Origin: Zestosphaera tikiterensis
Lineage (GTDB): Archaea > Thermoproteota > Thermoprotei_A > Sulfolobales > NBVN01
DNA: 32,000 bases
Assembly (NCBI GenBank): GCA_003056265.1
Contig: NBVN01000003.1
Coordinates: 1 to 32,000 of the forward strand
Direction of reading: 5' to 3'
Part shown: positions 1 to 32,000 of the stretch, piece by piece
How the letters are laid out: the number at the start of each line of letters is the position of its first letter
How positions within the stretch are numbered: the first letter of the stretch is position 1
Program-made: the position numbers and the translations under genes
Notes under the pieces: generated by a model
Databases searched by the model: none
Told to the model about the DNA's origin: nothing
What the model saw: the letters and a program-made list of their open reading frames with translations, nothing else

Positions 1-195
1 GCCTATTTAATTCCAGTTATAACATATCCATTAAATCCAACTACTCCCATTTACGGATATCTAAAGAAACTCTAGCAATTTCAACTATAATGGGCTATCT
101 CTAAGCCATGTTATGTAAAGACAAGTACATTTAAATTAAAAATAGCTTACTTAAAATATGAAGTCTTAATAATTTATTCAAGCTAATAAGATATT

Positions 196-273
196 GGGCC
201 CGTGGCCTAGCCAGGATAAGGCGCCGGCCTTCGGAGCCGGAGGTCCCGGGTTCAAATCCCGGCGGGCCCGCCA
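196..273 (+). tRNA. tRNA-Arg, anticodon TCG, CCA encoded
   Basis: Cloverleaf folded by eye. Acceptor GGGCCCG/CGGGCCC, D stem GCCT/AGGC, anticodon stem CCGGC/GCCGG with loop CTTCGGA (anticodon TCG), T arm CCGGG-TTCAAAT-CCCGG, discriminator G, CCA at 271-273. No intron. Confidence 0.93.
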
Positions 274-326
274 CATATTAACTCAAGGTTTCTTTAGTTT
301 TAATGCTGAAGGAATTCTCAACGCTA

Positions 327-1159
327 ATCTACACGACTTATATTTCTGTGGGCTTTTCTCGTTTCCACTAGATAGTATGGCCAGAAAGCAAGCCACTTAT
401 TGAGGATAACTCCCTATCCTACATGTACATAGTCACTATATTTCTTAATCTCATCTACTGGCGGTAGAGGGTTGTAAAGCGCGTTTTGCCTCAATAGCTT
501 CTGCCCCCTCTTTGTATTTCGGAGCTTGAGTCTAGGCCTTCATCAACTATAACTATTTTTGCGTCAGGCCTGGCTACTCTAAGCATTTCCCTAATGGCGA
601 GTTCCTGCTCTTCGAAGGTGTTTATACTGCCCACATGGAAGACTCCGTCGAAGCAGTTATCTTTCAGGGGTAGGTGGGAGGCGTTACCCTAATTAACACA
701 ACGTTCCAATGCTTTTTAGCAGTCCTTCTGGCATATCTCATCATGCTAATCGATATGTCAACTCCTATCACTAGGCCGTTCTTCCCAACCATCTTCCTCA
801 GTAAGGGAGGATTCTTTCCGGTACCCGTGGCCGCATCGAGAACCTTATCCCCTTTTTCAACTTTAGTAGCTTAGCTCATTTCCTTCGAGCCCTCATCTTC
901 AGCCCAAGCGTAAAGATTGGAATTATCCTATGGAAAAGCCTATAGTACTGTTCAGCGTTCTCATCATACCACTTAATCCACTGCTTATCCCTACCTGAGA
1001 CTAGAGAGTCTGGAAGCGTATCTATAATGCCATATTGCCCACGCTGTAGACACGCCCGCATCTAGTACATTGCAGCTTGCCCTTACCCAGGAAGACTAAG
1101 GGTGCTCTACAGAGAGGGCACCTTAGAAACTCCAGCACTACATCGTCATACCGCTGCAT
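327..1159 (-). pseudogene. Zn-ribbon (Trm112-like CPxC...CxxC) plus class I SAM-dependent methyltransferase, broken by several frameshifts and stops
   Basis: Hand translation of the minus strand gives five pieces in different frames. (a) MQRYDDVVLEFLRCPLCRAPLVFLGKGKLQCTRCGRVY from ATG 1159. (b) frame change to QYGIIDTLPDSL...WYDENAEQYY (ORF 876-1061). (c) frame change near 875 to EKGDKVLDAATGTGKNPPLLRKMVGKNGLVIGVDIS (SAM motif I). (d) frame change near 690 to GNASHLPLKDNCFDGVFHVGSINTFEEQELAIREMLRVARPDAKIVIVDEG. (e) stop, then further C-terminal pieces down to about 327. Confidence 0.7.
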
Positions 1160-1173
1160 GGAATATCACCCCT

Positions 1174-1620
1174 CTACGGGATTACTTTAAGCCATGGAAC
1201 TTGTTTGAAGTCCTCGTCGAATGATGCCAGTTTTTCTATACCTCTGTGTTTGCAGGTTAATACTATTTGGGCATCGTTTGGCGCTAGCCTGTAAGCCTTG
1301 ATAGTCTCGACAAGCTCGTCTGGGTTCTGGTAATCCCTTAGTACAGTTACTTTGAAGTCCTTAATGAAGCCGTTCACCCTCTCTATGGCTTCTTCGGGGA
1401 ATCCGTGTTTGGCTATATGCTTCCGGAATGGGTATTTTCCCTCAACACTGTGTTTTACCCGGGCAATCTTTGCGCCAGTAGTATAGAGCAACTCATTATA
1501 TACTATTATGGGGACGGCCATACCTTCTATAATTGCTTCCCTGACAACCTTTTCTGAGACGCTAGTTAGCTCTGTCTCGAAGAGAAAGTGATAGATTACG
1601 TTTGTGCCGAGGCATATCAT
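1174..1620 (-). CDS. vapC: PIN-domain toxin (VapC-like); first catalytic Asp replaced by Gly
   Basis: 148 aa, paralog of 10852-11304 (both end FDEDFK(Q/R)VPWLKVI). N-terminus MICLGTNVIYHF aligns with FLDTNIFYHI in the paralog; the codon is GGC where GAC is expected. ATGA start/stop overlap with the upstream antitoxin. Confidence 0.85.
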   Translation of the reverse strand: MICLGTNVIYHFLFETELTSVSEKVVREAIIEGMAVPIIVYNELLYTTGAKIARVKHSVEGKYPFRKHIAKHGFPEEAIERVNGFIKDFKVTVLRDYQNPDELVETIKAYRLAPNDAQIVLTCKHRGIEKLASFDEDFKQVPWLKVIP

Positions 1621-1814
1621 TGGACCTGAGCCTCCTCCTCAAGCTCCCGGAACTCCTCAACAGAGGATTTCCCGAGAACACCCCTATACTTCTTGATTAA
1701 CTCGTCCATACCCTCCTCCACAATAACCTTATACTCCTTACCCTCCTCAAGGTCTACATTACCCAAAGGCTTAAGCACGCCATTCTCGTACCTGACACGT
1801 ATAACCTTGGACAC
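1617..1814 (-). CDS. vapB: Small antitoxin, DUF104/AF2212-like family (named from memory)
   Basis: 65 aa, MSKVIRVRYENGVLKPLGNVDLEEGKEYKV. This is the typical archaeal N-terminus of antitoxins paired with PIN toxins. 4-nt overlap with the PIN gene. Confidence 0.85.
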   Translation of the reverse strand: MSKVIRVRYENGVLKPLGNVDLEEGKEYKVIVEEGMDELIKKYRGVLGKSSVEEFRELEEEAQVQ

Positions 1815-1975
1815 TTCCCAGCCCCACCTATAAATAATGTTCCTCAGAGTAATTATTCTTTCCTTACAAGGTGTTTCTAGATTATCCTCCCCGACATCCA
1901 GTACAGATAATCATCGTTGAAGCATATTCCCAGTCTATGGTTCCTACTGGAAACTCCATTTTTACATCCTTGACA

Positions 1976-2019
1976 TTTGGAGTCGGATGTCCTGGATTCA
2001 AATCCCAGCAGGCCCACCT
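1976..2019 (+). repeat. Decayed copy of tRNA-Arg 3' half (att-type scar)
   Basis: TTTGGAGTCGGATGTCCTGGATTCAAATCCCAGCAGGCCCACCT against tRNA 230-273. 35/44 identical by hand alignment. 7 of 9 differences are C->T or G->A. Confidence 0.7.
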
Positions 2020-2089
2020 AACTGAAGCAGTTAAATATTTGGTTTGTAGGTAATTATAGTGTTTAATGGTTCTCACCTTGGGTGTGGAG

Positions 2090-2330
2090 GGAAGGTGGGT
2101 GTGAAACCTCAAGGCTTAGGATGTGTGGCTTTCCCTAAAGCCCGAGCGTCCCCCACCGAGGGATCACCTCCTTAATCACCACGTGATGGGAGACGCGGGT
2201 TAGGGCTTTAGGTGAGGTTGTCATGAACGGGGGTGAGGGCGATAACAAGCCACCGATGAACTCAAGAGGATGGCCGAACCTAATGAACCCCAAAGCCTAC
2301 ATAGGACTACAAACACCTATGTAGGCTGAA
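2090..2330. ncRNA. GC-rich structured intergenic patch (candidate ncRNA or element relic), strand unknown
   Basis: Hand GC counts: 35/60 (2101-2160) and 33/60 (2161-2220) against 18/60 in flanking 2341-2400. Perfect 11-bp hairpin GCCTACATAGG(N10)CCTATGTAGGC at 2295-2326 and a 6-bp hairpin GGCTTT/AAAGCC at 2128-2143. No convincing ORF in any frame. Confidence 0.3.
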
Positions 2331-2438
2331 CCCCGCACAAAACGACTTACTATTTACTTGTTAATGCTTTACAGTACTCCTAGGAATTATAAAAGGAGAT
2401 GCTATACTAATATATAGGCTAATATATAGGTGTGGTGA

Positions 2439-2624
2439 TGCATTGTAATCAGTGTTGAGGAACTTAGAAAGATTGTAAGGGAGGAAGTTAGGAGAGCTCT
2501 TTTAGAAGCCCTGGTCGAGTTGTTGCCGGTTGTTAATGAAGAGGAGCAAAGAGAGATAGAAATGATTGCTGGTAGGCCAAGTGATTATTCTGAGGAGGAG
2601 TTCATGGATTGGGGTAGCGGGTAA
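2439..2624 (+). pseudogene. relB: aRelB-like antitoxin; open frame lacks an in-frame start
   Basis: Frame reads ...SVEELRKIVREEVRRALLEALVELLPVVNEEEQREIEMIAGRPSDYSEEEFMDWGSG*. The only nearby ATG (2438) is one nucleotide out of frame and stops after 6 codons. Below the 60-aa ORF cutoff. Confidence 0.5.
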
Positions 2625-2889
2625 GAATACATCGTAAGGCTCATCGCTTCTTAGAAAGCCTTCATGGAAATAAGAAGAGAATTATTGAGGAGAAGCTAAG
2701 GGAGCTTGTGGAAGCACTTAAGCATGGCGTCTTGCCTTATCGTAGGCTTGATATCTGCAGACTTAAAGGTGAATGGAAAGGCTTTCTACGTCTTCGAGTT
2801 AGCGATATAAGGATTATATTTAAAATAGATTTTAATGCTAAACAATACACATTTACCACATCCATTATAGGAGGAGCGCTTACAAATAA
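2618..2889 (+). pseudogene. relE: aRelE-like toxin; no start codon and a C-terminal frameshift
   Basis: Frame opens after TAG 2615-2617: RVRIHRKAHRFLESLHGNKKRIIEEKLRELVEALKHGVLPYRRLDICRLKGEWKGFLRLRVSDIRIIFKIDFNAK. The RelE-type ending TIHIYHIHYRRSAYK* lies in the next frame (stop 2887-2889). The in-frame reading runs on to 2911 as unrelated sequence. Confidence 0.65.
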
Positions 2890-2932
2890 CTCAGTTCAAA
2901 ATAGCAATTAAACAACACAATGCATAAGTTAA

Positions 2933-3109
2933 TTAAGTTAATATTGAAACAATAACATCTTTAGACACGCTATCCCAACTATCTAGAAAATCTCTATAGA
3001 AATCCCCGTAAACTCTCTTTAAAACACTAATAACATCTTCATCATATATAAGCATAGCTAAAACCATACATAGAACAATATGCAGTAAGACCAATAAAAC
3101 TCCTAACAC
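2933..3109 (-). CDS. Possible 58-aa small membrane protein (GTG start)
   Basis: VLGVLLVLLHIVLCMVLAMLIYDEDVISVLKRVYGDFYRDFLDSWDSVSKDVIVSILT*. One hydrophobic helix followed by an acidic tail. Just under the ORF-track cutoff, with no homology evidence. Confidence 0.25.
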   Translation of the reverse strand: MLGVLLVLLHIVLCMVLAMLIYDEDVISVLKRVYGDFYRDFLDSWDSVSKDVIVSILT

Positions 3110-3135
3110 ACTTAAACCATTGAGAGGAAATTCGT

Positions 3136-3223
3136 GACGGAGTGGCCGAGTGGTCCAAGGCGGTGGGCTCGAGACCCACTGGCGGTTATACCGCCGCGCT
3201 GGTTCAAATCCCGCCCCCCGGCA
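3136..3223 (+). pseudogene. tRNA-Ser(CGA)-like relic lacking a pairing 5' acceptor strand
   Basis: The D arm, anticodon arm GTGGG-CTCGAGA-CCCAC (CGA), long variable arm GGCGG-TTATA-CCGCC and 3' end ...CCCCCCGGCA are class II tRNA-like. The 5' seven nucleotides GACGGAG cannot pair with the 3' acceptor, and the T stem has a U-C mismatch (GCTGG/CCCGC). Confidence 0.6.
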
Positions 3224-3264
3224 TCATTCCTCTGTAATTTCCAACGCTTCCCCGGGTAGCTGTT

Positions 3265-3287
3265 GTAGTAATACGTGTAGTAATACG
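3265..3287 (+). repeat. Tandem direct repeat GTAGTAATACG x2 (12-nt period), partial third copy following
   Basis: GTAGTAATACG at 3265-3275 and 3277-3287, followed by GGTAGTGG. Lies about 200 nt upstream of the giant gene. Confidence 0.6.
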
Positions 3288-3416
3288 GGTAGTGGTTCCC
3301 TTGATTTCTAATTTCCTGTATTAGAGACGTATTATAGTCGGAGGTTCAGCTTTTTGAGGCGGGGGTGAGGTTGGAGCTTATCCTTATTCATCAGCTATAG
3401 GTATTTTCATTGGTTG

Positions 3417-3450
3417 GGTTTGACTAATTTAGTCAAACCAAATTTATATA
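3417..3450 (+). promoter_or_regulatory. Perfect 10-bp inverted repeat abutting a TATA-like box upstream of the 1593-aa gene
   Basis: GGTTTGACTA-ATT-TAGTCAAACC (3417-3439) is immediately followed by AAATTTATATAAGG (TATA-like 3443-3450), about 40 nt before ATG 3488. GAGGGTGGG lies just upstream of the start. Confidence 0.5.
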
Positions 3451-3487
3451 AGGGTGTCTACCTAGTTAGACGTGAGGGTGGGTCCTC

Positions 3488-6400
3488 ATGGTAAGGCTTA
3501 TTGCCCGGTCTCTCTCCATTATTATGGTTGTACTACTAGTACTACCCGAAGCAAATATCATTTTTGCTGAGAACACTCTATTAGGGCCGGCCTTCAATAG
3601 CGTTCAGAAAATCCCCGTGGTAAAACCCTCTAGGGATTACCTACCGGCAAATTACAGTCACGCCTTGAACCTCATATTTAATTTTAAAACCGATCAGGGG
3701 TTAAAGAGGGAAACAGGTATTACGACTACATTGATTAGTGACAATACTGTTAGAATACATGCCTACAACTACTACACTAACTACTTGGCAATAGCCGACT
3801 TAGACCTCGTAACCCTGGAGAAGAAAGTAAAATACGTCTTCTCCCAGTACTATAATGAAACACCACATATGTATGGACCAATTATCCGGATCAACGGCAC
3901 AGCCTACAACTTCATAGAACAAATGACTAATTACGGTGTCCCAGCCGGGATCCTGGGGTCAACAGATGTCGGCGCCAACACTATTGTCGTGACCCGCGTC
4001 ATGGGTTTTGACCTTCCACCGATTGAGTTAAAAATCGGTAGAGATGATACTGCTCGCCGAGACAAAGGCTATATAGTGATCGCCAGCCTCAATAAAAACA
4101 GCGCGGACACATATATTCTCGATCTCGGCGCGGTAGTTGATAGAGCATTAGGTGGACCAGGCATAATAAATAGTATTCCATTCGATGTGAGGGCATTGAA
4201 TAGTGCGAGCATCCGCTTCAATGGATCTACTATGAGCCTTGCACTCACGAGCCTTGGATGGCCCGGCGCCCCCGTGTATCAAGGCTGGATAGACTACGTC
4301 GATGGATTAGCGAGGATAGGCGAGCGTATAAATAATACTCATGTAAAGCTCTTCGCGGGGACAATAATAGCGCAGATCGATCTAGGGGATATGAAGGTTA
4401 TTAATGCATCCTTCGTGTACTCGAAGGAATATAACTCCTTCTCCATAGGTAAGCCCCTCAGTGACGGTGGATTCCTAGTACTACTCGTCTCAGTTAATTC
4501 AGTAGTATTCGTTAAGGTAGGCAAGGAACTACGCATAGAATGGGTAACTAGGATAGACCTACCTGCGATAAACCCTGATAATCCTGGGTGGTTCATCAAC
4601 CACTTTAAAATAGCTGAGGCCGGGAATGGGTACGTGGCTTTACTACCGTTTAACCTCGTGCAAAAAGGCTGGCCGAGGGAGAAACCCGTGGTAGTCTACC
4701 TGGATAAGAGCGGTCGCCTCAAGTGGAGTGCGCAGCTGCAGCCAGTGACATGGGTGCATACTGATATAGCTGAGTTATCCGCAGATAACGATACCATCTA
4801 CGTTGTATGGTCTAGTAACTATGACAATCCCCCTGGGAAACTATCATGGATAACGATGTTTGATGAGAGTGGGGAAGTGCTCGGGTCATTTAGGAACGCT
4901 GTAGGCATAGAGTATAACGCTGGCTTATTCACGGAGGTGCATGGGAGGCTCGGGAGAGATAGGACGATAATATGTAGGCCTACAGGCTATCACATATTTC
5001 ATAGAGGGGGCTTTGAGGGATGGATTGACGCCATGTACCTGCTCAACGACTATGACACTATGGAGCTAGGGGAGAACAGTCCCTTCAGGGATTTCAGGAG
5101 TAATGATGCTGACCTTGAGAAAGGCGAGGGGTGGATTGTTTCAAGTAATCCGACATGGCTGAATGTCTCCTACGGCTACACCGGGGTAGGCATAGCATAC
5201 TATAAGCACCCTATCCTCGTTAAAAGCGGGGAATCTATAACCATCAATAATACATATGTTGACACCCCACAGATAGTAACTGTGCTTAGGGATGTAGAGA
5301 GCACAGTAGAATTCACACCATCCTTCGTCTACCCAGTAGCCATTATGCCTGATGAAATAGACTTTGGACAGGTTCACATAGGGGAGGAGAAAGCTGTTGA
5401 TGTGGAAGTTGTATGGCTATCAGATATGTCTGGCACAGCAAGGGGCTACATCTACCACATTCCTAAAGCCCCATTCAAGCTCGGCGACTTATTCAAAGTG
5501 GAGGACGCCCATGTCGGTAATCATGTGCGTGTGAGAATGTACTTTAAGCCTGATAAAGAGGGGATAGCTACAGATATATTTGGCCTAGGCGCCATGATAT
5601 ATCCGGGAGTAGGCTACCCGGATCCATCTAGATTAGATTATCCTAGGCAAACAATCCCCGTGAGGGGAATCGGTGTTTCACGGGATAAGCCCATTGTTAT
5701 CAATATATCTAACTGCCCAGTTAGTCTAGGGCTTTCGGCATCCTACATCTCTATGCCTCCCTTCATACTGCCCGGTTCATCCTATAGGGAGTCAATCTAC
5801 ATAACCAACATAGGTAATGCTGAGGCAGTGTTCATTCACGGGATCCTAGTGCTACCTGGGAGCACCGTTATCTCCGTTAAGGGAGCTGATGAGGTTATAG
5901 GCCTCGGCAACGAGAGCCTGGATCCATTCTTCGCAATAGCTACAAAACTCAAGCCCCTGGAGACTAGGAGGATAGATATCTACATGAGGATAACGGCGGA
6001 GCTAGCGGATCGCAACAGCCCCTACAGGAAGCTGGGCCTAGAGCGGGCACCACATGGAGCTGTGCCCATGGAGATAGCGGCTCTACCACCTGCTCTATGG
6101 GAGGAGGCTTGGAGCTACTATAAGAAGAGCGATAAACCCCATCTCGTCGTGGACGCTGCGCTCAGAATGTACAATGACTACGTGGCCGGCATAGTGATGA
6201 AGCTGGGGGAGATGCCGGAGGATGAGCTGAATGATGCGCTAGTAAACTTGTGGATGAGTAATCAATACCTAGCCGACTACCTTGACATCGTATCCTTCAG
6301 AATGGCCATGGGCGACTGGATGTTCAATGAGACGGCTGCTTCCATAATTATTGGGGCTAATGGAGAGGTGTTGAATGCCAGCGGTATAAAGGTCAATAAT

Positions 6401-8269
6401 ACGACGAGCATGCCTAGGAGCAGTGTGCTGAGGCTTGAATCCATACTCCCAGGTATGGTAGGGGTTCAAGCTGAGAGCGATGAGCCCGGGCTCATATGGT
6501 ATCTCAGAGAGCTCTTTAAGCCCAAGGAGTTCTTGGAGACCGCTGGCCAGGGCCTTATAGGTCTGGGCGAGGGAGCTATCCAGGCCTTAACTTTCGACTT
6601 GGTGAAAATCGATGCGAAGAACGAGTACCAGGCCGTGGGGAAGACCATAGGCTATATAGCTACTAACGTGGAAATGCTTGTGGCGAATGCGGCCAGCATA
6701 AGCAAGTCCTTACCCGGGCTTTTACCCGGTCTCAAGAGTGCAGTAACTAACTTGGCGACTGCTGGTGTGAACACTGTAAAGGTTGTTGGCTCGGGCTTGG
6801 TAACGGGTTTTAAGTCCTGGCGTTTATCGAAAATGTTAGGTGGTGTAGGCCCCGCCTTGTTGATGAAGCTCTTCAAAGTCGAGTCCACAATTCCTGTCAA
6901 TATCCCGATCCTGAAGAAAACCATAGAGATACCCTGGGAGCTAAGTTTCCTCGAGAACTATAAGACGCTGCTAGGCTTCGAATACCTAATCCCGACTGAG
7001 GGGAAGACAGTCTATGGTAACATCATCAAGCTTGCCGAGAACAAGAATTTCGGGGGATGGTATATAGGTATAGGCTACACTCTCAACAAGGTCATAGAAG
7101 TAGATGGTAAGTTGGTCTATCCTGGGTGGTGGCACTACTACCTTAAATCCGGCAAGCTAGTCGTATACAACCCCGAGATAAAGGGATATACGGAGGAGCT
7201 CCTACCTATTCTCCAGCCCCTCCTAGGTGCAATGAAGGATTTAGCGATAACAGCCTACCGGAACCCTGCAGTCACCTACTTGACTACCGGCCTCGCACAC
7301 AATGCGTACTCACTTCTCTGGGGGGACATGTACAACCTTCTCCAGCTATCCTATGGGGACACTCTTTCCCGGGTAAGCTTCAGCGCAGACCCCAACGAGC
7401 TCCATATCAGGCCATCGCCCTATGTGGGTAGCCTTGATTCAGACATTTATATACAGACTCGCTTTGAGAACCTAGCTAATGCGACTGCGCCAGCCTACAA
7501 TATTACTGTCAGGGTTTACCTGGAGGGTCCGGTTAACGCTTCCACGATTACTGTGTGGGATGCCAGTCATCCTGAAGCGTTTGACGGCTATAGAGTCAGT
7601 GTTGATGACGGTAGGGTAGTTGTAGAGGTGAGGTTCACTAATATAACGCTACCCCCGAATAAGAATCCACCCGAGGGTGAGGGGTGGGTGACTCTGAAGC
7701 TCAGATTCCTGGGTGATGCTAGGCCTGGAGACAGCATTAGGGCCTATGCCGATGTCTACTTCGACTATAACCCGCCAGTCAGAACCAACACGGAGTCTAC
7801 AACATATGACCCAGATCCCCCTGAGGTAAGCATTAATGCTTCTGTTGAGCCGGGTAAGATCAGGGTGAGTCTCACATGTCTCGATAGTGTTTCAGGATGC
7901 AACTACACAGTATTGATGTTGCGGAAGGGTGTGAACCCGCTGGCTAACGAGACCCTGCTGGAGCCGGGGCCTGGAGGTGTCTACGAGGTGAGCCTAGAGC
8001 CGGGAACCTACACTCTTGTGGCCATAGGCATTGATAATGCTGGTAACAGAGTCTGGAGCAACACAACTATAAATGTGCCGGGAATCACTACGAATACACC
8101 CTGGGGCAACACCACGACTATAAACGTGCCGGGAACTACTAGCGCCACGAATGAGAGTGAAAGCCGTGGTGGAGGTAGTGGTATCCCCATCTGGATCTAC
8201 CTGGCAATCCCCCTGGTAGCGGTTGCCGCTGTGATCCTTGTAGTTAAGTTGCGACGTCCTAAGAGCTAG
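3488..8269 (+). CDS. Giant secreted, C-terminally membrane-anchored, heavily sequon-decorated cell-surface protein (S-layer/adhesin-like)
   Basis: Uninterrupted 1593-codon ORF. N-terminal signal-like MVRLIARSLSIIMVVLLVLPEANIIFA and C-terminal TM IPIWIYLAIPLVAVAAVILVV followed by KLRRPKS. At least 23 N-x-S/T sequons by eye. Segments IDFGQVHIGEEKAVDVEV and SYRESIYITNIGNAEAV look Ig/PapD-like. C-terminal LPPNKNPPEGEGWVTLKLRF...ADVYFDYNPPVRTN and DNAGN look like adhesin-type motifs. Confidence 0.9.
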   Translation: MVRLIARSLSIIMVVLLVLPEANIIFAENTLLGPAFNSVQKIPVVKPSRDYLPANYSHALNLIFNFKTDQGLKRETGITTTLISDNTVRIHAYNYYTNYLAIADLDLVTLEKKVKYVFSQYYNETPHMYGPIIRINGTAYNFIEQMTNYGVPAGILGSTDVGANTIVVTRVMGFDLPPIELKIGRDDTARRDKGYIVIASLNKNSADTYILDLGAVVDRALGGPGIINSIPFDVRALNSASIRFNGSTMSLALTSLGWPGAPVYQGWIDYVDGLARIGERINNTHVKLFAGTIIAQIDLGDMKVINASFVYSKEYNSFSIGKPLSDGGFLVLLVSVNSVVFVKVGKELRIEWVTRIDLPAINPDNPGWFINHFKIAEAGNGYVALLPFNLVQKGWPREKPVVVYLDKSGRLKWSAQLQPVTWVHTDIAELSADNDTIYVVWSSNYDNPPGKLSWITMFDESGEVLGSFRNAVGIEYNAGLFTEVHGRLGRDRTIICRPTGYHIFHRGGFEGWIDAMYLLNDYDTMELGENSPFRDFRSNDADLEKGEGWIVSSNPTWLNVSYGYTGVGIAYYKHPILVKSGESITINNTYVDTPQIVTVLRDVESTVEFTPSFVYPVAIMPDEIDFGQVHIGEEKAVDVEVVWLSDMSGTARGYIYHIPKAPFKLGDLFKVEDAHVGNHVRVRMYFKPDKEGIATDIFGLGAMIYPGVGYPDPSRLDYPRQTIPVRGIGVSRDKPIVINISNCPVSLGLSASYISMPPFILPGSSYRESIYITNIGNAEAVFIHGILVLPGSTVISVKGADEVIGLGNESLDPFFAIATKLKPLETRRIDIYMRITAELADRNSPYRKLGLERAPHGAVPMEIAALPPALWEEAWSYYKKSDKPHLVVDAALRMYNDYVAGIVMKLGEMPEDELNDALVNLWMSNQYLADYLDIVSFRMAMGDWMFNETAASIIIGANGEVLNASGIKVNNTTSMPRSSVLRLESILPGMVGVQAESDEPGLIWYLRELFKPKEFLETAGQGLIGLGEGAIQALTFDLVKIDAKNEYQAVGKTIGYIATNVEMLVANAASISKSLPGLLPGLKSAVTNLATAGVNTVKVVGSGLVTGFKSWRLSKMLGGVGPALLMKLFKVESTIPVNIPILKKTIEIPWELSFLENYKTLLGFEYLIPTEGKTVYGNIIKLAENKNFGGWYIGIGYTLNKVIEVDGKLVYPGWWHYYLKSGKLVVYNPEIKGYTEELLPILQPLLGAMKDLAITAYRNPAVTYLTTGLAHNAYSLLWGDMYNLLQLSYGDTLSRVSFSADPNELHIRPSPYVGSLDSDIYIQTRFENLANATAPAYNITVRVYLEGPVNASTITVWDASHPEAFDGYRVSVDDGRVVVEVRFTNITLPPNKNPPEGEGWVTLKLRFLGDARPGDSIRAYADVYFDYNPPVRTNTESTTYDPDPPEVSINASVEPGKIRVSLTCLDSVSGCNYTVLMLRKGVNPLANETLLEPGPGGVYEVSLEPGTYTLVAIGIDNAGNRVWSNTTINVPGITTNTPWGNTTTINVPGTTSATNESESRGGGSGIPIWIYLAIPLVAVAAVILVVKLRRPKS
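8060..8140 (+). repeat. In-gene tandem repeat encoding NTTINVPGIT / NTTTINVPGTT stalk
   Basis: AACACAACTATAAATGTGCCGGGAATCACT (8060-8089) and AACACCACGACTATAAACGTGCCGGGAACTACT (8108-8140). Thr/Asn-rich linker just before the C-terminal anchor. Confidence 0.7.
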
Positions 8270-8440
8270 TCAAAATCTCCACCATTTTTCCTCGGTAACG
8301 ATTAGCCATATGTTTTTCAAGTATCACCACTTTCATAATCCTGCTCCTGCCCCTTTTAGTTTGCCTAGTGCCTTATCAGCTATGGCTTGAATCTCCGGGC
8401 ATAGGATTCTCACAACCACTATGTAGTTTTATTTTAATCT

Positions 8441-8730
8441 CTACAGCACGTGAAAGGGGTTTTCGCGAGAAATAAGTATCCACTTATCCAATTCGAGCCA
8501 TGAGTCAACATGACGACTACTAACACCTAATCCAGTAAGCTCCTCTATACGCACTTCCTAGCTATATTCCCTTCCCGCTGTCTTATCAGCTCAATCATAT
8601 CAATATCCTGAGATATCTGTTCTGGCTGAATCCACGGTATTTAGCTCCTTAACGATTTCCTTACTTACATTATCTGCTGGACCGCCTATTACATGTATCC
8701 AATATAGCGCCTCGTAAAGCAGTTCCGTCT
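8441..8730 (-). pseudogene. Remnant of a winged-helix/HTH-type regulator gene (multiple frame breaks)
   Basis: Minus-strand pieces in three frames: ELLYEALYWIHVIGGPADNVSKEIVKELNTVDSARTDIS / QDIDMIELIRQREGNIA / EVRIEELTGLGVSSRHVDSWLELDKWILISRENPFHVL*. The HTH-like pattern is only suggestive. Confidence 0.3.
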
Positions 8731-8810
8731 TTATAGATGTTGATAAGTGAAAAATATCAATTAGATATATTTAGATGTCTTTATTTATGGATTTGTTGAG
8801 TTTCGACATC

Positions 8811-8960
8811 GATGATGATGGTGAGGTGGGTGAGCGTTAAATGAATTCAAGTTCGATGTAGGGAGTTATGAAGGAATGATTAGCTCCCGCAGTCGGGCTT
8901 GAAGGATCCCATAGGCGATGAAAACCTACGTAAGCATTGATCTACTTACGTATGTGCGAA
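8811..8960. ncRNA. GC-richer hairpin-bearing intergenic patch (candidate ncRNA or relic)
   Basis: Hairpin GGGAG(T)...(G)CTCCC at 8861-8888 with ATGAAGGAATGAT in its loop. 8-bp hairpin TACGTAAG(N10)CTTACGTA at 8927-8952, followed by GAACCC as in patch 2090-2330. Confidence 0.25.
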
Positions 8961-9131
8961 CCCTACCTAGCAACTTATTAAGTTTGACCAGTACGTTTAA
9001 CACAGTAACCGTTACCTAGTCACTCTACCAAATTCTCCTGATATTGCATTATAAATCTTGGCTTACATAAGTTGCTTGTAAATGTAGGTATACAATATTT
9101 CATGCTAAACTTTATCATCCTGTTGATGTCT

Positions 9132-9665
9132 TTAGAGCTCACCTATCTCTCTGAGAAATTCTTCAAGTACTTCCTTAGATATTATCCAGAAACCGCTTTC
9201 TATGAGCTGGTCTATTACCTGCTTCGCCTTAGGGATCAATCCCTTATACTTGGCTAATGTTATTATACCTAGCGTACTCATCACTTATAACCCCAGCTTC
9301 TTAGCTAGGTTTCTCGTGTCCCTGTCGTCTACGAGTAGCAGATCCGCGTTACGCTTTAGTGCTAGAACTATTGCTTCTGCTTCGTCAGTATTTACAAACT
9401 CTTCAAGAAGAGCTACCAGCCTCTTATTACCAGCTTTACCTACATCTATGAAATCTGCTCTCACTATCTTCTCACTACCGGGCTTATTCTCAACCGTTAT
9501 CTCCTTCCAGACCGCTTCCGGGATAAGTATTTTCCTGAAGAGTTTCTCTAAGATATCTAAACGGCATATCTTGACGAATGCAATAATAACGCTTGAATTA
9601 GAGACAACGAGAAGCTCTTCCTTTCCCCTACCACTTTCTTGTCTTTTTCGCAAGCTTCTTGGCAA
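9132..9665 (-). pseudogene. DUF3368-like PIN-type toxin interrupted by an in-frame TAA
   Basis: ORF 9285-9665 ends ...RNLAKKLGL then TAA (9285-9287). The same frame continues VMSTLGIITLAKYKGLIPKAKQVIDQLIESGFWIISKEVLEEFLREIGEL* (to stop 9132-9134), which is the expected C-terminal half. The N-terminal motif reads VVSNSS where this family (from memory) has an Asp. Confidence 0.7.
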
Positions 9666-9909
9666 GCTCCAGGTCTTCCCTCAACTCTTCTTCATCGTAG
9701 TGTAGTGGTATACCTTCTCTAGCTAGCAGTTCTAGGAAGTCCCACTTCGAAAGACTAGCTATTCTCCTAGCCTGACCCAGACTAGCTATACCTTTCTCGT
9801 AAAGCCTCAACGCTAGCTCTACTCTGAATCTCCCCTCAAGCTCGTCAGGAGGAACCCTAAGACCCTCAGGAACCTCAATAACAACACGCTTAGCCCTAGT
9901 TTTAAACAC
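9628..9909 (-). CDS. UPF0175-family antitoxin-like protein
   Basis: 93 aa, ELALRLYEKGIASLGQARRIASLSKWDFLELLAREGIPLHYDEEELREDLE. This is the typical UPF0175 pattern (from memory). Lies upstream of and overlapping the DUF3368-like gene. Confidence 0.8.
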   Translation of the reverse strand: MFKTRAKRVVIEVPEGLRVPPDELEGRFRVELALRLYEKGIASLGQARRIASLSKWDFLELLAREGIPLHYDEEELREDLELAKKLAKKTRKW

Positions 9910-10103
9910 TCATAACCCCCTCTACAGAGATACTTATACTTGTGGAAGATATTAATCTTAAACTACTTCAAGATAAACTAAGCTTTAACAACATTAACAT
10001 CATTAAACCTCCAAGCCAAATATACTGGAAGAAAGTATGTATGAAAAACTATACCTATATGTCCTAGTAATTAAGGACACTTCCTTATAAGGATTGATCT
10101 CTC

Positions 10104-10143
10104 GAGCCGTAGGTCCCGGGTTCAAATCCTGGCGGGCCCGCCA
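10104..10143 (+). repeat. Near-perfect copy of tRNA-Arg 3' end (att-type scar)
   Basis: GAGCCGTAGGTCCCGGGTTCAAATCCTGGCGGGCCCGCCA against tRNA 234-273. 38/40 identical, and the next two bases (CA) also match. Confidence 0.85.
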
Positions 10144-10511
10144 CAGAATTGAGGCCACTTATTTTCATATGATCTCTGCTTCATTTTATTTGGTTGTATT
10201 CATGAGCTAGCATTAACCTTACCGCATTTAATCAAGTTGAAGTTGTTAGATGTTGAGTATTGATAATGTAACCAACGCCGTTAGGGTTTTCGTCGTAAAT
10301 CAGACGCAACCATCTATTCTTAAGCCTCCTCACAAACTTCCTTGCTGGTATGAACCTATCTGGTACATTCTCTATGTACTTTACTTAGCATGTGCATCGC
10401 CAAACTTTTTAACATTAACTTCTCTCCCCTCTGCGTACCAAGTGGTAATAGCGTATGCCTAGGATTACTGCAACTACCAGCGCGGGAGGACTCCTGAAAG
10501 CCATAGCTATG

Positions 10512-10739
10512 TCAAAGAACATGGGTATTAAACCTAGGTAACCTGAATGTCTGATCCACGAGTATATTCCATAACAACTTATTAGCTATATAGTTAATCC
10601 TCTCAATGCTCTCATGAGCTTTAAGATGAGCTTTATAACTAAGGTAGTGTATATAAGACCCTAAGATAAACATAGACCATCCAAGAACGCGTAAACCAGC
10701 ACTAGTGATATTAAGCTTTAAAAGAAAACCCATAACCAC
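10512..10739 (-). pseudogene. Fragment of a small hydrophobic membrane protein gene (flanking pieces in other frames)
   Basis: The 75-aa ORF is hydrophobic. Immediately upstream, MLKKNILIALKFTLIFYSLAWLWVFF* lies in another frame, and downstream PMFFDIAMAFRSPPALVVAVILGIRYYHLVRRGE lies in a third. Consistent with a frameshifted gene. Confidence 0.3.
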
Positions 10740-10851
10740 GCTAAAGAATAGAATATGAGGGTAAACTTAAGAGCGATGAGAATGTTTTTCTTCAACATCA
10801 CTTTCACTAATGCATGTAACCTAGCTTTTAGCACTTGGGTTTACAACCTCT

Positions 10852-11304
10852 TCATGAGATAACCTTTAGCCACGGCACCCTCTTGAAGTCCTCGTCGAAG
10901 GTTAGGATCACGTCTATACCATAGTGTTTACAGGTTAGTGCTATTATGGCATCGCTTGGCAGAAGCTTGTAGCTTAGCATGGTTTCGTAAAGTTCCTGCT
11001 CGGCATAAATGCTTGGTACTAACCTTATGTTTAATCTCCTGATTAATTCTCTCACTGCATTAACGACTTCCCCTGGATATCCATGTTTCTTCACCCATCT
11101 CTTCACTGAGTGAATCCCTTTCACACCATGTTTATGTTCTAGGTAATGTACTGTTGATGTATAGATTATCTCGTTATGGACAACCATATCTATAACGTAG
11201 TCTCCAGGATTTTCTTCTAGTAGAGTTAGAACCTGGTCTGTCTTAGGCGTATTATGGAGGATATGGTAAAATATATTAGTGTCTAAGAAAATCAAGAAAG
11301 CCAC
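10852..11304 (-). CDS. vapC: PIN-domain toxin (VapC-like), apparently intact
   Basis: 150 aa, GTG start. FLDTNIFYHIL...NEIIYTS...PSDAIIALTCKH...FDEDFKRVPWLKVIS retains the acidic PIN residues. Overlaps the upstream antitoxin by 13 nt. Confidence 0.88.
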   Translation of the reverse strand: MAFLIFLDTNIFYHILHNTPKTDQVLTLLEENPGDYVIDMVVHNEIIYTSTVHYLEHKHGVKGIHSVKRWVKKHGYPGEVVNAVRELIRRLNIRLVPSIYAEQELYETMLSYKLLPSDAIIALTCKHYGIDVILTFDEDFKRVPWLKVIS

Positions 11305-11489
11305 GTCTCCTCCAAGTACTTCTCTAACTCCTTCTCGTCAGACCTGCCTAAGATGCCGATAATGTCTTTCAACCTACTCCTAAGATTTCTTTCGATCCTC
11401 ACCTGAACTTCCTCACCTTCCTTAAGCTCTAAAGACTCTAAAGGCTTCAACACACCATTCTCGTACTTAACTCTAACAACCTTGGACAT
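11292..11489 (-). CDS. vapB: DUF104/AF2212-like antitoxin
   Basis: 65 aa, MSKVVRVKYENGVLKPLESLELKEGEEVQV. Paralog of 1617-1814 and 14501-14704. Confidence 0.85.
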   Translation of the reverse strand: MSKVVRVKYENGVLKPLESLELKEGEEVQVRIERNLRSRLKDIIGILGRSDEKELEKYLEETWLS

Positions 11490-11630
11490 CCAGCTACACC
11501 CAATTATATTTACGGCTTTAAAGGGTTAAAAACGTGTTGCGATAGGATAAAAACTTACCATAACAGAATCACCAATCATTTATCTGACAATGTTACAAAT
11601 CCTACATGACTTCATGCAATATTTTAACAT

Positions 11631-11686
11631 GGACGCCAGCCTTCGGAGCCGAAGATCCTAGACTCAAATACTGGCGATCCACCACA
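11631..11686 (+). repeat. Strongly decayed copy of tRNA-Arg from the anticodon stem to the 3' end
   Basis: GGACGCCAGCCTTCGGAGCCGAAGATCCTAGACTCAAATACTGGCGATCCACCA against tRNA 219-273. About 40/55 identical with one gap. The anticodon loop CTTCGGA is preserved, and the differences are mostly G->A and C->T. Confidence 0.7.
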
Positions 11687-11715
11687 AAACAGGTATTAGC
11701 TATTCATGATAATAG

Positions 11716-11886
11716 TTATTTAATTACAGTCTCTCGCACTGGTCCTAAATTTTTCAGTATTACGATTTTGTCTTTCTCTCGGAAGGTTATCTCTAACTTC
11801 TCGAAGAAGCCTTCACGACCCAAGATCATTATATCTGATGCTATGTAATCGGTGAATGCTATAGGTATTGTTAGCCATTTTGCCTT
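11716..11886 (-). pseudogene. Possible AbrB/SpoVT-like antitoxin remnant without a partner toxin
   Basis: 56-codon open frame KAKWLTIPIAFTDYIASDIMILGREGFFEKLEITFREKDKIVILKNLGPVRETVIK*. The only ATG (11878-11876) is out of frame. The resemblance to AbrB-fold antitoxins is weak. Confidence 0.2.
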
Positions 11887-11980
11887 TTATGTAATTCCTC
11901 GATATTCTCAGATATTCTTACTTACTTTCCCTACTCTCAAAGCTTAAAGTTTATATTTTAGGTAAGTGAGTATATATTCT

Positions 11981-12160
11981 TGGAGTTGATGAGGGGGTTT
12001 ATCCACCTAATAGAATAGGTGGATCCCTGAGGAAAAATATCGTAAAGATGGGAGAGAGGGGTAAGCGTATGCGGGGGTGCTTGGGTCGCCCCTAAGAGCC
12101 TCCGCAGTGAAGGATGAAGCCCGACAGAGCGGAGGAACAAAAAATGAAGGGATGAAGAAA
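11981..12160. ncRNA. GC-rich structured intergenic patch (candidate ncRNA or relic)
   Basis: Hand GC count 37/60 for 12061-12120. Perfect 8-bp hairpin ATCCACCT(N8)AGGTGGAT at 12001-12024, bracketed by TGATGA (11987-11992) and CTGA (12027-12030). Second hairpin CTCCGC(N23)GCGGAG at 12100-12134 with GTGAAGGATGAAG in its loop. ATGAAGGGATGAAG at 12144-12157. Confidence 0.3.
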
Positions 12161-12197
12161 GTAGTTAAGAGCTATTGAGAGCGATTAGGAGTATCGT

Positions 12198-12479
12198 TCA
12201 GACCTGAACCCTACCTATACCTTCTATTTCTATGTTTACGTGTTTCTTAAGGTACGCTTTCACATATCCACCAACACCTGCGAGATATGCTGGCTCAGCA
12301 TTATCGAAGCTAATCCCAGCGTACTCTGCTACGCTCGTATGAAACAAGCTTATCGAAGCACCACTGTCCACTAAGACATAGACAAGGATCTTGCCATGAG
12401 AACCTATAAGCCGTACGGGTATAATCGGGTAATACCTCCTACGGCGCTCAACATATTTAAACTCCACACTACCAGCCAT
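12198..12479 (-). CDS. Single-domain retropepsin-like (clan AA) aspartic protease
   Basis: 93 aa with the active-site motif in LVYVLVDSGASISLF (D-S-G-A). The size fits a homodimeric retropepsin fold. Confidence 0.8.
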   Translation of the reverse strand: MAGSVEFKYVERRRRYYPIIPVRLIGSHGKILVYVLVDSGASISLFHTSVAEYAGISFDNAEPAYLAGVGGYVKAYLKKHVNIEIEGIGRVQV

Positions 12480-12532
12480 AGTTGGTGAAACCTCTACACT
12501 GTTTCTCTAGAGAATATCTTAGCCTCCCCCAG

Positions 12533-12745
12533 CTAGACTACTAGAAGGTCGTGGCTTGGAACCTTTATGATGCCATAGCTTCCTCTCTCATAACCCTTCT
12601 CCTCCATTATCCCCTCCAGTTCTTCCAGAGTACGAGCATATGCTATAACTCTCCCATCTACAATAGCGGCCCAATGACCCTCTGGAACCTTATCCAGCTC
12701 ACCCTTCTTAATAACCTCGATAGGCTTACTCTTCAACCATACCAC
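12533..12745 (-). CDS. Small protein, DUF5678-like (from memory), upstream partner of the retropepsin-like gene
   Basis: 70 aa, GHWAAIVDGRVIAYARTLEELEGIMEEKGYERGSYGIIKVP. Same strand, 53 nt upstream of the protease gene. Confidence 0.6.
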   Translation of the reverse strand: MVWLKSKPIEVIKKGELDKVPEGHWAAIVDGRVIAYARTLEELEGIMEEKGYERGSYGIIKVPSHDLLVV

Positions 12746-13108
12746 CCCAGTTCTCTAGCCCAGGTACTACTTACGTATAGGGCTTAATAATCGTGCTATG
12801 ATAACACTCCGCAAATCTCCTCCCAGTATCTTCCTTTAACCTCTTCGTGATTCAGAAGCTCTATAACAATAAAATTACGTCTAGGCTAGGATAGATTATT
12901 CAGGGGGTGAAAGTGTCCCTTACTGTTAAGGCTACCTCTTTAAGATATTTTTGACTTGAAATCAGTATGCCCTAGCTATGTATGACTAGGTTGTAGATAC
13001 TTGCTTTATGTTTCTTAGCACATCCTATCTCCTATCTGACCTTTCCTAGCTCTTAAAGCAACTTTCGGTTATAACGCTACGTTGGAGACTCTAACTTTTA
13101 TGAAACAT

Positions 13109-13468
13109 CTACTGTTCTTTCCTCAATTCTAGTTTAAGACCTTGTTCCTTCAGTCTTTCAAAATCTTCATCTTTTGATACTAAGATAAGGTCGTTTGCGA
13201 TAGCTGTTGCTGCTATAAGTAAGTCGGCATCAGAAATTAATTGCCCTTTCTGCTTTAATGATGTGTAAAGTTCACAGTATTTTAACACTACTTTATTATT
13301 AATGCTTAATACCTCGAAGCTCTTCTCAAGCAATTGTTTTGCTTTGCCCCTCTTTCTCGGAGGTATACCTCTAAGTATTTCTATCATAGTGATTATGGAG
13401 ATCGCTCCTTCCTCATATACACCTCTCCTAAGGTTATCTATCAACACGCTTGTATCGATTAACTTCAT
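13109..13468 (-). CDS. vapC: PIN-domain toxin VapC, apparently intact
   Basis: 119 aa. MKLIDTSVLID...ITMIEIL...ISDADLLIAATAIANDLILVSKDEDF carries the four PIN acidic positions. ATGA overlap with the upstream gene. Confidence 0.88.
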   Translation of the reverse strand: MKLIDTSVLIDNLRRGVYEEGAISIITMIEILRGIPPRKRGKAKQLLEKSFEVLSINNKVVLKYCELYTSLKQKGQLISDADLLIAATAIANDLILVSKDEDFERLKEQGLKLELRKEQ

Positions 13469-13692
13469 CTAAGTTTAAATCCCCTCCTAAACTCCTTACT
13501 GGATTCTAACATCCCCTCAAGATCTTCCTCACTAAGTAAATACCTAAGTTCCTCAAAAGCCCTACTCGCCCTAGAGGTTTTTGCCTCCTTATACAATTCC
13601 AACAAAAAACCACTCCAGTCCCGATTCTTTTTTTCCCTCTCAAGCAATTCCTTAACCTCTCTTAAAACAGATATAGTAGCATACTTCCTCAA
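13465..13692 (-). CDS. vapB: VapB-type antitoxin
   Basis: 75 aa. MRKYATISVLREVKELLEREKKNRDWSGFLLELYKE resembles archaeal putative-antitoxin (DUF217-like) N-termini. Translationally coupled to the PIN gene. Confidence 0.8.
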   Translation of the reverse strand: MRKYATISVLREVKELLEREKKNRDWSGFLLELYKEAKTSRASRAFEELRYLLSEEDLEGMLESSKEFRRGFKLR

Positions 13693-13775
13693 CTACATCA
13701 CCATATAACTATATAGTTAAGCAATTATAAATCTATAAACCTACCTCTTCATACCTAATGAAAAAGTCTTTAATT

Positions 13776-13860
13776 GCGGGGGGCTTCACTACCTTAGACT
13801 CCCGCATCGTTCTACTAAACCCCCTTAAGCAAATGCGGAGGAATCCATGAGGAATGAAGA
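13776..13860. ncRNA. Short GC-rich hairpin patch between two TA operons
   Basis: GCGGGGGG at 13776-13783. Bulged stem CTCCCGCAT / ATGCGGAG at 13799-13840. ATGAGGAATGAAG at 13847-13859. Confidence 0.2.
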
Positions 13861-14025
13861 CAAACACAGGATCAGACCTCTAGATTCCTTAATACTTCTT
13901 GAGTTCTCTCTTTGTATTGATGCTTAATAGTAACTTTTGATGTAGGTTTTAAGCCTACTTTCGATAAGTTCACTAGTTCACTACACGGTATTATTAATGT
14001 TATACAACGAAGATTAAGTATTAGC

Positions 14026-14501
14026 TTAAACCAACTTTTGTAGCTTATCTATAAGTGTCTTGTAGTCTTTATCGTCAAGTAAGTAGTAAGACTCAACTCC
14101 AGCTTTTAGAGCGTTATATTTCATGGTCTTGTCATTAGTAATCAGGATGCCGTTAACGTGCTTGGCTACGGCTATGTAATATGCGTCGACTGCTCTGCAC
14201 CCAGTTAGGAGAGCTGTTTCCGCTGCCTTATTATGAACAAGCTCTTCCCCCATAACGTTTACGTGTTCAAGAACCAATCTACTACATTAACGAATTGTTC
14301 CGGCTTGATACTCCTCACTAGCACACCACGAAGCTCTATCTCGAAGAGGAAAGGTTCGTAGATAAGTAAGCCTAGATTAGACAGCCTATCAAGAATAGCT
14401 CTCGCCCTCTCATGTCTATCCCGTCTTTCAGGATAGAGGAGGTAATAGTCTGCAAAGACACTAGCATCAACTATGGCAATATCGATAGTCTGCAAAGGCA
14501 C
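14026..14501 (-). pseudogene. vapC: PIN-domain toxin split by a single frameshift
   Basis: ORF 14259-14501 (MPLQTIDIAIVDASVFADYYL...FVNVVDWFLNT*) and ORF 14026-14277 (LVLEHVNVMGEELVHNKAAETALLTGCRAVDAYYIAVAKHVNGILITNDKTM...) together give one full-length PIN domain. The frames switch around 14259-14277. Confidence 0.75.
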
Positions 14502-14704
14502 TATCTCCTCTCTTCCATATATTCACCAACAACGTCCCAATTCGCTTTAAACCTATATCCGCACGCCTTCTCACTAAACCCTCTAAAAACTTTTCTAGCA
14601 ATTAAGACCTTTAACTCCTCTCCCTCGCTAAGCTCAACATTGTCAAGAGGTCGTAACACACCCTTCTCGTACCTAACTCTAACAGCTTTAGACATTCTCC
14701 ACAC
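14501..14704 (-). CDS. vapB: DUF104/AF2212-like antitoxin
   Basis: MSKAVRVRYEKGVLRPLDNVELSEGEELKV. The likely true start is the ATG at 14695 (MSKAV...). Abuts the split PIN gene. Confidence 0.8.
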   Translation of the reverse strand: MWRMSKAVRVRYEKGVLRPLDNVELSEGEELKVLIARKVFRGFSEKACGYRFKANWDVVGEYMEERR

Positions 14705-15067
14705 CGATATAGAAGATGTGTTTCTGAGCTAATTAGTCTTTTCTATAGCTTGCCTTTCACATTTAGCGTTCGTAACCACACGTGATAATAGTTGTATTTT
14801 CTCAACTCCTAGATATTAAAGCGTTTATTTCCCTCTAGAGGTTTAAACCTTTAGTACCTCATCACTTATGGAAGTGCTTTATAATTAGATGTTTATCCTC
14901 ACGTCTATAAAACTGGTGTAGAACCTTTTAACAACGAGGTTTGCTAAAAAGAAAAATATCGCTGGAGTCGACGAGAGTTAAAAAGAGAAGGTAGTAGGTT
15001 AACTGGCGGAGATGATTGAAACTCATGGGAATAAAGCTCTCTTGTTTTGGATGGTTTATATAAAGAG

Positions 15068-15604
15068 CTATTGGTGTTGTTGAATCTCTAATAGCATTCT
15101 TTTAGCTTCTTCTCGATATTGAGGGTTGGGGCTGTAAGTAAAGGCTATCAACGCCATCTTACACATTCTCTTTCCCCACCCAGAGACTAGGCGTTCACCT
15201 TCTGGACGTTCAGCAAGTTCTTTTAATTCTTTTGGAGATACGTAAATATTCTCTCCTTTCGTTGGCCTTTGATTTATAACGCCCACTGGAATTATGAAAG
15301 CAAAATCTACGATTCTTTTTTCTTTATCTATATAGAGTACGGGATGCATGGTAGGTATAGGTGGCACCTGAATTAATAAACCTGTTTCCTCCTCTACTTC
15401 TCTAGCCAATTCTTCACCAATAATTTTTTCGTTCCTTGCTCTCCAAATATTTTCCTCTTCCATCGTACCTCCTGGAAGTTCCCAATCCCCTTCATATAAG
15501 CAAGGAGCTTCAGACCCCTCTCTTTTTCGTCTTCGCAAAAGGAGTTTCCCACCTCCATCAAAGATTCCAGCAAAAAGACCTACCCTTACCTCCATAACCA
15601 TCAC
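15068..15604 (-). CDS. Nudix hydrolase
   Basis: 178 aa. Nudix-box elements are GGTMEE...REVEEETGL, with extra residues between the Gly and the REx2EE part. Confidence 0.85.
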   Translation of the reverse strand: MMVMEVRVGLFAGIFDGGGKLLLRRRKREGSEAPCLYEGDWELPGGTMEEENIWRARNEKIIGEELAREVEEETGLLIQVPPIPTMHPVLYIDKEKRIVDFAFIIPVGVINQRPTKGENIYVSPKELKELAERPEGERLVSGWGKRMCKMALIAFTYSPNPQYREEAKRMLLEIQQHQ

Positions 15605-15818
15605 CGTCTTGACTCATCCGGAAATGCCTTCCAAAGTTAAGAGTTAGAAAAAGATTAATAACTCCTTTCAAGCAACCTTATAAGTAAGCTTTTGACTAAG
15701 CTAAACCTTGCGTTGAACACGGGTGAACGTTTTTAAGTTTTATGATTTTAAGCTGAGGTTCTTATCGTGTGTTAAAGCGTTTTGTTTAAGTATGTGTTTT
15801 CATATGTGGAGGGGGTGT

Positions 15819-17075
15819 ATGAACTTAAGGTTGGGTGAACTACATCCTGAAACAGTTAAGTATATCGTAAGTGTTGATCCACGTAAACGAGCTTCCCTCG
15901 GCCAATTCTTTACTCCGAAGAGTTTACGTAATGAACTTTTAAAGCATGTTCCAAAGTTTCATAACCCGAAAGTTTTAGATCCTGCTTGCGGTACTGGGGA
16001 GTTTCTGTTATCAGCTAGTGAATACTTCATCGATCCAGACCTTCATTGCTGGGAGGTAGATCCTGAACTTGCTGAAATAGCGAAGAAGGTAGTTCCGAAA
16101 GCTAAGGTTGAGAACGTAGATAGTCTACTAACCCTTTTTGAGGAGAGGTTTGACGTCATTTTAAGTAATCCTCCATACTTTGAGTTTAAACCGTCTGAGG
16201 AGGTTAGGAGGAGATATGAGGAGATACTTTACGGGAGGGTTAACATATACGCTCTCTTCATATACTTAGGTGTAAAGTTGTTGAAACCAAACGGTTATTT
16301 AGCTTACGTAGTTTCTTCCTCAATGAATAACGGCGCTTACTTTAAGAAATTAAGGGAGTTCATAGTTAAGAACTGCGATATTACATACCTTAAAAGGATT
16401 GACAACCCACATATATTCTCCGACCCCAGATATAGGGTTAACCATACATTTCAACTCCTTGTCTTAAAGAAAACTAAAAACACAGGTAAGTACGTATTCA
16501 AATATAAGGAGGTTTTAATATTCAGCGAAAACCACGAATACCTTAAGAAAGTGTTTAACGAAGCACTAACGCTGAAGGACTTAGGGTATAAGGTACTAAC
16601 TGGGAGAGTAGTGTGGAATCAACATAAAGATAAACTTACTCAAAACCCAGGAGAGGGAATCCCGCTAATTTGGGCTCACAACATTAAAAAAGGGAAGCTA
16701 ATACTCAATAACAACGTCAAAAAACCTCAATACATCATATGGCCGGAAAGCAAAGCGGATAAAGGACCCGCTATAGTCGTAACCCGCGTTGTTGGACATC
16801 CTAAAAAAGCCTCACTTAAAGCAGCCCTCATCCCTCCAAACATAGTATTCGTAGCTGAAAACCACGTAAACGTAATTTACCCCCCACCAAACGCTAGCTT
16901 AGAAGAACTCCATGAAATAGTTAAGCAATTAAACTCTAAAAACATCAACAAAATAGTTAGAGAGTTAATAGGAAACACACAAATATCTAAAACAGAACTG
17001 GAAAACCTGATCCCATTAACAAACATTAAATCACAACAAAACAGGACGCATAGCTTGAGTCCAGACACACCATAA
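15819..17075 (+). CDS. Gamma-class N6-adenine DNA methyltransferase, TaqI-like architecture
   Basis: Motifs FFTP, VLDPACGTGEFL (SAM motif I) and ILSNPPY (motif IV), followed by a long C-terminal target-recognition region. I place the start at ATG 15819, preceded by GGAGGGGGTG. The GTG at 15723 given in the ORF track adds an implausible Cys/Phe-rich leader. Confidence 0.88.
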   Translation: MNLRLGELHPETVKYIVSVDPRKRASLGQFFTPKSLRNELLKHVPKFHNPKVLDPACGTGEFLLSASEYFIDPDLHCWEVDPELAEIAKKVVPKAKVENVDSLLTLFEERFDVILSNPPYFEFKPSEEVRRRYEEILYGRVNIYALFIYLGVKLLKPNGYLAYVVSSSMNNGAYFKKLREFIVKNCDITYLKRIDNPHIFSDPRYRVNHTFQLLVLKKTKNTGKYVFKYKEVLIFSENHEYLKKVFNEALTLKDLGYKVLTGRVVWNQHKDKLTQNPGEGIPLIWAHNIKKGKLILNNNVKKPQYIIWPESKADKGPAIVVTRVVGHPKKASLKAALIPPNIVFVAENHVNVIYPPPNASLEELHEIVKQLNSKNINKIVRELIGNTQISKTELENLIPLTNIKSQQNRTHSLSPDTP

Positions 17076-17280
17076 TTATCAACGCTTAGAACCTTCATCC
17101 TTTAGGTCAGGGGGGATTGGTGCTATGGTATTACGTAATGCCTCTATATAAAGTGCCTGCGGGATATGGATCTAAGTTAATGAATTGCTAGGGTGGGAAG
17201 ATTAAATCAAATAGCTGGATGTTAGGTTATGGTTTCTGTATGAAAAGTTTTTGAATTAAGGAGAGTAATATTTTTATGTT

Positions 17281-17811
17281 TTGTATCAATATCCCATTAT
17301 AGGGATTTACGTGAGTTCGGGGTTGAAACATAGGTTTGTTCATGTGCTTAAAGGTTATGAGTTGGTGCTCAGGCTTTACGACCCCTATAGGCGTAGGATT
17401 TACGAATATAACACTATGATAAGACCTACAGGCTATTATTTAAAGCCTATACACGTAGTTTATAAGGCTTTAGGCTACGTTAAGTTAAGGTATGTTTACT
17501 TCGGCAGGTATTGGTATAGACTTCATAAAACACACTCAAGCTCAAGTAAGTATAAGGTTAAATGGATCTACGTAGGGAGGGATAAACCAGATCCTCACCT
17601 ACCGGACCCCCCGTTAAATCCATTCGAAGGTTTACGCATGATCGCCATAAACGACGACATCGTAGTGACTAGGGAGGTTTTTGAAGCTTTAAGAAAGCTT
17701 TCGCAATCAATCCTAGGTGAGGACATATTCGTGGAAGTACCTGAGGAGAAACCGCCTAAGAAAGACCCGTACGAATCCTTAGGTCCTTTAGGTTTTTTCC
17801 TCCCGTTTTAA
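17281..17811 (+). CDS. Hypothetical basic protein with an integrase-N-terminal-like Y/W-rich hairpin motif
   Basis: 176 aa (possibly starting at the GTG about 10 codons in). VKLRYVYFGRYWYRLHK...KVKWIYVGRDKP resembles the KGRxYVY...K.YVG motif of SSV-type Int N-termini, also seen in ORF 24523-24852. The tail is acidic and Pro-rich. Confidence 0.6.
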   Translation: MYQYPIIGIYVSSGLKHRFVHVLKGYELVLRLYDPYRRRIYEYNTMIRPTGYYLKPIHVVYKALGYVKLRYVYFGRYWYRLHKTHSSSSKYKVKWIYVGRDKPDPHLPDPPLNPFEGLRMIAINDDIVVTREVFEALRKLSQSILGEDIFVEVPEEKPPKKDPYESLGPLGFFLPF

Positions 17812-17814
17812 CTC

Positions 17815-19560
17815 TTAATATCTAAGCACTTCAGGACGTTCTAAATTCACCTGCTCACGTATCCTCTCTAAATACTTCTCCCGTTTCTCTTCATCAATCA
17901 AAACCTCCGCAAGTTCTTGAGGTATTTTACTGAATATCGGCGTAGGCTTCTTTATCCTATGGTTTTCTTTAATGAACTTCGACGGTTTATCACCGAAGCT
18001 TAACTTAACCTCCTCTATCCCCATCATATCCAAAAGTTTAGCGGCTGAGTAAGGCGTTATTGGAGTTAACATCAAAGCTATCGTTACAGAGTTTAAGAAA
18101 CTTACGTATAAGGTAGTTTTAACAGATTCGACATCCTCCTTGATTTTAAACCAAGGAGACTTCCTATTTAGGTATTGATTACCTCTCTCCCCTAACTTAA
18201 CTATAGCTTCACTAGCGGCTTTAATTCTAGCTCTACTCATTAAGTTAACGTAATCGCTCCACGACCTATCTATTAAGTCCAGCATCTCGCGATCTTCATC
18301 GTCTAAAGTTGAGATGTTAGGTACTTGAGCGTTGAAGAACCTATATATTAGATTTAAAGTTCTGTTTATATAGTTGCCTATATGGTCGTTTAACTCGTTA
18401 TTCACGAATCTTACGAACTCAACCCACCTAAAATTCGTGTCTTTATCCTCAGGCCTCATCCTAATTAAAGCATACCTCCAGTAATCCGGGTTGTCAACGA
18501 TCTTTAAAGCTTCATCTATCCACACACCAACCCTCCTACTTTTACTGAATTTCTTGCCTTCATACATTAAGTACTCCGTAGCCGATATTATCGTAGGTAG
18601 GTTGTATGGATCGCCACTAGCTATGAGCATTGCCGGCAATATAACCGCGTGGAAAGGTATGTTATCCTTACCTATGAAGTATGCTGTCTTAGCCGAACCG
18701 TTAAACCAGTAATTAACCCACTCATTCTCACGACCTTGCTTAGCGAGGTACTCTATAGTCGCTGATATATAACCTAATAAAGCATCAAACCATACGTATA
18801 TAGTTTTATCTTCAGAGTTCGGGAAGGGTGCCGGTATACCCCACCTATTGTCTCTAGTTACTGACCTAGGCGCTAGACCAGTTGTTTTTATCCAAGATAT
18901 TGTGAAGTTCTTTACGTTAGCGTCAAGCATGTCATGATTTAAAACCCACTCGAGAATCTTACCCTCTAGTAAGTCAAGCCTGAAGAACCAATGGGTCCTT
19001 AGTCTAAACTCAGGTTTAGAACCGCAGAAAACACACCTAGGGTTTATCAAGTCGTGAGGCTCTAAAAGCCTACCGCAATTATCGCATTGATCTCCTCTAG
19101 CACCTTCAAACCCGCAGTAAGGACACGTACCCTCAATAAACCTATCCGGTAGGTATATTTTATCGTTGGGGCAGTAAGGAATTACCTGATCCTTTCTAGA
19201 GATGAACCCCCTTTCATAGATCTTAAGCATTAAATCCCGGACGTATTTCTTATGTACTTCATTCTCAGTCCTTGTGTAGTTATCAAACGATATGTTCCAA
19301 GCCTTCCACAGCTTAACAACGTATTCGTGGGCGCTGTCTGTAAGTTCTTTAGGTTCTATCCCCTTCTTACGCGCCTCCACTTCAATTACAGTTCCGTGTT
19401 CGTCACTACCGCTAACGAAGATTACATCCTCGCCAAACATCCTTAAAAACCTTGCGAAAACGTCAGCAGACAAAACACTACCTATGAGGTTACCTAGATG
19501 AGGTACTGTATTAATGTAAGGCCATGCCGACGTAACCACCCAACGCCCCGTGCCAACCAC
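17815..19560 (-). CDS. metG: Methionyl-tRNA synthetase
   Basis: 581 aa. HIGH-type PHLGNLIG, KMSKS-type KFSKS and Zn knuckles CPYCG...CDNCG...CVFCG. Confidence 0.95.
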   Translation of the reverse strand: MVGTGRWVVTSAWPYINTVPHLGNLIGSVLSADVFARFLRMFGEDVIFVSGSDEHGTVIEVEARKKGIEPKELTDSAHEYVVKLWKAWNISFDNYTRTENEVHKKYVRDLMLKIYERGFISRKDQVIPYCPNDKIYLPDRFIEGTCPYCGFEGARGDQCDNCGRLLEPHDLINPRCVFCGSKPEFRLRTHWFFRLDLLEGKILEWVLNHDMLDANVKNFTISWIKTTGLAPRSVTRDNRWGIPAPFPNSEDKTIYVWFDALLGYISATIEYLAKQGRENEWVNYWFNGSAKTAYFIGKDNIPFHAVILPAMLIASGDPYNLPTIISATEYLMYEGKKFSKSRRVGVWIDEALKIVDNPDYWRYALIRMRPEDKDTNFRWVEFVRFVNNELNDHIGNYINRTLNLIYRFFNAQVPNISTLDDEDREMLDLIDRSWSDYVNLMSRARIKAASEAIVKLGERGNQYLNRKSPWFKIKEDVESVKTTLYVSFLNSVTIALMLTPITPYSAAKLLDMMGIEEVKLSFGDKPSKFIKENHRIKKPTPIFSKIPQELAEVLIDEEKREKYLERIREQVNLERPEVLRY

Positions 19561-19633
19561 CCCCTAAGGTATCTACTTAATATCATCTGTTTAAAACTTA
19601 ATTTAACTGTAACACCACTAAATCTCGGAGTTG

Positions 19634-20770
19634 ATGTTGAGGAAAGCTAGGTCTAAGGTTGCTGAATACCCATTCACAACGGACTTACGGAGCTACTTTG
19701 AAAGAAGCTATGGTTACGCAGTAGACCTCGAGTCTTTACTGAAGATAGAGAAGTTCGTTAAAGCAGCTGTGGAGAGGGTTGAGCAGGCTATCAAGGGTGG
19801 GGAATTCACCACTTACGAAGATTCGGAAGTTGCTTTTGTTTCATTCTACTTGGGTTTATTGCTTGCTGGGGCCTCGGATTATTGGGCCCTACGTAAGTAT
19901 ATAGACGCGGAGGTTAAGAAGTTTATAGATAAGTTAAGTTTTGAGGAAGAATATACGATAATGAACGTTGCGTCATTACTAAACGTTAAAGCTGAACTAC
20001 TGTCTAGTGATGTCAGCTGCGGACATAAAGTAAGCCTTAAAGTAGACTTTAAATCGGGTAAGGAGATCATCGCATGTTTTCAATTTAGGCTTACTATACC
20101 GCATTACCTACACTACGCTGAAAAACTCTTAATCGACCCTAAATGGTCGTTACTCAATCAGTACGTTGACTCTGGATACGTATATCTCGTAAAGAAGGAC
20201 TTCGTTAGACTCTTAGAAGAACCTCTTAAAAACTACTTAATAAACGTTTACAACGATTTAAGCATTGATGTGGACGTGCTTAATGAAATCAAGCCCTACA
20301 TACAGCAAATAAGGAAAGTCGTCAAAGAAGTTAGAGGTTTTACAAGCGATGAAATCCCTGAAAAAAGGGAAGAACAGTTTAAGGAAGTAGTTGAGGAAGC
20401 ATTCCCACCATGCATTAAACAACTTATAGACGCTTTAAGAAACAACGTCCACTTAACCCACCATCAAAGATTCGCCGTAGCGACTTTCCTACTCAACATA
20501 GGTGCATCGATAGATTACGTCCTCAACCTTATGAAGTTCGCACCCGATTACGACGAACGTATAGCAAGATATCAGATAGAACATCTAGCTGGTTTAAGAG
20601 GTGGGAGAAAGCAGTATAGAGTCTACAGCTGCGATAAGATGAAGGTTTTAGGACTTTGCGTAGCTAACTGCGGCACTAAAACACCTCTTCAATACTATAG
20701 GAGAGCTACGTCCAAACCTAAAGAAAGCGTTAAACGAAGAAGGAAATACGCTCATACCCGGAAGTCTTAA
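19634..20770 (+). CDS. priL: DNA primase large subunit PriL
   Basis: About 378 aa. FPPCIKQLIDALRNNVHLTHHQRFAVATFLLNIG and the C-terminal Cys ligands (YSC...GLCVANC) are typical of the Fe-S domain. ATG 19634 is preceded by GGAG. Confidence 0.9.
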   Translation: MLRKARSKVAEYPFTTDLRSYFERSYGYAVDLESLLKIEKFVKAAVERVEQAIKGGEFTTYEDSEVAFVSFYLGLLLAGASDYWALRKYIDAEVKKFIDKLSFEEEYTIMNVASLLNVKAELLSSDVSCGHKVSLKVDFKSGKEIIACFQFRLTIPHYLHYAEKLLIDPKWSLLNQYVDSGYVYLVKKDFVRLLEEPLKNYLINVYNDLSIDVDVLNEIKPYIQQIRKVVKEVRGFTSDEIPEKREEQFKEVVEEAFPPCIKQLIDALRNNVHLTHHQRFAVATFLLNIGASIDYVLNLMKFAPDYDERIARYQIEHLAGLRGGRKQYRVYSCDKMKVLGLCVANCGTKTPLQYYRRATSKPKESVKRRRKYAHTRKS

Positions 20771-21239
20771 CACCTTTCTTAACCTTAAGAAGCATTACAT
20801 TATTGCCTAACCTTTCATAAGGCATGCCGAAATCAGCATCAACTACTTGAATTCCGCTATGGAAAATCCACAGCACCGTATAATCGTATTCTGAAACCTC
20901 CGGTTCATATATGTTCTCGTAAACGTTCAAACCTTTGATGAAATCGCCTTTAAAAACGATTATGAAGTTTATATATGGCCTCTTCGGCGAGGTTCTAAAA
21001 CCTACATCAACAGCCATTACCTTAGGTTTAACCACCTTCCCATTTATCTTAACGATCTCCTCATCTAAGAATGCCTGCATCCTTTCCTTAATGTTAGAAA
21101 CCTCCTCTTCCCTAAGGCTATCTACTCTAATCGTTTCGTAAAACTCCTTACGTACATCCACATACTCAAAGAATATGTTTTGAATGAAAACACCATCTAA
21201 CGAAACGAAAAACACTCCATGACCGTAAATGGGCTTCAA
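20730..21239 (-). CDS. Hypothetical protein, co-transcribed with the Lrp/AsnC regulator
   Basis: 169 aa. 4-nt overlap with the upstream regulator gene. Convergent 41-nt overlap with the priL 3' end. No motif recognised. Confidence 0.7.
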   Translation of the reverse strand: MKPIYGHGVFFVSLDGVFIQNIFFEYVDVRKEFYETIRVDSLREEEVSNIKERMQAFLDEEIVKINGKVVKPKVMAVDVGFRTSPKRPYINFIIVFKGDFIKGLNVYENIYEPEVSEYDYTVLWIFHSGIQVVDADFGMPYERLGNNVMLLKVKKGVKTSGYERISFFV

Positions 21240-21691
21240 GTAACTAAAACCTTCCTATCCTCTTTAATTACCCTAAGAACAACTATAGTTGTAGATTTCT
21301 GAACGCCTTCTATAGAGCCTAAAGAGTCCAGCAACTCCGACAACTCCTTATGATCTTTAACGAAAGCCTCAATTAAGAACGTCCACTCTCCAGTTATGTC
21401 ATAAATGACTTTAATTTGAGGGTATGTCAGGAGCTTCTGCGCAACATCATTATATTTCTTAAGATCTACATTAAGAAGTATTAAAGCACGTAAGTTAACG
21501 CCAACTATCTCCGGCGGTACTTCAGCAACTATTCTCTTAATATATCCTTTCTCCTTAAGCTTCTTAATGCGCATGTAGACTGTTGAGGGACTCACCCCTA
21601 AAATCCTACCTATCTCAGCATATGTTAAATCGGCGTTGTCCTGTAGGATATTAAGCAACTTTCGATCTACATCATCTAAATCCACGGGCAT
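21236..21691 (-). CDS. Lrp/AsnC-family transcriptional regulator
   Basis: 151 aa. HTH DRKLLNILQDNADLTYAEIGRILGVSPSTVYMRIKKLKEKGYIKR followed by a RAM-like C-terminal domain. Confidence 0.9.
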   Translation of the reverse strand: MPVDLDDVDRKLLNILQDNADLTYAEIGRILGVSPSTVYMRIKKLKEKGYIKRIVAEVPPEIVGVNLRALILLNVDLKKYNDVAQKLLTYPQIKVIYDITGEWTFLIEAFVKDHKELSELLDSLGSIEGVQKSTTIVVLRVIKEDRKVLVT

Positions 21692-21962
21692 TCATATCAC
21701 CAAATATTTTTTAATTTTCAAATATATAAAAACTTCACTCTTATTTATATTTTTCCTCAGTCATAATTCAACTTTTTCTGGAGTCGTAGATAGTACATAC
21801 TAAATCTTAACTTTTGTTTGTATATAGGAATGCCCATCATTACGTATTAAATCTCAGGATCGTTAAACCTAGAAACGTAGGGATACGGAGTTTTTGGCTC
21901 TTTAATAAACTTACTGTCGAGAAGTTGTTAAACTAGTGTAAGTGCGTTTTAAATGTGGCTTA

Positions 21963-22727
21963 TTAAGCTTTAGGTGCTTGCAGATACTCTACTAGCTCAC
22001 CGCTTGGCATAGTTAAAACTAGGTGTAGAGGTGAATCCGTGCTGAACTCCACTTTAAGAGTGTCTGTTAAGTCTGCTAAGTGAATTACTTTAGCTAGGTA
22101 CTCCTCATCATATGAAGACTTCGAGGGTTCATCCACTTCCAACTCAAGTAATGAACCACCTATTAGAGATAACTTAGCCTCCGCTTTAATGTCCGTCGCT
22201 TTTATAATTAAATGTTGTTTCTCAAGGCTTTCAAACACTAAAGTCCCCCCACCCTTTAAGTCTTCTATAGCGTCTTTAAACGCTTTAGCAACTACCGAAG
22301 CTCTCACGTTAAACTTTACGTTAAGTTCCTCAGGGATTTCAGCTGAGGAAACCTCTATAGATCTGTACTTAAACCTTTTACTCGTTATGGACTCTATGAA
22401 GAACTCGTAGAACGACCCATCCGCTTTAAACGTTAGTTTATCGCCTTTCTTAGGTTTCGGTAGGCTCTTTAACACATCACTTAAGTTAACGCCTACGGAA
22501 AGAGCTGACTTAACGTCGTAGCTAAGGAAGCTGGAAGCCGGTATTTGAATTTTTATTAACGCAACCTGCGCTGGGTCTAAAGCCTTAATCGTAAGGCCAT
22601 CTTCCGAAAAGTTGAAAAGGACTTCATCAACTAAAGCCCCTAAAACCTCGAGTAAGTTAACTAAAACTTTACCGCTGGGATATTCAAAATACACTTTAAA
22701 CTCTTCGAGGCCTTCGTCCAACGTCAA
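21963..22727 (-). CDS. pcn: DNA polymerase sliding clamp PCNA
   Basis: 254 aa, two-domain clamp length. N-terminal LVDEVLFNFSEDGLTIKALDPAQVALIKIQIP pattern. Confidence 0.9.
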   Translation of the reverse strand: MTLDEGLEEFKVYFEYPSGKVLVNLLEVLGALVDEVLFNFSEDGLTIKALDPAQVALIKIQIPASSFLSYDVKSALSVGVNLSDVLKSLPKPKKGDKLTFKADGSFYEFFIESITSKRFKYRSIEVSSAEIPEELNVKFNVRASVVAKAFKDAIEDLKGGGTLVFESLEKQHLIIKATDIKAEAKLSLIGGSLLELEVDEPSKSSYDEEYLAKVIHLADLTDTLKVEFSTDSPLHLVLTMPSGELVEYLQAPKA

Positions 22728-22877
22728 ACACCAAAAATATTTTAAGTGAGAAACTTAATAAAGTGGTGCTCTTAAGAAGCTTGAGTGATGAAGAACACTG
22801 GATCTGACTTTAGATGAAGAACCGTGTGAGGTCTGACGCTTTAATGGTTAAAGCTTTAGTCGTTTTAAAGTATGTAG

Positions 22878-24407
22878 TTAAACAACTTTAAAAGATATGG
22901 TGATGCCGTATTCGTTCTCTAACCTAAGCAACTTACGTTTGATTTTCTTAAGTGATTTAAGCTCTTCCTTAGGAACTACTACAGTAACGTTATTTCCGTC
23001 AATGCTTACTTCAGCTGTAGGCAGTAAAGTCGATAATACGCGTTTTACCCTAGACTCAAACCCTGCGGTTGCTACTCCCCTAACCGGCACCACAACAGTT
23101 TGCTCTCCGAAGGTATACATTTCATACTCTAGCTGACCGTTTAGGAAGTCTCTAACTTCAACGACGGGCCTAGCTAGTTCCGCTTCCCTAAGCCCCGTAG
23201 GCAACTTAACAGTCATACTCACTTCATATACTTTCCTTACCTCACCTTCCTCTATAAAGATAACTGTATCAACCACAGACGGTATCATTCCGAGGTCTAT
23301 CCTACCTATAAATCTTTGTAATGCGTCGATAGCTGAGGTAGCGTGTACCACACCAACCATTCCTATGCCGGCGAGTCTTAAGTCAACGTATAGCTTAAAA
23401 TCCGCGTCTGTTCTCATCTCATCAAATACTGTGTAGTCAGGTCTCGACAGTAGGAGGATGTCATGTAGTTCATCGGGGCTTGCGTAGATCTTCGAATATT
23501 GCGTTACTTCAGCAGGTAGATGCATGTCTCTAGGGGATTCGATAGTTTTAACTACTTTATTCTTTCTCTGGTAGTATTCAGCTAAAGCCTGCGCGAACGT
23601 CGTCTTACCCATGCCTGGCGCACCAGCTATTAAAATGCCTTCAGCCCTCTCGTCCAAACGTCTCATCAACTTCTCTGGGAGCGCGTAATCCTCTAACTTA
23701 GGCCTTGCTAAAGGCTTGACGGCCGTTATCTCCCAACCATCGCTCATAGGCGGTCTAGTTATTATTATCCTGTAATCACCTAACTGTATTATAGTGGAGT
23801 TAGGCCTCTCAACCTCAATTACAGCGTCTGGATCCGTCTTAGCAACCTCCAATATCTCCTCAGCTATGGACTCTATCTCCTCCCTCGTAAGTGGGGTTGA
23901 AGAAAGCCTAACTAACTCCCACTTACCAGGCCTACCCTGTTTAGCGTATGGAGGTGCGTTCTCTTTAAGGTGAACCGACATAGTTCTACTGCCGAAGTAT
24001 TTCTCAAGCGACGTAAGTTTAGTTCTTGGTGGGGGGACGTATAAAACGTTCACGTCTAGAGCTTCAGCAGCTAGCTGCTGGGTCTTAGACGACGTGACTA
24101 ACGTAGCTCCAATATCTGAAGCATACCAACGCACTAAAGCATCTATATCCTCAACCTTCCTACCAGTTGATACGGTTTCTAACTCAACATCCCTAGATCG
24201 ACAAGCAACTTTAACCATCCTCAACTCCTCCAACCCTAGAAGACCTAACGACCTCCCCTCCCTAGCTAAAGCCTCGAAATAATCAACGAGTTCCTTAAGA
24301 ATTACTAACCTACCCTTTACATTACCCTCAATAATTAACTTCCTTAACACACCGTTAGTTATCACACTAGTGTCCGGGACGTAAACCTCCATACCTACTT
24401 CACGCAC
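22878..24407 (-). CDS. PIN-domain plus P-loop ATPase plus KH-domain protein (PilT-family/PINA-like)
   Basis: 509 aa. N-terminal YVPDTSVI (PIN) and Walker A GAPGMGKTT. The start is possibly the ATG at 24392 (MEVYVPD). Confidence 0.88.
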   Translation of the reverse strand: MREVGMEVYVPDTSVITNGVLRKLIIEGNVKGRLVILKELVDYFEALAREGRSLGLLGLEELRMVKVACRSRDVELETVSTGRKVEDIDALVRWYASDIGATLVTSSKTQQLAAEALDVNVLYVPPPRTKLTSLEKYFGSRTMSVHLKENAPPYAKQGRPGKWELVRLSSTPLTREEIESIAEEILEVAKTDPDAVIEVERPNSTIIQLGDYRIIITRPPMSDGWEITAVKPLARPKLEDYALPEKLMRRLDERAEGILIAGAPGMGKTTFAQALAEYYQRKNKVVKTIESPRDMHLPAEVTQYSKIYASPDELHDILLLSRPDYTVFDEMRTDADFKLYVDLRLAGIGMVGVVHATSAIDALQRFIGRIDLGMIPSVVDTVIFIEEGEVRKVYEVSMTVKLPTGLREAELARPVVEVRDFLNGQLEYEMYTFGEQTVVVPVRGVATAGFESRVKRVLSTLLPTAEVSIDGNNVTVVVPKEELKSLKKIKRKLLRLENEYGITISFKVV

Positions 24408-24510
24408 TTTCTCTCAACACCATATACTTAACTAAGATCAAGAGCTTTAAACCGTATATAAGCTTAATAGAGTTTAAAAGAACAGATATAAAAATGATAA
24501 AGGGAGTAGA

Positions 24511-24588
24511 GGCTCCGGTAGCTCAGTTTGGCAGAGCGCGGGGCTGTGGACCCCGAGGTCCCGGGTTCAAGTCCCGGCCGGAGCCCCA
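24511..24588 (+). tRNA. tRNA-His, anticodon GTG, with G-1 and encoded CCA
   Basis: G-1 pairs with C73. Acceptor GCTCCGG/CCGGAGC, D stem GCTC/GAGC, anticodon stem CGGGG/CCCCG with loop CTGTGGA, T arm CCGGG-TTCAAGT-CCCGG, CCA at 24586-24588. Confidence 0.93.
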
Positions 24589-24852
24589 CACATCCTTGAG
24601 GTTTTCCATCAAGTTAACTACATCGCTTGCGATTTCCTTTGCTAGCCTACGCAATTTCTTCGCGGTTAATCTGTAGTTAACTGACCCGTCATCGTTAACT
24701 ACATGGGTTAGCTGGTAGTGACGCACTAAAACCTCAAGAGGGGCTACATACTTAGTAACTACCTTACCGCCGACCCTATACTGCTCGTAGACGTAGAGCC
24801 TACCCTTAACCTTCTTAACGACGAAACCCAACTCAATACCCCCAATTTTCAA
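24523..24852 (-). pseudogene. SSV-type integrase N-terminal fragment, Int(N), reading into the tRNA-His 3' half
   Basis: VKKVKGRLYVYEQYRVGGKVVTKYVAPLEVLV matches the SSV1 Int N-terminal pattern (RKGRYYVYK...ERYVGPL, from memory). The last 20 or so codons (GSGRDLNPGPRGPQPRALPN) are the reverse-complement reading of the tRNA T arm, as in partitioned SSV int genes. TTG start. Confidence 0.7.
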
Positions 24853-24986
24853 TAACTGTAAAGGCCAGAACCTTGCTTCTGCGTTACCTTTCCATTCTCA
24901 GCAGATTCCCTAACGTCACTCGCATAGAATATTATAAACTCCTGGGACATTACTTTATAAGTGTCAGCCTTCGAAGCCTCATACAT
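24849..24986 (-). CDS. Possible 45-aa ORF translationally coupled (TTGA overlap) to the Int(N) fragment
   Basis: MYEASKADTYKVMSQEFIIFYASDVRESAENGKVTQKQGSGLYSY*. No homology evidence. Confidence 0.25.
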   Translation of the reverse strand: MYEASKADTYKVMSQEFIIFYASDVRESAENGKVTQKQGSGLYSY

Positions 24987-25096
24987 TCCAACACGTACAC
25001 TCCTTAGCTCAAGCTATTCTATCAGTTTTCCATTGTTAGCATATCCTAAGCTAAACGTTTATATTTTGCTGAGGTTAGGGTTTTATAGGTGATTAG

Positions 25097-25405
25097 TTGG
25101 GTAGGAGGAGTAGAAAGAGGTATAAACGATTTAAGCCTGTGCAGAGGACCTTACCTAAGGTTTTTCAGTGCCCGGCTTGCGGTATGATGACTTTAATAAT
25201 AGATCTTGAGTCTTACGAGAATGAGTTAGGTGAGGAGAGGAAACACGCTTTAGTTAAGTGCATGAATCCTAAGTGTGGTTTAAGAGCTGAGTTAAGCGAT
25301 TTACCGTCGATATATGAGGTCGTTGACACGTATTCTAAGTTCCTCGATAAGTACAGTAAGGGAGAGTTAACTATATGGTTTGAGAAGGGAGAACAAATTG
25401 AGTAG
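25097..25405 (+). CDS. Elf1-like Zn-ribbon transcription elongation factor
   Basis: 102 aa, TTG start after GGTGA. Basic N-terminus GRRSRKRYKRFKP followed by CPACG...C..PKCG. Confidence 0.8.
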   Translation: MGRRSRKRYKRFKPVQRTLPKVFQCPACGMMTLIIDLESYENELGEERKHALVKCMNPKCGLRAELSDLPSIYEVVDTYSKFLDKYSKGELTIWFEKGEQIE

Positions 25406-26147
25406 GCGGGAAGCTTGGGTAGATAAGCACTTAAGAAGTAAGTTAAGATCTGGGGAGAAGCTGCACTTCACACTTTTTGATCCAGACAAAACACACGTTA
25501 AAGATGTAGACAAGGTAGCTGAGGTGATGGTTGCGGAGGGTACGGACGCTTTCTTAATTGGAGGATCTATAGGCGTATCTGAAGTTGATGTTGACTTAAC
25601 AGTTCAAACACTTAAGAAATGGGGTTTGCCAGTAATCCTATTTCCGGGGAATGTAACTGGGATTTCCAGATATGCTGACGCGATATTGTTCATGACTTTA
25701 ATGAATTCAGACGACCCCTACTTCATAATAGGGGCTCAAGTACTTGGAGCACCTATCGTAGCTAGATACGGTCTTGAGGTACTGCCGACGGCCTACGTAA
25801 TCGTAGGCTATGGTGGTGCAGCTGGATTCGTAGGTAAGGCTAGACCCATACCCTACGAGAAACCGGAGTTAGGCGTTGCTTACGCTTTAGCAGCTAAGTT
25901 TCTAGGGCAGAAATACATATATCTAGAAGCCGGTTCGGGAGCACCAACACCTGTACCCCCTAAGTTCGTCGAGAAGATCTCTAAGGTGAAGGAAGACCTA
26001 GTCTTAATAGTCGGCGGCGGGATTAAAACCTACGAACAAGCTAAGGAGATTATTGAAGCTGGAGCTGACGTAATAGTCACAGGTACGATCGTAGAGGAAA
26101 ACGCTGAGAAAGCTAAGGAAGTTTTAAAAGCTATTAAGCATAGGTAA
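25380..26147 (+). CDS. Geranylgeranylglyceryl phosphate synthase (PcrB/GGGPS family)
   Basis: FTLFDPDK, GTDAFLIGGS, YLEAGSGA and VGGGI motifs. The start is either TTG 25380 or TTG 25398, and both overlap the Elf1 3' end. Confidence 0.88.
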   Translation: MRRENKLSRREAWVDKHLRSKLRSGEKLHFTLFDPDKTHVKDVDKVAEVMVAEGTDAFLIGGSIGVSEVDVDLTVQTLKKWGLPVILFPGNVTGISRYADAILFMTLMNSDDPYFIIGAQVLGAPIVARYGLEVLPTAYVIVGYGGAAGFVGKARPIPYEKPELGVAYALAAKFLGQKYIYLEAGSGAPTPVPPKFVEKISKVKEDLVLIVGGGIKTYEQAKEIIEAGADVIVTGTIVEENAEKAKEVLKAIKHR

Positions 26148-26151
26148 GATT

Positions 26152-27576
26152 TTAACGTTCGAACCTTCTGCTAAATACTTCCTTGCATATCTGGAAAAAC
26201 ACAACGACCACTATCCAAAGCAGGATTAAGTTCCTCGCAATAGCTAACCATTGAGTAGGTGAGTCTATACTCCAGGGATCATATTTAACAGGTAAGGGGA
26301 TGTACCGAGATAAATACGCTCTTAAAGTCTCATCAATGAAAAACGTTAATATAACGCCTGAATTGGCTAGATCAGATATCACATAAAGCATTAAGTTAAC
26401 TTTATCAAGAGCTATTAAAGAAAATGGGGTTATCATTAAAAACATCTGCGGTGAGAAAACGTAGTTAAAAAGTATCGGAGTCGTTAATGATGTGAAGGCA
26501 AAGTTAAGTAACGAAGACTCTGAAGGTTTACCAATTATTAAACGAAAAACTATTAAAACTATAAATATACTCAAGGTAAAAACAGCATAAAATATTCTAT
26601 GGTTAGGGCTTGATATATCATGTATGAATATCATGTAAAGACAGTTCTCACAATACCAGCTGGTATGGTGCTCAATAAATCTTAGAAAACCTTGAGGTGC
26701 TATTAAATAAACCACCATGAAAGGTAGTAAAGCCGTGGAAGCTGCTGTCACGAGATATCCAATTAAGTTTTTTAACGTCTCCTCCCTCCTTAAAACCCTA
26801 TTTAAAAGTTCAAATCCCAACCATGAAGTTAAGCCTATAGTTAATACCTTCGTAGATACGGAGAGTCCGAGAAACATGCCTGACAACGTATACTTCCTAC
26901 GTAAGAAGAGGTAGAAACCAACGATGCTTAACAACGCAGCTATGACGTCCCAATTATATGCAAGGAATATAATAGTGGAAGGCAGTAAGACATATATTAA
27001 AACCCTCTTAGGACTCTTACCTAATAAGGTTAGGATCTTCCCTAAATAAACGTAACTCAAAACAAACGCCGTAGTAAGGAATAAAGATTGAAGTAAATAA
27101 TGCGTTATCAACGCATTGTTATAGATGGTGGGGTAGGGTATTAACGCGGAATCTTTAGGTATGCTTAATCTAAACCCAGCGCATGTTGATATAATCCATA
27201 ATAAAGCAATCACCGGCGGATATTCGAACACGTAGTCTATGTAGGGTAATGGACATGTGAAATTTCCATAAACCAAGCTTAAGTAAGCATTTGGATTAAA
27301 CCAAAACTTAGTTAATTCATCGTAATTGCTTAACAAATCGTAGGAAAACCTAGGATGGTAAACACCATATATTAAGTCACTGTATTTAAACCCAAAGTTG
27401 TTAAGCAGGGGTTGCGTGTTGGGTAGGTGCAAGTATATAGATATTAAAGCTACCGCTGCTGGAGGTAGTAGACGTTTAATTAAGGAATTGGCTTCGAAAA
27501 CGTGAGCCATTAAGACAAGCATCAGTAAGGCAAGACTTAAGAGCACTAGGCCTGGATCCATACATCCAAACCTCAC
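26152..27576 (-). CDS. Polytopic integral membrane protein, possibly a GT-C-type glycosyltransferase
   Basis: 474 aa with more than 10 hydrophobic segments. The function is assigned by general resemblance only. Confidence 0.6.
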   Translation of the reverse strand: MRFGCMDPGLVLLSLALLMLVLMAHVFEANSLIKRLLPPAAVALISIYLHLPNTQPLLNNFGFKYSDLIYGVYHPRFSYDLLSNYDELTKFWFNPNAYLSLVYGNFTCPLPYIDYVFEYPPVIALLWIISTCAGFRLSIPKDSALIPYPTIYNNALITHYLLQSLFLTTAFVLSYVYLGKILTLLGKSPKRVLIYVLLPSTIIFLAYNWDVIAALLSIVGFYLFLRRKYTLSGMFLGLSVSTKVLTIGLTSWLGFELLNRVLRREETLKNLIGYLVTAASTALLPFMVVYLIAPQGFLRFIEHHTSWYCENCLYMIFIHDISSPNHRIFYAVFTLSIFIVLIVFRLIIGKPSESSLLNFAFTSLTTPILFNYVFSPQMFLMITPFSLIALDKVNLMLYVISDLANSGVILTFFIDETLRAYLSRYIPLPVKYDPWSIDSPTQWLAIARNLILLWIVVVVFFQICKEVFSRRFER

Positions 27577-27692
27577 ATATTACCTCACTTCCCCTTATCG
27601 CGGGTAGGCTATGACCCTCTCCCCATTCTGAAGACGGGGTTTTACTGCTGAGTCTTGCGCAGTCGTAAAGCATGGGATATATGTGCTTTATG

Positions 27693-28154
27693 TTATGACG
27701 TAGTGTAGCATACGTTACTTTTCCTTAACTTAATTGCCCTCAACTTAGCTAAAATATCTTCGCTAAATTCTTCAAGCCTTACTTCTGAAACACCTCTTCC
27801 CGTAACTTCACGCTTAACGATGTTCTCCACTACAGCGTAGTTTTTGTATTTGGTGTTTAACTCCCTCCATTTTATGCCTGCTAAAGCTCTACTTAATTCT
27901 TCGTCGTAAGGTAGAACGCCCTCCAACATAAGAACAGCTATGATGGGATACCCTACGTAATCACGGTATGTGGTGCCGTTGTCTGTGCTACATGCCTCAC
28001 TTAAGCTTAAGTTAACGTATACCTTATATTTTCTATCCCCTTCAGACGATATAACTTCGTAGAGGTTCTTACCTAAGTTCTTTATCCTATTATCAGCTAT
28101 AGCTCCTAAAGCTTCAAGGACTTTAATCTTCGGGGGTAGGCTTAAATACTTCAT
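27693..28154 (-). CDS. Hypothetical protein
   Basis: 153-aa ORF with host-like composition. No motif recognised. Confidence 0.65.
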   Translation of the reverse strand: MKYLSLPPKIKVLEALGAIADNRIKNLGKNLYEVISSEGDRKYKVYVNLSLSEACSTDNGTTYRDYVGYPIIAVLMLEGVLPYDEELSRALAGIKWRELNTKYKNYAVVENIVKREVTGRGVSEVRLEEFSEDILAKLRAIKLRKSNVCYTTS

Positions 28155-28215
28155 ACTATATCAATCCTTCACACTCAAAAATTAATGAGTTTAAAAACTA
28201 TTAAAGCATGTTAAC

Positions 28216-28638
28216 CTAACTGGATTCTTCCTTTAATATCTTTTGAGCGTATTCTTCAGGCGTTAAGAGGGTTGACCGCTCACCAGTGACTTTAATCTTA
28301 GCAACCCATCCCTTACCGTAAGGATCGCTGTTTATCAACTCCGGCCTATCCTTCAACTCTTCGTTAACTTCAACTACTTCACCAGTTGCCGGTGCGTAAA
28401 CATCAGCTATAGCTTTAACAGATTCTAAAGTAGCTATAGGTTCACCAACACGTATTTTCTTACCTGGTTCGGCAAGCTCCACACTAACTATATACCTAAG
28501 TTTTTTCTGTGCGTAATCTGTAATGCCTATAGTTAATGTCTCCCCCTCCGTTTTCACCCACTCATCCTTATCTGTGTACATGAGGTCTTTACGAATTACG
28601 TACTCACCCACCTTAGTTTTAATCACTTCCTCAACCAT
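28216..28638 (-). CDS. gcvH: Glycine cleavage system H protein
   Basis: 140 aa with the lipoyl-lysine motif LESVKAIADVYAP. Confidence 0.93.
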   Translation of the reverse strand: MVEEVIKTKVGEYVIRKDLMYTDKDEWVKTEGETLTIGITDYAQKKLRYIVSVELAEPGKKIRVGEPIATLESVKAIADVYAPATGEVVEVNEELKDRPELINSDPYGKGWVAKIKVTGERSTLLTPEEYAQKILKEESS

Positions 28639-28650
28639 TTAACGCCACCT

Positions 28651-29768
28651 TTAAATTAAAGGAAACTCAGATATTTTAATCTCTTGCTTAACGCCTCTAA
28701 CATCTAAATCAAGCTTAAACCCTATATAGGGATGATCCGTTCTAACATATCCCATACCTATGCTCCTGCCGGTAAATGACGAGTAAGCACCACTAGTTAC
28801 ATACCCTACCTCCTCCCTACCTGCGTATATCTTGTAACCGTGTCTTGGAATGCTTTTCACACCTTTCTTAAGTTTGAAACCGACCCTTACCTTAGAGACG
28901 CCTTTCTCGTATATCTCCAGCAACTTAGGACAACCCAAGCACTCCCCCTTATCTAAAGATAGCGGAAGCCAATACCTAGCCTCTATGGGGTTGACGGTTT
29001 CATCCATGTCCTGACCGATTAGGAGATACCCCATCTCAAGCCTTAAGCTATCTCTAGCTATCAAACCCGCCGGCTTAGCCCCAAGTTCTATGGCCTTCTC
29101 GAAAATCTCCTTACCATGACTTACGTCAGTCCATACCTCAAAACCGTAAGACCTGACTTCCTCGCCTGTCCATCCAGAATGACTTACTAAGAATGCCTCC
29201 TTACCTAACAATTCAACTTTATACATAAACTCTAGGATTTTCAGCTTCTTAGCGTCGTGTAAACCTAAACCCTCCATAACCTCAGGCGCTTTAGGACCTT
29301 GAATAGCTAGTAAAGCAGTCTTTAAAGTTACGTCCTCAATATCAACATCGTTTAACCCCCATTCACTTTTCCAGCGGAGCATCCACTCCCGATCACTCAC
29401 TACGTTTGGAGCGTTAACTACAGCTAACCAAGAATCGTCTTTTAGTTTGTAAAGCATAATATCGTCTTTTATCCCAGCCTTCTCATTAAGTAGAAGGACG
29501 GGACCGCTCATAAACCCTTCCTTAACCTCGCTTAAGTCTTTAGTGACTAACTTCTGAAGGAGTTTAAAGGAATCCTTTCCTTTAATTACGTATCGACCCA
29601 TGTGTGATACGTCAAATATTGATACTGAAGTTCTTGTATTTAAATGTTCTTCGGTGGGGCTTCCATAATCCATTGAAGTTATCCAACCAGCGAATTCTCC
29701 GGGACTACCGCCGTATTTCCTTTGAATATCCAGTAGAGGAACTTCCTTAGGCGTTTTAAGTCACCCAT
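28651..29768 (-). CDS. gcvT: Glycine cleavage aminomethyltransferase (T protein); apparent 1-nt frame break near the 5' end
   Basis: The ORF-track M at 29673 is internal. The same frame is open up to 29760 and encodes conserved LKTPKEVPLLDIQRKYGGSPGEFAGW. The only upstream ATG (29768) is in another frame (MGDLK...), and the switch falls at an A4 run (29754-29757). FDVSHMGR motif present. Confidence 0.88.
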
Positions 29769-29829
29769 GAATATAATCCTAAAACAAACTATTTTATTTT
29801 CAATGTAATGCAGTTATCGGTAACAAACA

Positions 29830-31218
29830 ATGCCTCACCACTGGATACCAAATTCTAGCTACGACATAAGGAAAAAGATGCTTGAATATGTCGGAGTTAA
29901 AGACGTGCTCGACTTCTTTAACGACGTACCCGAGAAACTAATCCTTAAAGAACCTCTTAAAGTTGGGTATGGAAGACCTTTAACTGAGTATGAAGTTAAA
30001 AGGGTTTTCAATAACGTAATCTCTAAAAATAAACTACCGCCCATACCTTCATTCATAGGCGGTGGGGTATGTCATCATTACGTCCCGTCGGTAGTGAAAG
30101 CGATACTCTCACGTTCTGAATTTTACACGGCTTACACACCTTACCAACCTGAAATAGCTCAAGGACTTCTTCAAGCGTTTTTCGAATATCAAAGCGTTAT
30201 GGCTGAACTCTACGGAGTAGACATCGTGAATGCTTCGATGTATAACGGAAGTACAGCAGCGGCTGAAGCTGTGCTAATGTCATCTAGAGTTACTAAGAGG
30301 AAGAAGGTGTTGATTAGTAAGGCGGTTCATCCGGAGGTTAGGGACGTCATTAAGACTTGGTGTTTCGGTGCTGGTTTAGAGGTGATTGAAGTAAATTACG
30401 ATGTAAGCACTGGAGAAACTGATTTAAAGGATTTCGAAAGTAAGTTAAGTAATGACGTAGCAGCATCCCTTATACAATCACCTAACTTCTTCGGCGTGAT
30501 CGAAACAAAAATGAGGAGGTTTATAGACGTAACGCATAACGCAGGAGCTTTAGCTATAGTGTATTCCAACCCTATAGCTTTAGGCGTTTTTGAAGCACCC
30601 GGGGCTTTAGGTGCTGACATAGTTGTTGGAGACACGCAAGCGCTTGGTAACGGTTTAAACTATGGCGGTCCTTCAGCAGGGGTTTTAGGGATTAAAGAAG
30701 ATAAGGAATTGCTTCGCCAGCTTCCGGGAAGACTTATAGGTATGACGAAAACAGTTGACGGGGTTGAGAAGGGGTATATGATGATTCTACAGACTAGGGA
30801 ACAGCATATAAGGAGGGAGAGAGCCACCTCAAACATAACCACAAACTCCGCTTTAGAAGCTGTGGCCTCGGTTGTTTACATAGCGCTTTTAGGTGCTGAA
30901 GGACTTCGTCGCTTAGGTGAAGCGATATTAGGTAGGACTGAATACCTAATACGTAGGTTAAGAAGCGTTAAAGACATCGTCGCCCCCTTATTTGCTAATG
31001 GCCTCTACTTCCGTGAGGTTTCGTTTAAGGTTGTGGGTAAGGACTTAAGTGAGGTTTTAAAGAAGCTGGCCTCTGAGGGTATTTACGTAGGTCCTCAACT
31101 CAGCAGGTTCTACGAAGAACTCCCTAACTGCAGCCTTGCGTGCGTTACTGAAGTACATACTTTAGAAGACATAGATACGTTGGTAAGTAAGCTCTCTGAA
31201 GTGCTGGGAGGTGGGTAG
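29830..31218 (+). CDS. gcvPA: Glycine dehydrogenase (decarboxylating) subunit 1
   Basis: 462 aa. N-terminal HHWIPNSSYDIRKKMLEYVGV...FNDVPEKL and the TAYTPYQPEIAQG motif. Confidence 0.93.
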   Translation: MPHHWIPNSSYDIRKKMLEYVGVKDVLDFFNDVPEKLILKEPLKVGYGRPLTEYEVKRVFNNVISKNKLPPIPSFIGGGVCHHYVPSVVKAILSRSEFYTAYTPYQPEIAQGLLQAFFEYQSVMAELYGVDIVNASMYNGSTAAAEAVLMSSRVTKRKKVLISKAVHPEVRDVIKTWCFGAGLEVIEVNYDVSTGETDLKDFESKLSNDVAASLIQSPNFFGVIETKMRRFIDVTHNAGALAIVYSNPIALGVFEAPGALGADIVVGDTQALGNGLNYGGPSAGVLGIKEDKELLRQLPGRLIGMTKTVDGVEKGYMMILQTREQHIRRERATSNITTNSALEAVASVVYIALLGAEGLRRLGEAILGRTEYLIRRLRSVKDIVAPLFANGLYFREVSFKVVGKDLSEVLKKLASEGIYVGPQLSRFYEELPNCSLACVTEVHTLEDIDTLVSKLSEVLGGG

Positions 31219-31219
31219 G

Positions 31220-32000
31220 ATGACTTATAGGCAGGCCAAGTGGGGTGAGCCAATAATATTTGAGTTAAGTAAAGAGAGCAAGCAATCATTCATCATAGAT
31301 GACATGTTTAAGGAGTACGCTAACGAAGCACTCAGTAAAATCCCCGAAGACCTTCGTAGGAAATCCGCGCTCAAGATACCTAACTTAAGTGAGGTTGAGG
31401 TTGTAAGGCATTTTACACGACTCACTCAAATGGCTTACGGAGTTGATGTAGGTCCAGTGCCTTTAGGTTCCTGCACTATGAAGTACAACCCTAAAGTCTC
31501 AGAAGAGCTCGCTAACGACCAAAGAGTTACGGAGCTCCATCCATATCAAGATGAGGAAACGGCTCAAGGAATACTTGAGATCATGTATTTAATGCAGAGA
31601 TGGCTTGCTGAAATAACTGGAACCGACGAATGTTCGTTACAACCCCCGGCCGGAGCTTCCGGCGAGTTCACTGGAGCTTTAATAATTAAGAAGTACCATA
31701 TAGACCATGGGATGCATTATAAAAACGAGATGATAGTTCCTGACGCAGCTCACGGTTCGAACCCGGCCAGTTCCGCAATGGCTGGGTTTAAAGTTGTTAA
31801 GATACCTACAGATAGCGACGGGGAGACGGACATTAACGCGCTTAAAGCTGCTTTAAGCGAGAGAACAGCCGGTTTAATGCTGACTAACCCCAACACATTA
31901 GGCATATTTGAAAGTAAAATCTTAGATATAGCCGACGCTATACATGAACGTAAAGCCTTCCTATATTACGACGGTGCGAATTTAAACGGGATCATAGGAG
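31220..32000 (+). CDS. gcvPB: Glycine dehydrogenase subunit 2, 5' part (runs off the window)
   Basis: ATG 31220 lies one nucleotide after the gcvPA stop. MTYRQAKWGEPIIFELS...LGSCTMKYNP...HGSNPAS is open to the window end. Not in the ORF track because it is open-ended. Confidence 0.9.
   Translation, partial: MTYRQAKWGEPIIFELSKESKQSFIIDDMFKEYANEALSKIPEDLRRKSALKIPNLSEVEVVRHFTRLTQMAYGVDVGPVPLGSCTMKYNPKVSEELANDQRVTELHPYQDEETAQGILEIMYLMQRWLAEITGTDECSLQPPAGASGEFTGALIIKKYHIDHGMHYKNEMIVPDAAHGSNPASSAMAGFKVVKIPTDSDGETDINALKAALSERTAGLMLTNPNTLGIFESKILDIADAIHERKAFLYYDGANLNGIIG

What the first reader, a model, noticed from the sequence alone, without database searches (positions are those of the whole stretch)
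196..11686. Intact tRNA-Arg followed by three decaying direct copies of its 3' half, consistent with stacked integration scars, and no integrase
The tRNA-Arg(TCG) 3' half recurs in direct orientation three times.
- 1976-2019: 35/44 identical.
- 10104-10143: 38/40 identical, plus 2 matching flanking bases.
- 11631-11686: about 40/55 identical, including the anticodon loop.

This is the classic footprint of tRNA-targeted integrative elements. It looks like three successive or nested insertions (about 1.7, 8.1 and 1.5 kb modules). I can find no tyrosine recombinase, complete or fragmentary, anywhere in 274-15000. The copy nearest the tRNA is not the best preserved. This suggests elements that arrived with divergent attP arms, or rearrangement, rather than a simple age gradient.
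Basis: partly seen in the sequence, partly recalled or inferred. Interest (0 to 1): 0.72.

Follow-up and report, generated by a model that had tools for sequence, protein, structure and literature searches.

The report
Decayed toxin-antitoxin cassette stack at tRNA-Arg
Downstream of an archaeal tRNA-Arg gene lie three worn-out copies of the tRNA's 3' half, each the right-hand scar of a small inserted element that kept only a toxin-antitoxin gene pair; related hot-spring archaea carry fresh versions of the same roughly 1-kb cassettes stacked at the same tRNA.

Summary
An intact tRNA-Arg(TCG) sits at 196-273. Direct partial copies of its 3' half lie at 1976-2018 (35/43), 10104-10145 (40/42) and 11634-11686 (41/54). 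Their alignment scores are 25-36, against a maximum of 16 in 100 shuffles. No integrase, whole or fragmentary, lies in 274-15067.

The window comes from Zestosphaera tikiterensis (Desulfurococcaceae). A metagenome scan with the tRNA's 3' 46 nt returned 88 loci:
- 12 carry a PF16795 integrase directly after the tRNA or att copy.
- 18 carry two or more direct att copies.
- Many carry 0.93-1.06 kb units made of a short arm, an antisense vapC-vapB pair, a roughly 160-nt arm with repeated motifs, and the att core.

Window 1175-2018 is 75-79% identical to such units. Copy 2 carries the second arm type, which also occurs beside an integrase. One cassette (97% identical) has different neighbours in three contigs, and the junctions fall at the att core.

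Whether the cassettes move in trans is inferred. The 8.1-kb middle "module", which holds tRNA-Ser, is unresolved. A separate SSV-type intN scar overlaps tRNA-His.

The parts
196..273 (+). Intact tRNA-Arg(TCG). Its 3' 47-52 nt form the attachment core (attL/attB side).
   Evidence: ARAGORN; Rfam 67.5 bits; the 46-nt 3' half recurs exactly in 88 metagenome loci.
491..1159 (-). Broken Trm112-like plus SAM-methyltransferase gene (several short frames). This is extra DNA between the tRNA and the first cassette.
   Evidence: Pfam hits to Trm112p, Methyltransf_11/25/31 and Ubie_methyltran, spread over separate frames.
1174..1814 (-). vapC (PIN, 148 aa) and vapB (AF2212-like, 65 aa) pair, overlapping by 4 nt and antisense to the tRNA.
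   Evidence: Pfam. 78-89% amino-acid identity to pairs in L012, L036, L059, L066 and L091 that sit between att copies.
1810..1975 (+). Type I attP-type arm (P arm): decayed GTTTCC repeats, a GGTTCC-N-GGAAAC inverted repeat, and a decayed TATA-like box just before the core.
   Evidence: Arm-only nhmmer model built from 11 metagenome arms hits 1810-1969 with E 3.6e-22; alignments.
1976..2018 (+). Partial tRNA copy 1 (attR core), 35/43 identical, all 8 differences GC->AT.
2020..9131 (.). Interior of the 8.1-kb interval. It holds a GC-rich unannotated patch (2060-2345), a ParE-like remnant (2618-2908), tRNA-Ser(CGA) at 3135-3225, and a 1593-aa secreted DUF7619 protein (3488-8269, 49% GC). Origin unresolved.
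9132..9909 (-). UPF0175 antitoxin-like gene (9628-9909) plus a PIN-like/DUF3368 gene present as two adjacent frames (9285-9665 and 9132-9284).
   Evidence: Pfam. 79-86% identical UPF0175 genes lie left of att copies in L064, L077 and L088.
10030..10103 (+). Type II attP-type arm (decayed GTCC/GGAC motifs and a CTTATAAGG box).
   Evidence: nhmmer arm+core model hits 10030-10143 with E 6.5e-20; arm alone E 0.003. 72-84% identity to arms in L020, L037, L040, L056, L077 and L078.
10104..10145 (+). Partial tRNA copy 2 (attR core), 40/42 identical.
10852..11489 (-). Second vapC (PIN, 150 aa) and vapB (AF2212-like, 65 aa) pair, antisense to the tRNA.
   Evidence: Pfam. 71-73% identity to the first cassette of L091, and similar to L078.
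11634..11686 (+). Partial tRNA copy 3 (attR core), 41/54 identical. It includes the anticodon loop and the CCAGCC variant seen in other att copies.
12198..14704 (-). More toxin-antitoxin-like pairs with no detectable att copy: DUF5678 plus a retropepsin-like protein (12198-12745), VapB-VapC (13109-13692), and an AF2212-like vapB plus a vapC split in two (14026-14704).
   Evidence: Pfam. The same DUF5678/protease pair lies between att copies in L077. No further att detected.
24523..24852 (-). Separate scar outside the finding: an SSV-type integrase N-terminal fragment (intN) reading into tRNA-His(GTG) at 24512-24588.
   Evidence: Pfam PF07935 SSV1_ORF_D-335, E 2.9e-5, 24.7 bits against a cut-off of 22; ORF.
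24927..24978 (+). Truncated fourth remnant: the end of a type II arm plus the first 12 nt of the tRNA-Arg core (GCCTTCGAAGCC).
   Evidence: nhmmer type II model E 4.1e-8; sequence.

Best explanation
The interval is a decaying accretion array at the tRNA-Arg(TCG) gene of Zestosphaera tikiterensis.

How it formed: tyrosine integrases of the archaeal PF16795 kind recombine an element's attP with the 3' 47-52 nt of this tRNA. Each insertion rebuilds the tRNA and leaves a partial copy (attR) at the element's far end. Repeated insertions at the tRNA or at an existing att copy stack elements head to tail.

What survives in the window: three right ends, each made of an antisense toxin-antitoxin operon, an attP-type arm and the att core. 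Extra DNA lies between them. The integrase genes are gone, and the att copies are drifting towards AT.

Why the toxin-antitoxin pairs persist (inferred): loss of such a pair is selected against.

In related archaea the same units exist as discrete cassettes of 0.93-1.06 kb, made of a short arm, vapC-vapB, a long arm and a perfect core, with no integrase. I infer that these are non-autonomous elements, the archaeal counterpart of bacterial CIMEs, which resident or incoming integrases excise and insert in trans. On this view the window shows an old, inactive array of them.

Shown: the scars, the arm homology, the integrase linkage in other genomes, and cassette neighbours that differ with junctions at the core.

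Inferred: trans-mobilisation (about even odds against plain deletion remnants), the retention role of the toxin-antitoxin pairs, and the order of events.
For: - Three direct partial copies score far above chance.
- Each is preceded by an arm that recurs next to tRNA-Arg att copies elsewhere (type I arm E 3.6e-22; type II arm+core E 6.5e-20).
- The arms carry repeated motifs enriched 14- to 26-fold over the rest of the loci: GTTTCC three times plus GGAAAC in type I, and CTGTCCCA twice plus TGGGACA in type II.
- Of the 88 loci recovered with the tRNA's 3' half, 69 hold the intact tRNA and 18 hold two or more direct att copies. Twelve have a PF16795 integrase immediately 3' of the tRNA or att copy and co-directional with it.
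- L093 shows a type II arm, the core and then an integrase, which is an attP-like layout.
- Window 1175-2018 aligns end to end with cassettes in L036, L059, L091, L012 and L066 at 75-79% identity. The alignment stops at the att end.
- Nine att-to-att intervals measure 928-1063 bp.
- The same cassette (97% identity over 1023 nt; 87-89 of 89 nt right of the core) follows the intact tRNA in L059, a different vapBC cassette in L091 and a third cassette in L032. The upstream sequences are unrelated.
- L036 and L059 are collinear at 83% up to the right-hand att and diverge beyond it.
- In several arrays the att cores are perfect over at least 46 nt while the vapBC cargo of neighbouring cassettes is only 37-58% identical.
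- No integrase lies in the window's interval.
- Tandem integration and loss of integrase genes are documented for archaea (PMC8371274). CIME accretion is documented in bacteria (PMC5704250).
Against: - No excision product, empty site or presence/absence polymorphism was seen for this species. Three strain-level contigs (L001, L099, L100) show the same arrangement as the window.
- No tRNA-Arg-specific integrase was found for Z. tikiterensis. The one family member found under that organism's name sits at tRNA-Thr.
- The window's modules are not clean cassettes. About 900 bp and about 700 bp of extra DNA precede the vapC genes.
- The 8.1-kb interval holds tRNA-Ser(CGA), which is odd cargo for a mobile element.
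- Copy 3's arm is too decayed to classify.
- The metagenome loci were retrieved by an exact 46-nt match, so perfect att cores are partly a selection effect.
- The preservation order of the copies (81%, 95%, 76%) does not follow the simple rule that the newest copy lies next to the tRNA.
Confidence: 0.8

Rival explanations
1. Plain deletion remnants. Each scar is what is left of a full-size (over 10 kb), integrase-bearing element after internal deletions. The toxin-antitoxin pair next to attR survived because losing it is harmful. The 1-kb units were never mobile as such and spread only by descent.
For: - Integrase-bearing relatives are large, extending more than 10 kb beyond the integrase in L096-L098.
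- The window's modules carry irregular extra DNA and pseudogenes.
- L036 and L059 share the first cassette in a collinear 83%-identical context, which fits vertical descent.
- Loss of integrase genes after integration is documented in archaea (PMC8371274).
Against: - Independent deletions should not give a uniform 0.93-1.06 kb unit with a conserved roughly 125-nt left arm.
- The same cassette at 97% identity has three different left neighbours, with the junction at the core.
- The one integrase-linked attP-like locus (L093) has no toxin-antitoxin pair next to its arm.
Confidence: 0.3
2. No site-specific recombination. The repeats arose by tandem duplication or unequal crossing-over of a 'tRNA 3' half plus vapBC' segment, followed by divergence, with gene conversion from the tRNA keeping some copies fresh.
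For: - The three AF2212-like/PIN pairs in the window are paralogous (66-74% DNA identity in parts).
- The units are head to tail with a constant gene orientation.
Against: - The left ends of the three copies differ (tRNA positions 35, 39 and 27).
- Two unrelated arm families flank them.
- Partial copies share non-tRNA variants such as CCAGCC across genomes.
- Integrase genes abut the same core in 12 loci.
- Neighbouring cassettes are only 37-58% identical in protein while their cores are perfect.
Confidence: 0.05
3. The partial copies are functional RNA genes. They would be promoter-driven tRNA 3' halves (as in split tRNA genes) or tRNA-like processing or terminator signals, rather than scars.
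For: - Nearly every partial copy in the metagenome loci has a palindromic TATA-like box (TTTATAAAT or CTTATAAGT) 7-8 nt upstream of the region of tRNA identity.
Against: - In the window the copies are decaying with a GC->AT bias, and the T-stem and acceptor pairing is broken.
- The copies start at tRNA positions 27-39, not at the 37/38 split site. The start positions come; the 37/38 site is from my knowledge of split tRNA genes.
- An intact tRNA-Arg(TCG) is present.
- The TATA-like box is better read as the promoter that would drive the integrase across attP in the circular form, as laid out in L061. That reading is inference.
Confidence: 0.03
4. For the 8.1-kb middle interval only: it is native chromosome (tRNA-Ser and a surface-protein gene) trapped between att copies by an integrase-mediated or homologous rearrangement, not an inserted element.
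For: - It contains tRNA-Ser(CGA).
- None of its genes recur in the 88 att-anchored loci.
- tRNA-Arg(CCG) in relatives shares the identical 41-nt 3' core, which offers partner sites for rearrangement.
- Integrase-driven chromosomal inversions between tRNA genes are documented in Thermococcales (PMC5495485).
Against: - The large ORF has 49% GC against 42% for the window.
- The interval also holds toxin-antitoxin remnants (ParE-like).
- There is no genome of a close relative to compare with; the nearest MetRS in the genome collection is 59% identical.
Confidence: 0.4

Closest known systems
CIMEs (cis-mobilizable elements) and tandem accretion at tRNA genes in bacteria: ICESt1-related elements of Streptococcus thermophilus, and integrative mobilizable element (IME) tandems (review PMC5704250)
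   Same: - Elements that have lost their integrase and transfer genes but keep attL and attR.
- New elements integrate into an att site of the resident one, giving arrays with three or more att copies at the 3' end of a tRNA gene.
   Different: - Archaeal host and PF16795-type integrases.
- The units are about 1 kb and carry only a toxin-antitoxin pair plus both arms.
- Mobilisation has not been shown here.
Integrated elements and their remnants at archaeal tRNA genes: SSV1, pSSVi and pAH1 at tRNA-Arg; 'gene capture' (PMC3119797, PMC3718332, PMC8371274)
   Same: - The target is the 3' half of a tRNA gene.
- Successive integrations at one tRNA are possible.
- The elements degenerate and leave traces.
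- pAH1 uses tRNA-Arg(TCG) (PMC3119797).
- The integrase gene of plasmid NC_013777.1 contains a 46-nt stretch 92% identical to this att core. I recall this 5.7-kb record as pSSVi, from memory.
   Different: - SSV-type integration splits the integrase gene and leaves an intN fragment overlapping the tRNA. That trace is absent at tRNA-Arg here but present at tRNA-His.
- The integrases linked to this att in relatives are intact next to the tRNA, with att outside the ORF.
Tycheposon islands of Prochlorococcus (bioRxiv 10.1101/2020.12.28.424599)
   Same: - Repeated integration at a tRNA pushes older elements further into the island.
- Partial tRNAs and degenerate elements are scattered through the island.
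   Different: - Bacterial host, larger cargo elements and different integrases.
- No recurrent toxin-antitoxin-only mini-cassette was seen in the passages I read.
Integron cassette arrays, including toxin-antitoxin cassettes of chromosomal integrons (archaeal integrons: PMC9668308)
   Same: - Arrays of small units of one or two genes, each ending in a recombination site and lacking its own recombinase.
- Array order differs between close relatives.
- That toxin-antitoxin cassettes stabilise such arrays is from my own knowledge of Vibrio superintegrons.
   Different: - No IntI, attI or attC.
- The recombination site here is a tRNA 3' half with attP-type arms, and the cassettes carry their own promoters.

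Membership tests
tRNA-integrated genetic element / genomic island | Intact tRNA gene at one end and a direct repeat of its 3' part at the other end | tested here: met
   tRNA at 196-273; copies at 1976-2018, 10104-10145 and 11634-11686, all on the + strand.
tRNA-integrated genetic element / genomic island | Integrase gene inside the element, usually next to an att site | tested here: not met
   No recombinase family among 129 frames plus the large ORF and none by tblastn. The feature is met in 12 homologous loci elsewhere.
tRNA-integrated genetic element / genomic island | Presence/absence or content differences between related genomes, with break points at the att sites | tested here: inconclusive
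   Same-species contigs L001, L099 and L100 match the window. In other species, arrays differ exactly at the att cores. No empty site was found for this organism.
CIME-like non-autonomous integrative element | Keeps attL and attR but lacks integration and transfer genes | tested here: met
   for the window; cassettes in L036, L045, L059 and L091 hold only vapBC between att cores.
CIME-like non-autonomous integrative element | att sites and arms related to those of an integrase-bearing element | tested here: met
   The type II arm is shared by window copy 2 and the integrase-linked att of L093. The first roughly 30 nt right of the core are shared between type I cassettes and family B integrase loci.
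CIME-like non-autonomous integrative element | Excision or transfer driven by an integrase supplied by another element | not testable with these tools
   Needs PCR or deep sequencing for circular junctions, or an in vitro recombination assay.
SSV-type ('suicidal') integration | intN fragment overlapping the tRNA, and intC next to the partial copy | tested here: not met
   No PF07935 or PF16795 hit near tRNA-Arg or its copies. vapB promoters, not intC, lie left of the copies. By contrast, intN is present at tRNA-His.
Type II VapBC toxin-antitoxin | Small antitoxin gene directly upstream of, and overlapping, a PIN-domain toxin gene | tested here: met
   AF2212-like plus PIN pairs at 1174-1814 and 10852-11489; VapB_antitox plus PIN at 13109-13692. 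Toxin activity was not tested.
Integron | IntI integrase, attI site and attC-bounded promoterless cassettes | tested here: not met
   No integrase. The repeats are tRNA-derived. The cassettes have their own TATA-like promoters.
Split tRNA gene / tRNA half | Half gene ending or starting at the 37/38 junction, with a complementary leader and intact stems | tested here: not met
   The copies start at positions 27, 35 and 39 and have broken stems. An intact full-length gene is present.

The most novel reading that the evidence does not exclude
Desulfurococcales archaea may harbour a family of non-autonomous integrative cassettes of about 1 kb. Each would consist only of a toxin-antitoxin operon flanked by both attP arms. 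PF16795 integrases acting in trans would excise and insert them at the 3' half of tRNA-Arg(TCG). Integron-like arrays would build up there, and their order would differ between close relatives. This would be a dedicated route for the spread of vapBC in archaea. The window would hold a dead array of this kind.
Probability: 0.45. Interest if true: 0.7.

Novelty: new variant of a known kind. Interest (0 to 1): 0.5.

Why it matters
- Stacked scars at tRNA genes are a known outcome of integrase activity, so the window on its own is ordinary.
- What the follow-up adds is a recurrent, uniform, integrase-less unit: a toxin-antitoxin pair, two att arms and a tRNA-Arg core. It forms arrays in many hot-spring and vent archaea.
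- vapBC pairs are very abundant in crenarchaeal genomes. Their spread has been ascribed loosely to IS elements and plasmids (PMC3718332, PMC3119797).
- An att-bounded cassette that borrows an integrase would give a concrete mechanism that can be tested by PCR.
- It would also be an archaeal parallel to CIMEs and integron cassettes.
- It would explain why such pairs pile up at tRNA genes and outlive the elements that brought them.

Tried and rejected
- Synteny with related genomes: a MetRS-anchored scan of the genome collection gave only distant relatives (at most 59% identity) with no shared order. The tRNA-Arg(TCG) 8.4 kb from MetRS in Ignicoccus pacificus has a different orientation, and I judged it coincidental.
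- Viral collection: the exact 32-nt att core found nothing, and integrase family A found nothing.
I replaced it with 129 stop-to-stop frames passed in as an alignment.
- Strain polymorphism: exact-protein look-ups gave three short contigs with the same arrangement as the window. The look-up of the 1593-aa protein, meant to reach DNA left of the window, found nothing.
- Resident integrase: the family member named for Z. tikiterensis sits at tRNA-Thr, not tRNA-Arg.
- More att copies right of the remaining toxin-antitoxin pairs (11687-15000): none found by local alignment or by arm+core profile models.
- SSV-type intN/intC frames through the copies: open frames exist on both strands but match no integrase family.
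- Rfam at permissive thresholds on 1900-3500 gave nothing credible for the GC-rich patch.
- Plasmid collection: only the att core inside the integrase gene of the 5.7-kb Saccharolobus plasmid matched. No cassette was found on a plasmid.
- Literature: five of ten allowed full-text searches found tandem integration, CIMEs and vapBC in tRNA insertions, but no description of att-flanked toxin-antitoxin-only cassettes in archaea (one search covered the organism). This coverage is limited.

Full report
**1. Checking the observation**

ARAGORN and Rfam both find an intact tRNA-Arg(TCG) at 196-273. BLAST of the tRNA against the window finds three further direct matches:

| Copy | Coordinates | BLAST identity | E-value |
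|---|---|---|---|
| 2 | 10104-10145 | 95% over 42 nt | 8e-13 |
| 1 | 1976-2018 | 81% over 43 nt | 1e-7 |
| 3 | 11634-11676 (extends to 11686) | 79% over 43 nt | 1e-6 |

A gapped local alignment gives 35/43, 40/42 and 41/54 identities. The copies start at tRNA positions 35, 39 and 27.

As a chance control I scored the 52-nt 3' part of the tRNA against 100 dinucleotide-preserving shuffles of the window.
- The best shuffle score averaged 11.0 (sd 1.2, maximum 16).
- The three copies score 27, 36 and 25.
- Nothing else outside real tRNA genes exceeds 11.

The copies are Arg-specific, because they share the anticodon stem and loop and the acceptor strand. They are not generic T-arm look-alikes, even though tRNA-His matches tRNA-Arg at 79% over 58 nt.

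Of the 23 differences, 21 are GC->AT and 19 are transitions. That is the pattern expected for a GC-rich relic drifting in a 42% GC genome.

**2. No integrase in the interval**

- I translated every stop-to-stop frame of at least 36 aa in 274-3487 and 8270-15067 (129 frames) and scanned them against Pfam at E up to 1.
- The families found were PIN (5 frames), AF2212-like (3), UPF0175, DUF3368, DUF5678, VapB_antitox, ParE_toxin, an aspartyl-protease fold, and pieces of a Trm112-plus-SAM-methyltransferase gene.
- No recombinase family was among them.
- The 1593-aa ORF matches only DUF7619.
- tblastn with three integrases that are linked to this att site in other genomes hit only the tRNA-derived frames.

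**3. Organism**

The window's MetRS and the 1593-aa protein are exact matches to proteins of a Zestosphaera tikiterensis assembly, on a contig of 158,922 bp. This is a member of the Desulfurococcaceae.

The genome-collection scan gave only distant relatives (at most 59% MetRS identity) and no usable synteny.

Three short contigs from other samples match the window's arrangement:
- L001 is 99.6% identical over window 1-4174.
- L099 and L100 cover the vapBC3-to-UPF0175 stretch.

No strain polymorphism was seen.

**4. What the comparison with other genomes shows**

One metagenome scan with the exact 46-nt 3' half of the tRNA, allowing two degenerate positions, returned 88 loci.
- 69 loci hold the full tRNA-Arg(TCG).
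- 18 hold two or more direct att copies.
- 12 have a 435-443-aa protein immediately 3' of the tRNA or att copy and co-directional with it. It has an N-terminal HTH and a PF16795 'archaeal phage integrase' domain.

These integrases fall into two families that are about 31-33% identical to each other:
- Family A: L009, L093, L080, L051, L061, L075, L025, L079, L083.
- Family B: L089, L016, L048.

They match the PHROG integrase family phrog_5127. They are 27-30% identical to fusellovirus integrases over the catalytic half. Homologues are annotated as integrases in MAGs named Ignisphaera, Thermosphaera, Zestosphaera and others.

In three longer contigs the gene sits 55-75 nt after tRNA-Arg(CCG) or tRNA-Gly. 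The tRNA-Arg(CCG) genes share the same 41-nt 3' core as the window's tRNA. The elements extend more than 10 kb beyond the integrase.

**5. The cassettes**

Apart from the tRNA, the only window sequences that recur in the 88 loci are the toxin-antitoxin genes and the DNA between them and the partial tRNA copies.

Window 1175-2018 runs from the vapC stop to the end of copy 1. It aligns end to end at 75-79% identity with units in L036, L059, L091, L012 and L066. In those loci the unit has this layout:
- an att core;
- about 125 nt (short arm);
- vapC-vapB, antisense to the tRNA;
- about 160 nt (long arm);
- an att core.

Nine att-to-att intervals fall between 928 and 1063 bp.

The long arms fall into two families:
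- Type I has three GTTTCC repeats, an inverted GGAAAC and a TTTATAAAT box 7-8 nt before the core.
- Type II has two CTGTCCCA repeats, an inverted TGGGACA and a CTTATAAGT box.

These hexamers are enriched 14- to 26-fold relative to the rest of the loci.

Profile models built from the metagenome arms place the window's copies as follows:
- Copy 1 has a type I arm (arm alone, window 1810-1969, E 3.6e-22).
- Copy 2 has a type II arm (arm plus core, 10030-10143, E 6.5e-20; arm alone E 0.003).
- Copy 3's arm is too decayed to call.

Type II arms accompany UPF0175/DUF3368 and DUF5678/protease pairs in L064, L077 and L088. The same genes lie left of copy 2 and right of copy 3 in the window.

In L093 a type II arm is followed by the core and then a family A integrase gene. 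That is the layout expected for attP next to its integrase.

The first roughly 30 nt right of the core (AAATACC..TATAWAAG..) are shared between type I cassettes and family B integrase loci.

**6. Evidence for modular insertion at the core**

One vapBC cassette is 97% identical over 1023 nt between L059 and L091.
- In L059 it directly follows the intact tRNA.
- In L091 it follows the att copy of a different vapBC cassette.
- In L032 its left arm follows a third cassette.
- Right of the core, the three are 87-89 of 89 nt identical. Left of the core they are unrelated.

L036 and L059 are collinear at 83% through upstream chromosome, tRNA and first cassette. They diverge exactly after the right-hand att.

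Neighbouring cassettes in one array share only 37-58% protein identity while their cores are perfect. The exact-match search favours perfect cores, so this last point is weaker than it looks.

**7. Reading of the window**

The order along the + strand is:
1. tRNA-Arg.
2. About 900 bp of broken Trm112/methyltransferase gene.
3. vapCB, type I arm, copy 1.
4. About 7.1 kb holding a GC-rich unannotated patch, a ParE-like remnant, tRNA-Ser(CGA) and the 1593-aa surface protein.
5. DUF3368/UPF0175, type II arm, copy 2.
6. About 700 bp.
7. vapCB, arm, copy 3.
8. Three more toxin-antitoxin-like pairs with no detectable att.
9. Nudix, a DNA methylase and MetRS.

Each partial copy is thus the right end (attR) of an element whose surviving cargo is a toxin-antitoxin operon. 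[quoted passage not shown] That process is described for bacterial CIMEs (PMC5704250). Tandem integration and loss of integrase genes are described for archaea (PMC8371274, PMC3119797).

The retention of the toxin-antitoxin pairs by selection against their loss is inference from the general behaviour of such systems. PMC3119797 discusses this idea for archaeal vapBC.

**8. What remains open**

- Cassette mobility. Are the 1-kb units moved in trans, or are they uniform remnants inherited by descent? I put this near even odds. The uniform size, the conserved arms on both sides and the shuffled neighbours favour mobility. No circle or empty site was seen, and no tRNA-Arg integrase was found for this organism. 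The family member found for this organism lies at tRNA-Thr, in contigs that begin 79 nt (L101) and 91 nt (L102) ahead of the tRNA and the integrase gene respectively.
- The 8.1-kb interval. It may be one captured element, a composite, or native chromosome trapped by rearrangement. It holds tRNA-Ser(CGA), and its large ORF is 49% GC.
- The preservation order of the copies (81%, 95%, 76%). It is compatible with insertion into internal att copies, or with att sequences that were divergent on arrival. Copy 1 shares CCCACC with L036 and L066, and copy 3 shares CCAGCC with L093 and L012. The difference between copies 1 and 2 is statistically weak.

**9. Comparison with known systems, and novelty**

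It works like a CIME/accretion array and like the degenerate stacks at tRNA genes in Sulfolobales and Prochlorococcus.
- It is not SSV-type. No intN overlaps tRNA-Arg.
- It is not an integron.
- It is not a split tRNA gene.

The recurrent toxin-antitoxin-only, att-flanked cassette appears not to have been described in archaea, within the limits of the full-text searches run. S. islandicus work ascribes vapBC movement to flanking IS remnants (PMC3718332).

I rate the window itself as an ordinary decayed example. I rate the cassette family as a new variant of a known kind.

**10. Also in the window**

A 109-aa frame on the minus strand (24523-24852) reads into tRNA-His. It matches the SSV1 integrase N-terminal family PF07935 above its cut-off. 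This is a classic intN scar of a different, 'suicidal' integrase.

About 75 nt beyond that frame's start, at 24927-24978, lies a truncated type II arm with the first 12 nt of the tRNA-Arg core.

Noticed in passing
window 24512-24852: A 109-aa minus-strand frame reads into tRNA-His(GTG). It matches PF07935 (SSV1 ORF D-335, the integrase N-terminus) at 24.7 bits against a cut-off of 22. This is an intN scar of an SSV-type integration, with no intC or second tRNA-His copy in the window.
   Followed up: partly
window 24927-24978: Truncated type II att arm (TGGGACATTACTTTATAAGTGTCA) followed by only 12 nt of the tRNA-Arg core (GCCTTCGAAGCC). It lies about 340 nt downstream of tRNA-His and next to the intN fragment (nhmmer E 4e-8). 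How a tRNA-Arg-type arm came to lie at tRNA-His is unexplained.
   Followed up: partly
window 2060-2345: A GC-rich patch in an AT-rich intergenic region, conserved in strain contig L001. It has no Rfam match even at E up to 5. Predicted folding is moderately better than shuffles on both strands (z -2.2 and -2.9). It may be an unannotated structured RNA or a relic.
   Followed up: partly
window 240-246 vs L001 3925-3931: The tRNA-Arg gene differs at two adjacent variable-loop positions (GGAGGTCCC in the window, GGAAATCCC in L001). The 4.2 kb around it differs at only 16 positions in all. This could be a trace of a crossover with a slightly different attP.
   Followed up: no
window 9132-9665; L055 447-899; L099 2297-2830: The PIN-like/DUF3368 gene is present as two frames separated by a single stop (TAA followed directly by GTG ATG). 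The same split occurs in a 37%-identical homologue in L055. It may be a conserved two-gene layout or read-through rather than a pseudogene.
   Followed up: no
L080, L016, L096-L098, L101: The PF16795 integrases next to tRNA genes here are intact in the integrated state, with the att core 50-130 nt upstream of the start codon. The 2021 review (PMC8371274) links the PF16795 domain to 'suicidal' integrases that carry att inside their ORF. This may be a non-suicidal branch. Targets seen: tRNA-Arg(TCG), tRNA-Arg(CCG), tRNA-Gly(TCC) and tRNA-Thr(TGT).
   Followed up: partly
L008-L095, 7-8 nt upstream of partial att copies; window 10085-10094: Almost every partial tRNA copy is preceded by a palindromic TATA-like box (TTTATAAAT or CTTATAAGT) at a fixed distance. 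In L061 this box, the core and an integrase gene follow one another. That suggests a promoter which drives the integrase only in the circular form and is separated from it on integration.
   Followed up: partly
L059, L068, L011, L035, L044 (about 35-55 nt right of the att core): A conserved perfect palindrome (TAGAGTTGCAACTCTA and variants) lies in the short left arm of vapBC cassettes, just beyond the vapC stop. It may be a terminator or a protein-binding site.
   Followed up: no
window 14026-14501 and 491-1159: One vapC is split into two frames (80 + 83 aa) beside an intact AF2212-like vapB. A Trm112-methyltransferase gene is broken into at least four frames. The island is accumulating pseudogenes.
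   Followed up: no
window 3488-8269: The 1593-aa secreted protein (signal-like N-terminus, DUF7619, C-terminal membrane anchor) has 49% GC against 42% for the window. It has no homologue in the 88 att-anchored loci.
   Followed up: no
L101 1-220; L102 1-92: Contigs carrying the integrase named for Z. tikiterensis begin 79 nt ahead of the tRNA (L101) and 91 nt ahead of the integrase gene (L102). Many integrase-bearing loci also end soon after the gene. Assemblies seem to break at these repeated att sites, so arrays are probably under-represented in MAGs.
   Followed up: no

Follow-up and report, generated by a model that had tools for sequence, protein, structure and literature searches.

Toxin-antitoxin operons behind tRNA-Arg relics in Zestosphaera tikiterensis as a putative array of mini integrative elements

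The beginning of this Zestosphaera tikiterensis contig raises the question of why incomplete copies of a tRNA-Arg gene each lie a short, similar distance from the start of a toxin-antitoxin (TA) operon. The contig starts 195 nt upstream of an intact tRNA-Arg(TCG) gene, which is the attL/attB end of the array. An nhmmer profile built from tRNA-Arg 3′ halves was run on the window, that is, on the whole stretch of 32,000 nt that was analysed, and found three direct copies on the plus strand besides the intact gene. The features are the following.

196-273, plus strand: intact tRNA-Arg(TCG) (ARAGORN; Rfam tRNA, 67.5 bits; 3′-half profile, E 5e-17)
351-1159, minus strand: pseudogene fragments of a Trm112-fused SAM methyltransferase (tblastn with the intact gene of locus L013)
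1174-1620, minus strand: PIN toxin of TA1 (Pfam PF01850, E 1.7e-13)
1617-1814, minus strand: AF2212-like antitoxin of TA1 (Pfam PF01954, former DUF104, COG2880; E 1e-21)
1815-1968, plus strand: right arm of unit 1, type B (type-B arm profiles)
1969-2019, plus strand: relic R1, attR of unit 1, decayed tRNA-Arg 3′ half (nhmmer 1976-2017, E 3e-8)
2020-9131, no strand: interior of the second interval (dispersed repeat, RelE-like ORF, tRNA-Ser(CGA), DUF7619 protein)
9132-9665, minus strand: DUF3368 PIN-like toxin of TA2 (Pfam PF11848 on the C-terminal piece; two abutting in-frame ORFs)
9628-9909, minus strand: UPF0175 antitoxin of TA2 (Pfam PF03683, E 1.4e-23)
9910-10092, plus strand: right arm of the second interval, a third arm type (sequence; matched by neither the A nor the B arm profile)
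10093-10143, plus strand: relic R2, attR (nhmmer 10100-10143, E 2e-11)
10852-11304, minus strand: PIN toxin of TA3 (Pfam PF01850, E 7e-17)
11292-11489, minus strand: AF2212-like antitoxin of TA3 (Pfam PF01954, E 7e-23)
11490-11634, plus strand: right arm of unit 3, type A (alignment with four arms of contigs C8 and C5)
11635-11685, plus strand: relic R3, attR of unit 3 (nhmmer 11635-11676, E 5e-5)
14026-14704, minus strand: further pair of AF2212 and frameshifted PIN genes (genome matches)

Compared with tRNA-Arg(TCG), R1 is identical at 37 of 51 positions, R2 at 41 of 51 (38 of 40 over 10104-10143) and R3 at 36 of 51; R2 is the best preserved and R3 the most decayed. It could be argued that relic and leader are expressed as a tRNA half or small RNA, either split-tRNA-like or antisense to the toxin, from a TTATAAG promoter. 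In 26 of 104 relics this TATA-like string lies 3-10 nt ahead of the att core, the sequence upstream of the relic is strongly conserved, and split tRNAs are known in related archaea. Such a function is nevertheless very improbable, since relics decay freely: only 36-41 of 51 positions are kept, and in R1 and R3 pairing is broken in both the acceptor and the T stem; a matching 5′ half was not found, neither ARAGORN nor Rfam calls R1-R3 as tRNA, and a second 3′ half would be unneeded given the intact tRNA-Arg genes.

The minus-strand TA operon to the left of each of the three relics, described in the sequence-only reading, is borne out by Pfam and by the relic profile. The gaps of 161, 194 and 141 nt given there are correct for the relic coordinates it used; measured to profile position 1, on the 5′ side of the anticodon stem, start codon and relic are 154, 183 and 145 nt apart. 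That every relic has a TA operon is true of the window and is limited to it, because a relic on contig C8 of the same genome (L001, 12676-12702) has none preceding it. Two of the three pairs, TA1 and TA3, are paralogous as had been claimed, yet only distantly (PIN 38% identical, antitoxin about 50%). In TA1, the genes for antitoxin and toxin overlap by 4 nt, and the first catalytic Asp of the PIN domain is replaced by Gly (D5G; MICLGTN versus MICLDTN in 84-86% identical relatives in the alignment). The TA2 toxin, whose orthologues in genome G004 are 70% identical, is interrupted by an in-frame TAA at 9285-9287. The PIN protein of TA3 keeps its catalytic residues in the alignment and is 73% identical to PINs of Pyrodictiaceae and Acidilobaceae MAGs.

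The layout recurs outside this genome, where a survey at fixed distance had been proposed. It covered 79 Desulfurococcales loci, picked via PIN homology and including some duplicates, with 105 AF2212 antitoxin starts. A correctly oriented tRNA-Arg half lies within 400 nt upstream of 53 of the 105 starts, as against three in the wrong orientation; for about half of these antitoxins no relic is detectable. The distance from antitoxin start to att has a median of 155 nt (IQR 153-158), that from the PIN stop codon to the next att a median of 128 nt (IQR 120-147), and 30 of the 31 tRNA genes in the surveyed loci are tRNA-Arg. Chance adjacency in a region dense in TA operons, by which the proposed pattern was to be judged, is virtually negligible as an explanation. 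Six TA-like operons, all on the minus strand, do occupy the first 14.7 kb of the contig; even inside this stretch the expectation is about 0.025 per relic and about 1.5e-5 for all three. The whole genome of 1.8 Mb contains 14 PIN and 8 AF2212 matches, a density that excludes chance, and with 60 TA operons assumed genome-wide about 1e-3 of random oriented sites would meet the 61-nt distance window on the right side and strand. The homology of the spacers and the narrow interquartile range across dozens of genomes refute chance adjacency as well.

The canonical unit of about 1.0 kb begins with att and continues with a left arm (about 128 nt), the PIN gene, the AF2212 gene, a right arm (about 155 nt) and a second att. 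Here att stands for the final ~50 nt of tRNA-Arg, which extend from the anticodon stem to CCA; both genes are read towards the tRNA. Overall, the cassettes measure about 1-2 kb and have no integrase; larger variants contain a single further gene, for either a methyltransferase or a small membrane protein, or a different TA pair (UPF0175/DUF3368 or MazE/AbrB-PIN). The methyltransferase pseudogene at 351-1159 is cargo of the first unit. It is preserved in three frame-broken pieces with 74-81% identity to the intact L013 gene (tblastn); in relatives, the intact protein has 276 amino acids and the Pfam domains Methyltransf_31 and Trm112p, and a unit of methyltransferase plus TA between att copies is also present in L042, L034, L037 and L044. 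For the pair at 14026-14704 no relic is detectable nearby; faint arm-like strings are seen by eye upstream of it, where the arm profile finds nothing, and the pair may be an older, fully decayed unit.

The second interval, of about 8 kb, is unlike a simple cassette. It includes a dispersed repeat of about 300 nt (2040-2350) and a RelE-like ORF, the only tRNA-Ser(CGA) found in the assembly (3135-3225) and a secreted DUF7619 protein of 1593 amino acids (3488-8269). For 2020-9131, DNA matches in the family are confined to the tRNA-Ser part.

The spacers between TA and att, whose alignment for common elements had also been proposed, are homologous in units 1 and 3 to arms of contigs C8 and C5. In unit 1, GTTTCY repeats, an inverted repeat and GATTATC/GATAATC motifs come after the proximal TA promoter region; the arm-only type-B profile matches 1853-1967 (E 1.4e-18), the arm-plus-att profile matches 1847-2017 (E 1.5e-31), and the arm is 78% identical to the C8 arm. 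In the arm of unit 3, the TATA-like string CTTTAAA stands some 30 nt from the ATG, and an imperfect inverted repeat occupies positions around -50/-25 relative to att. This arm shares 71% column identity with the four C8/C5 arms in the alignment, and together with its antitoxin it is 78% identical at the nucleotide level to contig C33 of genome G042. The second-interval arm ends in CTTCCTTATAAGG, immediately before the att core. Several motifs keep constant positions in the surveyed arms. Those of GTTTCC type lie around -97 and -47 (the aligned arms show an extra copy around -35), GGAAAC lies around -27 and TTATAAG around -9. The left arms of the units also share motifs, and unit-to-unit homology ends sharply at the CCA of the relic. 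Judged from these alignments, the spacers are homologous sequences of putative recombination-arm type with fixed GTTTCC repeats.

Integrase-bearing elements at the same kind of site are found in relatives. L133 (17 kb) and L134 (9.5 kb) are complete integrase elements at tRNA-Arg(CCG) with a similar right arm and without a TA operon at attR. Integrase elements at this gene have matching inverted repeats in both arms, with the same offsets, and their GTTTC..GAAAC-type repeat is similar to that of the TA units and equally distant from the core. The tRNA-Thr element of Z. tikiterensis is built in the same way around another half-site, and its right arm matches the type-B arm profile with E 7e-5. 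The left arms of the minimal units lack the GTTTCC inverted repeat found there in integrase elements, and minimal units may therefore not carry a full attP.

These elements bear on the two alternatives of the sequence-only reading, that the TA module is the terminal cassette of one integrase-bearing family, or that TA plus att is what random deletion leaves. That TA, spacer and att are one repeated unit of integrative elements has stood; neither alternative fits well as stated. Combined, they would make the units remnants of full integrase-bearing elements with an attR-proximal TA, from which the rest was deleted while the TA was kept because its loss kills the cell. Decay is indeed visible in the window (the methyltransferase pseudogene, the D5G toxin, the nonsense toxin), and Sulfolobales offer well-documented cases of degraded elements integrated at tRNA genes (PMC3119797). 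On contig C33 of G042 (L132), moreover, an integrase lies beside tRNA-Arg(CCG) and is followed 7 kb on by a W3-like PIN/AF2212 pair, a type-A arm and attR. This sole integrase element abutting such a TA looks like a composite of two elements, because nothing in the TA-side arm matches the left-arm repeat TGTCCCA..TGGGACA and the PIN gene is truncated. Random deletion would predict ragged boundaries, particularly at the left ends. Both arms are instead tightly sized, with the PIN-to-att distance of most units inside the range given above, the left-arm motifs are common, and motif positions are fixed across many genera. With the two intact integrase elements free of TA at attR, an origin of the units as separate remnants is unlikely. 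The data fit a discrete mini-element of about 1 kb, which may have arisen from one founder deletion and later spread as a unit.

Spread of this kind is in keeping with how the cassettes are related. In loci with several PIN genes, none of 58 PINs has its nearest relative in its own locus, and the median best identity is 38% within the locus versus 87% to another locus. The closest relatives of the cassettes (70-90%) are in other genomes, where they occupy other array positions and lie behind other tRNA-Arg genes; W1-type cassettes, for instance, are the first, second or third unit and occur at TCG and GCG genes. The arrays of close strains differ in their number of units, of which there are up to four or five; no relatives were found on IMG/VR viral contigs. 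Cassettes are thus mutually divergent inside an array and close to those of other genomes and other tRNA-Arg genes, while the units are discrete, tRNA-Arg-specific and stacked, with fixed arm lengths and conserved arm motifs.

In Z. tikiterensis itself, a second array lies on C8 at tRNA-Arg(CCG); four TAs on the minus strand start about 141-147 nt from its relics, one of these TAs being a pair with a MazE/AbrB antitoxin and the type-A arm of the AF2212 units. C5 and C8 illustrate the difference between strains: the flanks that they have in common are about 94% identical, C5 carries one TA unit from the tRNA up to the last relic, and C8 has about 10.4 kb extra between the tRNA and a short relic. 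No integrase was found at either tRNA-Arg locus of the genome. Its only integrase of the HTH plus Phage_integr_3 family is specific for tRNA-Thr, and the one further tyrosine recombinase found is a single PF00589 (Xer-like) gene. The lack of a cognate integrase would suit integrase-independent shuffling of the units, solely by homologous recombination at the ~50-nt att repeats together with uptake of foreign DNA, by which the C5/C8 difference can be produced. The arm motifs, whose place ahead of the TA operon is that expected of operators, could then be TA operators or a 5′-UTR structure instead. This is quite unlikely, however: the type-A arm accompanies AF2212 in some units and MazE/AbrB in another, the arm repeats are 50-130 nt beyond the proximal TATA-like promoter, integrase elements devoid of any TA share the inverted repeat and its offset, and AF2212/PIN pairs without a relic lack the motifs.

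The window is therefore probably best regarded as a tandem array of non-autonomous mini integrative elements, similar to cis-mobilizable elements (CIMEs) and moved in trans by an integrase of about 440 amino acids. Each unit would once have entered the intact tRNA gene as a circle, pushing the earlier 3′ half outward, where it would persist as a relic; since former 3′ halves would be displaced outward, the oldest unit would be the one furthest from the tRNA. Recombination would be catalyzed by tyrosine integrases with an N-terminal HTH and a Phage_integr_3 catalytic domain, supplied by larger elements at the same tRNA-Arg site. Transfer from cell to cell would proceed by accretion with an integrase element and joint excision (cis-mobilization). 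The TA pair would keep the unit hard to lose until the toxin decays, as it already has in two of the three window units.

Among the closest known systems are CIMEs and tandem accretion at tRNA genes, as reported from the ICESt1/ICESt3-related islands of Streptococcus thermophilus (Pavlovic 2004, Bellanger 2011, reviewed in PMC5704250). In CIMEs and TA units alike, integrase and transfer genes are absent while attL and attR are kept, the elements stand in tandem with others at a tRNA 3′ end, and the proposed means of movement is the arrival of an integrase-bearing element with the same target site. The TA units differ in being archaeal and in the integrase family involved; they form a uniform family of about 1 kb with arms conserved across an order, whereas CIMEs are one-off decay products. 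Their sole cargo is the TA pair, their arrays reach several units, and their mobilization is putative.

TA cassettes of the chromosomal (super)integrons of Vibrio are likewise about 1 kb long, with their own promoter and a recombination site at the end; they form long one-directional arrays at one chromosomal site, with the recombinase outside the cassette, and are thought to stabilize the array. The archaeal array, whose recombinase would be supplied in trans, shares this plan but has neither attC hairpin, IntI nor attI/Pc platform. The recombination site is here a tRNA 3′ half flanked by arms in the manner of a lambda-type attP, and the end for new cassettes is an essential tRNA gene.

Archaeal elements at tRNA genes comprise the SSV type, in which the integrase is partitioned, and the pNOB8 type, in which it is intact; plasmid pAH1, for example, integrates into tRNA-Arg(TCG) of Acidianus hospitalis (PMC3119797, PMC7253208). 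They share with the TA units the tRNA 3′ part as target, tRNA-Arg being a known one, and attL/attR direct repeats; successive integrations at one tRNA with later decay are also recognized. The TA units, in contrast, encode no integrase: on reading the sequence, no Int(C) frame starts in the relics, and the frame antisense to the C8 relic runs into a stop after about 10 codons. In that literature, vapBC pairs are described in variable regions and not as att-bounded cassettes (PMC3119797, PMC7253208). The TA pairs themselves correspond to the PIN/COG2880 (DUF104, AF2212-like) type II pairs predicted by Makarova, Wolf and Koonin in 2009 (PMC2701414), with which they share a small AbrB-related antitoxin gene upstream of and overlapping the PIN nuclease gene, occurrence in thermophiles and a patchy distribution. 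Horizontal mobility was shown there statistically, with no vehicle named, whereas in the archaeal units the pair is inside a defined, att-flanked unit; the TA mini-cassettes behind tRNA-Arg suggest a concrete vehicle for the movement of TA genes between archaeal genomes.

The 3' part of tRNA-Arg is present in the window as direct repeats, once within an intact gene and three times as 3'-half relics (R1 to R3), and each relic has on its left a toxin-antitoxin (TA) operon on the minus strand, with the start codon pointing towards the relic. The window opens contig C19 (first 32 kb) of an assembly that comprises 1.8 Mb in 19 contigs; identities of the relics were counted in a 51-nt alignment that reaches from the anticodon stem to the CCA. 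The features concerned are as follows.

196-273, plus strand: intact tRNA-Arg(TCG) gene (ARAGORN, Rfam)
1174-1620 and 1617-1814, minus strand: TA1, PIN toxin and AF2212-like antitoxin genes (Pfam)
1976-2017, plus strand: relic R1 (tRNA-Arg 3'-half profile, E 3e-8; 37/51 positions kept)
9132-9665 and 9628-9909, minus strand: TA2, DUF3368 and UPF0175 genes (Pfam)
10100-10143, plus strand: relic R2 (same profile, E 2e-11; 41/51 positions kept over 10093-10143)
10852-11304 and 11292-11489, minus strand: TA3, PIN toxin and AF2212-like antitoxin genes (Pfam)
11635-11676, plus strand: relic R3 (same profile, E 5e-5; 36/51 positions kept)

The gaps of 161, 194, and 141 nt between antitoxin start and relic that the sequence-only reading had given are correct on its own relic coordinates; with the profile's anticodon-stem position as end point, they amount to 154, 183, and 145 nt. 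TA1 and TA3 are predicted type II TA pairs, each composed of a PIN toxin and an AF2212-like (COG2880/DUF104) antitoxin; both domains score above the Pfam thresholds (PF01850 at 51.7 and 62.5 bits, PF01954 at 77.5 and 81.3 bits, resp.), and the antitoxin gene is located directly upstream of the toxin gene on one strand, with an overlap of 4 nt in TA1 (1617-1620) and 13 nt in TA3 (11292-11304). The acidic catalytic residues are kept in the TA3 PIN (D8, E45, D118, D137/D139; numbering of alignment A3). The TA1 PIN has Gly at the first catalytic Asp position, which is Asp in relatives 84-86% identical, and the DUF3368 frame of TA2 is interrupted by an in-frame TAA codon (9285-9287), which leaves segments of 126 and 50 aa; judged from their sequences, these two of the three window toxins are predicted to be damaged. 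By sensitive search, no relic is found upstream of three further TA pairs of the window (12745, 13692, 14704). At gathering thresholds, Rfam reports just three tRNAs in the window, and relics, GC-rich patches, and arms (the spacers between att copies and TA genes) have no match among the curated families. That the relics give rise to a functional RNA is highly improbable in view of their free decay.

The interval 2020-10143 additionally holds tRNA-Ser(CGA), the sole copy found by ARAGORN in the assembly, and, between R1 and TA2, the gene of a 1593-aa predicted secreted or anchored protein with a C-terminal DUF7619 (3488-8269). When the tRNA-Ser and the start of this gene were searched at the DNA level against 36 genomes of the family, the tRNA alone matched, so that the gene appears to be strain-specific cargo. 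A short plus-strand ORF pair is found at 2450-2911, the second product of which (67 aa, KGEWKGFLRLRVSDIRIIFKID) is RelE/ParE-like by eye and has no Pfam match at E 0.01. The methyltransferase gene at 351-1159, which includes a Trm112-like zinc ribbon, is split over three or more frames; genome G004 and several MAGs have an intact version (276 aa), located inside att-bounded units alongside a TA pair. Between the array and two further PIN pairs, a minus-strand pair in TA-like arrangement (12198-12745) has one gene for a retropepsin-like aspartyl protease (PF13650) and one for a DUF5678 protein.

The sequence-only reading had named, as the finding that would count against it, TA operons so dense that adjacency to any short site is expected by chance. 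The whole genome contains few such matches (14 PIN, 8 AF2212), and these are concentrated at C19:1-15 kb, the contig of the window, and at C8:59-68 kb, both directly downstream of a tRNA-Arg gene. Even inside the local TA-rich 14.7 kb, the probability of three hits on the correct side and strand within a 61-nt window is about 1.5e-5. The adjacency of relics and TA operons is not due to chance.

The second of these arrays (C8, locus L001), behind tRNA-Arg(CCG), has five relics, four of which are separated by 141-147 nt from the start of a TA, or of what remains of one, on the minus strand; one of the four pairs uses a MazE/AbrB antitoxin. The statement that every relic sits upstream of a TA operon thus stands for all three window relics and four of the five in C8; it fails for the short relic at L001 12676-12702, because that relic is preceded by a plus-strand secreted-protein gene. 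Contig C5 is a co-assembled close variant of the C8 locus, with shared flanks about 94% identical. In C5, just one unit of ~1 kb (123 nt, PIN, AF2212, arm, relic) separates the tRNA from the flanking gene shared with C8, while in C8 about 10.4 kb of additional units intervene between the tRNA and the unit that C5 also has. Whole units, at the end nearer the tRNA, are therefore what distinguishes the arrays. Upstream, the tRNA-Arg genes are preceded by housekeeping genes (AspRS in C8).

The proposed survey of other archaeal genomes was carried out with a PIN-profile search of GTDB species representatives, and in the resulting 79 Desulfurococcales loci (from Pyrodictiaceae, Acidilobaceae, Desulfurococcaceae, Ignisphaera, Staphylothermus, and others) the adjacency recurs at near-constant distance. 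A correctly oriented tRNA-Arg half is located within 400 nt of the AF2212 start in 53 of 105 evaluable cases, and a wrongly oriented one in three; the gap from AF2212 start to att has a median of 155 nt (IQR 153-158). On the other side, an att copy follows the PIN stop in 47 of 89 cases at a median of 128 nt (IQR 120-147), with a minority at 380-630 nt, where the unit carries an extra gene. The tRNA genes in these loci are tRNA-Arg in 30 of 31 cases (TCG 21, CCG 5, GCG 4). All these fractions are descriptive, because the loci were picked by PIN homology and a few duplicate loci were fetched by another route. Among 61 related genomes searched, members of other families have the antitoxin-arm-relic stretch at 72-78% nucleotide identity. 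Minimal units, bordered by a relic at one end and by the tRNA or another relic at the opposite end, are present in G004, G057, G019, and G044, the last being a complete genome with an array of 3-4 units; both att ends are visible in the minimal units of C5, of loci L013, L014, L022, and L035, and of others. IMG/VR viral contigs yielded no PIN-family relatives.

Local duplication as the source of the arrays was examined on 115 full-length PINs, 58 of which share a locus with another PIN. For none of the 58 is the nearest relative in its own locus, and the median best identity is 38% within loci versus 87% between loci, the latter somewhat inflated by duplicate loci. The first and third PINs of the window are 38% identical to each other; the first has 86% identity with a PIN of another MAG, and the third 73% with others. 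Cassettes resembling the first of the window can occupy the first, second, or third place of an array and are found behind TCG as well as GCG tRNA-Arg genes. From these identities and placements it follows that the arrays are not local duplications.

Alignment of the spacers, likewise suggested beforehand, bore out their homology within each of two right-arm families. Type A comprises the arms of the TA3 unit and of four C8/C5 units (71% column identity); type B relates the arm of the TA1 unit to a C8 arm (78% identity). Homology of arm and relic stops at the CCA of the relic. Type-A arms are found with AF2212 and with MazE/AbrB antitoxins, and the arm motifs are missing from AF2212/PIN pairs that have no relic; therefore, the conserved part follows the att site and not the TA type. 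Among 104 arms upstream of relics, 51 are of type B, seven of type A, and 46 of other types. In type B, counted from att, TGTTTCCAGATTATC near -97 is followed by GATAATCA near -65, GTTTCC near -47 and again near -35, inverted CTGGAAAC near -27, and TTATAAG near -9; the counterpart in type A is an inverted repeat, TGTTGCA..TGCAACA, located at about the same offset. A plus-strand ORF ("MTSCN...") starting about 25 nt before type-A relics was rejected as a gene, because it extends into flanks that are not homologous; what it reflects is a conserved DNA motif. For integrases, the whole genome has a single PF16795 match (C14, next to tRNA-Thr) and a single PF00589 match, both outside the window and the C8 array. 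A shuffling of units independent of integrases, with the arms serving regulation, is considered unlikely.

Integrases of ~435-445 aa, with an N-terminal HTH and a Phage_integr_3 catalytic domain, were found directly beside tRNA-Arg(CCG) in G042, G131, and G098 by a PF16795 search of 151 genomes of the order. The elements of G131 (17 kb) and G098 (9.5 kb) have no TA beside attR. In both, GTTTCAG..CTGAAAC inverted repeats adjoin the att copies and occur nowhere else in the fetched stretches; they are located ~46-48 nt before attR and also in the left arm, at the integrase start, and in G098 additionally beside the att copies of a further unit of the same array. The left arms of minimal units are devoid of an integrase-type inverted repeat. 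Within the genome of the window, a 32-kb element is integrated at tRNA-Thr(TGT) (C14:286166-318458), with an intact integrase (438-aa frame next to attL), a 44-nt perfect attR, and inverted repeats GAGTTCCC..GGGAACTC in both arms. The design is that of G131 and G098 with another half-site, and the right arm scores against the type-B profile. A 2.8-kb att-bounded unit in G098 (L134, 13788-16660), with the integrase-type repeat GTTTCA..TGAAAC in both arms, contains a PIN/AF2212 pair and another ~1.3 kb of DNA; this unit may stand midway between a full element and a minimal cassette.

The integrase element of G042 adjoins a TA pair that resembles the third of the window and has a type-A arm; the PIN of this pair is truncated, the left-arm repeat of the integrase element (TGTCCCA..TGGGACA) is unmatched on the right, and by its sequence the locus looks like two elements fused by deletion. 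The sequence-only reading had left open whether the TA-plus-att units are what survives deletion of everything else. An origin as deletion remnants of larger elements is unlikely, being disfavoured by the sharp unit boundaries and by the existence of integrase elements without TA.

In the genome of the window, a 1.1-kb interval (C14:385577-386820) extends from tRNA-Val(CAC) to a 39-nt perfect copy of its 3' part and contains only a DUF433 antitoxin-like gene and a dispersed repeat; once the repeat (290 nt) is discounted, the gene is in a position equivalent to that of the TAs in the tRNA-Arg units. By analogy with those units, the interval would be a mini-unit at a different tRNA. A pair of AF2212-like antitoxin and PIN_2-like genes (C2:160219-161219) lies 230 nt downstream of tRNA-Pro(CGG), on the strand of the tRNA, an orientation unlike that of the tRNA-Arg units; a copy of the tRNA-Pro 3' part is far off, at C19:156134-156177. 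Two ~300-nt dispersed repeat families (window 2040-2350 and 11900-12200) have ~6 and ~17 genome copies of 74-89% identity; copies directly follow R1 and R3, and others are found within the tRNA-Val unit and adjacent to the TA at tRNA-Pro. In the window, tRNA-His(GTG) (24512-24588) is overlapped by a minus-strand 109-aa ORF with an N-terminal SSV1 integrase match (PF07935, D-335-like; 24512-24852 in all), a probable Int(N) footprint of an SSV-type element once integrated there.

Summarizing, the data agree with a family of mini integrative elements that are non-autonomous and carry a TA pair as cargo. An att-bounded unit of ~1 kb, with conserved, putatively recombinase-binding arms, recurs at one tRNA gene class across a whole archaeal order. 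The mini-elements would be inserted serially at tRNA-Arg genes, the oldest unit being furthest from the tRNA; they would integrate as circles, recombination would be catalyzed in trans by HTH-tyrosine integrases, and units would spread by accretion and joint excision. It is a serious, if tentative, possibility that the Desulfurococcales possess an integron-like system on tRNA-Arg(TCG/CCG/GCG), in which TA-only mini-elements of ~1 kb with lambda-style arms are captured serially by such integrases acting in trans.

Sulfolobales genomes are known to contain decayed integrated elements at tRNA genes, and their vapBC pairs are concentrated in variable regions; any one genome has a diverse set of them, and different genomes have pairs in common (PMC3119797). 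Archaeal integrases of the non-suicidal kind are known to integrate in tandem (PMC7253208). A 2009 paper predicted the PIN/COG2880 pair, and TA pairs have been called mobile for their patchy distribution, a dedicated vehicle being rarely identified (PMC2701414). No description of att-flanked TA mini-cassettes in archaea was found in the literature searched, which is not proof of novelty. If the integron-like reading is true, TA pairs would strictly qualify as mobile genetic elements, and successive captures would be recorded in the arrays. Mobilization in trans would explain why vapBC-like genes of hyperthermophiles are diverse within a genome yet common between genomes, would provide simple substrates (arm-core-arm plus tRNA-Arg) for a poorly characterized archaeal integrase family, and would make the units an archaeal counterpart of bacterial CIMEs and integron TA cassettes. 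The relic-arm signature could be used by annotation pipelines to delimit cassettes and to date array growth.

Among known systems, an SSV-type partitioned integrase at the relics was rejected, as no long antisense frame leaves them and no Int(C) frame is found. With autonomous pNOB8-type elements the units share the direct repeat of a tRNA 3' part at both ends, but such elements have their own tyrosine integrase gene inside, which the units lack. In integrons, the attC site of a cassette is an imperfect palindrome, whereas the repeat here is a tRNA 3' half, and the adjacent intI-attI-Pc platform contrasts with arrays that have no integrase gene beside them. CIMEs, defined together with accretion for bacterial islands (PMC5704250), keep attL and attR and miss the integration and transfer genes, as do the units described here; with regard to a putative CIME-like origin and mobilization, there are tRNA-Arg(CCG) integrase elements with a similar arm repeat at equal offset, and a composite locus in G042.

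What the first reader, a model, noticed from the sequence alone, without database searches (positions are those of the whole stretch)
3488..8269. 1593-aa anchored, sequon-rich surface protein as the main cargo of the island, compositionally distinct from the core genes
The largest ORF in the window sits between a tRNA-Ser relic and TA debris inside the tRNA-Arg island. My hand GC counts for three 60-nt lines inside it were 24/60, 39/60 and 30/60. Three lines in core genes gave 26/60, 25/60 and 19/60. Its codon look is clearly different from MetRS or the membrane protein. This is a small sample and needs computing.

The protein has a signal peptide, at least 23 N-x-S/T sequons, Ig-like segments, a Thr/Asn stalk and a C-terminal TM anchor. 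Its C-terminal motif PPNKNPPEGEGWVTLKLRF...ADVYFDYNPPVRTN resembles, from memory, a repeat found just before sorting signals in bacterial (Bacteroidota) surface proteins.

A horizontally acquired envelope or adhesin protein in an archaeon could alter the S-layer, virus receptor display or cell-cell contact.
Basis: partly seen in the sequence, partly recalled or inferred. Interest (0 to 1): 0.62.

Follow-up and report, generated by a model that had tools for sequence, protein, structure and literature searches.

The report
Imported mosaic archaeal surface glycoprotein
The longest gene of this heat-loving archaeon encodes a membrane-anchored, sugar-coated surface protein that came recently from distantly related archaea and is stitched together from at least two versions of the gene, showing that these organisms trade and reshuffle their outer-surface proteins.

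Summary
ORF 3488-8269 (+) is intact at 1593 aa and is the genome's longest ORF. It has an N-terminal signal-type segment, 25 N-x-S/T sequons (10.9±3.0 in shuffles), a Thr/Asn stalk, a C-terminal TM helix and a basic tail. GC is 0.49 against 0.42 for the genome; GC3 and codon usage lie in the outer 2-3% of genes.

The protein belongs to a very rare family of ~1560-1620 aa proteins: about 10 members among billions of proteins, all from Desulfurococcales-like archaea. Its layout is a beta-propeller head, two Ig-like domains, an unmodelled variable centre, then DUF7619, an Ig-like domain, stalk and TM.

Horizontal origin is strongly supported. A metagenome contig whose housekeeping proteins are only 55-67% identical to this genome's carries the gene at ~90% nucleotide identity, also directly behind a tRNA-Ser. 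The decayed tRNA-Ser here, with its upstream flank, is 94% identical to a genome of another family. The gene is a mosaic: head and tail match the metagenome allele, the centre matches a Pyrodictiaceae-type allele. dN/dS of about 0.2 argues it is functional.

The donors are archaeal, not bacterial. DUF7619 does precede T9SS sorting tails in bacteria. Whether the protein is an accessory adhesin (favoured) or a lattice-forming S-layer protein is unresolved. A better native S-layer candidate exists elsewhere in the genome.

The parts
196..273 (+). Intact tRNA-Arg(TCG); left anchor of the integration hot spot
   Evidence: ARAGORN; Rfam tRNA 67.5 bits
1980..2021 (+). Copy of the tRNA-Arg 3' half (79%); older integration scar
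   Evidence: the repeat finder family D2
2982..3134 (-). Foreign flank: promoter region plus the truncated 5' end of a NOL1/NOP2/Sun-type methyltransferase gene (the 58-aa ORF 2933-3109 covers the remnant). 94% nt identical to genome G039, which belongs to another family.
   Evidence: blastn window 2982-3218 = L032 1363-1599, 94.1%. G039 has a 443-aa intact gene. G000 has only 31-34% paralogs.
3135..3225 (+). Decayed tRNA-Ser(CGA) copy, the left junction of an integration at the tRNA-Ser 3' end. The body is G039-like; the sequence immediately 3' of it is L017-like.
   Evidence: Two acceptor-stem mismatches and a T-stem defect, against a perfect stem in G039. Low Rfam score. Three-way alignment A5. 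Intron-bearing tRNA-Ser(CGA) candidates exist elsewhere in the genome.
3226..3487 (+). Spacer and promoter carried along with the gene. Palindrome TTGACTAATTTAGTCAA at 3420-3436, TATA-like TTTATATAA at 3443-3451, GAGGGTGGG 5-14 nt before the ATG.
   Evidence: Homologous over its whole length to the spacer between tRNA-Ser(TGA) and the gene in L017 (alignment A4; blastn from 3138). Sequence read directly. Promoter function is inferred.
3488..3571 (+). Signal-peptide-like N-terminus (aa 1-28)
   Evidence: Hydrophobicity peak at aa 1-29. The conserved mature N-terminus LGPAFNSV follows in all family members.
3635..4987 (+). Beta-propeller head (aa ~50-500); L017-type allele
   Evidence: AF2 model mbaeeaad291b3 is all-beta here, pLDDT mostly 70-97. 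Foldseek finds integrin-alpha ectodomains and propeller proteins. Profile hits to SBBP/DUF5122 propeller proteins.
5285..5995 (+). Two Ig-like domains (aa ~600-735 ASH/HYDIN-like; aa ~745-836 CARDB-like). The recombination breakpoint lies between them, near nt 5697.
   Evidence: AF2 strands. Profile hit to a HYDIN/ASH Ig protein at aa 609-662. Identity switches from the L017 type to the P0002 type at aa ~720-740.
5996..7372 (+). Variable central cassette (aa 837-1295): helices plus a small beta region, fold unknown. Pyrodictiaceae-type allele.
   Evidence: AF2 pLDDT <50 for model residues 87-465. No Pfam or PDB match. 88%/57% identity to P0002 against 35%/29% to L017. Segment trees.
7388..7804 (+). 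DUF7619 (PF24595), a CnaA-like E-set Ig domain (aa 1301-1439)
   Evidence: Pfam 73.7 bits. Genome search places it at 7388-7804. AF2 pLDDT 75-87.
7820..8077 (+). C-terminal Ig-like domain (aa ~1445-1530)
   Evidence: AF2. Foldseek finds tandem Ig/FN3, pilin EbpB and transglutaminase barrels.
8060..8167 (+). Thr/Asn-rich, sequon-bearing stalk (aa ~1525-1560) with the internal repeat NTTINVPG
   Evidence: Translation; sequon positions 1525, 1541 and 1555
8177..8269 (+). C-terminal TM helix (aa ~1564-1586), basic tail KLRRPKS and stop codon
   Evidence: Hydrophobicity 2.83 over aa 1562-1591. The same layout occurs in all family members.
9132..9909 (-). UPF0175 antitoxin (9628-9909) plus a frameshifted PIN-like toxin (9285-9665 and 9132-9284); TA debris to the right of the gene
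   Evidence: Pfam; ORF list
10104..10145 (+). Copy of the tRNA-Arg 3' half (95%); scar closing the segment that holds the gene
   Evidence: the repeat finder family D2
11646..11687 (+). Third, most decayed copy of the tRNA-Arg 3' half (64%)
   Evidence: the repeat finder family D2

Best explanation
The ORF encodes a functional cell-surface glycoprotein. It is exported by an N-terminal signal sequence, heavily N-glycosylated, and held in the cytoplasmic membrane by one C-terminal TM helix with a basic cytoplasmic tail.

From the membrane outward it consists of:
- a Thr/Asn glycan stalk
- an Ig-like domain
- a DUF7619 (CnaA-like) domain
- a fast-evolving central cassette of unknown fold
- two Ig-like domains
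- a large beta-propeller head

This is the layout of a receptor or adhesin (head on a stalk on an anchor, comparable in arrangement to an integrin alpha chain). I take its most likely role to be ligand, surface or cell binding above or within the S-layer, as an accessory to the cell's own S-layer protein.

The DUF7619-Ig-stalk-anchor part is a reusable archaeal anchoring cassette. It carries quite different heads in other archaea: beta-helix, lysozyme-like, or a 2200-aa variant.

The gene is foreign to this genome. My reconstruction of its history:
1. It once sat at the tRNA-proximal end of DNA integrated at the 3' end of a tRNA-Ser gene, as it still does in contig L017.
2. In a host related to G039, that junction was tRNA-Ser(CGA).
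3. A block containing this junction plus the gene then landed in the tRNA-Arg integration hot spot of the present genome.
4. Before or during this history, homologous recombination replaced aa ~737-1323 with a Pyrodictiaceae-type allele.

What is shown: the anatomy, rarity, foreignness, junction structure, mosaicism and purifying selection.
What is inferred: glycosylation, surface exposure, binding function, and the order of the transfer events.
For: Anatomy:
- ORF, signal segment, TM, tail and sequons.
- AF2 models and Foldseek.
- DUF7619.

Anchoring cassette:
- The C-terminal module is shared with archaeal TM-anchored proteins that have other heads. The PPNK..PEGEG motif lies 171-236 aa from the C-terminus in about two dozen of them.

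Rarity:
- 7 clusters among 5.8 billion.
- 6 full-length representatives among 1.84 billion by profile search.
- 2 of 60 relatives.
- DUF7619 over the cut-off in 8 of 301 genomes of the order.

Foreignness:
- Composition.
- L017 shares 89.6% nt over window 3138-5697 and 90.4% over 7459-8154. L017's Cbf5 and KOW proteins are only 55.5% and 66.7% identical to G000's.
- MetRS is 70% identical to same-family G013 (over its N-terminal 302 aa) and 54% to G057. The surface protein is 39% and 60% respectively.
- No shared synteny in seven loci.

Junction.

Mosaic: sliding identity, segment identities, segment trees with SH-aLRT 95-100.

Functional state: dN/dS 0.16-0.21 with dS 0.2-0.3 against L017.

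Accessory rather than the native S-layer:
- G000 C2:166901-170428 has a beta-rich head, a ~230-aa Ser-rich coiled-coil stalk and a TM.
- It has full-length homologs at 28-52% in 13 relatives of six families.
- It has matches in 52 of 60 relatives.
Against:
- The central 460 aa could not be modelled and might hold an activity or an oligomerisation or lattice function.
- The propeller has no identified ligand site.
- The five other genomes tested that carry this family or the 2200-aa variant lack a full-length homolog of the tetrabrachion-like candidate. In its native hosts the family could therefore be the S-layer protein itself.
- Part of the GC excess is intrinsic to the gene. In every host its GC is pulled toward ~0.5 relative to the flanks, and the segment-wise GC pattern is the same in L017.
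- No integrase and no right-hand tRNA-Ser repeat are present, so the mobile-element framing rests on the left junction only.
- The genome has 19 contigs (93% complete) and the window is a contig end. Read-level support for the joins could not be checked.
Confidence: 0.6

Rival explanations
1. It is a lattice-forming S-layer protein: an alternative or second S-layer subunit that can replace or supplement the resident one after transfer.
For: - Its size, signal peptide, sequon density, Ig-like domains, Thr-rich stalk, TM anchor and basic tail are all typical of archaeal S-layer glycoproteins. Single-polypeptide TM-anchored Ig-rich SLPs are now documented in Thermoproteota (bioRxiv 10.64898/2026.08.21.746120).
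- There is one copy per genome in every host.
- The five other genomes tested with this family or the 2200-aa variant have no full-length homolog of the tetrabrachion-like candidate.
- S-layer families in this order are themselves patchy. The tetrabrachion-like candidate is full-length in only 13 of 60 relatives.
Against: - G000 already has a better native candidate, with native-type codon usage (GC3 0.305) and ~50% identical homologs in same-family genomes.
- The gene has foreign codon usage.
- The family is extremely rare: 6 representatives in 1.84 billion proteins.
- A propeller head plus a helical centre is unlike the Ig arrays of known SLPs.
- No sequence link to any solved SLP was found.
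Confidence: 0.25
2. It is a native gene. Its odd composition only reflects amino-acid content or expression level, and its patchy distribution reflects fast divergence.
For: - In every host the gene's GC deviates from the flanks toward ~0.5.
- The segment GC pattern is shared with L017.
- Surface proteins evolve fast.
Against: - ~90% nt identity (dS 0.2-0.3) to a contig whose housekeeping proteins are 55-67% identical cannot be vertical.
- The adjacent tRNA-Ser plus flank is 94% identical to a different family, whose MetRS is only 31% identical.
- The similarity ranking is incongruent with MetRS.
- DUF7619, the best-conserved part, is missing in 293 of 301 genomes of the order.
Confidence: 0.04
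3. It is a virus or provirus structural protein (envelope or receptor-binding protein) left by an integrated virus.
For: - It lies in a tRNA integration hot spot, next to an integration junction.
- Large glycosylated TM-anchored proteins with a propeller or Ig head can be viral attachment proteins.
- Foldseek against BFVD gives propeller and Ig matches.
Against: - No PHROG match.
- No relative on 2.9 million viral contigs.
- No viral gene or integrase in the window.
- The seven homolog loci sit among ordinary chromosomal genes.
- The BFVD matches are generic folds with TM-scores of 0.54 or less.
Confidence: 0.03
4. It was acquired from Bacteria (a Bacteroidota-type T9SS cargo protein), as the C-terminal motif might suggest.
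For: DUF7619 co-occurs with Por_Secre_tail in bacterial proteins, and the FDYNPPVRTN motif is nearly identical in some of them.
Against: - All full-length relatives are archaeal.
- The nearest DUF7619 copies are archaeal at 36-59%, with bacterial ones at 27-36%.
- The protein has no T9SS tail and uses an archaeal-type TM anchor.
- The bacterial DPNDK lysine is absent.
Confidence: 0.03
5. The locus is an assembly or binning artefact: a chimeric contig end joining DNA of several organisms at tRNA genes.
For: - The assembly is 19 contigs, 93% complete, with 1.7% contamination, and the window starts at a contig end.
- The switches of similarity occur at a tRNA gene, a classic place for chimeric joins.
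Against: - The block is bracketed within about 0.65 kb on each side by repeats specific to this genome: 2018-2334 with at least 7 other copies, and 8793-8961 with a 91% copy on C14. It also lies within this genome's tRNA-Arg scar series.
- The tRNA-Ser copy shows mutational decay, which is not expected of a fresh mis-join.
- The ORF is intact across the allele breakpoints.
Confidence: 0.05

Closest known systems
Fibrillar / modular surface adhesins carrying CnaA-like E-set domains (DUF11/CLIPPER, DUF7507, DUF7619; Protein Sci 2025, PMC12617251)
   Same: Long, secreted, surface-anchored protein. Ig-like stalk domains including a bona fide DUF7619 (73.7 bits). A distinct distal head. The domain lies next to the sorting or anchoring signal.
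   Different: - There is no tandem array of repeats, only four separate Ig-like domains.
- The isopeptide lysine of the reference domain (the DPNDK position) is Leu here and is absent in the whole family, so a cross-link is unlikely.
- The anchor is a TM helix.
- The survey reports DUF7619 in Gram-negative bacteria and names only CLIPPER and CLIPPER_2 as also occurring in archaea.
Bacteroidota T9SS cargo proteins with DUF7619 followed by Por_Secre_tail (e.g. P0039, P0050 Saprospiraceae)
   Same: The same order of parts at the C-terminus: DUF7619, about 100 aa of Ig-like spacer, then the sorting or anchoring element. Some also have SBBP/DUF5122 propeller heads.
   Different: Only 27-36% identity in the module. 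A T9SS C-terminal domain stands in place of a TM helix. Different domain of life and export route.
Integrin alpha-chain ectodomain (PDB 4mmx_A, 3fcs_A), by architecture only
   Same: Top Foldseek matches (E 1e-9 to 1e-8): N-terminal beta-propeller head followed by Ig-like 'leg' domains. The full protein also ends in a single-pass TM.
   Different: 7-8% sequence identity and TM-scores of 0.2-0.26. No evidence of homology, of a beta-chain partner or of metal-site motifs. It is an analogy of layout, not membership.
Staphylothermus marinus tetrabrachion (S-layer protein of Desulfurococcales; PMC5744192)
   Same: Similar size (1524 aa precursor, from my own knowledge). Signal peptide, beta-rich distal part, glycosylation, C-terminal membrane anchor, same broad taxon.
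   Different: No long coiled-coil stalk precedes the TM. Another G000 protein (C2:166901-170428) has exactly that feature and is much more widespread.
PySLP-like colossal TM-anchored Ig-rich S-layer proteins of Thermoproteota (bioRxiv 10.64898/2026.08.21.746120)
   Same: A single polypeptide combining the distal part, Ig-like stalk, TM helix and basic cytoplasmic tail. The exposed parts are the most variable.
   Different: - A propeller head and a helical centre replace the array of 14-19 Ig domains.
- The tail ends in Ser, not Lys.
- No sequence match was seen in any search.
- Homology was not tested directly, because the reference sequences were not at hand.

Membership tests
Pfam DUF7619 (PF24595) domain family | Profile HMM score above the curated gathering threshold | tested here: met
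   73.7 bits against 27, aa 1301-1439, full-length profile 1-133. 79.2 bits in the genome search.
Pfam DUF7619 (PF24595) domain family | E-set / CnaA-like Ig beta-sandwich fold | tested here: met
   The AF2 model has pLDDT 75-87 and is all-beta for this segment. Foldseek matches pilin, FN3 and transglutaminase Ig-type barrels. The fold class of the family is taken from PMC12617251.
Isopeptide-bonded CnaA-like domains | Lys (strand A) - Asp/Glu - Asn triad, as in the reference L7WFS8 (Lys657/Asp695/Asn764) | tested here: not met
   Bacterial T9SS-type copies have DPNDK. This protein has DPNELH, and no family member has Lys at that column (alignment). This is a test by sequence only.
Fibrillar adhesins (stalk of tandem repeats + adhesive head + anchor) | Cell-surface anchor | tested here: met
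   C-terminal TM plus basic tail, conserved in all members
Fibrillar adhesins (stalk of tandem repeats + adhesive head + anchor) | Stalk made of tandemly repeated domains of one family | tested here: not met
   Four Ig-like domains of different types, separated by a 460-aa non-Ig region. No internal repeat family was found by Pfam.
Fibrillar adhesins (stalk of tandem repeats + adhesive head + anchor) | Head domain with demonstrated or recognisable binding function | not testable with these tools
   The propeller head is predicted, but no ligand site or characterised homolog is known.
Archaeal S-layer (lattice-forming) protein | Present as the major envelope protein across the lineage (orthologs in related species) | tested here: not met
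   2 of 60 relatives. DUF7619 over the cut-off in 8 of 301 genomes of the order. No synteny. Caveat: S-layer families in this order are patchy in general.
Archaeal S-layer (lattice-forming) protein | Very high expression and self-assembly into a 2-D lattice | not testable with these tools
No structural or biochemical data.
Tetrabrachion-type S-layer protein | Long coiled-coil stalk directly preceding the TM anchor | tested here: not met
   An Ig-like domain and a Thr/Asn stalk precede the TM. There is no long helix there. The feature is present instead in G000 C2:166901-170428.
T9SS cargo protein | C-terminal Por_Secre_tail sorting domain (PF18962) | tested here: not met
   Pfam finds no PF18962. 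The C-terminus is a TM helix.
Archaeosortase substrate (PGF-/PEF-CTERM type) | Recognised CTERM signal and an archaeosortase gene in the genome | tested here: not met
   No NCBIfam match. No PF09721 in the genome, which is 93% complete. Some distant DUF7619 relatives do end in PEF-like tails.
tRNA-targeting integrative element (integrase-mediated island) | Direct repeat of the tRNA 3' part bounding the insert | tested here: inconclusive
   tRNA-Arg: three 3'-half copies are present. tRNA-Ser: only the left, hybrid junction is present, with no downstream repeat.
tRNA-targeting integrative element (integrase-mediated island) | Integrase gene (tyrosine recombinase or SSV-type) in the element | tested here: not met
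   PF00589 and PF16795 hit only contig C14, with nothing in the window.

The most novel reading that the evidence does not exclude
The gene may be the leading cargo of a small family of tRNA-Ser-targeting integrative DNA. This DNA would shuttle a modular surface protein between families of hyperthermophilic Thermoproteota, and its head, centre and anchor cassettes would be re-assorted by recombination.

That would amount to a horizontally traded 'surface identity' locus, changing virus receptors or cell-cell recognition in one step. The DUF7619-Ig-anchor unit would serve as a cross-domain, general-purpose pre-anchor module: a TM helix in Thermoproteota, PEF-like tails in other archaea, and T9SS tails in Bacteroidota.
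Probability: 0.15. Interest if true: 0.6.

Novelty: new variant of a known kind. Interest (0 to 1): 0.42.

Why it matters
The cell-surface proteins of uncultivated hyperthermophilic Thermoproteota are almost unknown at gene level, apart from tetrabrachion, SlaA/SlaB and the recently described Pyrobaculum-type S-layer proteins.

This locus gives a clean, datable example of three things:
- A very large envelope glycoprotein gene moved between archaea that differ at family level or more.
- The old integration junction was carried along with it.
- Its middle was swapped by recombination with a divergent allele.

That is the behaviour expected of a locus under pressure from viruses or from cell-cell recognition.

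It also places DUF7619, surveyed so far mainly in Gram-negative bacteria, in a fixed 'pre-anchor' position in many archaeal surface proteins. That is a testable hint that the domain has a role in presenting or attaching surface proteins, rather than being a mere spacer.

The biochemical function remains unknown, so the finding is of moderate rather than high interest.

Tried and rejected
- **tRNA-Ser as the genome's only copy.** I first concluded that tRNA-Ser(CGA) at 3135-3225 was the genome's only copy and therefore functional. I rejected this after the structure printout showed a broken acceptor stem. ARAGORN with introns found other tRNA-Ser(CGA) candidates, and its best match proved to be another family's gene.
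- **GC step as a donor signature.** I considered that the GC step at ~5.6 kb marks the recombination donor. I rejected this because L017 shows the same segment-wise GC despite a different central allele.
- **Sequence searches of solved structures.** Searches with the protein and with both family profiles found nothing significant. NCBIfam and PHROGs gave nothing.
- **Second AF2 job.** It left aa ~924-1302 unmodelled, so the centre remains unknown.
- **Viral contigs.** No relative found.
- **Metagenome-contig scans.** Neither the protein patterns nor a 24-nt exact word shared with L017 found anything. The downstream end of the L017-type locus could therefore not be recovered.
- **Integrase.** None in the window. 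The ORF at 17281-17811, which another note suggested is Int(N)-like, has no Pfam or PHROG match.
- **Archaeosortase.** None in the genome.
- **Malformed call.** One DNA alignment was malformed and was repeated correctly.


Full report
**1. The observation**

It is the longest of the 1140 ORFs of at least 200 aa that I extracted from the 1.81-Mb, 19-contig assembly. The window is the first 32 kb of contig C19.

Computed composition bears out the hand counts.
- GC is 0.490 against 0.419 genome-wide. Only 1.1% of equal-length genome windows are as GC-rich.
- GC3 is 0.547 against 0.423 ± 0.053, in the top 2.7% of ORFs.
- Synonymous-codon likelihood under the genome's own usage is in the bottom 2.1%.
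- The anomaly is confined to the ORF; the flanks sit at 0.40-0.43.

The protein features are also as described.
- There are 25 N-x-S/T sequons against 10.9 ± 3.0 in shuffles. That is 15.7 per 1000 aa against 4.1 for the genome.
- A signal-type N-terminus, a Thr/Asn stretch, a C-terminal TM helix and the tail KLRRPKS are all present.

**2. What the protein looks like**

Pfam recognises only DUF7619 (aa 1301-1439, 73.7 bits). NCBIfam, PHROGs and PDB sequence searches give nothing.

I ran AlphaFold2 on a 7-sequence family alignment of aa 1-840. The model is usable (pLDDT 74, pTM 0.73) and all-beta. It shows a propeller-like head at roughly aa 50-500, followed by Ig-like domains at about 600-735 and 745-836.
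- Foldseek's best PDB matches are integrin alpha ectodomains (propeller plus Ig legs), then hydin/ASH Ig arrays and alpha2-macroglobulins. TM-scores are low, as expected for multi-domain models.
- A profile search links aa ~294-459 to SBBP/DUF5122 propeller repeats and aa 609-662 to ASH/HYDIN Ig domains.

The second model (aa 837-1593) is confident only for DUF7619 and the next Ig-like domain. These resemble pilin, FN3 and transglutaminase barrels. Residues ~924-1302 remain unmodelled: predicted helices plus a small beta region.

The order of parts is therefore: signal peptide, propeller head, two Ig-like domains, unknown centre, DUF7619, Ig-like domain, glycan stalk, TM, basic tail.

**3. The family**

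The family is very rare.
- The word-indexed search of 5.8 billion clusters found six relatives, 34-72% identical. Five are 1565-1620 aa; the sixth, P0003, is the 1079-aa truncated product of the L017 copy.
- An exhaustive profile search of 1.84 billion representatives with the N-terminal 840 aa found only six full-length representatives.
- The named records are a Pyrodictiaceae MAG and an 'uncultured Desulfurococcales archaeon'.
- Among 60 related genomes only two carry it: G057 (another family, 60%) and G013 (same family, 39%).
- DUF7619 passes its cut-off in 8 of 301 genomes of the order. Four have this architecture. Four, all of one genus, have 2200-aa-type proteins (one copy is cut by a contig end); the copy examined (G089) shares only the C-terminal module (36%) and aa 742-925 (26%).

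The seven loci examined have entirely different neighbours: metabolic genes, membrane proteins, Cbf5, ABC transporters.

**4. Horizontal origin, and a fossil integration junction**

Contig L017 (JGI metagenome 3300005801) matches the window at two places:
- 89.6% nucleotide identity from 3138 to 5697
- 90.4% from 7459 to 8154, where L017 ends

L017's Cbf5 and KOW-domain proteins are only 55.5% and 66.7% identical to G000's orthologs. L017's flanks have GC 0.50, like the gene itself. L017 thus belongs to a distant organism that shares a recent copy of this gene.

In L017 the gene lies directly behind an intact tRNA-Ser(TGA), and the whole 262-nt spacer is homologous to window 3226-3487.

In the window the corresponding tRNA is a decayed tRNA-Ser(CGA).
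- It has two acceptor-stem mismatches and a T-stem defect.
- Its Rfam score is poor.
- Its body plus 153 nt upstream are 94% identical to genome G039, which belongs to another family.
- That upstream piece is the truncated 5' end of G039's NOL1/NOP2/Sun-type methyltransferase gene. G000 has only 31-34% paralogs of that gene.
- G000 and G039 MetRS are only 31% identical.

The three-way alignment shows the switch exactly at the tRNA's 3' end. Upstream and body are G039-like; downstream is L017-like. The last 29 nt of the two intact tRNAs are identical and could serve as the crossover core.

This is the signature of DNA integrated at the 3' end of a tRNA-Ser gene. The junction from a previous, G039-like host was carried into G000.

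The block now sits between copies of the tRNA-Arg 3' half at 1980-2021 and 10104-10145 (95%), in a region of toxin-antitoxin genes, several of them broken.

Two pieces of a complete element are missing. No integrase is present, and there is no right-hand tRNA-Ser repeat.

Genome-specific repeats lie within about 0.65 kb on each side: 2018-2334 with at least 7 other copies, and 8793-8961 with a 91% copy on C14. This argues against an assembly chimera.

**5. Mosaic structure**

Sliding identity, segment identities and segment trees agree.

| Segment | Identity to L017 allele | Identity to P0002 (Pyrodictiaceae-type) | Tree result |
|---|---|---|---|
| aa 30-720 | 92% | 44% | groups with L017, SH-aLRT 100 |
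| aa 740-920 | 35% | 88% | groups with P0002, SH-aLRT 99 |
| aa 921-1290 | 29% | 57% | groups with P0002, SH-aLRT 95 |
| aa 1296-1535 | 85% | 84% | the three group together, SH-aLRT 99 |

In the two central segments, L017 joins the P0006/7/8 clade (SH-aLRT 100 and 99).

At DNA level the centre matches the Pyrodictiaceae loci at 77% and does not match L017 at all. Recombination between deeply diverged alleles has therefore exchanged aa ~737-1323.

dN/dS against L017 is 0.16-0.21 with dS 0.2-0.3, so the gene has been under purifying selection since the split. The L017 copy carries one in-frame stop.

One caution applies to the compositional argument. The gene's GC is drawn toward ~0.5 in every host, and its segment-wise GC is the same in L017. 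Part of the compositional signal is therefore intrinsic to the gene. The phylogenetic evidence, not GC, is what proves transfer.

**6.

I searched with aa 1296-1540. The same DUF7619-Ig-TM ending appears on archaeal proteins with other heads:
- right-handed beta-helix (a Thermoplasmata MAG, 44%)
- phage-type lysozyme
- a Bathyarchaeota Ig-repeat protein
- the 2100-2200-aa proteins

More distant matches (27-36%) are bacterial proteins that combine DUF7619 with the T9SS Por_Secre_tail, including a Saprospiraceae protein.

In about two dozen archaeal proteins the PPNK..PEGEG motif lies 171-236 aa from a C-terminal TM or PEF-like tail. In the T9SS example the same ~100-aa spacing separates the domain from the sorting domain.

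It does not indicate a bacterial source.

DUF7619 is classed as a CnaA-like E-set domain, with a predicted isopeptide triad in its reference sequence (PMC12617251). The lysine column (DPNDK in the T9SS-type copies) is Leu or another residue in this whole family. An isopeptide bond is therefore unlikely here. G000 has no archaeosortase, so a plain TM anchor is expected.

**7. Function**

The layout is a head on Ig-like legs above a glycosylated stalk and a single TM. Together with the exchange of cassettes, this fits a surface receptor or adhesin exposed to selection from viruses or partners.

I favour an accessory role in G000 because the genome has a stronger native S-layer candidate at C2:166901-170428 (1176 aa).
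- It has a signal peptide, a beta-rich head with 20 sequons, a ~230-aa Ser-rich coiled-coil stalk and a TM: the tetrabrachion plan (PMC5744192).
- It has full-length homologs at 28-52% in 13 relatives of six families, including same-family genomes, and matches in 52 of 60 relatives.

The S-layer reading is not excluded.
- The other five genomes tested that carry this family or its 2200-aa variant lack a full-length homolog of that candidate.
- S-layer families in this order are patchy.
- Single-chain TM-anchored Ig-rich S-layer proteins are now known in Thermoproteota.

A viral origin finds no support.

**8. Verdict**

- archaeal donors
- a nested tRNA-Ser junction
- a mosaic gene

The protein is a new, uncharacterised variant of the known class of anchored archaeal surface glycoproteins. 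The evolutionary history is unusually well resolved. The biochemical role is inferred only.

Noticed in passing
G000 contig C2:166901-170428 (+), outside the window: A 1176-aa protein with a signal peptide, a beta-rich head (20 sequons), a ~230-aa Ser-rich coiled-coil stalk and a C-terminal TM; GC3 0.305. It is built on the tetrabrachion plan. Full-length homologs (28-52%) occur in 13 relatives of six families. It is the likely native S-layer protein.
   Followed up: partly
window 11872-12212 and 2018-2334: Two short non-coding repeat families are scattered over the genome. The first (~340 nt) has at least 15 copies at 78-89%. The second (~320 nt) has at least 7 copies at 74-80%. They are probably MITE-like or transposon-derived RNA elements.
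   Followed up: partly
window 2933-3109 (-): The 58-aa ORF is the truncated N-terminus of a NOL1/NOP2/Sun-type methyltransferase. It is ~90% identical to the 443-aa gene of G039, and is a gene fragment imported together with the tRNA-Ser junction.
   Followed up: yes
L017:5724-5726 (JGI 3300005801 contig Ga0079640_1002317): The closest copy of the gene has a single in-frame stop after ...GDNEYQ (aa 1079), and the frame continues for more than 440 aa. This is either a recent pseudogene or a sequencing error.
   Followed up: partly
L029:2513-9115 (G089 contig C2) and three other genomes of the same genus: 2200-aa-type surface proteins occur in four genomes of one genus (one copy is cut by a contig end). 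The copy examined (G089) shares only the DUF7619-Ig-TM module and one Ig/helical stretch with the window's protein and has a different, unannotated 880-aa N-terminal part. It lies between a citrate transporter and CysRS.
   Followed up: partly
proteins P0027, P0028, P0032 (metagenomic, archaeal-type C-termini): A phage-type lysozyme domain (PF00959) is fused upstream of DUF7619 in proteins of 957-1381 aa with hydrophobic C-terminal tails. This would be a surface-anchored muramidase-like enzyme on the same anchoring module.
   Followed up: no
window 9132-9665 (-): The PIN-like toxin next to an intact UPF0175 antitoxin (9628-9909) is split by a frameshift into 9285-9665 and 9132-9284. A RelE-like remnant lies at 2708-2911.
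   Followed up: partly
window 12198-12745 (-): An intact pair among the TA loci: a DUF5678 protein (70 aa) and a 93-aa retropepsin-like aspartyl protease (PF13650/PF13975).
   Followed up: no
window 3420-3451: A perfect palindrome TTGACTAA-T-TTAGTCAA lies immediately upstream of the TATA-like TTTATATAA of the big gene. It is largely conserved in L017 and may be a regulator-binding site.
   Followed up: no
G000 C19:73204-73316 and C2:28652-28753: ARAGORN finds intron-bearing tRNA-Ser(CGA) candidates only in intron mode. The default scan misses about 11 tRNAs in this genome (39 against 50).
   Followed up: partly
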